A stretch of DNA of 56,764 nucleotides, filler included, from Dugesia japonica (Eukaryota), in NCBI GenBank assembly GCA_001938525.1. It is 6 parts of 6 records of this genome, joined end to end, with 100 filler letters (N's around TTAATTAATTAA, not from the genome) between each part and the next. Parts side by side here need not be neighbours in the genome. Positions count along the whole stretch, not along the records: positions 28,964 to 37,854 come from MQRL01322976.1; 5 more parts are not named here. One strand, 5' to 3'. A program made the translations under genes and the position numbers. The stretch's first letter is position 1; every line of letters starts with the position of its first letter. This document shows, one piece after another, positions 1 through 56,764 of the stretch. A model generated the notes under the pieces. That model was given only the letters and a program-made list of their open reading frames with translations, did no database searches and was not told where the DNA came from.

Positions 1-214
1 TTCAGGAATTTTGTTTTAAAAATTAATTAATTTTCTTGTATTAATTAATTATTTTTATTATTGTTTTTTCTGATCGTTTCCTTGGACTTATTAATCATTT
101 TTAATTGTTGATTGATTATGTCCTCATTTCTTCTACCTTCTCACTTTCTTCATGTTTATTTCTTTTATTATGGCTTTCATATCTTTATTTTCTACTTTAG
201 GGGTGTTCCACCCC

Positions 215-1450
215 AACAATATTATTAATTCCAGGGGCAGATACAGACAAGTTAAGGAGAGTTTATCTGATAATAGCAGCATTAGGGCAAACCAATTCAA
301 AAGTTTCATCCGATCCCAGTTAGTTAGCGGGCCATCCATAGCCTTTGACAAAAAGTAAGCCTCGAGATCAGATTGTGATATGTGACAATCAGCTGAGGAA
401 TCATTTGTAATGAGCTCGAAAACTGCTTTTTAAGAATATTTGAATCGATCTATCAGATTCAAATCCATTTAAATACGCTTGATAGTTTATCCCTCGCTCT
501 CTACTTTGAAATTTATGTTTTTGGATTTTATATTACGGACAGAGTGAAAAAAACTGTAGAAATATTCCACAGAAGTATTGATATCACTACAATTCATTGA
601 ATTAAGTAAATTATTAAATTTAGTTTCTTTGTCTTGTTCAATGATTTTATTAAACTGAGTGCCATTCTTATATTTAATTAAGTTTAATTTAATTTTAAGT
701 AAGTTAATATAATTAGATTTGAGCTGTGCCACATCCACTTTTTTCAAAATATTGAAATTAGAAAGGGAATGGATATAACTACAAACCACAAAACCACTAT
801 CGCCAAAGTTATCCTTGTGTGTGGGAAGGTGATTTTATTAGGCAAATGTCTTTATTGCTAAAGAATTTAGACATGCAATTATGGAGCTTAATAATATCAG
901 CCTCTAGAACAACATCACAATCAGAAACACAAGGGTCAAGAAGAAAAGCAATTTTATCAAAAACATTAAAACAAAAATGACCGATCTATTACCTGAATTA
1001 AGAAAAGGGCAAAAAACAATTTCTCGATTCTTGAAGAATTTAAAGGACACAGTATCAGAGATGCAGTTGTTATCCTCATCAATACAAGCCAAGGACATAA
1101 TTGGATCCAAAATACGGTGACTATTATTGGAAATCAGGCTATTAGCAAATTCAACAAGGTTATCTGATGGAATCCTAGTGCTAGTAATTAAAGGATCAAG
1201 AAACGGTGAAAAAAACGGTACCCCAGCACCAACACCCAAAGATGTCGTAGAAATAATGCCAAGTCCTTAAACAAATTTTCTAACTTTCGAGATCTCCAAA
1301 TTAAATATGAGTGCACTATTTGAAAGCTTGAGAGCATAGCTGCAGACAAAAGGGCCATAATCATAACTATTTTGCTGTGTTTATCTTTTAATTACCATCT
1401 CATCAGAGAACACAACATTTTCATCAATGAATGTATTGAGTTCCTTAGTC
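215..1450 (-). pseudogene. 5' part of a decayed NeSL/Utopia-type (R2 superfamily) non-LTR retrotransposon ORF: two Ulp1/C48 protease-like domains, then the pre-RT region
   Basis: Minus-strand translation: QQNSYDYGPFVCSYA (~1335-1378) and KDNFGDSGFVVCSY (~775-825) resemble the Ulp1 QxNxxDCGxFVC motif. IVFCPFLNSGNRSVIFV resembles the Ulp1 His strand. KAVFELITNDSSADCHISQSDLEAYF resembles the NeSL pre-RT segment, and SAPGINNI (~218-241) is RT motif 0. Stops and frameshifts throughout. Confidence 0.65.
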
Positions 1451-2569
1451 ATATTATATATAGAAGTCATTTACACAAGAATTATTTAGATATTAATTTT
1501 TGATAGAATTACAATATTTAGATTATGTAAAATTTAATTTCCAAATTTTATTTGTATCCATAACCACCGATAAATCATCTAAATATACTAAACTTTTTAC
1601 ATTCATGAAATTTCTTATTATAATAGAAACAATTAACAACTAATTAAATGCTTCAAATATATAGATAATTTTCGTCTTCTAACTCGAACTTTTAATAAAT
1701 CCATTTCAACTTGGAAATTAAATTTTAAAATAGTTATTTCCAATATGCTTATTTTTAATAACAGCAATATTATTTAGATTGTATTCTAAATTGTATTTTT
1801 TTAGAAATCCAATGAAAAATTGAATTTAAAAAATTCATCGTTAATTAAATAATACCTGTATTGAACTGAGTCGTCAATTCTCGAACAAATACTTTCCGAT
1901 TCTTTATCATGTTTCATCAAACAACAAATAAGTCGAAATATAAAGTTGTCATGTAAATTATTTCTTATACTATGTTTTAATGATTTTTTCCGAATATTTT
2001 GATTGTTTTTAATACCTCGAAAATTAGCGAAAAATGCTTCGTTATGCTGTTCAATGAAATTGATATTTTGATTGGAACAACTGATATGGTGAGATCTCTA
2101 AACATTAAATTTATTATTATCATTATTTATTATTATTTATTATCATTATTAATTATTATTGTTGAAAACCTAATTATTACTGGAACCAAAAATATAAATT
2201 TACAAGGGCCAAAAAATGAAATAACTAGGTCAATTTTTGTCAATAAAGTCAATGGCATTTTAAATCACTCAAAACTAATTAATAATATGTAAAAACATCT
2301 TTGACTACGTAAAAACATCTTATTTTAAAATTTATAAAGTCAAAATTGTCAAAAATTTTATCAAAAAGTCAAAATATATCAATTCAAAATGTCAAGATTG
2401 TCAAAACTTTTCAATTCAATAGGTCAAAGGTATTTTTGTTTTTTATTTTATAATAAAGCATGCATTTTTCAATTCTTTAGACAATAAATAAGTAGTTTTT
2501 AATTCTCTATCGATTAGTNNNNNNNNNNNNNNNNNNNNNNNNNNNNNNNNNNNNNNNNNNNNNNNNNNT

Positions 2570-3120
2570 TTAATTCTCTATCGATTAGTATCAAAATGTT
2601 ATCAAAGATATGAACATTTTGCGTCTGTACAGGGTTTTTAAATTTAAAAGTTAATATCCTTAATAACTCGTCAACAATACATATTGAAATTCTGAGAAAG
2701 CCGAAATGTTCTTTATCTGAAGTTATTATTCCGGAATGAGAGTACAGATTAAACAATTGAGTCTGTCTTGAAGGAAGTTTCTGAATTGCAATTCATTAAA
2801 GATCCATGTTATATTTTTATTAAAGAGTAAATAGAAGAAAGATTCGTGAAAAATGGTATAAGGAGTAAAACATTTTCATTATTAAGTCTGAGTATTGGTC
2901 AAAAAAGTCAAATGTTTCTTTATTATATGGTAAATAAAACATTGCCCTAACAATGACAATAGGGGACATGAAAAAGAAATCAATTTCACCAATGGAAAAT
3001 TTTTTTAATGAAATATCAGCCTACTTCGGCTAGTGTCAAAAGAAGTTTTTCTATGTTGAATAAACTTTGAGCAAAAGACAGAAACTTTGTCCATGAAATT
3101 TAGTAATAAAATTATATTGT
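2570..3120 (+). pseudogene. Decayed hAT-like transposase C-terminus
   Basis: QPTSASVKRSFSMLNKL..KDRNF (~3017-3088) resembles the hAT dimerisation motif PxTSxxVERSFS. Many GTCAAAA motifs at 2228-2430 look like subterminal repeats. Confidence 0.5.
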
Positions 3121-3459
3121 TATAATGTTCAAAAAAAGTCTATATTTTTCATTTACAAAGCTCAATTTTCTTAAATTTTAAGACAGTTAAGCAGTCATAA
3201 TTGTTAAAAAAAGAAACAAAGTAAAAATATTGGTAAAAAAGTCAAAATTCTTTTTTATAAGGTTAAAAAAGAGTGCCCTAGTAATAACCAAAAGTAATCG
3301 TTGGAACCACGAGTAATTTACTATATAAAAAGAAATTAGATATAAACAATACAAAAAATTTAAACAGATTCTATAAAAAAGAAAAATTGTTATCGGAAAA
3401 ACAAAAAATTTAAAATGAATCCAACTCAATATAGTAATAAAATTTATGAATTATGAGAA

Positions 3460-5340
3460 ATTGGACATATATTATCTTGCACCACTCAAATTGTCTAGTA
3501 TTTCTTCTACATTGGGCATCGAAAATGCTTGTCTTTCTGTGATTGCATTTAATTTTCTAAAATCAAGATATAATCTAACATCATTCCTTTCGTTTTATCC
3601 AAACATATATTAACGGAGTGTTCCATTGCGAATTACACTTCCTAATAATGTCATTGTCAAATAAATTCTTCATAGATTCATCTATCTTATTCTCTAAATG
3701 CATTGGTTGTCACCATGGATTTGTATTTAATGGTTCTCCATTTGTGATTATTTGATGTTCTGCCATTGTTGTTCTGCCAGTTGTCNCCTATGGATATTCC
3801 TTTATGAATCATTATAACTTTCTCAAAATTCTCATTTGGCTTGTTAATCAATATTTTTATTGCTCTCTGTAATCTCTCTTCATCCGTTGTATTGCGACTA
3901 TATTATGCTTCTATATTACAAAGATACATTTCATTATACTCACATTTAGTCTTCTCAGAAATTGGAATCCAAACTGTTTCTGTAATTCTATTCTTCTTAT
4001 TAGATCTGGATGTATCTGTTTCACCACAATGAATTTAACTGTTTCGCTTTTCTCGAATTTCACTTATACCTTTATCGTACCTACGAATTCGAGCGGACTA
4101 TTAGTTGGCACATCTTAAATTGTCTTCACCTTTTAATATATTGACTTTGCTCAATCCTTCCAAAATTCTCAAACTCATCAGATTAACTCTTGCTCTAATG
4201 TCTAACAAGCAATCAACTTTAACGGCTTGAATTTCAACCGTTCTACTTGGCCTACCTTGCATCTTGTCGCTTTATCTCTTCTACTGTCAGAATTTCATTG
4301 TCGTCTTCTTCATTTATATCACTGATCACCTCAGGTTGGCCTCTATTCATTTTTTTCTTTATAAACTTGTAAACTTTTTTTTACATCATTTTACTCATCT
4401 ACTCGTTTATCTTCGCTTCTTTTATTTATATTATTATACATACTACTTTTACTATAATTAAAAATACTGCGATTTTTTTGGGATACTTAATTCAACGCTC
4501 CGACAATTTCGACTTCAGTCGGAGCTTGGCCATATCGGTACTTATCTTGATAAGTATTCCATGCTTCATTACAATAGTGGCCTTTGTCTTCTCTACATGT
4601 ACAATCTCCATTTTCCTAAATTGAATAACCACGACCTTCATTCCTTCTTGTGTAATTATTTAATTGGTCGAATAATATATTTGTTTTTCATTTTAGAATG
4701 TTTATCTGACATGTTTACTTTTATTCTGATAATTAAAGTGTGTGTTCATATTTGTGTAACAGTCCACTGTGTGGTATCCTTTCTTGTTGCATCTTGAACA
4801 ACTAACTTTGGTACAGTCTCTTAAATGTGGCTCAGATTCACAAGCATAGCACTCTTTTTTCTTTCTTGGCAATTTCTGCTTACATGACCTATTTTATTAC
4901 CGGTCCAGCACGTGATTTCTCTGTTCTGTTGTATCCCTTCATTACGACTATTGTTGAAATTTCTTTGATCTGGACTTCTGCGAACTGAATCTCTGTAGTT
5001 ACGAACTAATTTATTTTTTCCGTTTTTACTTCGTCTTTTATGACTTCCGACTCTTTTATTGTTTTAAGTAGATGTTCACTTTTTTCTATTTTTCCTGATT
5101 TGATCTTATATTTTATCTTCCTGTCATTGCAACTATTCATTATTAGCTTCTTTATAAGGTCATCTTTGTACCATTTATGTGCCATGAACTTCTCGACCAT
5201 TCATTCTATCTTCTTCTTATAGATATTTATATGCTCTCCATTTCTTTGATAATTTAGATTTTCCTCCATATCTTTAATCATTGTCGATTAAAGAAAGCCT
5301 TTCTGAATCTTTCTTTAAATCCCAATGTTTCGTTGACCAT
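3460..5340 (-). mobile_element. Decayed Ty3/Gypsy gag-pro-RT(N-terminal) fragment
   Basis: Zinc knuckles CWTGNKIGHVSRNC and CSRCNKKGYHTVDC (4760-4915). Protease remnant VDCLLDIRARVN (~4185-4225). RT start IIRKCNSQWNTP..VRLYLDFRKLNAITERQAFSMPNVEEILD (3495-3655). Confidence 0.85.
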
Positions 5341-5641
5341 TCAAGACCTACCAAAACCAAACTCGTATAAAGATAAAAATTTGAAATAATAAGTAAAACG
5401 TATTACCGAATCGTACAAAAACTCTAAAATAATTTCTTTTAATTTTCATGTCAGGTTTATAATATTATAAGTGTTGTTAAAGACTTGATTTCACAATTAT
5501 AACTATAAGCAATAACATTTGTTTAATATTATTCAAAGTATTTTCGACCGTTTTAATTAATTATTATTTTAATTATACCGCATTTTATATATTGCAATTA
5601 TTAATTATAATAATAACAATAAAAATATAATTTTACTAACT

Positions 5642-5919
5642 CTTAGTAAATGATCATTATGGATTAAAGGTTTTGATTTTTTAATGGAAAACATACTACC
5701 AAGAGCTTTTACTGCATTTTGCTTTCGATATCCATAAGATCCAGCCGATGTTATAGTATCGAGATCAGTCGGTGCTACAAGATTACTATGTAAACTAATT
5801 TGGCGATTTAGAAACCCTGGAGCAGATTTCCCTCGGAAATATATGGGTTTGGTTCTCTCACTAAGTTTAAGTGGTGTGGCTTGATCATTTTCATCAATAT
5901 CATCAAACGACGGAGTGAT
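5642..5919 (-). CDS. Possible host exon, unknown product
   Basis: About 90 open codons (ITPSFDDIDENDQATPLKLSERTKPIYFRGKSAPGFLNRQ...) richer in GC than the flanks, ending at a GTTAGT donor-like site. No recognisable domain. Confidence 0.3.
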
Positions 5920-6654
5920 NNNNNNNNNNNNNNNNNNNNNNNNNNAATCATTTTACAATAATTAACTAAAATGCAATTACAATAAAATATTAAAAAAAAG
6001 ATGTAAACATGAAATTCATAAAATAAAGTCAGTTTTCATATTAAATTGCATGTAAGAAATATTACTTATCTAATGTCCAGTTTTTTTTTACAATAATGAC
6101 GATTTTAAAATTATATATTCAAATATAATGCAATGTTTCATATAAATAATGCATTCTCAGATTGAAAAAATTTAAAAAGATTAAGAAATTTTTAAGAAAT
6201 TCAAGTTTTTTTTACAGAAATAAATAAAAACGTTCACTTAATAAATAGTGACATTATGCTGTAAATTTCTTGCTTAAAACTAATTTATAAACCAAAAAAT
6301 TAAATGATTAATAATTAAACCAGATGCGGGCTACCTGCAGTTTGCTGGCCAGATACGGTCGGTTTAGATATTTTACCAGACCTGCGAAGTTTCTAAAAAT
6401 TTCACATCATTTCTTTAAAAAATTTAATTTTATAATTTATTGAGAATAATAAATATGTATAAACAGTTACGTATATTTGTACTTGATTTTAAAAAAGGTG
6501 TTTGTAAAATTTAATTTGACACATTTTTGTTAAAATAAATAATATTTTCTTATTTACAAGTTTTGGCAGAAATATATTTAAAATAATAATCTTGAAAAAT
6601 GTTAAAAATATAAGAACATCAAACATTGTTCTATCATATATATTTAGCATATCT

Positions 6655-6790
6655 GTGCTGTTCTTTTTTCGCTGTTTTATTAAAACTTGATTACAATCAA
6701 TATCATTGGATAATGTTTATTCTTTCGATGTATTCATTTTTTTGAAATTGTTATTATGTAAATTCAAACAAATTTTAAATATTTCTTCAA
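6655..6790. repeat. Interspersed repeat copy, similar to 26175-26305
   Basis: Shared blocks ttattaaaacttga..atcaatatca(t/a)tggataatgttt(a/g)ttctttcgatgtat..atgtaaattcaaacaaattttaaatat. Confidence 0.75.
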
Positions 6791-7192
6791 AAACCTGTAA
6801 TAACATTCACTAAATTTTTAATCTCTACTCTTAGGTCTACACTAAAAATACATGTGAATAAGTGGTATAAAAATAAAATACATCTAAACCCGATTTTGTT
6901 TTGAAAGTCTCCCTGAAAAGAGTCAATTTTGGCGGCAAGATGTAAAAGGTTAACTATTTATTAAATAGTTAAAGAATTAACTATTTTGTATTTTGTTATC
7001 AATAAGATATGAATAAGCTAAAAAAACCAAAATTGTAAAAAAATATTTACTGATATAAATAATTGTGTAAATTATACTAGACTTCGTTTTGTTAATTTAA
7101 TTTAATAATTTAATTCAATTGTCGTTAGAACTACTAACGCTATATATACATAAATTAATACCAAAACATTAATTAAAAAATTTTAAAAATAC

Positions 7193-7334
7193 TGGATCTG
7201 GCTGAAGTTTTTGAGTATTTATATTGCCAAACTTTTGTAATGTAAATCTCAAACGTCTTTGATTCCAAGCATCAATTTCATCATAGTTAGGCTCTGTTAT
7301 TCCAAAAAAAGATAATGTTTCCTTTCCCAGTAGT
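7193..7334 (-). CDS. Possible host exon, unknown product
   Basis: TTTAG acceptor, open frame LLGKETLSFFGITEPNYDEIDAWNQRRLRFTLQKFGNINTQKLQPDP, GTATTT donor. Confidence 0.3.
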
Positions 7335-7859
7335 CTAAATTAGATTTGAAACATTATTTCAACATTTTATTTAAATTTAGAAAAATTTCGATTTGAATAA
7401 AATTACTTAATTCCATAATTTTATTTTTAAGGTCAAATAATAGTGTATCAATTTTGTATATTTTAGAGTGAATTGGTAGCTTTAAATTGTAGCATCTCAT
7501 ATGATAATGATTTATTAATTTCAGTGAATGTCCATGATATTGATTAACAATTATTTATCAATTGAAATAACAAGCATATNNNNNNNNNNNNNNNNNNNNN
7601 NNNNNNNNNNNNNNNNNNNNNNNNNNNNNNNNNNNNNNNNNNNNNNNNNNNNNNNNNNNNNNNNNNNNNNNNNNNNNNNNNNNNNNNNNNNNNNNNNNNN
7701 NNNNNNNNNNNNNNNNNNNNNNNNNNNNNNNNNNNNNNNNNNNNNNNNNNNNNNNNNNNNNNNNGATTTAAGAAATGTTCATTCTGAATTTAATTGCAAT
7801 AAAATAGGAATATATTATAAGATTTTAAATTAAATTCCTGTCTAGTAATACTTGATTCG

Positions 7860-8790
7860 ACCCACAAATATATGTACCTACAAATGTATACCTACAACCT
7901 TCGAAACACATTTCATCGTTAAGCAAACATTCAATTCGTTCATAAATATCGGTTTAACTTCTTGTGGCTGATCTGATTGAACTAAAACTTACTTTTGATG
8001 ACTAAAATATTCTTCAATAGAATTAAGCCGCGGTGGATATGATGGAAGGAATGCAAAACTTACATTCAAATTGTTGAATAATTGTATCACATCACTTCGA
8101 TGATGGATAGAAACATTCTCTATAACTAAAATGTCATGTATATTTTGCTCAAAATGATATTTTGAATGATTATAGATAAAATCAATAAATAAATTTCCAT
8201 TGTAAGCACCTTTTCTTAAATCATGAACAACAATAACATTTTTATTCATTGCACACAAGTCTAATATTTTTTCCGCGGGTTGCTGGTAGTAAAACAAAAA
8301 ATTTCGTATTTTTTTTTATTATACCAGCTAAAACCAGTTCAGTCTAAAAATATTAGATTTGCGTCAGCAATATTGTTAATGTATCTACAATAGGCTTGTT
8401 TCAAATCGATAGTTCTGGTTGAGTTTTACTCAGAAGATAACAAAGCAAGTCTTTTGCGGCTAAAATTCATGACTTTAAATGTTTTGTAATATCTCACAAA
8501 GAAACACGGATACCTTTAATTCTTAACTCATCGAAAATAGACATATGCGTATGAGATGGATTGGTCTCAATAATGATGTGTATTACTGTTGCTACCAAAG
8601 AATTCGACCTACAGCATCTTCCATTTTTTGCTTCGAGAATTTCTTCATCTGAGACCCTATTGTTGATTTTTTCACTCATTGTTCTCGATAATTTAAGAGT
8701 TAGTTCCTTCAAGAGAGATTTTCGCACTAGATCTTTCGTTACTTTCTTTCTTGTCTTAAGTTGTAGTTTATAAATCATGGTGGTGGTATA
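7860..8790 (-). pseudogene. Tc1/mariner-IS630-like DDE transposase pseudogene
   Basis: HTH-like region in ORF 8494-8805, then NLIFLD*TGFS (first Asp), VIENVSIHH (second Asp, degenerate) and FLPSYPPRLNSIEE (SPxLNPIE motif). Confidence 0.85.
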
Positions 8791-8829
8791 TAAAATAAAA
8801 AACAAATATGTATTATGTAATCACAATGT

Positions 8830-9310
8830 GAGTACAAAGTCGTCGGACTTATAAATTTCATGCCTTAGGAGCAAAAGAAGCCTCAGATGCTCTGTGCTGC
8901 TGTCCTAGATTATGAAATTAATTATCGTAAGACATGACAAGATTTTGGATATATAATATATAGTTTAATGAAGGAAGAAAAAGATATGAAGATAATAAGA
9001 GAAGGCACCCAATTTTTTGTGACCATCATATGTATCCGGATATTTAAATAATAGATCCATTTAAGAAGACATATATTGCCGTTGATGTAAAAAGTCCATT
9101 CGATTAAAATTTAAGCTATGGAGATACAGACTAAATCAATCAAGAAAAATATAAAGAATTGCGGAAGAAACAGAAAAATCACTAAGTCCAACATAGCAAT
9201 ATTCACTACACACCTTTACCATGGGAAGCTCTAGTTTTTGATATTTGGAAAATAGGAAATCGTTACAATCAATAGGATTTAAGAGTACTGAAGTTGATAC
9301 AATTTCATGC
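8830..9310 (+). pseudogene. 3' end of an R2/NeSL-type retrotransposon: CCHC knuckle and restriction-like endonuclease remnant
   Basis: GAKEASDALCCCP followed by RHDKILD (8931-8951), PDI (9037), VDVKSPFD (9081-9104) and EKYKEL, the canonical REL order. Confidence 0.75.
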
Positions 9311-9439
9311 TTATGAATTTTCAGCGATAAAGAGCACTCAAAAAAGATAAAAAAATATTTTTTCCACGCATTGTCATAAAAAATTAGAAGGAACATTACA
9401 TACAATCCTAAATGGGATGGAATACAATAACTTTTGTTA

Positions 9440-9975
9440 ACTGGGCAATCATCACTGTTNNTCTCGAAAACGTGCAAAACACACATTAATGTCGAATATG
9501 ATAATTTGATTAAATTCATCAAGAATATCTGAAAATATGTTAACAAAGGAAGCGATACGGCAGTTTTTGGAGTGGGAAATGCAACTGCATCCATCTATGA
9601 AATCTACTAATAACAACTGGGAAGCTGCATTAGTAGCAATGAAGCAGTATGTTGCATTTTATCATTTTCAATCCAAGAAGTGCACCTTGTAAATTGACAG
9701 CGCTTGTACTTCCCAACAGAATGTGCACGTGCAAAAGCATTGTTACCACCACCAACAACGTTAACTACATTTTTATCATTATGTATGAATTATATGTTTG
9801 CAAAAACGTTACTTTACTATGAGGTGCCAATATTCCAGTCATGGAATGCATCAGTGAACCAGTTACAAACAAGTTAAAGCAGTTAAAGGGCATCTCCATT
9901 TATATTTGAACTACGCATTAGGCTGTACATACATTGTTCGCTCAAACAATGCAGAATGTTTTTACTTACAATTAC
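9440..9975 (+). pseudogene. Helitron Rep domain fragment
   Basis: SKTCKTHINVEY..IK..KYVNKGSD, ISSNEAV, PPPTTLTTF, AKTLLYYEVP..WN, ECFYLQL: Helitron Rep motif 3 and downstream region. Confidence 0.85.
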
Positions 9976-10178
9976 TGATAATTCTCACTTTTATTTAATT
10001 TACTTATCTTCAATCTTTGAGACTTAATGTCATTGCTGTATTTTTAGGTAGAATAGTTCACATTGATCGCGAATGATTTGTTAATAAATTGTATTTTATT
10101 TAAATGCCCAATGAGGTATATTACTCTTTATCGCTGATTTTACTGATATAACTTATTCTGATAACGATTCCGTTTGCA

Positions 10179-10859
10179 ATGATTAAAGCTTCCATTTACA
10201 GCCTAAAATGTCAATTACATAGATTAGAAAATACAGCAAATGAAACATCTAATGATTCCTAAATTTTTTCATCGAAATGGAAGTATATACAAGCATTCAG
10301 ACGCACGATACCAACTTATTATTCTCCTATTATAGAAATTGATAACAACATTGAGGACCTTCAATTTAAACTATTACAAACATATAAGAACAATAATAAC
10401 AATAAAAAGAGTAATGAAAATCAAATTATCAAAGAAATTAAAAATTTAAAATCAATTATTATTACACCAACAGATAAAACAAAAAAAATGGTAGCTCTTT
10501 CTGAACAAAAATACAATGAATTTTTTCTGAAAATTTAAATAATTATGAAACAATAGCTCACAAAAGACTACCAACTACAGAAGAAATTAAATTCAACAAA
10601 CAATTAAATCAAATAACAGAAAAATATGAAGACCCCATAAAATCTTTATTTTCAACAGTTAAATGTCATGAACCAATTCCATCCTCGATGTACTGTGTTC
10701 CTAAAGATCACAAAGAAACAATGAAAGGAAGATCTATTGTAAACGCTAGTTGCAAACTTTTAGCAGATATATTAAAACCACAATTAAGTTTCATTCTTGC
10801 ACATTTAAAGAATAGTTATGAGTTTATATAAAAATTATGAATGGAAGAGGATGATGAAT
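10179..10859 (+). pseudogene. Penelope-like element RT N-terminal fragment, cut by contig end
   Basis: ITPTDKTKKMVAL (10461), MYCVPKDHK..GRSIV (~10688-10742) and LADILKP..HLKNSYEFI match PLE RT motifs IxxADKG, YGLPKIHK..RPIV and HIKNS. Confidence 0.8.
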
Positions 10860-10959
10860 NNNNNNNNNNNNNNNNNNNNNNNNNNNNNNNNNNNNNNNNN
10901 NNNTTAATTAATTAANNNNNNNNNNNNNNNNNNNNNNNNNNNNNNNNNNNNNNNNNNNN
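10860..10959. other. Artificial contig linker
   Basis: 44 N + TTAATTAATTAA (stop in all six frames) + 44 N. Confidence 0.97.
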
Positions 10960-11036
10960 CCAAATAAATCACATGATTTTACCATACCAAATAAATCACA
11001 TGATTTTACCATACCAAATAAATCACATGATTTTAC
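10960..11036. repeat. 27-bp tandem repeat, about 2.8 copies, upstream of pPolB
   Basis: Unit CCAAATAAATCACATGATTTTACCATA; runs into the contig end. Confidence 0.9.
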
Positions 11037-11190
11037 TTTATTAAACCTAAAATATACTAAAATTATGTCACATTTCACATGTCAAAGGCTACATATCAAA
11101 TGCAACCTGTAAAATGCCTCATTTTTATATTTTTTTATAAAAATATCCTCTTAAATATAAAAACATCCTCTAAAATTTCTCTCTATAAAA

Positions 11191-14100
11191 ATGCCAACAA
11201 TATTTAAATGTGATAATTGCCAGAAAGAATTTAAAAATAAAGCAAGTTTAAATGGACACATTTCTTCTAGAACTTGTTATAAAAATGCAACATTCAAATG
11301 TGTCAAATGTGAAAAATTATTTAAAAAGGAAAATGATTTAAAGTCACATTTAAATTCATCAAAATGTGGAAGTGAAATTTTTCCGTTAATATGTAAAATT
11401 TGCGATTTAAGTTTTACAAAACAAAATCATGCACGAGCACATTTTAATTCAGAAAAACACAAAAAATTAGTTAATAAACTTTTATTTGAACAATTACCAG
11501 GTGAAGAAGCTATTGATTACTCACCAGAAATTAGAGAAGCATTAAGACCATATAATAAATATTATGAAATAACTTATTTTAAAGAAAGTAAAGTAGAAAT
11601 GTTTCATGATGTGGAGAAATATAGGTATGTTTTTGAAATTAAAGATATTTTCTGGTTTATAGAAGAAGTGAGACAAATTATTATTAAATATTTTAAATGT
11701 GTAAATCAATCAGTTATAAGTATGATAGTAACTTCTAAATATTCAAATGAAATTAATAATGAAATTAAAGAAAGATATTTTAAATCATATTCTATTAATA
11801 AAATAATTACAGTTAAAAAAGAAATTAATACTCGTGTCAATGAAATGTTTAGTGAATTAGATAAATATATTGAAGATGAAAGTAAAGAAGGATCTGGTTG
11901 GTCAATGATGTATATTACTGATTTCACATTATATTTAAATAAATATCAATCAAAAGCTGGAGCAACATATGTTAAATTACCATTTAAAAAACCAGGTGTT
12001 ATTAACATAGTAAATAATGATAAGAAATGTTTTCTATATTCAATTTTAGCACATAAATATCGAGATTTCGATCAACCAAAAAGAGTAAATAATTATATTC
12101 CACATTTATCAGATCTTAAATATGGAGGTTTTGAATTTCCAATGAAAATAATAGACATTCCTGAATTTGAAAAATTAAATAATTATAAAATAAATGTTTT
12201 CGGTGTCGATGCTCACAAAAAACTTGAACCACTTCACATTTCTCATCACACATCAAATCCTAATCAAGAAGAAAATAAATGTAACTTACTAATATATGAA
12301 AATCATTATATCCTATGTCGTGATTTAACTATATTCTTTACAACAAATGGAAATAAAAATTATCCCTGTATTCGTTGTATGAATTGTTATTCCAATGAAG
12401 AATTATTAATTAAACATCAACAAGCATGCATTAATCAAAAACCAAATAACATTATATTTGAACATAAAGATTATTATTACTTTGATAAATTTTACCAGAA
12501 AAATAAAATACCTTTCGTATTAATAGGTGATTTCGAAGCATATACTAATTCAAATAAATATCAAAAAGCTTTATGTCTTGGAATTTATCTTCATAGTGAT
12601 CGCCATCAATTTTTAAAATCAAAATATTATCAATTCGCAGGTGAAAATATTTATGTTGATTTCTTCAACTTTTTAGACAAGATTAGTAATCAAATAGAAA
12701 TTATTAAAAATAATTTACTAATAAAAACATTACACCCTAACGTAAAATATAATAATGAAAAATGTTATTATTGTGAAAAAAAAATATATGAAAAACCTGT
12801 AAAAGATCACGATCATTTCACAGGTGAATTTCGAGGTTTTTCATGTACCAATTGTAATTTAAACGATAAAAGTATTAAAGATTTATTCATACCATTTTAC
12901 TTTCATAATGGCTCAGGTTATGATAATCATTTATTCTTTAAAGAACTCTTATTAAAATACCCAGGAAAAGTAAAAAAGATAATACCGCATTCTTCAGATA
13001 ATTATATTTCATTTCATTATGGAAATATAAGATTCTTAGATTCATGTAGATTATTACCATCGATAACAGTTGAAGGAATGGGTGAAACATTAACTAAATC
13101 AGGTAATCATAAAATATTAGATTTTTACAAATTAAAACCAAAGAAAGCTAACTTTCCATATGAATATGTAAAAGGTGAAAATATAACAGATGTCAAAAAA
13201 TTATTAAAATCGGATAAAATACCAGTAAAAGATTATTTCTTTAACACACTATCACAAAAACCAATATCTGATGAAGACTATAAAATATTTTTAGAAGACT
13301 TTTATGATTTTGATAATATGTGGGAATACATGTTACACTATATGAAATTAGATGTTTTAATTCTAGCAGATTTCTTAGAAAATTTTAGAAATTCATGTTT
13401 AAATAATTTATTGAGAATAGATCCATGTTATTCATATTCAGCTCCAGGATATTCATGGGATACTGGAATGTTAAATTCAAGAATAAAACTTAAATACGCA
13501 AAACCAGAAACATATGACATTTTCTTAATGATTGAACAAGGAATACGTGGTGGATTTTCTGGTGTTCTAGGTGAACGTCAAGTATTTTCATATGATAAAT
13601 CAAAACCATACAGACAAATAACTAAAAAACAATCAGAAGAAATATCAAAATTAGTACGTGAAGGAAAAAATATTCCAGATAAATATTTTGAAGAAGAAAC
13701 ATTTATAAAATATATTGATGAAAACAGTTTATATGCTAGTTGTATGACAAGACCACTACCAACAGGAGAATTGAAGGAATCTGACAATCTAAAATATGAA
13801 CTAGCAACTGAAAAAAAAAATTTTATATATGAAGTGGATCTAGATTACCCAAAAGAAATTCACGAAAAAACTAAATATTTCCCATTATGTCATGATAGAA
13901 TAAATATTAGACCTGAAATGTTATCCAATTACCAGAAATCTTTTAAAAAGAAAATATCAGATGATAATATAAAACTAACACTTAATCAATTCGATAAGAA
14001 AAATTATGTGGTTCTTGGTAGTACATTAGATCTTTATTTAAAACTTGGAATGAAACTAATAAAAATACATAGAAAAATTNNNNNNNNNNNNNNNNNNNNN

Positions 14101-14976
14101 NNNNNNNNNNNNNNNNNNNNNNNNNNNNNNNNNNNNNNNNNNNNNNNNNNNNNNNNNNNNNNNNNNNNNNNNNNNNNNNNNNNNNNNNNNNNNNNNNNNN
14201 NNNNNNNNNNNNNNNNNNNNNNNNNNNNNNNNNNNNNNNNNNNNNNNNNNNNNNNNNNNNNNNNNNNNNNNNNNNNNNNNNNNNNNNNNNNNNCATTTAA
14301 ATCATCTAAAATTTTCTGTGTAAATGATTCAAATGAAGCAACAATTGCGGCAATGCAAATGATAAAAGGAAAATTAAGATATAACAAATTTCCATATATA
14401 GGTTTCACAATTCTTGAACACGCAAAACAAGTAATGTATGATTTTGTTTATAATCAAATGCGACCATTAATTGGAAGTGATAACTATAAATTACATTATA
14501 CAGATACTGATTGTGTCTTTGTTGAAATAAAACATAGAAATAACCTGAAAAAATTAGTAAGTCTACTAGGTGATAACCTTTTTCAAATGAAAGATGAAAA
14601 ATCTGGGAGTGAAATAACACAAGCTAATTTTATAAAATCAAAATCATATGGTTATAGTTATATTGACAAAGGATGTACAAAGTTTGATTCTAGAAATAAA
14701 GGTGTTAAGAAAAATAATGTATTAGTAATGTCAGATTTTGATGCAGTATTAAAAGATCCAACTAAAATACTCTATGGAACAAATTATACATTAAAATCAA
14801 AAGCACATGAAATTCAAATAGTTTCTCAAAATAAAATATCACTAATGGGATTTGATGATAAAAGAATTATAGAAGATGATGGAAATGTAACATGTCCTCA
14901 TGGAAATCAATACCTTTGTAAATGTGGACAATGGCATTTAAGATTAGATTTAATAAACCATAATCTAAATTGTTAA
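11191..14976 (+). CDS. polB: Protein-primed family B DNA polymerase with N-terminal zinc fingers and an endonuclease-VII-like insert
   Basis: ExoI GDFEA, DHDHFTGEFRGFSCTNCNL, ExoII FHNGSGYD, FPYEY, ExoIII YMKLDV, RGG, motif A YIDENSLY, motif C YTDTD, KSY, KGV. Motif B falls in the N gap 14080-14293, so frame continuity across it is assumed. Confidence 0.95.
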   Translation: MPTIFKCDNCQKEFKNKASLNGHISSRTCYKNATFKCVKCEKLFKKENDLKSHLNSSKCGSEIFPLICKICDLSFTKQNHARAHFNSEKHKKLVNKLLFEQLPGEEAIDYSPEIREALRPYNKYYEITYFKESKVEMFHDVEKYRYVFEIKDIFWFIEEVRQIIIKYFKCVNQSVISMIVTSKYSNEINNEIKERYFKSYSINKIITVKKEINTRVNEMFSELDKYIEDESKEGSGWSMMYITDFTLYLNKYQSKAGATYVKLPFKKPGVINIVNNDKKCFLYSILAHKYRDFDQPKRVNNYIPHLSDLKYGGFEFPMKIIDIPEFEKLNNYKINVFGVDAHKKLEPLHISHHTSNPNQEENKCNLLIYENHYILCRDLTIFFTTNGNKNYPCIRCMNCYSNEELLIKHQQACINQKPNNIIFEHKDYYYFDKFYQKNKIPFVLIGDFEAYTNSNKYQKALCLGIYLHSDRHQFLKSKYYQFAGENIYVDFFNFLDKISNQIEIIKNNLLIKTLHPNVKYNNEKCYYCEKKIYEKPVKDHDHFTGEFRGFSCTNCNLNDKSIKDLFIPFYFHNGSGYDNHLFFKELLLKYPGKVKKIIPHSSDNYISFHYGNIRFLDSCRLLPSITVEGMGETLTKSGNHKILDFYKLKPKKANFPYEYVKGENITDVKKLLKSDKIPVKDYFFNTLSQKPISDEDYKIFLEDFYDFDNMWEYMLHYMKLDVLILADFLENFRNSCLNNLLRIDPCYSYSAPGYSWDTGMLNSRIKLKYAKPETYDIFLMIEQGIRGGFSGVLGERQVFSYDKSKPYRQITKKQSEEISKLVREGKNIPDKYFEEETFIKYIDENSLYASCMTRPLPTGELKESDNLKYELATEKKNFIYEVDLDYPKEIHEKTKYFPLCHDRINIRPEMLSNYQKSFKKKISDDNIKLTLNQFDKKNYVVLGSTLDLYLKLGMKLIKIHRKIXXXXXXXXXXXXXXXXXXXXXXXXXXXXXXXXXXXXXXXXXXXXXXXXXXXXXXXXXXXXXXXXXXXXXXXXFKSSKIFCVNDSNEATIAAMQMIKGKLRYNKFPYIGFTILEHAKQVMYDFVYNQMRPLIGSDNYKLHYTDTDCVFVEIKHRNNLKKLVSLLGDNLFQMKDEKSGSEITQANFIKSKSYGYSYIDKGCTKFDSRNKGVKKNNVLVMSDFDAVLKDPTKILYGTNYTLKSKAHEIQIVSQNKISLMGFDDKRIIEDDGNVTCPHGNQYLCKCGQWHLRLDLINHNLNC

Positions 14977-14999
14977 TATATAAAATAGCACAGCCAAGA

Positions 15000-15638
15000 A
15001 TGACAGATACAAATATTACAGAAGAAGAGTTAATTAAATTAGTAAATTCTAAAAAATGTAAATCAGTTAAAATAAATGGTAAAAATTATTATATCTCTAA
15101 AAAAGTTAAAGAAGAACTCAAATCTCGTAGTAAAGAAGGTGGATTTATACCATTATTAGCTTTAATTCCAGCAGCAATTACAGCATTAGCAACCGCTGCT
15201 GGTGGTGCAGCAGGAATTGCAAAAACAGTTGCAAATTCTAGAGAAGCTCAAGTTCAAGCTTTAGAAAAAATAAAAAAACAAAAAGAAATAGATTTACTTG
15301 ATAAACAATTAAATTCTACTGCAGTAACTACAGGAACTGGTATAAAAAACCACAAGGGTAAAAATAAAAAGAAAGTTATAAGTAGAATAAAAGGACAGGG
15401 TATTTATTTAAATCCTTATCAAGGCAGTGCAATACATAAATATTTAAAAAATATTGATCCTAAATTTAAATTGTTAACAAAAAAGTTTAAAAAAGGTCTT
15501 AAAATAATTCATAAAGGCCAGGGAATATATTTAAATCCATATAAATCAGGAAAAGGTATAGATGATGAAGATGAAGATGAAGATGAAACAGATGAATATG
15601 AAACAGAATATGATGAAGAATATGATGATGAAACATAA
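15000..15638 (+). CDS. Adenovirus pX-like virion core protein precursor
   Basis: GGFIPLLALIPAAITALATAAGGAAGIA resembles adenovirus pX GGILPLLIPLIAAAIGAVPGIA. Lys-rich middle with KGQGIYLNPY twice; acidic tail. ATG at 15000 preferred over TTG at 14970. Confidence 0.7.
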   Translation: MTDTNITEEELIKLVNSKKCKSVKINGKNYYISKKVKEELKSRSKEGGFIPLLALIPAAITALATAAGGAAGIAKTVANSREAQVQALEKIKKQKEIDLLDKQLNSTAVTTGTGIKNHKGKNKKKVISRIKGQGIYLNPYQGSAIHKYLKNIDPKFKLLTKKFKKGLKIIHKGQGIYLNPYKSGKGIDDEDEDEDETDEYETEYDEEYDDET

Positions 15639-15679
15639 GATGATGATGAATATTAAATCTATAAGAAAGAGAAGAAATA

Positions 15680-16922
15680 ATGGTAGAAAATAGAATTAAA
15701 GAATTAAATGCACTACTTTTAGCACAAGAAAAATATAATAAATTTTTTTTGTAGTCAAGTCTTAGGATATAACACTTTACAATCTAACTTATCAACTTTA
15801 CAACAACCAACATTATCTGCACTTGAAAAACTTTCATCTCAAAAAATAATAGAAACAGGTGATATATCAAAATTCTTTATAAATGAAAAAATAATACCAT
15901 TCATACCTAATATAAAAATTGATGACATAAATGTTAAAAAATTAACTTCAACAATTATTCCTAAATTTGGTAAATTAGATATTATGGGAATTGGTAAAAT
16001 TAAAAGTTTTATGGAAATAATTTTAAAAGAAAATAAAATATATTTATATACTAACACAGAAGATAAACAGAATTATTTCTTATTTAAATCTGAAGTTATA
16101 CCTTACACTGATGGAATATTTAAATTAATTTTAGGAAATATAAATGATGATGAAATAATATCACCTAATGAAATTGCGGTTTATTTAAAATTAATTTCAC
16201 CACTACCACCTCATTGTGATTATACTGATAAATTAAAAAATAAAATAGGAATAATAGATATTACTGATAGGGTTAAAAAACTCCCTACTAATAAACCAAT
16301 TAAACCAGAACAAGAAACAAATCAACCACTCGATGATGAAAACACAACCAAAGATTTATTAGAAATATTTAAAAAAGATAATATAACACCACATGATTTT
16401 AAAAATACATTATTTAAAAAAGTAACAGAAAAAACAACACCAATCGTTTATAAAAAAAATGTTAATGGAAAAGAATTCAAGAATATGAAATTCCCTAATA
16501 ATCAAAATGATATATATTTTTATAAAAGGGATGGTACTAGTTATTATCATGATGGTTTAAGAAGTCATACATTAGATAATAATTTAATTGATATGTTTTT
16601 AGGAAATATAGAAAAACTAACAAAGGAAGACATAAAAAAAAATATTGATGCATATAAAAATTTAGTAAAACCAGATCTTAATGATGAATATTTTCTTCTT
16701 TTAAATGGAAAAATAGAAGGAAAAGGAATAACTAAAAAACCACAAGGAAGACAGAAGAACCCAATTGCATTATTTGAAAAGTTAATATTATTAACTTCAG
16801 CTGTAAAATCTGGACATAACAATTTACATGCAGAAATTAAATCTCTATGTAAAAAGTTAAAATCTGAAAATTTATTATCTAACAAGATTTATAAAAAATA
16901 TAAAACTAAATATTTTAGTTAA
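15680..16922 (+). CDS. Conserved Polinton protein of unknown function (~413 aa) with one frameshift
   Basis: ATG 15680 joins the 15984-16922 frame if one T is removed from T8 at 15743-15750. C-terminus NPIALFEKLILLTSAVKSGHNNLHAEI resembles the DPNELxxRLxLLxxSxxAGN motif of Polinton ORFs. Confidence 0.6.
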
Positions 16923-16934
16923 GAAATAGCGAAG

Positions 16935-17648
16935 ATGTCTCATCAATTCTTAGTAGTTGGAAAAGAACAAGATTTAAAAGTAAACCTTGATTTCCCTATA
17001 AAATTAGATTCAGAATNTGAACTTGGAATGTTATATTTTTCATGTTACAATATTATATTTAACATTACAAATTTAAATAATAAATTTAAAATCTCACAAC
17101 CACAAGGGCAAGAAAATAAAGAAGAAAAACTAGAACCAGGATCATATGAAGTAAAAGAAATGTCATCTAGATTAGATAAATATTTAGAAATTATACCTGA
17201 CACTGCAACATCTAAATGTAACATGAAAATAAAAAACACATTAACTTTTGATAATAAATCATTCTTTCATACATTATTAGGATTTAAACCTGGAAAATAT
17301 GAACCTAAACCTGAAAAATATTATTCAGATGATAAAATTAACATTATAAATTCTAACGCGTTAAATATTACATGCAACATTGTTAAAGGTAATTATGTAA
17401 CAAATAAAACAGAAAGATCCATAAAGGAAGAAACAACTAATATTAATCTTTTATATTCATTTCCAATTAACACAGTACCATTTGGATATAAAATAGTAGA
17501 AAGACCATCACCAGCTATTTATTCTAAAATTAATACAGACTACATTGACAATTTTAAATTTAACATAGTAGATGAAAATTTTAACACAATAGATTTTAAC
17601 AATGAAACAATTACAATTTTAGTTCATTTAAGAAAGTATCGCCTTTAA
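16935..17648 (+). CDS. Minor capsid protein (penton, single jelly roll)
   Basis: PIKLD..ELGM, PGSYE, LLGF, ITCNIVKGNY, PFGYKIVERP..IY, IVDEN..IDFNNETITILVHLR: Polinton penton pattern. Confidence 0.85.
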   Translation: MSHQFLVVGKEQDLKVNLDFPIKLDSEXELGMLYFSCYNIIFNITNLNNKFKISQPQGQENKEEKLEPGSYEVKEMSSRLDKYLEIIPDTATSKCNMKIKNTLTFDNKSFFHTLLGFKPGKYEPKPEKYYSDDKINIINSNALNITCNIVKGNYVTNKTERSIKEETTNINLLYSFPINTVPFGYKIVERPSPAIYSKINTDYIDNFKFNIVDENFNTIDFNNETITILVHLRKYRL

Positions 17649-17664
17649 AACCTTTTATTATAAA

Positions 17665-18150
17665 ATGGCATATAGCGTAGCAAAAGCGAAGCCCATAAAG
17701 GAAGAAAGTGCATATAGTTTATTAGATTTTCTAAAAACATTTGGTATTAACACAACAACAAATTATGATTTATATTCAATAGCTAAATTTTTAAATCTAC
17801 CATTAGAGATTTATATGAAAAATGAAGACTTTAATATTTCAAATGAAAAATCCATAAAGGACCATAAAGGCAGAAAGGAAGAAAAATGTTACATTTTCAA
17901 CTATCAAAATTCAAATCAAAATGGAACACATTAGGTTGCTTACTATAAACATCAATATTTTGATTCTTTTGGTTTAAAACCTTTAAAACAAATCCCATGT
18001 GTAAAAGTTTACAATAAAATTCAAGTGCAACATTTTGACACTGAAATATGTGGCATTTTATGTATTTATTTTTTATATAAAATCCGACATGTTGCATTTG
18101 ATACTATAATTTTAGAGATGAAAAATTTATATAAAGAAATAGATACATAA
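17665..18150 (+). pseudogene. Adenain-like maturation cysteine protease with one premature stop
   Basis: NQNGTH*VAY..YFDSFG..QVQHFDTEICGILC. TAG at 17932-17934 replaces the Trp of GTHW; the frame then stays open to TAA at 18148-18150. Confidence 0.9.
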
Positions 18151-18175
18151 AGAGCGAAGCCTATAAAAGAAGAAA

Positions 18176-19993
18176 ATGAATAAGTTTGGTGCTACTGCTG
18201 ATTCTGGAAATTCAACAGAATTATTAAAAAATGTTAATGCTAAAATTAAAATGTCAGAAGCTCAAAATGAAAATAAATATGTAAATGAAACTGGTGACAC
18301 AATAACATCTTTAAAAATAAAAGAAGATCCTATAGAATTAAATGATGCTGTTAATTTGAAATATATAAAGTCATTAGAAGAAATATTACAGAAGCATGAA
18401 ATAATATTCAGTAAATTATTAAAAGTTGATAGTTACACATCTAACAAGTTATATTTAGAATCTAAAATCAGTGAANNNNNNNNNNNNNNNNNNNNNNNNN
18501 NNNNNNNNNNNNNNNNNNNNNNNNNNNNNNNNNNNNNNNNNNNNNNNNNNNNNNNNNNNNNNNNNNNNNNNNNNNNNNNNNNNNNNNNNNNNNNNNNNNN
18601 NNNNNNNNNNNNNNNNNNNNNNNNNNNNNNNNNNNNNNNNNNNNNNNNNNNNNNNNNNNNNNNNNNNNNNNNNNNNNNNNNNNNNNNNNNNNNNNNNNNN
18701 NNNNNNNNNNNNNNNNNNNNNNNNNNNNNNNNNNNNNNNNNNTTATTTAAAGAATATGAAAAGATAAAACCTAAACTACATAAAACTTTTATTAATAGAT
18801 TTAACATTTTATTTAAATCTAATTCATTCGAAAAAATAAAAGATTTAATTGATAATTATTTACCATATGTTTTTCTTGATACTAAAAAAAGCATATTTTC
18901 ACTTATTTGTAATGATAAAAGCGATCTTCCACAATTTACTGTTATGGATGAATATGTAACCAATTTAGATTTTAAAATAAAAGGTGGAATGGAAAATCAT
19001 CATTTTATTATTACAAATGGTTTTACAATTCATTTAACCACAAAGATAAATGAAAAAATTTATTTTGATATATCAGGTTATTATTTTCCATCTACAATCT
19101 TTACATTTCACCTAATAATTAATAATACTACTCATGAATATGTGACTAATACAAATAAAGAAAATCATATAAATTTTAGAGGAATAGTCTTAGAAACAAA
19201 AATAAATTTAATTGAAATAATTTTACCAAAATCATTCCGGTTAAATAGTATAAGTGTTTTAAGTGAAAAAATTGTAACATTTGAAGAATTAAAAGAAGAG
19301 TATGAAGAAATAAAACCTAAATTTAATAATAAACAAATTAACAATATTGATTTATTATTTAAAACTATAAATAATGAAGCTATAAGAGAAATGTTAGATA
19401 ATAGTAAAAAATATGAAGATATAACTAAAGAGTTTGAAAAGATAAAACCTTTCTTACATAAATGTTTTATTGATAAATTTAANNNNNNNNNNNNNNNNNN
19501 NNACATACAAAAAATAAAACATTTAATTGATAATTATTTACCTTATTCATATAGTTTATCTGGCTCCCAACAACGTGTAATATTTACAATTATTCCAATG
19601 AAGAAAAATGATTTACTTCCAAGTTATAATATTAATGATATTTATGTTCGCGATTTACATTTTACAAGAAAAGATTGCATAAAACATACAACATTCAATG
19701 ATCATTATTTTAATATTAAAGATACTCTAATTATTNNNNNNNNNNNNNNNNNNTTTATTGGAAGAGTAAGTATAAGTATAGATGGTTTCTGTGAAGTTCC
19801 AAAATTCACATATTACATTACTATTAATCATATGACAGGAACATTTTTATTTGTTAAACCTAATGATAATCTTATGAAAATTTATCGTGAAGGCAAAGAA
19901 ATTTTAAATGTTTATAGAATAAAATTTATTGAAATAATATTACCAAAAGGAATTTTTTTAATGAATTTAAATGTTAAACTCTCTAAAAATTAA
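18176..19993 (+). CDS. Putative fibre/spike-like protein with duplicated modules
   Basis: MNKFG start, shaft-like KYVNETGDT..DPIELNDAVNLKYI, three KE(Y/F)ExIKP helical repeats, two beta-rich domains each ending IEIILPK. Contains N gaps. Confidence 0.55.
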   Translation: MNKFGATADSGNSTELLKNVNAKIKMSEAQNENKYVNETGDTITSLKIKEDPIELNDAVNLKYIKSLEEILQKHEIIFSKLLKVDSYTSNKLYLESKISEXXXXXXXXXXXXXXXXXXXXXXXXXXXXXXXXXXXXXXXXXXXXXXXXXXXXXXXXXXXXXXXXXXXXXXXXXXXXXXXXXXXXXXXXXLFKEYEKIKPKLHKTFINRFNILFKSNSFEKIKDLIDNYLPYVFLDTKKSIFSLICNDKSDLPQFTVMDEYVTNLDFKIKGGMENHHFIITNGFTIHLTTKINEKIYFDISGYYFPSTIFTFHLIINNTTHEYVTNTNKENHINFRGIVLETKINLIEIILPKSFRLNSISVLSEKIVTFEELKEEYEEIKPKFNNKQINNIDLLFKTINNEAIREMLDNSKKYEDITKEFEKIKPFLHKCFIDKFXXXXXXXXIQKIKHLIDNYLPYSYSLSGSQQRVIFTIIPMKKNDLLPSYNINDIYVRDLHFTRKDCIKHTTFNDHYFNIKDTLIIXXXXXXFIGRVSISIDGFCEVPKFTYYITINHMTGTFLFVKPNDNLMKIYREGKEILNVYRIKFIEIILPKGIFLMNLNVKLSKN

Positions 19994-20002
19994 ATATAAG
20001 AA

Positions 20003-20106
20003 ATGGAACCTGATCAGATAAAAGATTACATGCAAAATTATCCTAGTTTACAAGATGATAATTATACAATATTAGATTTAAAAAATAAACTTGCTTTATC
20101 TAGAAT
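20003..20106 (+). CDS. Start of the next viral ORF, truncated by contig end
   Basis: ATG 10 bp after the previous stop: MEPDQIKDYMQNYPSLQDDNYTILDLKNKLALSR. Confidence 0.55.
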
Positions 20107-20206
20107 NNNNNNNNNNNNNNNNNNNNNNNNNNNNNNNNNNNNNNNNNNNNTTAATTAATTAANNNNNNNNNNNNNNNNNNNNNNNNNNNNNNNNNNNNNN
20201 NNNNNN
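20107..20206. other. Artificial contig linker
   Basis: 44 N + TTAATTAATTAA + 44 N. Confidence 0.97.
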
Positions 20207-22351
20207 AAGTTTTATAATATTCTGTAAAAAATATTTTTAATACTTTATGTAAGTTTGTATTGGCCGTAAAATTAATTATGTTTTAGAATAAATTAAAGTC
20301 ATTAACGGGATATGAACTTTCAATGAATATGGTGTTGTTCGGATTGAGTTTAGGAAGAATATTTTTTGAGATTATCAAAGTAATTACACAGGTAATATAT
20401 ATCATGTCATTTTCTGTTTTAACATTCCAAAAAGTATCATACATTTTTACCAATTTTACCTCGCATTTTAAATAATTAGGAGAATAGACAAAGGAATAAA
20501 TAATTGCTACAAAGCTATATGAATTGTTCACAAAAATAATGACATTAAGATTAAAAGCTGCTATTGAAAATTATACTTCACATCACAACAAATTATTGTA
20601 ATTTTCTTAACAATCTCTATATCATTGTTTTCCAACCTGGGCGATATCACCCAAAAATTGCAATCAAAAAAGAATCAACAGGATTGAATAAATCAATCAC
20701 AACTCATGAAGAAGAAAAAATTGAAAATTTGCGAAAAAATAAGTTTTTTTGAAAAGATTTTTGTAACTTTAATAAAAAAAATTTGAAACTTCTTTTGACA
20801 TAAGCCTTAGTATTTTTGAAATATTTTAATTTAAAAATCAATTTTCATTAGATTTTAATTGTAATACAGTGTTAAATGATAAAATTATGATAAATCTATT
20901 TTTTAAATTGTTTTAAAACTTAAAAATTATTTTTTAAGTTGTTATTTGGTATTTTTGAATGTTTTAAAATGCAAAATTACAGATTATAAAATTAAAATTT
21001 TAAGTATGAATGTAAAATTTCATTGTTGAAATTCGTAATTTAAATTTTTCGAATTAATTAAAAGAATTTTAGAAATAAATATAAAGTGTTTAAATAAATT
21101 ATATATACCATAAATTGTATAAGGTAATTTTAGGAAGAAACGTTCAGAAAGCAAGAAGAATTTTTTAGAATAATTATTTGTGTTTTAATAAAGTTTTGAC
21201 TTGAAATTCTTATTTTAATTGAATTAAATGAACCAAACAAATAAACCTAACAGTTATTATTTCAGTTTTATTTCAAAAAATTATTTAAGAAGCAAAGATC
21301 AAATGTTCTTAAACCTTATTACTAATAACAGCATTTAAATATGATTTCTTTCATATCGATTGTCCCCAATTTGATAGGCTTGTAGGGATTAATCCAGTAG
21401 AAAATTTACTGCACTTTACAGATGTTTCTATAATCAATTAAGGTGACATTTGATTTAACTAGTTTTTCGATAGGAATCATTTAATCAGATTTGTAGTGGT
21501 TATCAAATTTCTGTTAAGTGAGAGTTATTTTTGGAATGTGAAATGTTTTTATTTTAAAGATGAAGAAACTAATTAAGAAAATATTTTACTTCTGGAAATT
21601 CTGATTTTATCTACTATTATACTACCGATTGATTTTAGATAATTGTAAATTTGGATTTCAAGGAGATTTTCTTGCTCGTTGATATAAGTTTCGTTTGATA
21701 TTGCAGAATTGAAATTGGCTGTGAATTGAGAATAAATATCGAATAATAATATTAAGGTTTTATTCGATTGCTTTGAAGTTTTTGGTTATTGTTCTCATTA
21801 AATTTTCGAAAGTCTCGGAGTCTCGATTAGTTGAATTAAATTCAAAATTAATTCCATTTATAATAGTTTATTTTAGTTTATCGTAAATTATTTAATTGTT
21901 CCATAAATTCAATCAATAAATAATAGACATTATTTAACCTTTGAATCGTTCATATTGTTTAGAATAGAATTAATTTATTGGCAATAGTTTAATTTTTCTA
22001 CAATTCGTTTCCTTTTAATTTAATTTTCCGTGAAAGGCTTTTACTTCGCATTTTCTTGCTAATTGTAATTTATATTGTAATTTTTCTGTTAATTTCGCTA
22101 ACTCCATAATTTTTATATTTATTATTATTATTTTAAGTGGATTCTGTCCCAGTAATAATCTTATACACAGTGGAAAATTTCTAAACGACCCAGATAAGGG
22201 AGACACGTTTTATCAAGAATTAACTATTCTGAATGTTTCAGGCCATTTTAAAGGGGTTTTAAAATTATAAAACTACGCTTTAAATTTTATAATTATTTTT
22301 AGTCCTATTAAATCATAATTATTGAGTAATAATTCTAAAACATTATAAAAA

Positions 22352-22555
22352 TTGTGCTCTGATCTTGCTTGTAAATATGAATATAATGGGTGTTTTGCCA
22401 CATACGTTGAAGAGACTTCTCATATTCTCTGTGCAAAAATTCAAAACGATATTTCTGAACGTAAAAAATTAATTATTAGTATTAAAAATTTTAAAATTGT
22501 GTGTAGAAACTTTAAGAATTATTGGAAGAAGCATTTAATATATGTGAGGCATTAA
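22352..22555 (+). pseudogene. Penelope-type GIY-YIG endonuclease remnant
   Basis: CSDLACKYEYNGCFATYVEETSHILCAKIQND resembles xNLVYKxxCxxCxxxYIGETxRxLxxRIxEH. Confidence 0.55.
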
Positions 22556-22699
22556 TGATTATATCGGTTGGTCTAAAATTTAATGTTCAGGCAAGACTTT
22601 TAAAGTCTTTATTGAAAATTTTTAAATTAATTTGAATTGTTAATGAAATTGTATAAATTGTATATATAAGAACTTTTAAACTGATAAAAAAGTTTGAAC

Positions 22700-24060
22700 T
22701 GAAGATGAAAAATATTCTGTCAAAACATGTCGTAAAATATATTTTCAAATTACGTTTAAAACTACCGCTTCCTCTTTCATATTTAATTGAACTTAATAAT
22801 ATTGTTTCTCTTTTTTTCCTTGACGTATTTATACGTTTTCTGGCACAGAACACAAGTTTTGTATTTAGTTCTCAACACAGTGTCAATTGCTATATCCAAG
22901 CTGCTTAAATAATTGATCCAGCTTTGAAATATTGAATTTATGGATTTCTTGATTTTTGTCATAAAAACCGAATGACTGAAACAATTAGTAGCTGTTTTTT
23001 TGTGATACAATACCTATTTTATGGCTTGTTACTCTCACAGTTCCGTCTTTATTTCTTTGCAATAATACCACTTATATCTAAAATGAACTTCTTTCATAGA
23101 AATGGAAAACATTGGATCAGCGAGTGCTACCTTCAACACATGATTCGTTTCCTTCGTTCATTCCAAGTCTTTATTCCTAGGATCATTTCATAATTGGTTT
23201 AGTATTCAGAGTTTCTTTGCATGTTCGCTGATGAATCATTACTAGTTATTTCACATATCTAAAATTCATCAAAGATTTTTTACATAACTTGGCTTTTTGA
23301 AATTTTATGTCTTTAATTTTAGAATGATTAGTCCCTATGATTTCTTTGTTGACTTTCTGTACCAGGAACTTAATTTGTGTCATAATTGACACTTTTATGG
23401 GTTAATCCTCAGCCCTACTTTACCAATATCGTTTAGTACTTCCTCAATTATTGCATAATGTTGCTTTTAACTGCTCGAATAAATCAAGGTGTCCTTTGTT
23501 TAATTTATTCTACCAATAACTTTTTTCAACATTTACTGGAACATACCTGGTGCTTACGCATTTCTGAAAGACATTCTAGTGAGATATTATTGTCCATTTT
23601 TTGTTTAGAATACTGTTTTTCTCGTGATTTTTCATCTTGTTTTATTTGACATCAAAATAACGGATTCCCTAACAAATGCGACATTTTGTAAAGGTTTGAT
23701 ATTGGAAAACCTTGCTTCTCTGTTGCTACGTTTAACCATTTTTGAATATTTAACTTTTTCTTATATATTTCTTTACTCTATGATGGGCTCGTATTTCTTC
23801 CGTTGGTGATGAAATTTCTTATAGTTTATTCTTTTATTTCTGGAAGTCGTGACCGACTCTTTCCAGTCAATTTTCTGACTACTTGTTGAAGTTTTTGTTT
23901 ATCTGCCTACTGTTTACATGTTTGACCATCTTTCTTTAATTACATACTCTCTTTTATTCTGTTTATTATTTTTCCTTTTCATTTATCTCAAAAGTTTCTG
24001 TTCATTGTTATTTTATTTTATTTTTTATTTTTCTCTCGTCACTTTTATCACGTCCCCACT
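22700..24060 (-). mobile_element. Highly decayed Ty3/Gypsy pol (RT and RNase H)
   Basis: LNVATEKQGFP, TRMSF..APGMFQ, KVGLRINP*KC, KFILD, RYCITKKQLL, WINYLSSLD in colinear order. Confidence 0.7.
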
Positions 24061-24392
24061 TTCTTTACTAGTCTTTATTGTTATTGTATTTCTTTCATTT
24101 TTCTTTTATAATTATTGTTTTTTATCGCGTTTAATTCCATCAATTATAGAAATAATAGAAACTATCAAATAAACCTTAAGCAAATTTTCAGGCAAGTTTT
24201 TCGATTTCCTAATGATGCTTAATAAAATGAATTTGTTACTTCAGTCTTTTATTAGCAAAAGCCTAAAAAATCGTATTGAAATTCTAATTAACATTTTTAT
24301 AAACATAAAATTTTTGTAAATTATATAATTATCTTAATTATAATAAGTATATCTTAAATTATTTTCAAAACAATGATAAACGAATGTTTCAG

Positions 24393-24556
24393 AAATCAAA
24401 ATATTTTTTCCGAATTGAAAATTATCCTTTTGTTTATGTGTATGCATCGAATTTAGGATTTGTCTTTACTACTTATCATCCTTGTAATGATCGCTGGTCA
24501 TTAGCTGCAATATCAATTGTTATTTCATGGACAAACTTAATGTTTTACATACAAAG
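24393..24556 (+). CDS. TRPA-like ion channel exon (S3-S4)
   Basis: TTCAG acceptor, GTAAGG donor. KSKYFFRIENYPFVYVYASNLGFVFTTYHPCNDRWSLAAISIVISWTNLMFYIQ aligns by eye with TRPA1 KRNYF..N..W..AIAV...WMNFLLYLQR. Confidence 0.75.
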
Positions 24557-25109
24557 GTAAGGTTTTGATTTTATCTATTATATATTTTCAATTTAATTTA
24601 TGTATTGTTATTTTATTTTAAATATATTTAATATATTTTCAAAAGTTTTTTTTAGAAGAAAATTTTAAATAAAATTTGACAAAACAATAAGAAAAGATTG
24701 TAGGAAAAATACTGAGAATTTTTTATTTTAGATCTGATATTTAAAATTTTGAATTATCTAAATCAGTGATGCACAACTCGGAATCAGCGACCCAAGTCCT
24801 GAAAAAAAATGTAAAATGTATTTTTTATAGAAATATAATTCTATACAATAAATATTCCACGGAATGCACAACAATTTCCTCCAAAATACTAGCTGCAAAG
24901 TGACACTTTAACAGTGCTATATTAAACTGCCGAAGTTAGATAGTATAGTATAGTAGAACATTGTTACCTAGAATTTTAATAAATTCATAACAAACTACTG
25001 ATGGCTATCCATACAATACTGTCGATTTTTCTTTGGATGTTGTTGTAATTTGGGATGGAATTCTGCTAGTAACTCTTTACATCCCATAATATTATAATAC
25101 ATTATAATA

Positions 25110-25522
25110 TTATTTACATTATAATACTACTATTAATAATTAATATTAATATTAATTATTATTAATATTAATTATAATACTACTATTAATAATTAATATT
25201 AATATTAATTATTATTAATATTAATTANNNNNNNNNNNNNNNNNNNNNNNNNNNNNNNNNNNNNNNNNNNNNNNNNNNNNNNNNNNNNNNNNNNNNNNNN
25301 NNNNNNNNNNNNNNNNNNNNNNNNNNNNNNNNNNNNNNNNNNNNNNNNNNNNNNNNNNNNNNNNNNNNNNNTATTAATATTAATTACTATTAATATTAAT
25401 TATAATACTACTATTAATAATTAATATTAATATTAATTACTATTAATATTAATTATAATACTACTATTAATAATTAATATTAATATTAATTACTATTAAT
25501 ATTGATTATAATACTACTATTA
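25110..25522. repeat. AT-rich minisatellite (~53-bp unit) spanning an N gap, inside the TRP intron
   Basis: Repeats of tataatactactattaataattaatattaatattaatta(c/t)tattaatattaat. Confidence 0.85.
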
Positions 25523-26174
25523 AGCAAACAAATAAACCGAATAAAATTATTTTAGTCATGAAAGAAAATAGTCTACCTATGCTTTGATTACAATTTTATC
25601 TAATAAATATAAACATACATTTATACTGATTACAAATTTACATAATAAAGTACATGAACGTTACATTTTTTCTTTTAAATCCCATTAATATTAGATATGG
25701 ATCATATTACATTAGATAATATTACACTATGTTTTCTGCTTTCATCATTTTTCTCAATTTTCATTAGAATCTCCTTCTCATTCATTGTATTTACTAAAAT
25801 ATTTCTTTTGATGGATTATTATTGCGAGAATAATTGTTGTACTTACTCATTGATCGTATTTGAGATTTCAATAAATTACAGGTTTTTTCAGAAATATATT
25901 CAAAATGTTTCAAAATATATTTAATATAGTAATCTTGTAAAATGTTCAAAATATAAGAAATTCAAATATTCCAATACCCATTTACATTTATTTAAATAAA
26001 TTGTTGTTTTGCTAGGACTTTGTCTACGTACTTCTCATGTGCAAGAACCTACCTTTTGAATTTATGTCCTTATTTCTTAACACTTCATTGATTCTGGATT
26101 TAAGTTCATTCATCTTCAACGGAGCAGTTTTTAGCAAGATCCTTTCTTATGATTTTCAACATGTCTACTGTAAT

Positions 26175-26305
26175 TGTTCTTTTTTTCATTGATTTATTAA
26201 AACTTGAGTATTATCAATATCAATGGATAATGTTTGTTCTTTCGATGTATATACTTTTTGAAAGTTCCATATCATGTAAATTCAAACAAATTTTAAATAT
26301 ATTTT
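26175..26305. repeat. Interspersed repeat copy, similar to 6655-6790
   Basis: Visible high identity to 6655-6790. Confidence 0.75.
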
Positions 26306-27522
26306 GAAACTTTTTAAATATAACTCTGTAAAATCTTCTATCAAAATATTGTTTTTCCTTTTTTATATTTATTTTTATTAGTTCTTAATAGTATTTCGAA
26401 TTTTCGATTTTGTCTTCGTCAAGAATTGATTTTTTGATTTAATCAATATTTATTGTTTAAAAAAAAATTTTTGGAATTAATTTATTTTATTGAATTTTGA
26501 TTTTATTTAAATATTACAAATTACATTAATTTTAGGTATGTAATTAGTATTATTATTATTAATCTTATTTATTAATTTATCTTATGTAATTAGTAATTCT
26601 TGATATTTTCCTGTTAAATGTGAAAATATAGCCTGTTTCTTGTGTTTTTGATTACCTACAAATATCATAGTTCTACTGCGTTATTTTTCACGTGTAGTTC
26701 CATTGTTCATAAACTTCACATCTTTAGAATCAACGCATGTTGCCGACAGTTTCTTTCCTGATTTTGGTTTCTTTGGTTAATCTGTAATGATTATTTGCTC
26801 ACAATCCATTTCGATTCAATTTCTACATTACAGCCAGTAGAAACACTTATAGAAATATTTGTATCTATTTTTAAAAAAATGATTTGGACCTTCTGTTGTT
26901 TTTCATTGTTTAAATACTGCACTTAGCTTTCTGTTTGACTAATTTCTGCGTCCAATTTTTGTGAATTTTGTTTATCTGGTCAACTGCATTCTACTTTATT
27001 GTATTTTCAAATGATGTTGTATTTTCTAAATTATGTTATTTTAATGTTATGATGATATGATTTCATCCGCTTATCGAGAAATTATTTAATAATGTACCCA
27101 TGGATTATTAATTATCAAATTTTCCTCATTTTTCTACAACTTATTCTTATAACCACATTAACCTAAATATTAAAAAACCTGTTTTTTCATTAGAATTAAC
27201 TAAACATGACCAAATTATTTATTTGTAAAATCAGTGATAAGCATTTTTTATTAAATTTAATATGAATATAAACGAATTGTTTTATTAACAACTTTTAATT
27301 TATTTTATTTGATTGCATTTAAACAATTTCATTTCTTGTTTGATAAACTAGATGTCGAAAAGTCGGTTGTTTTATAATCCGGGTTTTAATATTGATTTAA
27401 CACAGAATATATTTTGAAATTATCAAAGTAATCAATTCATTATGACAGATTACGGAGCTTGTAACAAAATAAAATATTAATAAATATATAAATATTAATG
27501 ATTTAAGATTATTTGAATTTAG

Positions 27523-27583
27523 TATTCCAAAGATCGGTGTTCCTATTTTGATGTTCAAAGCAGTTATTAGAACAGTTTTACAG
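27523..27583 (+). CDS. TRPA-like ion channel exon (S4-S5 linker)
   Basis: TTTAG acceptor, CAG/GTAAAA donor. Phase 2 matches the upstream exon and gives (S)IPKIGVPILMFKAVIRTVLQ, like TRPA1 FENCGIFIVMLEVILKTLLR. Confidence 0.75.
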
Positions 27584-28863
27584 GTAAAATAAAACTATTT
27601 TCATATTAGAATAAAAAAATTAATTTTATTAAATTATAGTATTATTATTATTTAGTAATTCAGAAAAAATTATATTTAATTAAATCGTATTCCGTTACTT
27701 AGTTTCATGATTTATGTTAAATTTATTGCTGTATTACTTATTTATTACATTTAAATGAATATCATATTATTTATATTTATTGCTGTATTATCTATTATTT
27801 ATATGTGAATGTCAGTAGGTAGTTAGTGACGTACTGACACAAACGCTTCACCTTAGGGTAGAAAATTTTTTTGTGAAGTAACAACAAAATTTGATTGGTC
27901 GAAATTTTGTATGTGTTATTTTTGTAATGATGCCATGGTTACTTAATGATGACGTTGTGGTTAAGTTATGACAACGTCATGGTTATTTAGTGATTACATG
28001 ATAATTATTTTTGTTTCCATTAATTGGATTTTATAATTTTTTGTTTAAAAAAGTGAAATTAATTAGTTAAGTTTGAATTAACCAAAACTTTAGCAAATTA
28101 ATCCAAGTTAACATTAAGCACGCTCTATGGCAATATTAATATTAATCGCTCCCTTAAATTATTAATGTTAACATTACTCCCTAGCAATATTAAAATCAAC
28201 ATTAGTGGCTTGTCGACTATATTAATATTAAAATATTTACATGAGATTTTTGTTAAAATTAAGTGAAGTTAATGATTTTTTATGATTTCTTTTTCATGGA
28301 AATCAGTGAAGAAGCCTATTGTCGTTTAAATTAACCAAAATATTGAAAGTTTTAGATAGTTAAGCTAAGTACTCTTGAGTGGCTTAAATATTAGATGTTC
28401 CTGTGTTCAAAGAATGAAATGTTCGTTAGAAACATTAATAGTCTAGAGTTTAAATTCTGGGCTACTCCAGAAATTAGATGCACCATAANNNNNNNNTTCG
28501 ATGCTGCGACATTATTTGTTCTCTGACATATATCATTAAACTCTCTGGCATTACATGATCTCTGGCTCGTTAATTTTAGCTGTTTCCTTGAGGAAACGGC
28601 TGCTCTCCCGAGAAAAATATTTATTATTAATATTTATATGTTTAAGTAAAATCCTTCTTTGTCGTGGTATAATTAATGAAATCAGTAAATTATTAGTATT
28701 CTAAGTAAAATTATTATCAATAATATCACTAAAAATTATTTTCATAAATCGTTTTAATAACAGTTTAGTTTTCATTCCATACCATTACATTATCTTCTCC
28801 AACTTGTACAGTCTAACAGAACGCGTCTATAAATAAGAAACTTTAAATAAGAAAATTGTAATA

Positions 28864-28963
28864 NNNNNNNNNNNNNNNNNNNNNNNNNNNNNNNNNNNNN
28901 NNNNNNNTTAATTAATTAANNNNNNNNNNNNNNNNNNNNNNNNNNNNNNNNNNNNNNNNNNNN
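28864..28963. other. Artificial contig linker
   Basis: 44 N + TTAATTAATTAA + 44 N. Confidence 0.97.
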
Positions 28964-29935
28964 GGGACACTAGATAAAATTCTTAGCGGGGTTTTATTAG
29001 GCCAACTACCCTAGACTTATTAGCCTACATTGATAAAACCCCAACAAGAGTTTTGGGTGCTCAGCCGGCATTTGAATAAAATTTTCTTGCAAATCATGGG
29101 GACACGTAAAACCACACTGATTAAATATCCATAACTAAATATTAACTAGCACAATAAATTCGGTAAGGATTGAAAATTCTAAAACGTTTTAAGATGAAAT
29201 GAATTGGCGAAGAGTGTATAGGAATTAATGTAACAAAAGTTATTCCTTAATGCATTTAGTCAAAATATCAAGTACCTCAACAACGACGGTATTGTTATAA
29301 TAATACTTACAGGATTAGTATTAGTCAATTTATTATATAAGATACTGACGTGATAAAATAAAAATAGTAAATAATAATTTTTAATCTAATTTAATATATA
29401 AACTAAATGAATTCAATCTGCAAATAAATTATCAAAATAAAAGTAAAATATTAAGTAAAAGAGACAACGCGCAATCTCTTCTATAAATAACTTAACACAA
29501 CCAAATACTTGTGGTCCTAAAGAGGACAATGGCTCATGCGCAGTTTCGGATTAAGGTAATTTTAGCCAAGTTTTCCAAGCCAGTTTTAATGAAATGCCCC
29601 GATGGAATTCGGCAGACGATAAAAGATAACAGAAGTCAATCTTACTGATAAATTTTTCCCCTCCTATCTTCAAACCGCTACATATCTCTAAAGTGTAATC
29701 TTTAGTTGGAATGTTATATAGACTTTATGATAAAAAAATCAATCTCGTTAGAAAATTTGTTAAAAAAAACTCACTAATACAGCCTCTTTCACCACCTATC
29801 CAAATAATATGGTTTTTGAGGGATTGGTTATTTTGCGACTGATTAAGATTTTCTTCTAATGTTCACTGTATTGTAGCTTGGGGAGTGGGTCCTTGGCAAC
29901 GGTAATTAGCGGCCATTTAATGATAGAAAAGGGAC

Positions 29936-30180
29936 CAAATTCGATCTGAAAAGTTCAGCTAAAATTTCTAATAACATTTAATTTAACTAAAATATTTAAC
30001 ATTAAAAGTTACTTACCATAGGATTATAATATGACAAAAAAGAATTTTTGTTTTCAAATAGCAATCAAATTTGATCTGAAAATTTCGGCTTAAATGTCTA
30101 ATAATAAAATTGAATTTAACTAAAATATTTACCATTAAAAGTTATTTACTATAAAATTATAAAATGGCAAGGAAAAATTT
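29936..30180. repeat. Diverged tandem duplication, ~130-bp period, 2 copies
   Basis: caaatt(c/t)gatctgaaaa..aatttaactaaaatattta(a/c)cattaaaagtta at 29936 and 30066. Confidence 0.85.
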
Positions 30181-31048
30181 TATTGAAGAAGATAAACAAT
30201 TAATTTTAGAATGTTAAAAAAAAATATTAAATTAACAATAAAAATAAACTGAATTAAAACCGTTTCAATTGAAAAATGGGTTAATAATATTAAAGTTGTA
30301 ATTAAATAAGGAAATTAAAGTAAACTAAGAATAATGCGAGTAAAGTGCATTAAAAAAATAAAATCAAACTGAAGAAAGAGTATAAGGGTAAAACTAAAGC
30401 GAAGCAAGAATCTTGAAAGCCAATTAAATTGAAAATAAGATAAAGTAATAGTATGAGAACTGAAGTGATAAAATCGAAGCAAAATAAGAAGACTAAAATG
30501 ATATTGAAGCAAACTTAAGCATATCAAAAATAAATTAAGAAAGTTAAAGTAACGTAAGCACATTGTAGTAAGATTGTNAAGATGAAAACAAAANGAGTAT
30601 AATAAAGAAAAGTGGGCGTATTGTTGTTGAAATAAAACTAAATTGAAAATATTAAAACTAAAGTAAAATCAGCATCTTAAAGTAAATTAAGCACAATAAA
30701 GTGAATCCAGCCCAAATCCAATATATCAAAGCTAATTAAGAATTGTGAAGTAAGCCTAAAGTATGAAAAGAAAGAATTCAAGCTTATTACGATTAAAAAT
30801 ATCAAAAAAACAAAATTAAGCAAAACAAATTTAAATAAGTGAATATATTAGTAAGGGTATTATGGTTAAGAATAAAGCAAATTCAACATGAATAAGAGTA
30901 TTGAAACTAATGTGAACTCCAGATTTTAGAGTAATACGTATGAGCAAGTTAGGAATGTTGAAAATTAAGGGTTCACGGAGAGGTCCTCCTACCTCACGGC
31001 CTGGCTAGAAATATGGATATATAGACTAAGAAGATAAAATTGAAGTCC

Positions 31049-31146
31049 GGAAGAGTTTGCCTGCACTTTGAATGGTACTCTCACATAGCTTATAGATACC
31101 CGGTTGGCCAGGAGAGTTTGCCTGCTACTTAAATGTTACTCCCAAC
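31049..31146. repeat. Pair of ~35-bp direct repeats
   Basis: agagtttgcctgcactttgaatggtactctca versus agagtttgcctgctacttaaatgttactccca. Confidence 0.7.
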
Positions 31147-31692
31147 TCGCCTAGGAGTAAGGAAGGTGAAAAAATTAAATTAACACAATTTACAGGAAAA
31201 CCTAGTACAATAAGGGGCCTCAACTATCATACTTGCTGAGATTAGCAGTTGTGAAATTGGTCTGATCAACCAGACATCTGAGATACAATCGGCTCAGTTG
31301 TCCGCAGCAAAAGCTGCTCGAGTAGATATAACTGTTATAAAATTAGGAAAGCAATAAGACCGGAAGAAAAAGCTAGTCTCGGTGGAAAGCGATAAACCGT
31401 CGACGTCTTATACAAGGTAATGAATCTTAGATGTAAGTAACGGTAGTACACTTACTTCCAGGACGTACTAAGTATACTTCAGGTGACACGATCAATTCAG
31501 ATCTAGGCTTATACAAGTCTCATAGTAGCAACAGCTATTGGTTATAACTAACTAATTCGTCACCAGAATTATTTATTGCGCCTGTGCAAGCAAAATGCAA
31601 ATCACTAAGGCAACGAACGGTATTGCCTCCCTCTGGTAAAACCGACAAAATTTTACTGGTTATTCCAAACAAAAGCAATTTGCAAATAAGTT

Positions 31693-31975
31693 AAGAGTAA
31701 ATTACAAAAAGATATTACGTTTTAGACAGCAAAGGTATAGAAAGATTATTACAGTTCCGAAGCAAATTGCGTAAAGTATTGTATTCCAAGAATAAATTAC
31801 AAAAGGACAGTACGTTTTGGACTCAAAGTTATATAAAGATAATTACAGTTCAGCAGCAAAGTTTGAATAAGTATTGTATTTCAAGAGTAAATCACGAAGG
31901 GTTATTATGTTTCAGACAACAAAATGATACAAAGATCATTACAGTTCATGAACAAAATTACAAAAGATTATATCA
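31693..31975. repeat. Diverged 95-bp tandem repeat, 3 copies
   Basis: Units start aaga(g/a)taaat at 31693, 31788 and 31883; each has aaagat..ttacagttc. Confidence 0.8.
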
Positions 31976-32579
31976 ATTCATAAGTAAAATAAGTAATAAT
32001 ATCTAAAGGGTGAATTACAAAAAGTTATTATTTCTCATAAGCATATTACATAAGTAAATTACAATGGACTGATTGTATCTCATAAGCAAATTACTAATAT
32101 GTAATAAAGCAATTATTAAATCAAATATAAAATTCGACATTAATGAAGTTATAAAAATTAGCTATTGAATTAAGATTCAAAATTGATAATGAAATCAAAA
32201 TACGAAATCAGTCAGTAACTAAACATTCATACGAAGGACAACATCAGGTTAAAATGCGACTTTAAAATGAATCCCCATTGATAGTAAGTTATGAATCAGT
32301 TATCAGCAGAAAATGAGTAGATATTAATTAGCAGTCCTAATAAAGATTTCGACGAGGACGTCGAATTTAAACAAACCGAGGGTGGGTGAAGAGATGAAAG
32401 NNNNNNNNNNNNNNNNNNNATTTAGATTAAAGGGTTAATGGTAGCGGGGGTTTTCTAAAAAATAATGTGTTACAAGTACCAAACATTCGTTGGAGAAAGC
32501 ACAATCGAGTCGGAAATCGTTGCACCAATTGACACTTTTCAAGTAAATTAGTGTGTAATTATATCTTTTTTAGAAATAT

Positions 32580-35500
32580 GCGATGAAAATCATCAGAATG
32601 ATATCGCGGTGAATCCTTCAAAGGTAATCCCGAAGAAATAAACGAGTTCCTCCTAAGCTATGAAGAGCATGCCAAAGCTTTTGAGTGGGAAGAAAAAGAC
32701 AAAATCGAAATGATACCACTTCACCTGGAAGGAACTGCAAAATTGCTCTATAGACAGCAGATACGAGCTAAAGGAGAACTGTTCAACTCATGAAATGATA
32801 TAGAGCAATTACTACGAAAAAACTTTGAAATCCCAAGAGAATTCCAACATGCATTCAGAGAAGTAATATACTGTAAACAGCAAGAAGGAAAGAGCCCAAT
32901 ATTATATGCCATCAGGTTTAGACAACGCCTTCCGACAGAAAATTGGTTCCCAGAAAATGATATTGCATGCATCAATCCCTATATCGAAGGAATCTTGGAT
33001 AAAAAATTACAACCATTCATCAAAAATCGAAAACCTCAAACATTAGAAGAAGCAATCAAAATGCATCAAGAATATGAACCAGAGACATCACAACTAGTCC
33101 CACGACCAAGACGATGCAGTAAATGTCGACGCAATGGTCATCAGGAAAAATGATTGCCGTAATATAAAGAAAAATGTGGAAAATGTGGACGTAAAGGACA
33201 TAAGAGTGAGGACTGCACGAATGCACCACTCATCTGTCGTTATTGTCAAAAAACTGACTATCAAAAATTAAATTGCCCTAAGAAAGGATGTCGAGGTAGT
33301 AGAAATAATATGAAAGAAGACGAAGAAGTGAGGTATGTGCATGAAAACTGGCAAGTTTGTAAAAAGACTCTAGAAAACAATCTATCAGAAAGGTTATGTA
33401 TGCTACATATAAAACCAGACTAAACACCCTTTAATCAAGAAAAGAAGGAAGCAGAAAAAGTTGCGATCAAAAAAGTAATGGAAGAAGGAGCGGTAAAAGA
33501 ACAAAATAACAAATGTATATGGGGACTATATGAACAACTGGCATGAAGGAAACAAAGGAAAAATGAAACCTTTCAGGAGTTTGCAGCCACAATAAAGGAT
33601 TTGGCAAGATTAGCAGGCCTAACAAATGAGCAAATGATAATAAGATGTTTTAGATCTGGCTTACGAAACACATTGGTAAGAAGTCACGTAGCTTCAAGCA
33701 AACCCCCTGATTTGAACACTTCTATATTAAAAGCCGAAGCCATGAGTGAAGTATTAGCGGAGCAACGACTAATTTTAGGAAAGGAAACTGCTAGTCAAGA
33801 AACAAGGCATGGACAAAATAACATGAAAAGTAGATGTCAAAATTGCCAGAGAACTCATCCTAATACTAATCAATGTACTATCAAATATACTCATTATAGC
33901 ATCTNCGGTCGGAAAAACCACCCTATGGTTAATTGTTGGCACAGATATTGTAGCAAATGCGGCAAGAATGAACACCCAGAAGAGAGATACCTACTCAAGA
34001 GAATCAGATCAGAAGAAGAACAAAATTCAGAAAACAATAATGAAGTTAACGAAGTCCATAAGCAACAAATTGAGAATCGAGGCAAGGAAGCAGCATGATT
34101 AGTCATGTTAAAAATCAAATTACCAGAAAACCAGGAAACTAATACAGTATCACCAAAAACTCAACAAGTACAAAAATGTTACATTTGCAACAAACAAGGG
34201 CACCAAGCAAAGGAATGCCCAAGAAAAAATAGGGTATGTTATGTCTGTAGAAAACCGGGTCATATTGCAAGATTATGTCGACAGAGAATAGACATTGCAA
34301 GACCGAGGAATATAATTGAGGTTGGAAAAAGTCGTCATTACGAAGAAAATAGTTCTCCAATTAAATATGAACAATGATACACAATAAGACAAGATAAATA
34401 TGATGAAAATACAAGGAGCAAGTTGGTAACAAGAATCCTCTTCAAAGAAAACCAATAATTAAGTGAAAAAATGAAAAGTAATCAACAAAGAATCACTCGA
34501 CTAAGAAAAGCCCTAACTAAACTGAAACCCAATGCGACAGAAAACGCACCAGAAATCATCATACAAAACGAGGATAAAATAACTCCGGAAGAGAAAACAA
34601 ACACGGAACTTAATAAAGAGAAACAAAATGAGCTAATAGCAGTAATAGAAACTCAAGATGGCGGATTTAGCTTCTCACTAATAATACGAATTAACAACCA
34701 ACCAATGAAAACCCTATTGGACACTGGAGCATCCCGATCAGTATTGAATAGAAACAATATATCCCAAAACAAAAGAAAAGAAATAAAACCCTATACAACC
34801 CGAGGAACAGGGGTTAATGGAGAAACCGTGTGGATCATTGGAACATTAGAGTGCAATGCACAACTTCAAGGAAAAACAGTAAAGCACCAATTCCTGGTAA
34901 TGAAAACCAATGTGGATGCAGTGTTAGGTACAGACTTAACGCCCAAACTTTAAATCGGGACAAAATTGGATTTCACTACATTTCAAATCAAAATAGAAAA
35001 ACCAAGACTAAATACAATAAACATGTTTTAATTAAGCCAGAAAATGGAAGAAGTGAAGTACGTAAATACCAATCCTGGAAAAGACCGAAACATCCTGGAT
35101 GATCAATGCCAAANNNNNNNNNNNNNNNNNNNNNNNNNNNNNNNNNNNNNNNNNNNNNNNNNNNNNNNNNNNNNNNNNNNNNNNNNGGTCAACGAAATCC
35201 AGGAAATCATCAAAGTGCTAAGTAACAATAAACAATTGATTACAACCAGAACAGCCGAACTCATCGTAGCACTCCATAATTTTAAACCAATGATAAATCC
35301 AGAAAACCAAATAGTATTGGAAGAACTAGTATTTAACCAAGGGCAAAGGTTATCGGGGCTAAAACCAGAATCATTTAAAATAAAAGTCTTTTGGGTTTAC
35401 AATAAAAGAACACTAATAATATCAGGAGATTACCGATGGTGCGATTTAGCGGAATTAGTTAGAAATAACGACCAAGAGGCCAGAGAATCAGTAAACGAGA

Positions 35501-37696
35501 AATCTTAAGAAATACATTTTGGTGCTACACCTATTGACAGTGAATCCATGGATCCAATACAATTAGAAGGACTCTGGAAAAATGCTGGAATCAATATATT
35601 CGTCGAAAATAAAGGAGACGGACCAAACAATCGACATCTAAACCGATTAAAGATAAGCTTGAGAAATAAAGCTCTTCGAGCTTTAACATTATTTGATGAA
35701 CAAATAGAATCAAAGGGGCAAGAACCAAGATTGGCATGGAATAAGAAAATAAAGTATAAAAAGAACTCGGAAGGAGAAAAGATATTGAAAGCACCTAAAG
35801 ACTTACTACGAGCAGTAACTATGCAGCTACAAGAAATAAACAAAATAATTCACAAGGTAAATCTAATGACTGAAGAATCATAAGAGAAAACCGTGGTAGT
35901 AACAAAGATATTAACACTCATAGAAAAAGAACGGCGGACCTTTATCAGTGTGAAAAAGTGCAAAAAATGCGAAAAGAAGGGACATTTCAAAGAAAGTTAT
36001 TGGGCAGATAAAATATGTCACATCTGTGGCAAAAAAGGACACACATGGAAAAACTGTATCAATAAACGGGGAAATTCTAAGAAAGAAAAAACACAAATTC
36101 GCCACAAAAAGAAAGGAAAACGGGAAAATGCAGTGACCGAGTCAATTAAACTCTACATGCTACAGGTGGAAACCGTAGAAGCTAAAGAATCAGACGATTT
36201 CACAGAAGTGGTGACCAATAGGAAAAATGAAAGAGAAACAATGAGCAAAATGAAAACCAAAAGCCAGATGTCAGAAGCAGGCGCTCTAAATTCACAGGAA
36301 GTCGAAATAAATCAAATATATAGCCCAGAACAAGTAAACTATATAACAAGNACAAACTCAAATCAAGAGTCAGAACTATCATCAAATAACGATCTTACAG
36401 ATCAGATGGAAGAGCTGTTACGGGTATTAACGTTACAACTAAAGGAGTTGGAGGTAACCAATGCAGTACGCAAAGTATCGGTAGAAGCAATAGTAGAAAG
36501 TGTCGTAAAGTCAAGACATTCGAAATTCAGAGAACAAGAAAAAAGAACAAAATTCGTAATGCAATTGTTGTTAAAAACCTGGAATGAAACGGAAGAAGTA
36601 ACAATGAAACCCACGATACCTAAACAAAAAGAAAACTATAAGTGTAGTGAATGTGGTAAACTTGGTCATCTGGCAACCTGGTGTTGGAAAATTAGATTAT
36701 GCGAATATTGTGGGTAATCAGATCACCCAAAGAAACTATGTTGAAAAAAACCATGCAAATTATGTGGCAAATTAGAACATGCAGAGAAACAATGTAAAAA
36801 AGAATCGGATATCGAACCTATCTTTAGAGGAGAGGGTTGCACGAGATGTGAAAAAAGAATGCAAAAAATGCAAATGTAAAATGCAAAAAATGTGACCGCA
36901 AAGGACATACTGAAATAGTATGTCAACCTGACAAACAATGTACCAAGTGTAGAGGGAGAGGACATCTAGTAGAACAATGTGGCATTCCTAGATGTTTCAA
37001 CTGTGGTAGAACCGGACACACCATGAGAANGTGCCGATTTAAAGCAAGTAGTAAAGACTTAGCTCTAATAATAGAAAGATCAAACAAGTTGTGTATGTTA
37101 CAAGTAACCAAGGAAGAGGAAACAGAGCAAACGCCTGATATTTTGAATGGAAACCAATTAATGCCACATATAGAACAAGATAATCACCAGACAGTACCAG
37201 AAGACTGGCAGAAATGCTTAATGCGTACGATGGCCGGATATCTAGATTAGAGGAAACCTTACGGCTGAGTCAAGTGCAATGCCAAAATCTCAAGTTTTTA
37301 GCAAATAAAGCAATGGGTGAAAAAAGAGATGGAATAATATTAAGGGATACAGAGATGACCCACCTACAAAGAAGAATATCATTCAGTCAAAACCATATTT
37401 TCCGATTAGAAGAGTCTTTACGTTCAAGCCAAATACAATGTCAAAACTTTAAACTATTATCTAAGAAGACCATAGAAGAACAGAGAGCAACCAGTGGAAA
37501 ATTGTTAGAAATAATTGAGGAAAGAAAAAGATTCTACAAACAGTTAATGGATCAACAACAGAACTGGAAAACCAGAGCAGACGAAAATTTAAACATGAGC
37601 AAAATCGATCAGCCTCAAGCTCCAAAACCAAATGATAACGAAATCTGGAACAAAGCGGCACCAACAAAGCCCATTGCAATAATAAGCCCCATCTGA
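32580..37696 (+). pseudogene. Disrupted LTR-retrotransposon-derived polyprotein: capsid, zinc knuckles, second capsid C-domain, knuckles, aspartic protease, more knuckles, coiled coil; no RT
   Basis: SFKGNPEEINEFL..YE..W..LEGTAK..KQQEGKS..FIKNRKPQTLEEAI (32610-33060). Second MHR-like KQRKNETFQEFA..FRSGL (33550-33665). LLDTGASRS..DAVLGTD (34714-34938). About 16 CCHC-type knuckles. Confidence 0.85.
34471..34953 (+). CDS. Retropepsin-type aspartic protease segment
   Basis: INNQPMKTLLDTGASRSVL, flap GTGVNG, DAVLGTD. Confidence 0.9.
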   Translation: MKSNQQRITRLRKALTKLKPNATENAPEIIIQNEDKITPEEKTNTELNKEKQNELIAVIETQDGGFSFSLIIRINNQPMKTLLDTGASRSVLNRNNISQNKRKEIKPYTTRGTGVNGETVWIIGTLECNAQLQGKTVKHQFLVMKTNVDAVLGTDLTPKL

Positions 37697-37854
37697 CAGA
37701 ACCAATCATTCAATGGACAATCAGACAACTCGATAATCTATTCGGGAGAAAGCAACGAGCGTCACTACTCATCACTTCGTAGAATGACAGGAACCTTTGT
37801 CTGATAAAGCAAAATGAACTTATGATAAATTAACTATAAATATCGGTGTGTAAT

Positions 37855-37954
37855 NNNNNNNNNNNNNNNNNNNNNNNNNNNNNNNNNNNNNNNNNNNNTT
37901 AATTAATTAANNNNNNNNNNNNNNNNNNNNNNNNNNNNNNNNNNNNNNNNNNNN
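37855..37954. other. Artificial contig linker
   Basis: 44 N + TTAATTAATTAA + 44 N. Confidence 0.97.
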
Positions 37955-37977
37955 TTATTATTATTATTATTATTATA

Positions 37978-38016
<39 letters not shown>

Positions 38017-38026
38017 ATTATTATTA
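37955..38026. repeat. (TTA)n microsatellite
   Basis: Direct inspection. Confidence 0.95.
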
Positions 38027-38373
38027 ATCTTCTTTTATGATTATTTACAATTTTGTTTTATCTAAAGAGTCGTTAAACCTTTTGTTATAAAAAGAAGACT
38101 AAATATTTCTTATTATTAACCTTATTATTTACATCATTAAGAATAAATCAAAAGAAACATTATACTTTTATAAAATGCAAGACAATAAATATTTCTTTTC
38201 CTATTATTAATATACATAATGAATAAATAAAACAATAACAAATAGATAACATTTATTTCATCTTTTAAACACAAAATCACAATAAGTTGTCAAATAATCA
38301 TAGTGTTTGCCTTCTTTGAGAATCAAAGGTCATTAAACAGAGCAAATATCTACTTATTATTTAATTATTAATT

Positions 38374-40420
38374 TTAGGCCATACTATTATTTCTTACACT
38401 CCAAAAGTGCTTATCATCCATGCAAGACAATACGTGTTTCTTACTCTCTATTGTAAAAACCTGATGATTTATTGATTGGAAGCAAGTCTGCATAACTCTG
38501 TTTGGTTCTTCATCTCCATCTCCATCTTTGTTGTATGCACTTACATAAGTTTCATGATTGATATTTGTTAGTTTTAAACTGGTTCCTTTTGCTTTCATTG
38601 TCATACTAGCATCTGCTTTCTTCAAACTATAACATGTGGGTCTTAGGAAGACCCATTCAGTATAATTTTCACCTTTTCCTTCATCTTTAAACAATTCAAT
38701 TTTATTCACACATTGCTGGAATAGAGTGGATGGTATTTTGAATAATTGCTTGTATCCACTAGACCATCCGATTTCAGCTGAGAAAAGTGTTGGTTTTTAT
38801 CTACTCCAGTACACAATAAGAAAAACTATTTGTATCCTCTGCAATAATATCAATTTATCAACCAAATTGTTTTTGATATTTATCTAGTTATTCATATTGG
38901 AGCGTATACAGTTGCTATTTACTCAAATCGAGAACCACCTGACCAATATAACTCAGTATATCTAGACATATTGTATCTTTCTCTGGCAAAACAGCCTTGA
39001 GTCCTTCTGCAATATTCATTGTTTGCTTAAATGTAGCTATACTAGTGTAAGTTACAAATTTCTTCGTATTGTTATATATCCGGAGTTCCACACGCTTCTT
39101 TAAACTCTCCACAGTCTTACCATATAACGCATTATTTAATATTTTGTAGAAATGCTTTTCAAATTTGGACTTATGTTCTGGTCTTCTCGCTAAATTTGCA
39201 TTAATATAAGTATTTCTGTTTGTTTGAACTGAATTATTCTATGTATTGCAGTCACACGAACCTCTAGCTTTATATATAATTCTTACAATCTACAATATAC
39301 TATATAATGTCGTTTTGGTTCGAGTGTCATTAACAACGTCTTAACATTTGATCCAGGTTGACATTTATGTTCTGGAGCTAAAGGTAATTGATCGAACTTA
39401 TTATGATGTTCGATAGATATTTTAAAATCAATTTCAAGCAAGTAGTTAATCTCGTTATTGTTACAGACGAAATTCTTCTGATATGTTTTTTCATTTTGAT
39501 CTTCTGATACAATTTCAAAATCTCTATATGGTAAAGGCTGTATTAAGGCCCAACCATATAGGTTATTAATGTCAATGTAAAGCAGTGAGGTATTCTCATC
39601 CGCCTGGAAATAATGCTTGTTCACAAATGTCATTCCTTCACAAATTTCTTACTCTTACAGACAATGTATTTCAGCATCTTGGAGTAACTCTATTGGCCTA
39701 TCCATCGACTTGAGAGCACTTGAACAACTCAATTCTGGCAATGAAAGCAATCTTAATGGCTCCAATCCATGTTTTTCAAGTGCCTTTTTACTAAATGTTT
39801 GAAATACATTGGCTATCTATATCTATATTATTGTTTTTCGATTTTATGTTCTTTGCTATTTCATATTCTTCCCTTGTTATTTCTGAGGATCATGCTGGTA
39901 AATCGGTTTGATTTATGAGCATTTCATACGAAGTTGCAAATTTATATGGGAATATACCCTTGCTTTGTTGAACATGTATAAATTCAGTTGATGTTATGGA
40001 CGAGCATTCAAGAGTTTTTGTTAATGATGATAAACCTGAACTGAGAAACTGGAATGAATTTATAAATCGTATCGTGGCATCATTTCTAACATGTGCAAAC
40101 ATAGCCAAAACCTTTTCAGTTGTCTGGGCAATTGGATTGAGATCCCAATGCAAAAATTTCTTGAGCGCATATTCGATAATGTGATGTGAATCATAACCTT
40201 TAAAGTTATGAAACACAACAGACAACTATTCTTGCGTGATAAGTTAAATTGATTACATGCTTCTCTGAGATATTTTCTAGTATAGTGATCATGACAACGA
40301 ACCAGTTTGTGTTTATTACTTCTACACATGTAGCAATGTATGCTTTTTGTAAAGTCATCTTGTTCTGTTATGTCACGTTCATCTATGTACACATAATTTT
40401 CTTTTACTAAGGAGCTACTA
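38374..40420 (-). pseudogene. Decayed Polinton-type protein-primed PolB, diverged from the copy at 11191
   Basis: Ordered fragments CHDHYTRKYLREACNQFNL, FHNFKGYDSH, RFINSFQFL, KGIFPY, YIDINNLYGWA, YIGQVVLDLSK, EDTNS, FKDEGKG..FLRPTCYS, KAKG, DDK. Confidence 0.9.
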
Positions 40421-40459
40421 CATTTTTAGACAATTTATCAATACATTGTAAAAGGTTTT

Positions 40460-40740
40460 ACAAATCTCCAGGAATCCTTAAATTTAATCAAACTCTAAAA
40501 ATACCCAATAAATCCAAAGAACAACTTAAATTTCATTAAAATTCCATAACCTCCTGAAATTTCATAAAAGAAAACCTAATAGTTTTCTTAAAATTCATGA
40601 AAAACTTCATAAATTCCTCAAAACTCCAGAGAAAAACCTCATAGTTCACTTAAAATTCATAAAGAAAAACTTTATAATTTCTTCAGAATGCGTAAAAAAC
40701 TCCATAAACGCCTTAAATTTCACAAAAACCCCCAAAATTA
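40460..40740. repeat. Degenerate short tandem repeats
   Basis: Recurring cttaaa(a/t)ttcat.aa..aaact(c/t)cata motifs at roughly 30-35 bp spacing. Confidence 0.55.
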
Positions 40741-40744
40741 CATC

Positions 40745-41130
40745 ATATAATGCTAATAGTTTTATGTAATGATAATATAATGATAATATTTTGTTATCAT
40801 TCAACTGAGAATTAAATATTACCTATACATTGTGTAAAGAACTATTACTTAAAAATGTAACGTTTAAAAAATAATATATAATGATAATATTTGTATGTAA
40901 TGATAATATTTAGACAGCAATCAACTCAGAATTAAAAACTACCTATATATTGTCTAAAGAACCAGTACTTAAAAATGCTTTCTACTCAAGATAACATATA
41001 ATGATAAGAGTTATATATAATGATAATATTTTCATATCATTGCACAGAGAATTAAAAACTGCCTATTCATTGATTAAAGGACTACTATCAAAAAATGTTT
41101 CGTTCAAGAAGGGATACATTTTAATAATAG
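40745..41130 (+). repeat. 120-bp tandem repeat, about 3 copies, probably decayed 40-codon coding repeat
   Basis: agaattaaa at 40808, 40928 and 41048. Translations YNDNILLSFN*ELNITYTLCKELLLKNV / CNDNI*TAINSELKTTYILSKEPVLKNA / YNDNIFISLHRELKTAYSLIKGLLSKNV. Confidence 0.8.
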
Positions 41131-42379
41131 TGTTTCACCAAATGACTCTAAGTTATTAATTATTAATTGATAAACTATTTTACTTAGGAAAATGTTACTT
41201 TGAGAAGATTGTGATTCACCCGCAGAAGATTTCCTATATAATAATAATTCTATATTTTACTTAACTACTATTACCATATTTGAGTTAGAGTTGATAGAAG
41301 AAATATATATGTTTCGTCTATGAAGAACGACATTTAGTTTTAAAAGATGTGATACACTTCCTGAAGTATTTAAATAATTTATTGATGAAAGATACTGTAC
41401 TACATCTAATCTTGGAAAGGTTAATATTGTTTTAAGTCTGAAGATATTGTTTCTTGTAATTCTCTACCAAGAACTAAGAAAAATCGTGTTATTTTCTCAG
41501 ATTTAGTCGATAAGTAGAATCCAGAGATACAAAAATGTTATTTTATGTGAGTTGAGCATAATAACTGTAGTGTGATATGCATTTCTTATTTTGAATAAAA
41601 TCAATATGAGGAATAAAATTTATTGTTTTATATTCTTCAAGTTATATAAAAACAATCCAGATAGAGTATATCATGGTTTATGATTATACTTTAAACAGTT
41701 ATTGTAATGATAAGTACAGATAAATTTCGTTTAATATAGATGATGGAGAAAAGATAAAAGATATTTAAGATGTATAATCAATTCTCATAGATACTGTCTA
41801 GACTCTAGAGAGACAATTGAGATTTCTGTAAAATTTTTATGAGTAACGACTGGAACACTGATTATTCTGTCGCTTTCAGAGATAATGATAATTTGTTTTG
41901 TCCGCAGTTCTTAGTTCTTTCTTATTACTCGATGATCAAAAATACTTTTATCATATTATTGGAAACTTAGTTTTTTATTAAATTGTTTTTCACGTATAAA
42001 AAATTATTAGGTTTTATTTTATGTTTATGTCGCTATATGAAGAAAGATGCCTGACACTACACTATAATTTAGCTGATTCTTTAAATACAGTAATCCCCAC
42101 GTATTGTGATCATGTTTGTCAATTTATAATTGTTCCTAAATGACGATTCTAATAACCGAAAAAGAACGGTCCTTTGAAAGTTGATTCTATAAAGGCGCTG
42201 ATTTTAATAAAAAGTTATCACAATAATGGCACTTACTGTAGTTTCAGAATATATTTATTTTACTATTATTATTAATATTCTTATTATTAATAATATTATT
42301 ACTAACATTATTATTGTCTGTGATCATTATTTATTGTTAAATAAATAATTAATTATATTAATTATATTTCATAAATTAG

Positions 42380-43420
42380 AATGTCCTACTCCATATTCAA
42401 TTGTTTGCCCATGTCCAGGAAATCCCAGATTGAAATCCATAATACGTCATTTTTACGTAACTGTCAATTGTAAATGCGTACATCGCAAGATTCTNATTCC
42501 ATGTCCTTGCCACAAAATACCAAATAAAATAGAAATTGGGTCATGTACACCAGAAAACACAAAAACTATTAAAGTATTTAAATCTGTTAATATTCAAAAA
42601 GGATGCAAATGGGAATTATTCAAATCGTATCAAGATATTTGCGGTTAGTCAAATATTTTATGAATATTTCTAAAAATGATAATTTTTTGTCTTTCAGAAT
42701 GTAAAAAGCTTTCCATTATAAAAACATGTCTCAAACACTCAATATATCGTACGACTACATTATCAAACTATCGCGTTAAAATTCCCGATCAATTTCCAAA
42801 GCATATATGTGTAGAATCAGAAATAGTTAAAGACAAAATAATTCGTGAGTTTTTCAGTAGCGATTTAAATATATCGAATTCACAAAAAATTTTAGAATGC
42901 AATAAAAACTACATTTCCTATGGATATTGCAGCAATTATAGACAATCCGTAATAGAATGCGTGTACAGAAGTGTAAATTGTCGATGTGAAATGAGTTGTC
43001 ATATAATTCGTTATCGTTGTTGTGAATTTCAAAAACTGGATTACTGCAAAACAACATGTATAAGAAATATNNNNNNNNCTATTTGTTATAAACACAAATC
43101 TGGACCATCACGATGCATTTTAGATTTCACTTCAAAGATTCCCATTGTTGAAAAATGTCCATCAGAAACCAATATTCAATGTAGAGAATTGAATTATCCA
43201 ATCAATAATTGTTATTATAAATCATGCGATAAATCATTTTACGTTTATCAAAATTGTCGGTGTGTTACACATACCCAAACAAAATACACGATTATTCGAG
43301 CTCGAAAACCTACAAGACAAATACGATGCATCCATAATAGGAAAGTTGTGAAAATAACAAATTTTATCGTTAAACAAAATCGATGCCAACCATTGTATCG
43401 TGAAGAGTTCATTAATATCG
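42380..43420 (+). CDS. Host gene, two internal exons (42380-42643, 42698-43420) of a cysteine-rich repeat protein
   Basis: AG/GT boundaries, 54-bp intron, all phase 1, open frame with recurring CP...C...NCxCV modules. Confidence 0.75.
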
Positions 43421-45149
43421 GTAATTATAACTTATAATTAAATTGAATTAAATATTTCATAAGTTAAAAAAATATACTATTAGTTTGCTTAAGTAAATAA
43501 TTAATTTGTTAAATTTTAATAATTTTATGGCTTCTTTGAGATTATCTCAGTTTGTTGCATGGGATTGTGGTGTGAGCTCAAACATGTAGGTCTCAAAGTT
43601 AACGATATCAAGAAGTTTTCTATTAATGGTGTGATAGTCATCTAAGAACTGATGATCCCATTCCGGACTTGCTTTGTTGGCTGAGGTGGTTGTTATCAAC
43701 GTCGATGACAACAGTGGCTCAGAAATGGAGCTTGATTCATAGAGTCTCATTTCCCCTCTATTTCCTAAGCGTTCTCTTTTCATATTTTTCTTTTTTGTTT
43801 TGTTTTAACAGATATCTGCTTATCTCACTACGACATAGCGACCCTCTGAAAATTGTCTGGCCTGTAAGCTAATTTGTGTTTTCACGGAATTTCTAGACGT
43901 GCGTTATTTTTTGTTAACGGTATTTTAACACCAAAAATATACCAGGAAAAATGATAATTAATATATAACCTAATATTTTAAAATATTCTATTGATAAAAT
44001 GTTTATGTATACTTCTACTTGTTTCATTTATTTTAATAAATATATATGAATACTAATTTGTTAATCGTTGGTAATACACATTAACACACTAAAATATAAT
44101 TAGATTCTCAAATAAATCTTGAAACAAGATTATTTCACAAATAACTCATAATTGTGGCCTCAATTCTTTAGACTTATTTGAATCTTTCCATTTCGGCCTT
44201 CTCTTATATCGTCAGTATACGTCACAATGGTGACTCTTTCTGGAGAATGTTTGACGGACCAGATTTATTTTGAATTTATTCGATTATATACAATTTTAAA
44301 AGCTATAATCAAAATATTGGTAACAATTTTTTAAAAAATCTCAAAACTAAACATTGAACTAACTTCTTCATATAACGTTTATTAGACCGTGTCAGACAAT
44401 ATGTTGTTGGAATTAGAATGCCTACATTGTTGTGAGTTATTCATGTTAACTTTAAATAAAATCTGATTGATAATATTTTGAAACCGAAAAAGCGGGAGAA
44501 CCTTACAGAACAAAACTGTCATATCTATATAAAATATTGTTCAGTTAGACTCTAACATGGATGAACAATGTGAGACACACGGGTCTCGAGCGACAAGGTT
44601 AACGTTTTTGCATGCAAAACTTTGATTTCTGACTTTTCTAATATATGTTCTCAATGTTGAATTGAAAAAAGGAATTTAAATTACGAAAATTAAATATATT
44701 TAAAAGCAGTGTTTATTTCGCAAAACGTCTTCAAGAGAACCTCTATGTATTTAATTTATTTTGACTATATTTGTAATTGATTAGTAAATTTCATCTTAAT
44801 TTAAAAAGAAAGACAGTATTATAATCACGTGTCTAACTTTTTTATCCTAAAAATGTGCTTAAAACAACCAATAAAACAAATAAAGGTAATAAATTTCCAA
44901 AACAAGACTAATTTAAGAAATAAATCTCATAATGTATATATTCAAAGATTTTATCAAATTTACATTATATTCGAGAGGTTTCCACAATTAGTCACAATGC
45001 AAATCATGTTATTTTTTGGCAAGACAATAAATTGAAGGATTTGAGGTCTTTGAATAAAATTAATTTTAAATAGTTTAATAAGCTGATAGAATATTTGAAA
45101 TCTTGTTTTTACTCATTGGACAAATATTGTTTGCACTACAATTTTCGTG

Positions 45150-46540
45150 GACTTGTCTCAATTAATTGTTAAATTTTGTATTGCAGTTTTGCCAATAACA
45201 ATATCTCTTAATATGGGGACCAAGAGCCGAGACGATAGTTTTGAGAACTTCCAAGTCAAGAATATTAGATTTTATTTATATATATACTATACATATATAT
45301 ATATATATATAATCAGAGTCAATAAATATTCTTTGCCCATTACGTTTGGCAAAAGACCCATAATATCAACGTCTAGAATTTTGAATTTCTCTTGGTTTGG
45401 TCGTGATCCTAACCTTGATTTTTTGTGTCCCGATATGTTCGCTTTTGGCATATGAGACAATCTCTTGTCCATCTTTTAATGCCAGATATCATGTTGGGAT
45501 ATACATAACGTTGTTTGAACATCTTTATAGAGTTGTTAGTTCCGAGATATGAGAAGTTGTGTATTCTCTAGAATTTTTCAAATCTGAAGCAACTTGGCAA
45601 TATTATTCTTCTTTGGCTATTAGAGACATCAACAATAACATTGTCGAGTTGTTTTATTTCTTATTCTTTGTCATCTTCCTTTATTTATGAAAAAAATTCA
45701 GCAATTATATTATCGCTACTTTTCAGGTATCGAATCTCAGGCTTAAATTGATTTATGTATTCGATCCATCGCAATTGCTCGTTTGATATATCTTTCATTG
45801 TTTCCATGTTCATTAATGGCTTGTGATCTGTGCGCAATTTGTACTGCTTACATTCTTTTAAATTTATAAAGTGATTGTTGACAAATAATTTGCTTAACAT
45901 TCACTATTAAATGCGGCATATTTATTTTATTCCTTGCTCAATTTCTTTGAAAATGATGATATTGTTTGTAACTTACCGTTACTTTCATGACTGAGACTGC
46001 TTACTTGAACAATCTTTTTTTCTTGATTGCTCGGGTGAGTAAATTATGTAAAGAAAATAAAATGTTTGATAAATTAGGATTATTCATGGATATAATGTTA
46101 TTATGCTTTTAGAATCTGTTATGTCAGTATATCTTTTATGGTTGTTATATTTTCATGAATTGGGTAAACACCTTGTGATTTAAAAATCAAAAAATTTTAT
46201 ATCTGATTCGTGAGTGTCTTCCAGTGCAATTGCTATACATGTCTTTTCAAGATATATTAATGAAATTATTAGGCTGGATAACACTTGATCTAAAATATCC
46301 GATATCTGAGGAATGGGATACCTGTCGAGTTTTGTTGTTGCATGGAAAGTTTGATATCAAGTACATGAACTTTGTCTTTGGTTTTGTGATATCTGATAAT
46401 TGAAAATTTGCTTCAATCTGCATGAATCCTATTGAAGGATTTTCAAAATAATTTGGAAACTTGATTGAGACGTAATTGTTTTTTGATATTCGACTTATGA
46501 GATCAATGTTTGGTTCGGAATTATCAAACAGAAACCTTGT
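45150..46540 (-). mobile_element. Decayed Ty3/Gypsy pol (RT, RNase H, integrase)
   Basis: DRYPIPQISDIL (RT), LRTDHKPL..RWIEYINQF..IRYLKSSDNIIAE (RNase H), LDVDIMGLLP..EYLLTLI (integrase) in Gypsy order. Confidence 0.85.
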
Positions 46541-46625
46541 GAATAAATTTAAATATTGTATTTAAATAACAAGTATTTGATTAAAACAATTGGATTTAGT
46601 ATCTGAATAATAATAATAATAATAA

Positions 46626-46725
46626 NNNNNNNNNNNNNNNNNNNNNNNNNNNNNNNNNNNNNNNNNNNNTTAATTAATTAANNNNNNNNNNNNNNNNNNN
46701 NNNNNNNNNNNNNNNNNNNNNNNNN
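46626..46725. other. Artificial contig linker
   Basis: 44 N + TTAATTAATTAA + 44 N. Confidence 0.97.
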
Positions 46726-47250
46726 TATTGGCTGAAATTATTAATTAATAATTATATCCACATAATTGTAATGGAAGGGTAAAACAGAAGCATATTAAAG
46801 CTAAAGCTGGAAAAAGCTTTATATTGTCAATAAAGAAAGTAACATATGCATATAAAACTGGCCCTCTTTAGGGCCGCAAATTTTGATTGAAATTTCTTGA
46901 TTATTTTTTTATATTAGTAAAATGTTTTAAAGTTACTTTTGTTTATTATTATTTTTTATATTAAATTGTAAAGAAATTTTTTATATTAGTCAAAGTGTTT
47001 TTTTTATAATAAATTAAATTGTTTATATCAAATTATAATTTTTTTATTATAAAATTTTAAAATAATTGTATGGAAATTAATGTCTGGAAATTATTGTCTG
47101 GAATGTTTTGACAAACCTGAAAATGTCAATTTTTATCGATGTAGGCAATATTTTTTAAAGAAATTTTTCTCAAATAATGTTAAATATTGATTTGCTACAC
47201 TTTTAAATTAAATTTATGATATTAACATTTTTATTTCACAAATTTGTTTT

Positions 47251-48130
47251 CAGGTGTGCATAATTATTGACAAAATCCAGAAAAAGTACAACATGTAACT
47301 ATATATTTATCTCATTACCATTATTTACAATTACTTTAACTAAAAAAGTTTCAAAGATTGATAATAATTCGTTGTTTGGTTGTATCGATTCACAACAACG
47401 CTTTCCATATTTTTTCCGTTAAATCGTTTAAAACTTTCCAGATATTCTCCATTATGTTTAAATCTGGAGATTGGGCAGGCCATGATAACACTGGAAAATG
47501 CGCACCAGCAATCCATTCTTTAACTATCTTTGCAATAAGGATTCTGGAATTATCATGTTGGAACAAGAAATACTTCCCATAATTCAATGTACAAATGGGT
47601 ACAATACTTTTACAAAGTAGGTCTACATATTCAGGACTTTTGAAGTCTCTATTTAATGTTTTATGCGATAAAGACCATTTGGCAGAACCATGACTCATAC
47701 CATAATATGCCTACATTTCTTCTGGTACCTGAGACAATAAATGATTTGATTTCTTATGCATATGTTGATGCATATGTTCTCCAGTCATCTGGTTCATCAA
47801 AGGAACCACAATTTTTGTCTGAAAAAATTGTTCGCTATGATAGATGATTTTCTGTTAACCACTTCTTCGTCACATCACAGCGTAAAACAGAGTAAAATCT
47901 TGTCCAATGGTTTAGTTGTAAACTTCTTCTTACTTTCTTGTACATCATGCCTTGTTTTCGTTCTCTTTTTTTCGGTCCTCTTTTCATTGACTTTGTTATT
48001 AATCTTTTTCGGCAAATACTAATTACAGAATTCCTAGATATTTTGGTTTTTTCAGATATTCTTGTGAAACATCTAATTTAGGGCTTTGCAATACCTCCGA
48101 AAAGCTAACATCATTCATAACCCTCGCATC
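47251..48130 (-). mobile_element. Tc1-family transposon remnant
   Basis: FLFQHDNS and WPAQSPDLNIMENIW. CAGGTGTGCATAATTATTG at 47251 resembles a Tc1 terminus. Confidence 0.85.
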
Positions 48131-49509
48131 AATAACGATTTTGGTAATAAAAGTAGCGGCATTAAAAGATTGAATAAAAGTAGTCTTACTAGTTTGTGAA
48201 TTTTCTCTCTTTAGTTTTTCCTTTTAAAATGTCTAAATGGCTTTGAATTACTTAAGGTTTTTTGAAGGCAACAATATTTTTAATAGCGGGTGAAGGTATA
48301 ATATGAAATAACAGACTGTTTCTACACATAGATCCAGGTTTGACTTTCAGAAGAGAGCAGAGACCTGAAATGGAAGTTGAAGTAAGTAAATGCAAAACAG
48401 TATCCCTTAGAGCAGATCCAAGAGATTCAATTTGACCAAAATCAACATAAGAAAGTAAAATATCTAAATCATCATGAAGGTTCTCAGAAAAAATAACTGT
48501 ATTAGACAAAACATTATCCAATTCACTATTTCAGAGGTTAGGTGATTTAAGAACGGACAGACCACCAATAGGATCAGGAGAAGAGAAAAACTCCTTAGAC
48601 ACAACATCAGTATCTAGTTTAGTAGAAATTTTAGAATTAAAATTTTAAAACTTAAGTAATTTTTCATAAATTATTTTACTTTCATTGAAAAAAATTTCTT
48701 TTTCAGAATTTAATAAATTAATTAATTTGAAAGGTTAATAATAAGTTCACGAATAATTGGTTAGAAATTTTAATGATTGAATAAATTTAATTGTTCCAAG
48801 TAGATGATTAATTAATAAAGCAAATTAGAAGGACTTTTTTCAAAAGAATATTTTCTTTAATAACATGAACTTATGTTACAAAATCATTATTTAAAAAATC
48901 ACGAATAAAAATAATAATAATTTAAATACTAAAATATAAAGCAAAATAGAAAGCTAAGCAAAAAAAGACAAATAAAGAAATGTTTTAAACAAAATGTAAA
49001 TGTTTATTTGTTGTTTCAAATTAATTCTTCTTTTATTGGTTGTTTTTACATTTAAATATTCCAATCATTTTCAATCAAATTATCTTTGATGAAATCATCA
49101 GTCAATATAANNNNNNNNNNNNNNNNNNNNNNNNNNNNNNNNNNNNNNNNNNNNNNNNNNNNNNNNNNNNNNNNNNNNNNNNNNNNNNNNNNNNNNNNNN
49201 NNNNNNNNNNTTTTCAATTCTCTTTTTCATCTTGAATAATTCTCTTATTTTTAATTTAGAATCACTCTCAACTGTACTAAAAGCTAAATCAATTGAATAA
49301 TGAAATGTAATATGATATATATAAGAAAATTCAAAATATATTTTGTCAACAAGTACAAAGTATTTCTCTGAACATTTAAAAATTTCTTCAATTTTCTCAG
49401 TATGTCGAGAATAAAGTAAAGAAAATCTTTTAATGAAAAATGGAAGAAAATTTTCTTTTATTTTACCTAACAAATTCTTTCCACAAACAGAACATTTCAT
49501 GATTCAATT

Positions 49510-49920
49510 TCATACCTTCAAGATAATTTTTAATTGACCATTTTCTATTTCTCTGCTGTTTTTATAATTACAAATCAAATGTTTTACATATTTAATGAAA
49601 TCTTCTTTGTTTTTCAATATATTATCGATTGTTACAAATTTATCATTTATTAAATCGTGAATATTTCTATAAATAATGTTTTTATAATTTTCTAATGAAT
49701 AATCATTAGCCATGTTGATTTGTTCTCCCGAATTATGATTGTTATGGATCTCAATATTAAATGCTTCACTTCTCTCAAAATAAAATGGCCAGTTTCCGTG
49801 AAAAATCCAGTAATTTTCAATACATTTCAAACACAATTTATATTAGCAAGATGTAAATTTTCCAAAAATATTTTTATCTACTTCATTTAAACAAATCAAA
49901 CAAACAAATTAAACAAACAA
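49510..49920 (-). pseudogene. Decayed RING-finger ORF
   Basis: CLICL..(frameshift)NEVDKNIFGKFTSC*YKLCLKCIENYW..NWPFY: RING spacing with lost ligands. Confidence 0.5.
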
Positions 49921-50155
49921 AAAAGAAACAGATAAACGAATTTATAGAAAATAAATTAGGATTGAAATGCCTATAATAAATATAGGGTTGTATATTCACT
50001 GAAAACTCAAATATTTTAACTGAACTGAAAATCATTTCAATTGTTCTTATAGGATCCATTTTCGAAGATGAATAATGTTTAATTGATTGAGAAAGTTCCA
50101 ATAAATTCATATTTTCTTTATGCTTTGTTGGATTATCAAGAATGCTACAACATTA

Positions 50156-50476
50156 CTATAAAAATGTTTGAGAATTGTTGAAATTATCAATTGGTTTGAG
50201 GAGAATAGTCAACCAATTTCGTTCAATTTTATTAAAAATCACTTGGCGATTCTTTGACCATATTGTACACAAAAATTCCTCAATTGGTTTCGATACTTTT
50301 TCGTTATTTTGAAATTCATTGACAACTTCAACTTTAAAACCGTCAATTGGGCATATTAGACAATCTGAAAATATGAAATCATCCAAGCAATCAACACAAA
50401 ACACACGATTGCACTTGTTTACTGTTGCATAATTTTCATTAGCCACATCATAGCATATTATACAAAATAGTTCCAT
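50156..50476 (-). CDS. Small intronless RING-finger protein (putative viral E3 ligase)
   Basis: CIIC..CNRVFCVDC..CPID, a C3HC4 pattern with Arg at the His position. Confidence 0.7.
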   Translation of the reverse strand: MELFCIICYDVANENYATVNKCNRVFCVDCLDDFIFSDCLICPIDGFKVEVVNEFQNNEKVSKPIEEFLCTIWSKNRQVIFNKIERNWLTILLKPIDNFNNSQTFL

Positions 50477-51066
50477 TTTATGATCTAATTATTGTTGAAA
50501 TTAAAACAAATTTATTGTTTCCTTTTTAATATAATCAAAAATAACAAATTAAAGTTGAATTAAATTACAAAATAATTATTATAATTAATAATTATTAACC
50601 ATTATTTTTAAATAATTTTATAACACGTTTTGGTTAATAAATTTGGAATTATAAAAAATGATGAAAATGTACCAATAAATATTTTTTAAATTGAACTCAT
50701 TTTTGAGGAAATAAGAAATTGTGCCTGGGAAAAATTGTAAGCCAAGATCATTTTAAAGTAAAATGANCAATAGTATTTGCTAAAAAATTACGTAACTATC
50801 AGATTAATTAATAATTTCATTGAACGTAAATTGAATATCAAATTGTCAAATAATCTATCAAGAAAAAATTTTAAATGATAATTGAACATTCACAAAAATG
50901 TTATTGGCTCTATTTCCTTCAACATTTCCTTCTGTTTTTCTGATAAAATGACATCATTCAGTTTTGGAAAGTTTACAATGCTTACAATTATTTAATTTAA
51001 GAAATAGTATTAAAATTATTAATTTAATTAATTAATTAAATTAATTAATTACATCAATTAATTCTT

Positions 51067-51294
51067 TTAATATTTCATCATTATCGATTGATAATAAAAA
51101 TATTTCAATCCAATTAGTACAATATTTCCACTTGAAAATAAGTTAACACATATTGGATCATATTTAGAAACTCTTAAACCAGGAAATAGTTCTGTTTAAT
51201 ATACGCATTTGACTCGTTTCGAAAAATCATATAAATTAATCATAGTTTACAAATTATGAGCAATAGTAAGTGATTCAAATTGAATATTCTTGAT
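51067..51294 (-). pseudogene. TATA-binding-protein-like gene, C-terminal half
   Basis: INLYDF..CVY*TELFPGLRV..PICVNLFSSGNIVLIG matches TBP repeat 2 YEPELFPGL..P..VLLIFVSGKVVLTG. Confidence 0.8.
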
Positions 51295-54024
51295 TATGGC
51301 TTTCAATACCGGGATCCCGGATATTTTCCTGTCACCATAATCCCGGTGCTGAGATTTACTCAATCCCAGTATTCCGGTACTGGTATCGATTTTTCTTAAT
51401 TATCACCTAATTGCTCAAAATAAACACATAACGACAATTGAACAAAAAATTCAAAATTGGTTCACCTTTAGATTTGTAGCAAGGTCGTGATTCACTGAAC
51501 GAGTTTTGTTACTTGCGATACACCTTTTCGAAACTCAAGTCTAGCTTCCGCATTTGTTCCAAATACAGAATATTTGTAGTTGATTATTTGCATCTTATAT
51601 TTTTTAATAGATTTATGTGAATGCAATAAATATTTTTCAATTAGGATAGTTATTCTAAACTAAAATAACGTTAAAAAAATTTGTTCAGCAAAATATCTAT
51701 ATTTACTTTGCTCAGAAACATTTTTACGTTGCCTTTTAAAAATTGTAGTCAGTGCACGAACATTGGTTTTATTAACTAGTAGGCTATTTGCATAATTTTT
51801 CCGCAAATGTCAATTTTTCTAAAAATTATCGTTTGCAATTGGGAAATAACTCACTGACTCAATTTTAGAATTTTGACTCGATTGCATGTATTATTTCATA
51901 TGTTACTCAATTGATGATTCATATTTACAATAAAGTAATTGATCTAAATTCGATGAAAATACTTTTTTTTCTAATTGAAATTTAATGTTTTAAAGCTATG
52001 TCAGAAAACAAAAAGCTCATTTTTTATGAGTGCAGCCAAAGTACGATTGAAAAAACGCCAATTTGGGAGAATGTTTTTACGTGAAACATCAGGAGAGTTT
52101 GGCAAATGCAAACTATGTTACAAGATATTGAAGATGGCTGAAAAATCTACAAGTGGTCTCCATAAGCACTTGCCATCAATTCACTCCAATATAAAGTTGA
52201 AGAGGTCCCCATTGGCAAATGTAGAACCAGCAGCAAAGCGAACCAATCTGGGAAATCTAAAAAGTTATGGCTCAATCAAAACGTATCTCGCATTTTGTGA
52301 GCAGTACTGGCCCGTATGACAACAAGTGATGATCGTCCATTCAGCATTTTCATCACGTCAATCGAGTTACACAAATCGCTCTTGGCTTCGGGGTTTCATG
52401 TTCCAAAATCTTCAGTGACAATACGAGACATAGTCATGAAATATGGTAACAGTATTCAACAAAAGTATAATTAAAGACTAAAGGTAAACGTTTCAGTCTA
52501 ACATTCGACGAATGAACTTCGATTAAAAATCGTTGTTACCTAAACATGAATGCGCACATCAAGAACCAGTTTTGGAACTTAAGATTGACCCGAGTGCATG
52601 GATCATTGCCAGCAGAGAGCTGCGTTGAACTCCTTAAGTAAAGATTAAAGTTGTTTGGATTAGATTTACACAAAGATATTGTGTGTGTTACGACGGACGG
52701 TGGCTCTGTCATGCAAAAAGTGGGGAAATTGCTTGCTTGCTTGCAGCAACTTTGTTTAGCCCATGCTGTGAATTTAGCAGTCTTAGATGTCCTCTACAAG
52801 AAACCCAAATCTGCATCGAAGGAAGTAGCTTTAGATAGTGCTGACAGTGAATCAGACGATGAAGATGAAGGGGAAGGATTTCAAATTGTTAGTGAAGCAG
52901 ACGTGCTGGAGCTGGCGGATAACTTACATCCATTAATCCGAAAAGTAAGAACTANTGTAAAATTGTTCCATAAATCACAGACAAAAAACGGTATTCTGCA
53001 AAAACATATTAAATAACAATCCTGCAGAGAAATTCATTAAATGATCGACGTTAAGACATAGTGGAATAGACTGCTTTTTATGTTGCAACGATGTTTTCAA
53101 GTAAAGAACTGTAATTTGATATCATTGATCGATGTCAAATCAACTGTGTCATTTGATGAGAATGAATTGAACGTGATTTGTAGTTTGGTCGAAACAATTG
53201 AACTTGTAAAATTAGCGTGTGAATCGTTTTGTCGTCTCGACGCAACGCTTCTGTTAGCTGACACAGCAATTTCTTTTATGATTGACAACTTAGGCATCAG
53301 TGACTTAGACAAGCGAATGAAAGAATCTCTCTCGCATCGCATGAACGAGCGGCGGACTGAGGTCTTACGTTTATTGCAGTATCTCCACAAAGGTAACCAT
53401 GGCTGCGCTGAAAGTATTGTGGAATCGCTCTTAAATTTTGGACATATGAAAAAAGCGACGATCATCGCCATGATTGCTAGCCGGGTAAATTTGTCCAATA
53501 ATATTTTGCCATCTGAACCAGAGGCAGAAACTGAAATCGCTGTGGAAGTCGAATCGCCACTCTCTCTACAAGAAAAATTTGATCGAGCTATTAACGACGA
53601 AATCAATGCTAAAATGACATCAAAAACATGCTCGACTAAAAATATTACTAGCATTGTAAATAAAGACTTGATAAATTGAGGGAAAGCGGTTTTTTCTGAA
53701 TGTGACAAAATTGAGACTAAAATCCAAACATCATTGAACGACGAGAGCTAGGACATATTGAGCTTTAAAAGATCTTACTTTCAGTCAGAGAATTTGAATG
53801 AATAACTAAGAAGCGTCACTTGGTTTTTCTTACTCATAATATTTCTTACTTTATAAAATTGAACAGAAAAATTGAATAAAAATATGTTATTGAGTTGATA
53901 TTTTAATTGTTTTTTAATTATCGAAAATCCGTTAATCCCAGCGCCAGCACAGGGATCCTGGGACTGTAAATTTTCAGTGCAGTAATCCCGATTCTGGAAA
54001 ACTGTTCCAGTATTGGAAGCCTTA
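51295..54024 (+). mobile_element. hAT DNA transposon with TIRs and 8-bp TSD; transposase pseudogene at ~51998-53790
   Basis: TSD TTCTTGAT at 51287-51294 and 54025-54032. TIRs TATGGCTTTCAATAC and (reverse complement) TAAGGCTTCCAATAC. Subterminal ATCCC(G/A)G motifs. BED finger CKLC..STSGLHKHL..IH, FSLTFDE*TS, TTDGGS, CLAH. Confidence 0.93.
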
Positions 54025-54219
54025 TTCTTGATTTTATACTTTAAACCCTTTGGTCTTATTGGTTTCTTACACCCCATAATTCTATAATTTTCTAAATTAA
54101 AGAAAACAAGGGTATATTTATCGGTTTTCTCAAAAACTTGAGCTGATTTTTCACCAGGAAATCTCATTTCTGGTCACGTCTTTAAAAACTTTTCATCTGT
54201 AATTAATATTTGTAATCAT
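54025..54219 (-). pseudogene. TATA-binding-protein-like gene, N-terminal half
   Basis: MITNINYR.. then (frameshift) TLVFFNLENYRIMGCK, resembling TBP repeat 1 TALIFSSGKMVCTG. Joins the 51067-51294 half in frame once the hAT and one TSD copy are removed. Confidence 0.65.
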
Positions 54220-54309
54220 TAATTTAGAATAATTAATTTTTAAGGTGGTATATATTCCTGTATAAACAATATTAATTCAATAGATACGTTTAAACAAGCA
54301 TAAATTATA

Positions 54310-54790
54310 ATGGAATTAAGAAATGATGCTTTATATCAAATTGTTGAACCCAGTGGTAGTGGAATAACCTTGTTTGTGTGTAAATTATTGAAATCAAATT
54401 TATTCAAATCGAAATTCAATAAAATATATTGTCCAAGAGGTACAGATGAGGAGCATGGAATTTTTCAATCAGCACTTTGTGATATAAAAATGAAAATTAT
54501 TAATGGATTTTATGACAATTGGAGCAAGGGATTGAAAACAAGTGATGTGGTTGTTGTTGATAATTTGTATCAGGAAGCCAATAATAAAAAAGACTTTAAT
54601 AATTTATTCACAATAATATCACGACATTGTGGTGTTACTGTGATATTTATTACTCAAAATCTATTTCATCAAAGAGATAGTCATGGAAACCACCATTTAA
54701 ATGTTCAAAATTTGGTTATATTTAAAAACCCAAGAGATCAAACAGTTGCTGATTTTCTAGCGAGACAAACGTTTTACAATTGCAATTATT
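54310..54790 (+). pseudogene. Polinton packaging ATPase (A32/FtsK-HerA-like), decayed
   Basis: Degenerate Walker A IVEPSGSGIT, Walker B VVVVDNL, SRH..VIFITQNLF, FKNPRD. Confidence 0.88.
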
Positions 54791-54799
54791 GCGAGAATA

Positions 54800-55715
54800 A
54801 TGGTTATCAAACCAGTTAGCGAACAAGTCAATTTTTAAAAGATTCCCACCAAGACCGTATAAAACCTCTAGTATCGATGACTTAGGGCAAATATATTGGA
54901 TGGAAATGATCCCATATTCAAGAATTATTAAAGGTTACAAGATAATTGAACTTATGTCGATGTATTTAGTAGATTTGCAAAATCAGTGCCTATAAAATCA
55001 AAGACGTTTAATGAAATTGAAGCTACACTCAAGATAAAGTTTAAAGATGGTCATCCAGATAATTTACAAACTGATTAAGGAAAAGAATTTTATAATTCAA
55101 AAGTAAAGAGTATTATTAATCATCTAACAATTAATCATTATTGCGTATTTTTATAATACAAAGCAGCATATGTTGGAAGATTTAATCGAACATTTAGAGA
55201 TGCATTNAAAAGGTACTTTGTACATACTGGTAATAAGACATGAGTTCATGTATTACCAAAAATAATTGATAGTTATAATCATACAAGTCACAAAGAATTA
55301 AATGGAGCACGACCCGTTGATGTATCATCTGGCAATTCTATGAAATTATGGTTATTGAAACTAAATTCAAAAGCAATTATAAAACTTAAATATAAATTTG
55401 GTGATCATGTAAAAATCTCAAGGATATCAGCTTTACCATTCATCAAAGATTTCAATAATAATTGAAGTGATAAAGTATTTCAAATATTAAAGATCAATAC
55501 CAAGCAGAATCCAGTCATGTATGTGATTAAAGATCATAAGGAAACTATTATAATTAGAAAAGTTACAAAGAAGAATTACAAGTCATAGTACGACCAAGAG
55601 TATTTAGAATAGAAAAGATTATAAAGTCAAAAGAAACTGGTAAATATAAACAATTATATTTAAAATGACATGTTTACAAAAAACTTACTTGGATATTTGC
55701 ATCTCAATTAGTTAA
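54800..55715 (+). pseudogene. Polinton retroviral-type integrase with C-terminal chromodomain, decayed
   Basis: VDVFSRFA..VPIKSK, LQTD*GKEFYN, KAAYVGRFNRT, YNHTSH..PVDV, KYKFGDHVKIS, FRIEKII..TWI. Confidence 0.9.
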
Positions 55716-55724
55716 AAATAAACA

Positions 55725-56750
55725 ACGCGAATAATTTCTATACAATTTTACCAAGTGATAGTTTTCTACGTATTCATGTAGATAATAATGCTAGTAAATT
55801 TATAGTTGAACTTGATAATCCTATTTACCTGAACAATAATTGGAAAGTAGCATTGATGGACTTTACTTTCCTTTATAATACATTTTTAATCTATAGAAAT
55901 GTATCTTTCGAATGTGTAACTGGATATCAACAATCAAACTAAAAATATATCGCAATCGATAACAATGCAGAATAATTAGTTATTAATGATGTTGCTGTTG
56001 ATGTATTTGATGAAAAACTTGTTATTTATAATGAAACCTCAAGATTACGATTTATGATTTGAAACTCTGGAAGAAGCAAAANNNNNNNNNNNNNNNNNNN
56101 NNNNNNNNNNNNNNNNNNNNNNNNNNNNNNNNNNNNNNNNNNNNNNNNNNNNNNNNNNNNNNNNNNNNNNNNNNNNNNNNNNNNNNNNNNNNNNNNNAAA
56201 ATACTGCTGTATTATATTTTGATGACGAATTATACATTAAAGATATACCTGAATTAAATGAACACATCACACTTGTTTATAGAAATATATTCAAAACTTT
56301 TAGTTTAAAAAAAATGAACCATTTAAATTTTCATTGGAAACACATATTAAAAGAATCATCTTTGATAGAATCCTGACAAAAACATTGGAATTGGATAGTC
56401 AAAGTAATATACCCAAAGTAATTTAAACATAGTTCTTAAACAGGAAATATTCAAAGAAGTTAAAAATCCAAAAATAATCACAAATTCTTCATCAAATGTT
56501 CATCTTTCGTAATATTTTCGAATCTATAATAGTTGATGATTCAAATGTACCTTTGTTGAAATTAGTATGGCTGGAGAGTTATGAAGATGAAAACCTCGTT
56601 CAAATAATAGTTAAAAATCTAATCTATCTACTAATTGCTGCTTCATGTATAAACAATATAAAAATAAAATATCAGAGATGATAAGGGTGATTTAATTAGA
56701 TTTGGCTCTAGCGCAAAAACTCATTTAACATTACATTTTATAAAATTAAA
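55725..56750 (+). pseudogene. Polinton minor capsid (penton), decayed
   Basis: FYTILPSDS..NNASKF.VEL.NPIYL..NWKVAL at the N-terminus; FESIIVDDSNVPLLKLV..INNIKI at the C-terminus. Confidence 0.8.
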
Positions 56751-56764
56751 TGTCTTATCCTGCT

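What the first reader, a model, noticed from the sequence alone, without database searches (positions are those of the whole stretch)
32580..37696. Gag-concatemer polyprotein: two capsid modules, about 16 zinc knuckles, protease, no RT
Seen: a full capsid domain with 3 knuckles, a second capsid C-terminal domain with 3, then 2 more, a retropepsin, an unknown domain, clusters of 2 and about 6 knuckles (at least 9 intact CX2CX4HX4C overall), and an internally duplicated coiled coil (RLEETLRLSQVQCQNLK / RLEESLRSSQIQCQNFK). Established: Gypsy Gag normally has one capsid and 0-3 knuckles, with RT right after the protease. Here about 2.7 kb after the protease has no RT motif. Inference: an unusual, possibly non-autonomous lineage with an expanded RNA-packaging polyprotein.
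Basis: partly seen in the sequence, partly recalled or inferred. Interest (0 to 1): 0.75.

Follow-up and report, generated by a model that had tools for sequence, protein, structure and literature searches.

The report
Retrotransposon Gag with sixteen zinc knuckles
A dead copy of an abundant animal jumping-gene family encodes one very long capsid-and-protease protein with two capsid units and sixteen RNA-binding zinc knuckles but no reverse transcriptase, which is either encoded just past the end of the sequenced piece or borrowed from another element.

Summary
The architecture is real, but the copy is decayed and its contig is cut off. One frame runs from 32578 to about 36850 with 16 stops (about 103 expected), then two frameshifts, ending near 37696 (about 1,700 aa). 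It holds a full Ty3-type capsid, a second capsid C-terminal domain, 16 knuckle units (3+3+2+2+3+3; 9 intact), a retropepsin, an orphan domain, a duplicated helix-plus-knuckle module and a duplicated coiled coil. No RT, RNase H or integrase is in the 8.9-kb contig. A heap of nested ordinary elements is unlikely: three database proteins (47-64% identical) cross the first module borders, and thousands of short contigs from two DNA runs cover all 30 bins. 'Non-autonomous' is not shown: only 158 nt follow the ORF, less than the 274-nt mean spacer between Gag-protease and RT in Ogre elements, and the contig ends in a 9-mer that also precedes the acceptor-like site before this ORF. Best reading: ORF1 of an unusual Gypsy-derived family, cut by its own protease, with pol in a separate downstream ORF (0.5) or absent (0.3). 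Host not identified. New variant of a known kind.

The parts
28964..37854 (.). Contig that holds the finding, bounded by artificial N-linkers (28864-28963, 37855-37954)
30962..32577 (+). High-copy non-coding leader (possible LTR part / 5' UTR); no terminus, PBS or Rfam family found
   Evidence: depth rises and 28 contigs have loose ends at 30962; no coding signal; negative
31693..31956 (+). 95-bp tandem repeat, 2.8 copies, in the leader
   Evidence: joints going back 86 nt in both DNA runs
32551..32573 (+). 9-mer followed by a T-run and AG (splice-acceptor-like) just before the ORF start; the same 9-mer forms the last bases of the contig
   Evidence: function inferred
32578..37696 (+). Decayed ORF1, about 1,700 aa: 16 in-frame stops in the first frame, two frameshifts; the true start may lie a few codons upstream (relative P0005 has 13 more residues)
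32620..33147 (+). Full Ty3-type capsid (N- and C-terminal domains)
   Evidence: relative P0005 64% identical
33115..33276 (+). Knuckle cluster 1 (3 units, 1 intact here; all 3 intact in relative P0004)
33532..33759 (+). Second capsid C-terminal domain, only 14% identical to the first
33835..33990 (+). Knuckle cluster 2 (3 units, none intact here; the third is intact in relative P0006)
34177..34278 (+). Knuckle cluster 3 (2 intact units; relative P0006 has 3)
34684..34950 (+). Retropepsin with catalytic DTG motif
35114..35186 (.). 73-N run between protease and orphan domain; frame is kept across it
   Evidence: same frame open downstream in 6 of 6 N-runs tested inside long ORFs
35187..35754 (+). 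Orphan alpha/beta domain, no assignment
   Evidence: no Pfam, NCBIfam or PDB match; low-confidence models; no fold match
35755..36057 (+). Helical module 1 plus knuckle cluster 4 (2 units, 1 intact)
36361..37034 (+). Helical module 2 (paralogue of module 1) plus 6 knuckle units (5 intact, 1 with a stop), split by a frameshift and a lone CxxC
   Evidence: 13.1 bits, 0 of 1,000 shuffles
37184..37696 (+). Coiled-coil C-terminus with an internal 53-residue duplication; no relatives found
   Evidence: negative
37697..37854 (+). 158-nt non-coding tail, still high-copy, cut by the contig end
   Evidence: codon scores -2.1, -3.5, -0.1 in three frames; depth 183,962 / 67,573 in the last bin

Best explanation
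This is a decayed copy of ORF1 of a high-copy, Ty3/Gypsy-derived retroelement family in an AT-rich animal genome. Shown: ORF1 is one Gag-protease-accessory frame of about 1,700 aa with the modules listed, shared by other copies and by more distant relatives, and it ends without RT. Inferred: in live members the retropepsin cuts the polyprotein, at the repeated hydrophobic motif behind each knuckle cluster, into a full capsid, a second capsid-CTD/knuckle piece, several further nucleocapsid-like pieces and a coiled-coil piece; the surplus knuckles coat or select a long genomic RNA. Inferred, least certain: RT-RNase H-integrase sit in a second ORF just beyond the contig end and are reached by splicing, as in Ogre, so the element is a large autonomous one. 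I put the shown part at about 0.85 and the whole reading at 0.5.
For: Frame kept for 4.27 kb with 16 stops against about 103 expected and 117 and 106 in the other plus frames. A codon model trained on that frame follows the two frameshifts out of sample and fades at about 37696. Relatives P0005 (aa 3-153, 64%), P0004 (156-395, 48%) and P0006 (451-565, 47%) are the only 3 hits under 1e-30 among 1.84 billion representatives; P0004 joins capsid 1, three intact knuckles and capsid 2 in one open protein, and the three have a residue at 8 of the 8 stop positions they cover, of 16. Each capsid CTD pairs with its counterpart in the relative (support 100/99 and 98/96), so the two-capsid layout predates their split. 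Two DNA runs from two studies lay 11,238 and 5,557 contigs over 30 of 30 bins, most 90-95% alike; the 15 joints shown (of 65) are local skips of at most 202 nt or a tandem-repeat back-step. The motif L-[CYFV]-M-L occurs 4 times, each behind a knuckle cluster (at most 2 in 5,000 shuffles; motif chosen after seeing it), is kept in P0004 and P0006, and similar motifs flank the protease of the Gypsy protein P0171. For a downstream ORF: Ogre's mean spacer is 274 bp (PMC6317226), the tail here is 158 nt; the last 9 bases of the contig repeat the 9-mer before the acceptor-like site of ORF1, found nowhere else in the window, chance 0.12% per position (noticed after the fact).
Against: No RT, integrase, second ORF, LTR pair, PBS or TSD was seen. 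About 900 aa of non-enzymatic modules between protease and ORF end have no precedent in the papers read. No protein relative covers anything beyond aa 565, so the protease-to-tail order rests on this copy and on short contigs; no listed contig spans the N-run at 35114-35186, and depth over 34951-36160 (3,128-43,566 in X1) is well below the flanking bins (205,161 and 95,363), so that part may belong to a subfamily only. Depth is a sum over overlapping contigs, not a copy number. Cleavage sites, particle assembly and RNA binding are untested. The two RNA runs laid gave 12 and 158 reads, mostly under 90% alike.
Confidence: 0.5

Rival explanations
1. Non-autonomous Gag-protease element: the family lost RT-RNase H-integrase, kept and multiplied capsid and knuckle modules under selection, packages its own RNA in cis and borrows RT and integrase from a helper Gypsy family.
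For: No pol domain in 8.9 kb; ORF ends in a coiled coil and a non-coding tail; family is abundant and diverged; Gag-only non-autonomous LTR elements that still move are known in plants (TR-GAG; PMC9784723 passages); an earlier AI note describes a multicopy gag-protease ORF with an orphan tail in another genome (e1-7352100, unchecked).
Against: Only 158 nt of tail are visible; the contig ends in a motif shared with the acceptor-like site before ORF1; no 3' LTR or purine tract in the tail; no helper with a close capsid was found (best outside capsid CTD 26-34% identical).
Confidence: 0.3
2. Mosaic: the 5' half (two capsids, three knuckle clusters, protease) and the 3' half (orphan domain, helical modules, knuckles, coil) come from different elements or subfamilies, joined in this copy or by the assembler at or near the N-run.
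For: Depth dips over 34951-36160; no listed contig or protein bridges the N-run; the two capsid CTDs are only 14% identical, so an old fusion of two Gags is likely in any case.
Against: The frame is kept across the N-run and N-runs are length-true in 6 of 6 tests; the same post-knuckle motif occurs in both halves; strand composition is uniform along the ORF (A 0.39-0.47); no large pile of loose ends at module borders among the 19 rows shown of 1,211.
Confidence: 0.1
3. A Burro-type giant planarian element (or a Repbase family already described) seen as a decayed fragment.
For: Burro has an N-terminal Gag with 2-3 knuckles, multi-motif and coiled-coil regions, tandem repeats and thousands of copies, and decayed fragments occur in a related species (PMC6431247 section 7).
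Against: None of MATH, BIR, ankyrin, BCL2, env or dUTPase is found; the protease lies at aa 703, not beside RT; 5 published primers (3 BURRO1, 2 GLT2) have 6-8 mismatches of 20 at their best sites; the host is not shown to be a planarian.
Confidence: 0.07
4. A domesticated host gene derived from Gag (CNBP-like or Arc-like).
For: Domesticated Gags with 5-6 knuckles exist in plants (PMC9784723 passage).
Against: 16 stops and 2 frameshifts; very many diverged copies; the relative P0005/P0004 also appears broken, at a different place.
Confidence: 0.03

Closest known systems
Ty3/Gypsy (Metaviridae) Gag-protease; nearest retrieved autonomous-type family P0011/P0045/P0052/P0057/P0085/P0134/P0171 (UniParc-derived, organism not given)
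   Same: Ty3-type capsid (about 41 bits), three tandem knuckles, retropepsin (23.7 bits, 0 of 1,000 shuffles), similar hydrophobic motifs around the protease.
   Different: That family has one Gag per unit and integrase pieces (P0085); this ORF has a second CTD, 16 knuckles and no pol. Its coiled-coil tail is unrelated to ours and its capsid does not group with either of ours.
Burro / GYPSM1 giant elements of dugesiid planarians (PMC6431247, section 7 read)
   Same: Very long Gag-led polyprotein with accessory modules and coiled coil; tandem repeats in the non-coding part; high copy number.
   Different: Burro puts its accessory domains (MATH, Ubl, BCL2, env, BIR, ankyrin) before the protease and carries dUTPase-RT-RH-IN in the same ORF; none was found here.
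Ogre (plant Ty3/Gypsy, Tat clade; PMC6317226 passages)
   Same: First ORF is Gag-protease without RT; RT-RH-IN would follow after a non-coding spacer.
   Different: Analogy of layout only: the second ORF is not seen here, and Ogre has no 900-aa knuckle-rich extension in the passages read.
TR-GAG non-autonomous LTR elements of plants (PMC9784723 passages)
   Same: Gag-type ORF without RT or integrase in a mobile family.
   Different: TR-GAGs are two LTRs around Gag alone; here a protease and many extra modules are present and LTRs are not shown.

Membership tests
Ty3/Gypsy (Metaviridae) | Ty3-type two-domain capsid | tested here: met
   Ty3_capsid aa 15-190 E 7.4e-6 (below curated cut-off), outgroup CTD profile 30.6 bits; relative P0005 passes Retrotrans_gag
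Ty3/Gypsy (Metaviridae) | CCHC nucleocapsid after the capsid | tested here: met
   number far above the usual 0-3 (usual range from recall; Burro 2-3)
Ty3/Gypsy (Metaviridae) | Retropepsin with D-T/S-G | tested here: met
Ty3/Gypsy (Metaviridae) | RT, RNase H, integrase in that order downstream of the protease | tested here: inconclusive
   absent from ORF1 and from the contig, but the contig ends 158 nt after the ORF
Ty3/Gypsy (Metaviridae) | Paired LTRs, PBS, PPT, target-site duplication | tested here: inconclusive
   no long direct repeat in the contig, no PBS-like or long purine tract by simple patterns; 3' end missing
Ty3/Gypsy (Metaviridae) | RT phylogeny inside Metaviridae | not testable with these tools
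   no RT available
Burro | ORF1 with MATH, BIR, ankyrin, BCL2, env and dUTPase domains | tested here: not met
   none by Pfam in the whole ORF
Burro | Protease followed by dUTPase and RT in the same ORF | tested here: not met
   about 900 aa of other modules follow the protease and the ORF ends
Burro | Ubiquitin/SUMO-like domain | tested here: inconclusive
   by-eye candidate at 35362-35619; beta-beta-alpha-alpha-beta model at pLDDT 50, best Z 4.2 to unrelated folds
Burro | Sequence identity to described Burro or GLT2 families | tested here: inconclusive
   5 primers do not match; they sample little of each element; Repbase not available
Ogre-like split organisation | Gag-protease ORF, spliced spacer, RT-RH-IN ORF | tested here: inconclusive
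   first ORF and a non-coding tail with an acceptor-associated 9-mer seen; second ORF outside the contig
Non-autonomous LTR element (TR-GAG-like) | Two LTRs enclosing an ORF without RT and integrase | not testable with these tools
   3' end missing; no genome held
Domesticated Gag gene | Intact, low-copy gene | tested here: not met
   16 stops, 2 frameshifts, thousands of contigs from diverged copies

The most novel reading that the evidence does not exclude
An old, very abundant, RT-less animal retroelement lineage that survives by expanding its packaging machinery: its own protease cuts one polyprotein into two deeply diverged capsid units and five or six nucleocapsid-like pieces whose knuckle number varies between subfamilies, and it parasitises a helper element's RT and integrase.
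Probability: 0.3. Interest if true: 0.75.

Novelty: new variant of a known kind. Interest (0 to 1): 0.52.

Why it matters
Retroelement Gags normally carry one capsid and a few knuckles; a paper read here calls five or six knuckles untypical for retroelements (PMC9784723). A successful family with two capsid CTDs and 16 knuckles, conserved to 48-64% identity across relatives, shows that Gag can grow by module duplication. It offers a natural test of what sets knuckle number (RNA length, competition for packaging) and of whether a CTD without its N-terminal partner can join a capsid. If pol is absent it would be a clear animal case of a protease-bearing non-autonomous element; if pol lies downstream it would be an Ogre-like split in an animal.

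Tried and rejected
Own genome not held. Word-index protein searches found nothing: whole read-through at near lengths, 0 of 5,150 candidates; coil ORF against longer proteins, 0 of 896; coil plus tail, 0 of 140. Locus scans empty: viral contigs, metagenome contigs. Ubiquitin-like reading of the orphan domain: likeness to P0022 not supported (score -1.7, shuffles up to 8.0), no Pfam, models pLDDT 39 and 50, no fold match; left open. A third capsid CTD in the helical modules: rejected. ORF continuing through the stop at 37694: no coding signal. Kinship of the coil to the tails of P0171, P0045, P0022: rejected. Atlas on the coil ORF gave only generic coiled-coil clusters at low recognition; the atlas was not available for the stop-containing part, so that route to the orphan domain stays open. 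Rfam 0 matches; no unusual fold at 31170-31400 (z -1.1). No RNA holder listed; RNA reads laid were few and mostly from relatives, which says nothing firm on expression. Capsid-CTD tree (45 rows, 80 columns, bootstrap not settled) does not place either domain among outside families. Of 25 in-ORF difference rows shown (40 of 678 rows shown, picked by the tool), 11, 10 and 4 fall on codon positions 1, 2 and 3: fits neutral decay of this copy but the sample is biased. Grohme et al. 2018 was not held; its supplements and Repbase may describe this family.
Full report
Setting. The window is six contigs joined by N44-12mer-N44 linkers; the finding lies on the contig 28964-37854. GC is about 25%. Neighbouring contigs hold Polinton-type polymerase ORFs, DDE transposase pieces and a RING ORF. 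No genome is held. All 24 runs listed carry one coded organism, with many RNA libraries. An AT-rich animal is inferred from this content; a planarian is only my guess and was not tested.

The reading frame. From 32578 one frame runs 1,424 codons with 16 stops, against about 103 expected and 117 and 106 in the other plus frames. A codon model trained on that frame moves to a second frame at about 36825, to a third at about 37200, and fades near 37696; the last 105 nt before the next stops score -2.1, -3.5 and -0.1. So the ancestral ORF was about 1,700 aa and ended near 37696, and this copy is a pseudogene. The 73-N run at 35114 keeps the frame, as do 5 of 5 other N-runs tested in long ORFs.

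Modules. Pfam finds Ty3_capsid (aa 15-190, under cut-off), Retrotrans_gag (315-363, under cut-off), zf-CCHC and a retropepsin above cut-off. A profile from 11 outside capsid segments finds exactly two C-terminal domains and none in 6 other windows; they are 14% identical over 74 columns, so they are an old duplication or fusion. There are 16 knuckle units, 9 intact. Two helical modules before the late clusters are paralogues (13.1 bits, 0 of 1,000 shuffles) and the coil has an internal repeat (30.8 bits). The region 35187-35754 has no Pfam, NCBIfam or PDB match; two single-sequence models were poor and fold searches gave nothing above Z 4.2. No RT, RNase H or integrase appears in any translation scanned or by motif in six frames; scans of X-rich frames lose sensitivity for small domains.

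Is the order a family trait? An exhaustive search with aa 1-1200 gave 665 hits at E 0.001 and 3 under 1e-30: P0005, P0004 and P0006, unnamed ENA proteins on short contigs. P0004 is one open protein from the end of capsid 1 through three intact knuckles into capsid 2; P0006 runs from cluster 2 into cluster 3, with three knuckles where this copy has two. They have residues at all 8 stop positions they cover. Each capsid CTD groups with its counterpart in these relatives. Laying two DNA runs gave 11,238 and 5,557 contigs on 30 of 30 bins, most 90-95% alike, with summed depths from 3,128 to 367,100 (X1) inside the ORF, while single listed contigs have depth 8-30; diverged pieces run from the coil across the ORF end into the tail; 15 of 65 joints are shown and all are local. 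Against: nothing bridges the N-run, no protein relative covers aa 566 onward, depth dips over 34951-36160, and summed depth is not a copy number.

Mechanism. The motif L-[CYFV]-M-L stands 4 times, each behind a knuckle cluster, is kept in P0004 and P0006, and similar motifs flank the protease of P0171 and precede 3 proteases of P0022 (motif picked after seeing it). I read these as protease sites (inference; site preferences recalled). The polyprotein would give a full capsid, a CTD-knuckle piece, further nucleocapsid-like pieces and a coil. What supplies RT cannot be seen: the contig ends 158 nt after the ORF, inside the family's high-depth sequence. Ogre elements separate Gag-protease from RT-RH-IN by a spliced 274-bp spacer on average (PMC6317226, passages). 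The last 9 bases of the contig repeat the 9-mer that precedes a T-run and AG just before ORF1; it occurs nowhere else in the window, and 0.12% of window positions end in as long a match to that 100-nt stretch. This was noticed after the fact and is a lead only, but it tilts me to a second spliced ORF (0.5) over non-autonomy (0.3).

Comparison. The parts are Metaviridae-like; membership cannot be closed without RT or LTRs. Burro is the nearest described giant polyprotein (PMC6431247, section 7 read whole) but fails on domain content and protease position, and 5 published primers do not match (PMC8532177 passages and supplement rows). TR-GAG and knuckle multiplication in domesticated plant Gags are from passages of PMC9784723. 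Passages of PMC11410931, PMC13172572 and PMC13238120 and the supplement of PMC10954484 added nothing. Ten searches (listings seen) showed no description of this layout; the library lacks most subscription papers, Grohme et al. 2018 and Repbase, so prior description is not excluded. Earlier AI notes gave no look-alike by sequence or place and loose analogues by words.

Verdict. Observation confirmed; interpretation partly supported. A real, abundant, old Gag-protease variant with two capsid units and 16 knuckles, seen as a dead and truncated copy. New variant of a known kind; interest 0.52, rising to about 0.75 if full-length copies lack pol.

Noticed in passing
window 11161-19993 (+): Polinton/adintovirus-like contig: 1,271-aa ORF with zinc fingers, endonuclease VII and a polymerase-B-like body (the last by eye), followed by a pX-like core ORF and three more long ORFs, all open.
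   Followed up: no
window 38374-40425 (-): Decayed second Polinton-type polymerase, in pieces, on the next contig (assignment by eye).
   Followed up: no
window 32551-32573 and 37846-37854: The same 9-mer precedes an acceptor-like site before ORF1 and ends the contig; possible second spliced ORF beyond the end.
   Followed up: partly
window 31206-31294: RNA reads of related elements pile here with loose ends, one starting with a TATA-like run; a motif shared by transcribed relatives.
   Followed up: partly
P0022 (ENA, 2,296 aa, 21.7-kb contig): Gag knuckles, a Monjiviricetes-type fusion glycoprotein and four tandem retropepsins in one ORF with no RT hit.
   Followed up: no
window 42349-43437 (+): Cysteine-rich ORFs without a Pfam match.
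   Followed up: no
window 24309-24560 (+): Exon-like ORF resembling a TRPA1-type channel transmembrane segment (by eye and recall; Pfam did not confirm).
   Followed up: no
window 7989-8315 (-), 47390-47710 (-), 51975-53679 (+), 54304-54819 (+), 50156-50488 (-): DDE_3 transposase pieces, a decayed hAT-like transposase and a packaging-ATPase-like ORF (by eye), and a RING ORF.
   Followed up: no
window 29936-30181 and 30180-30960: 133-bp tandem repeat and an A-rich, strand-skewed tract upstream of the leader, at lower but still multicopy depth.
   Followed up: no
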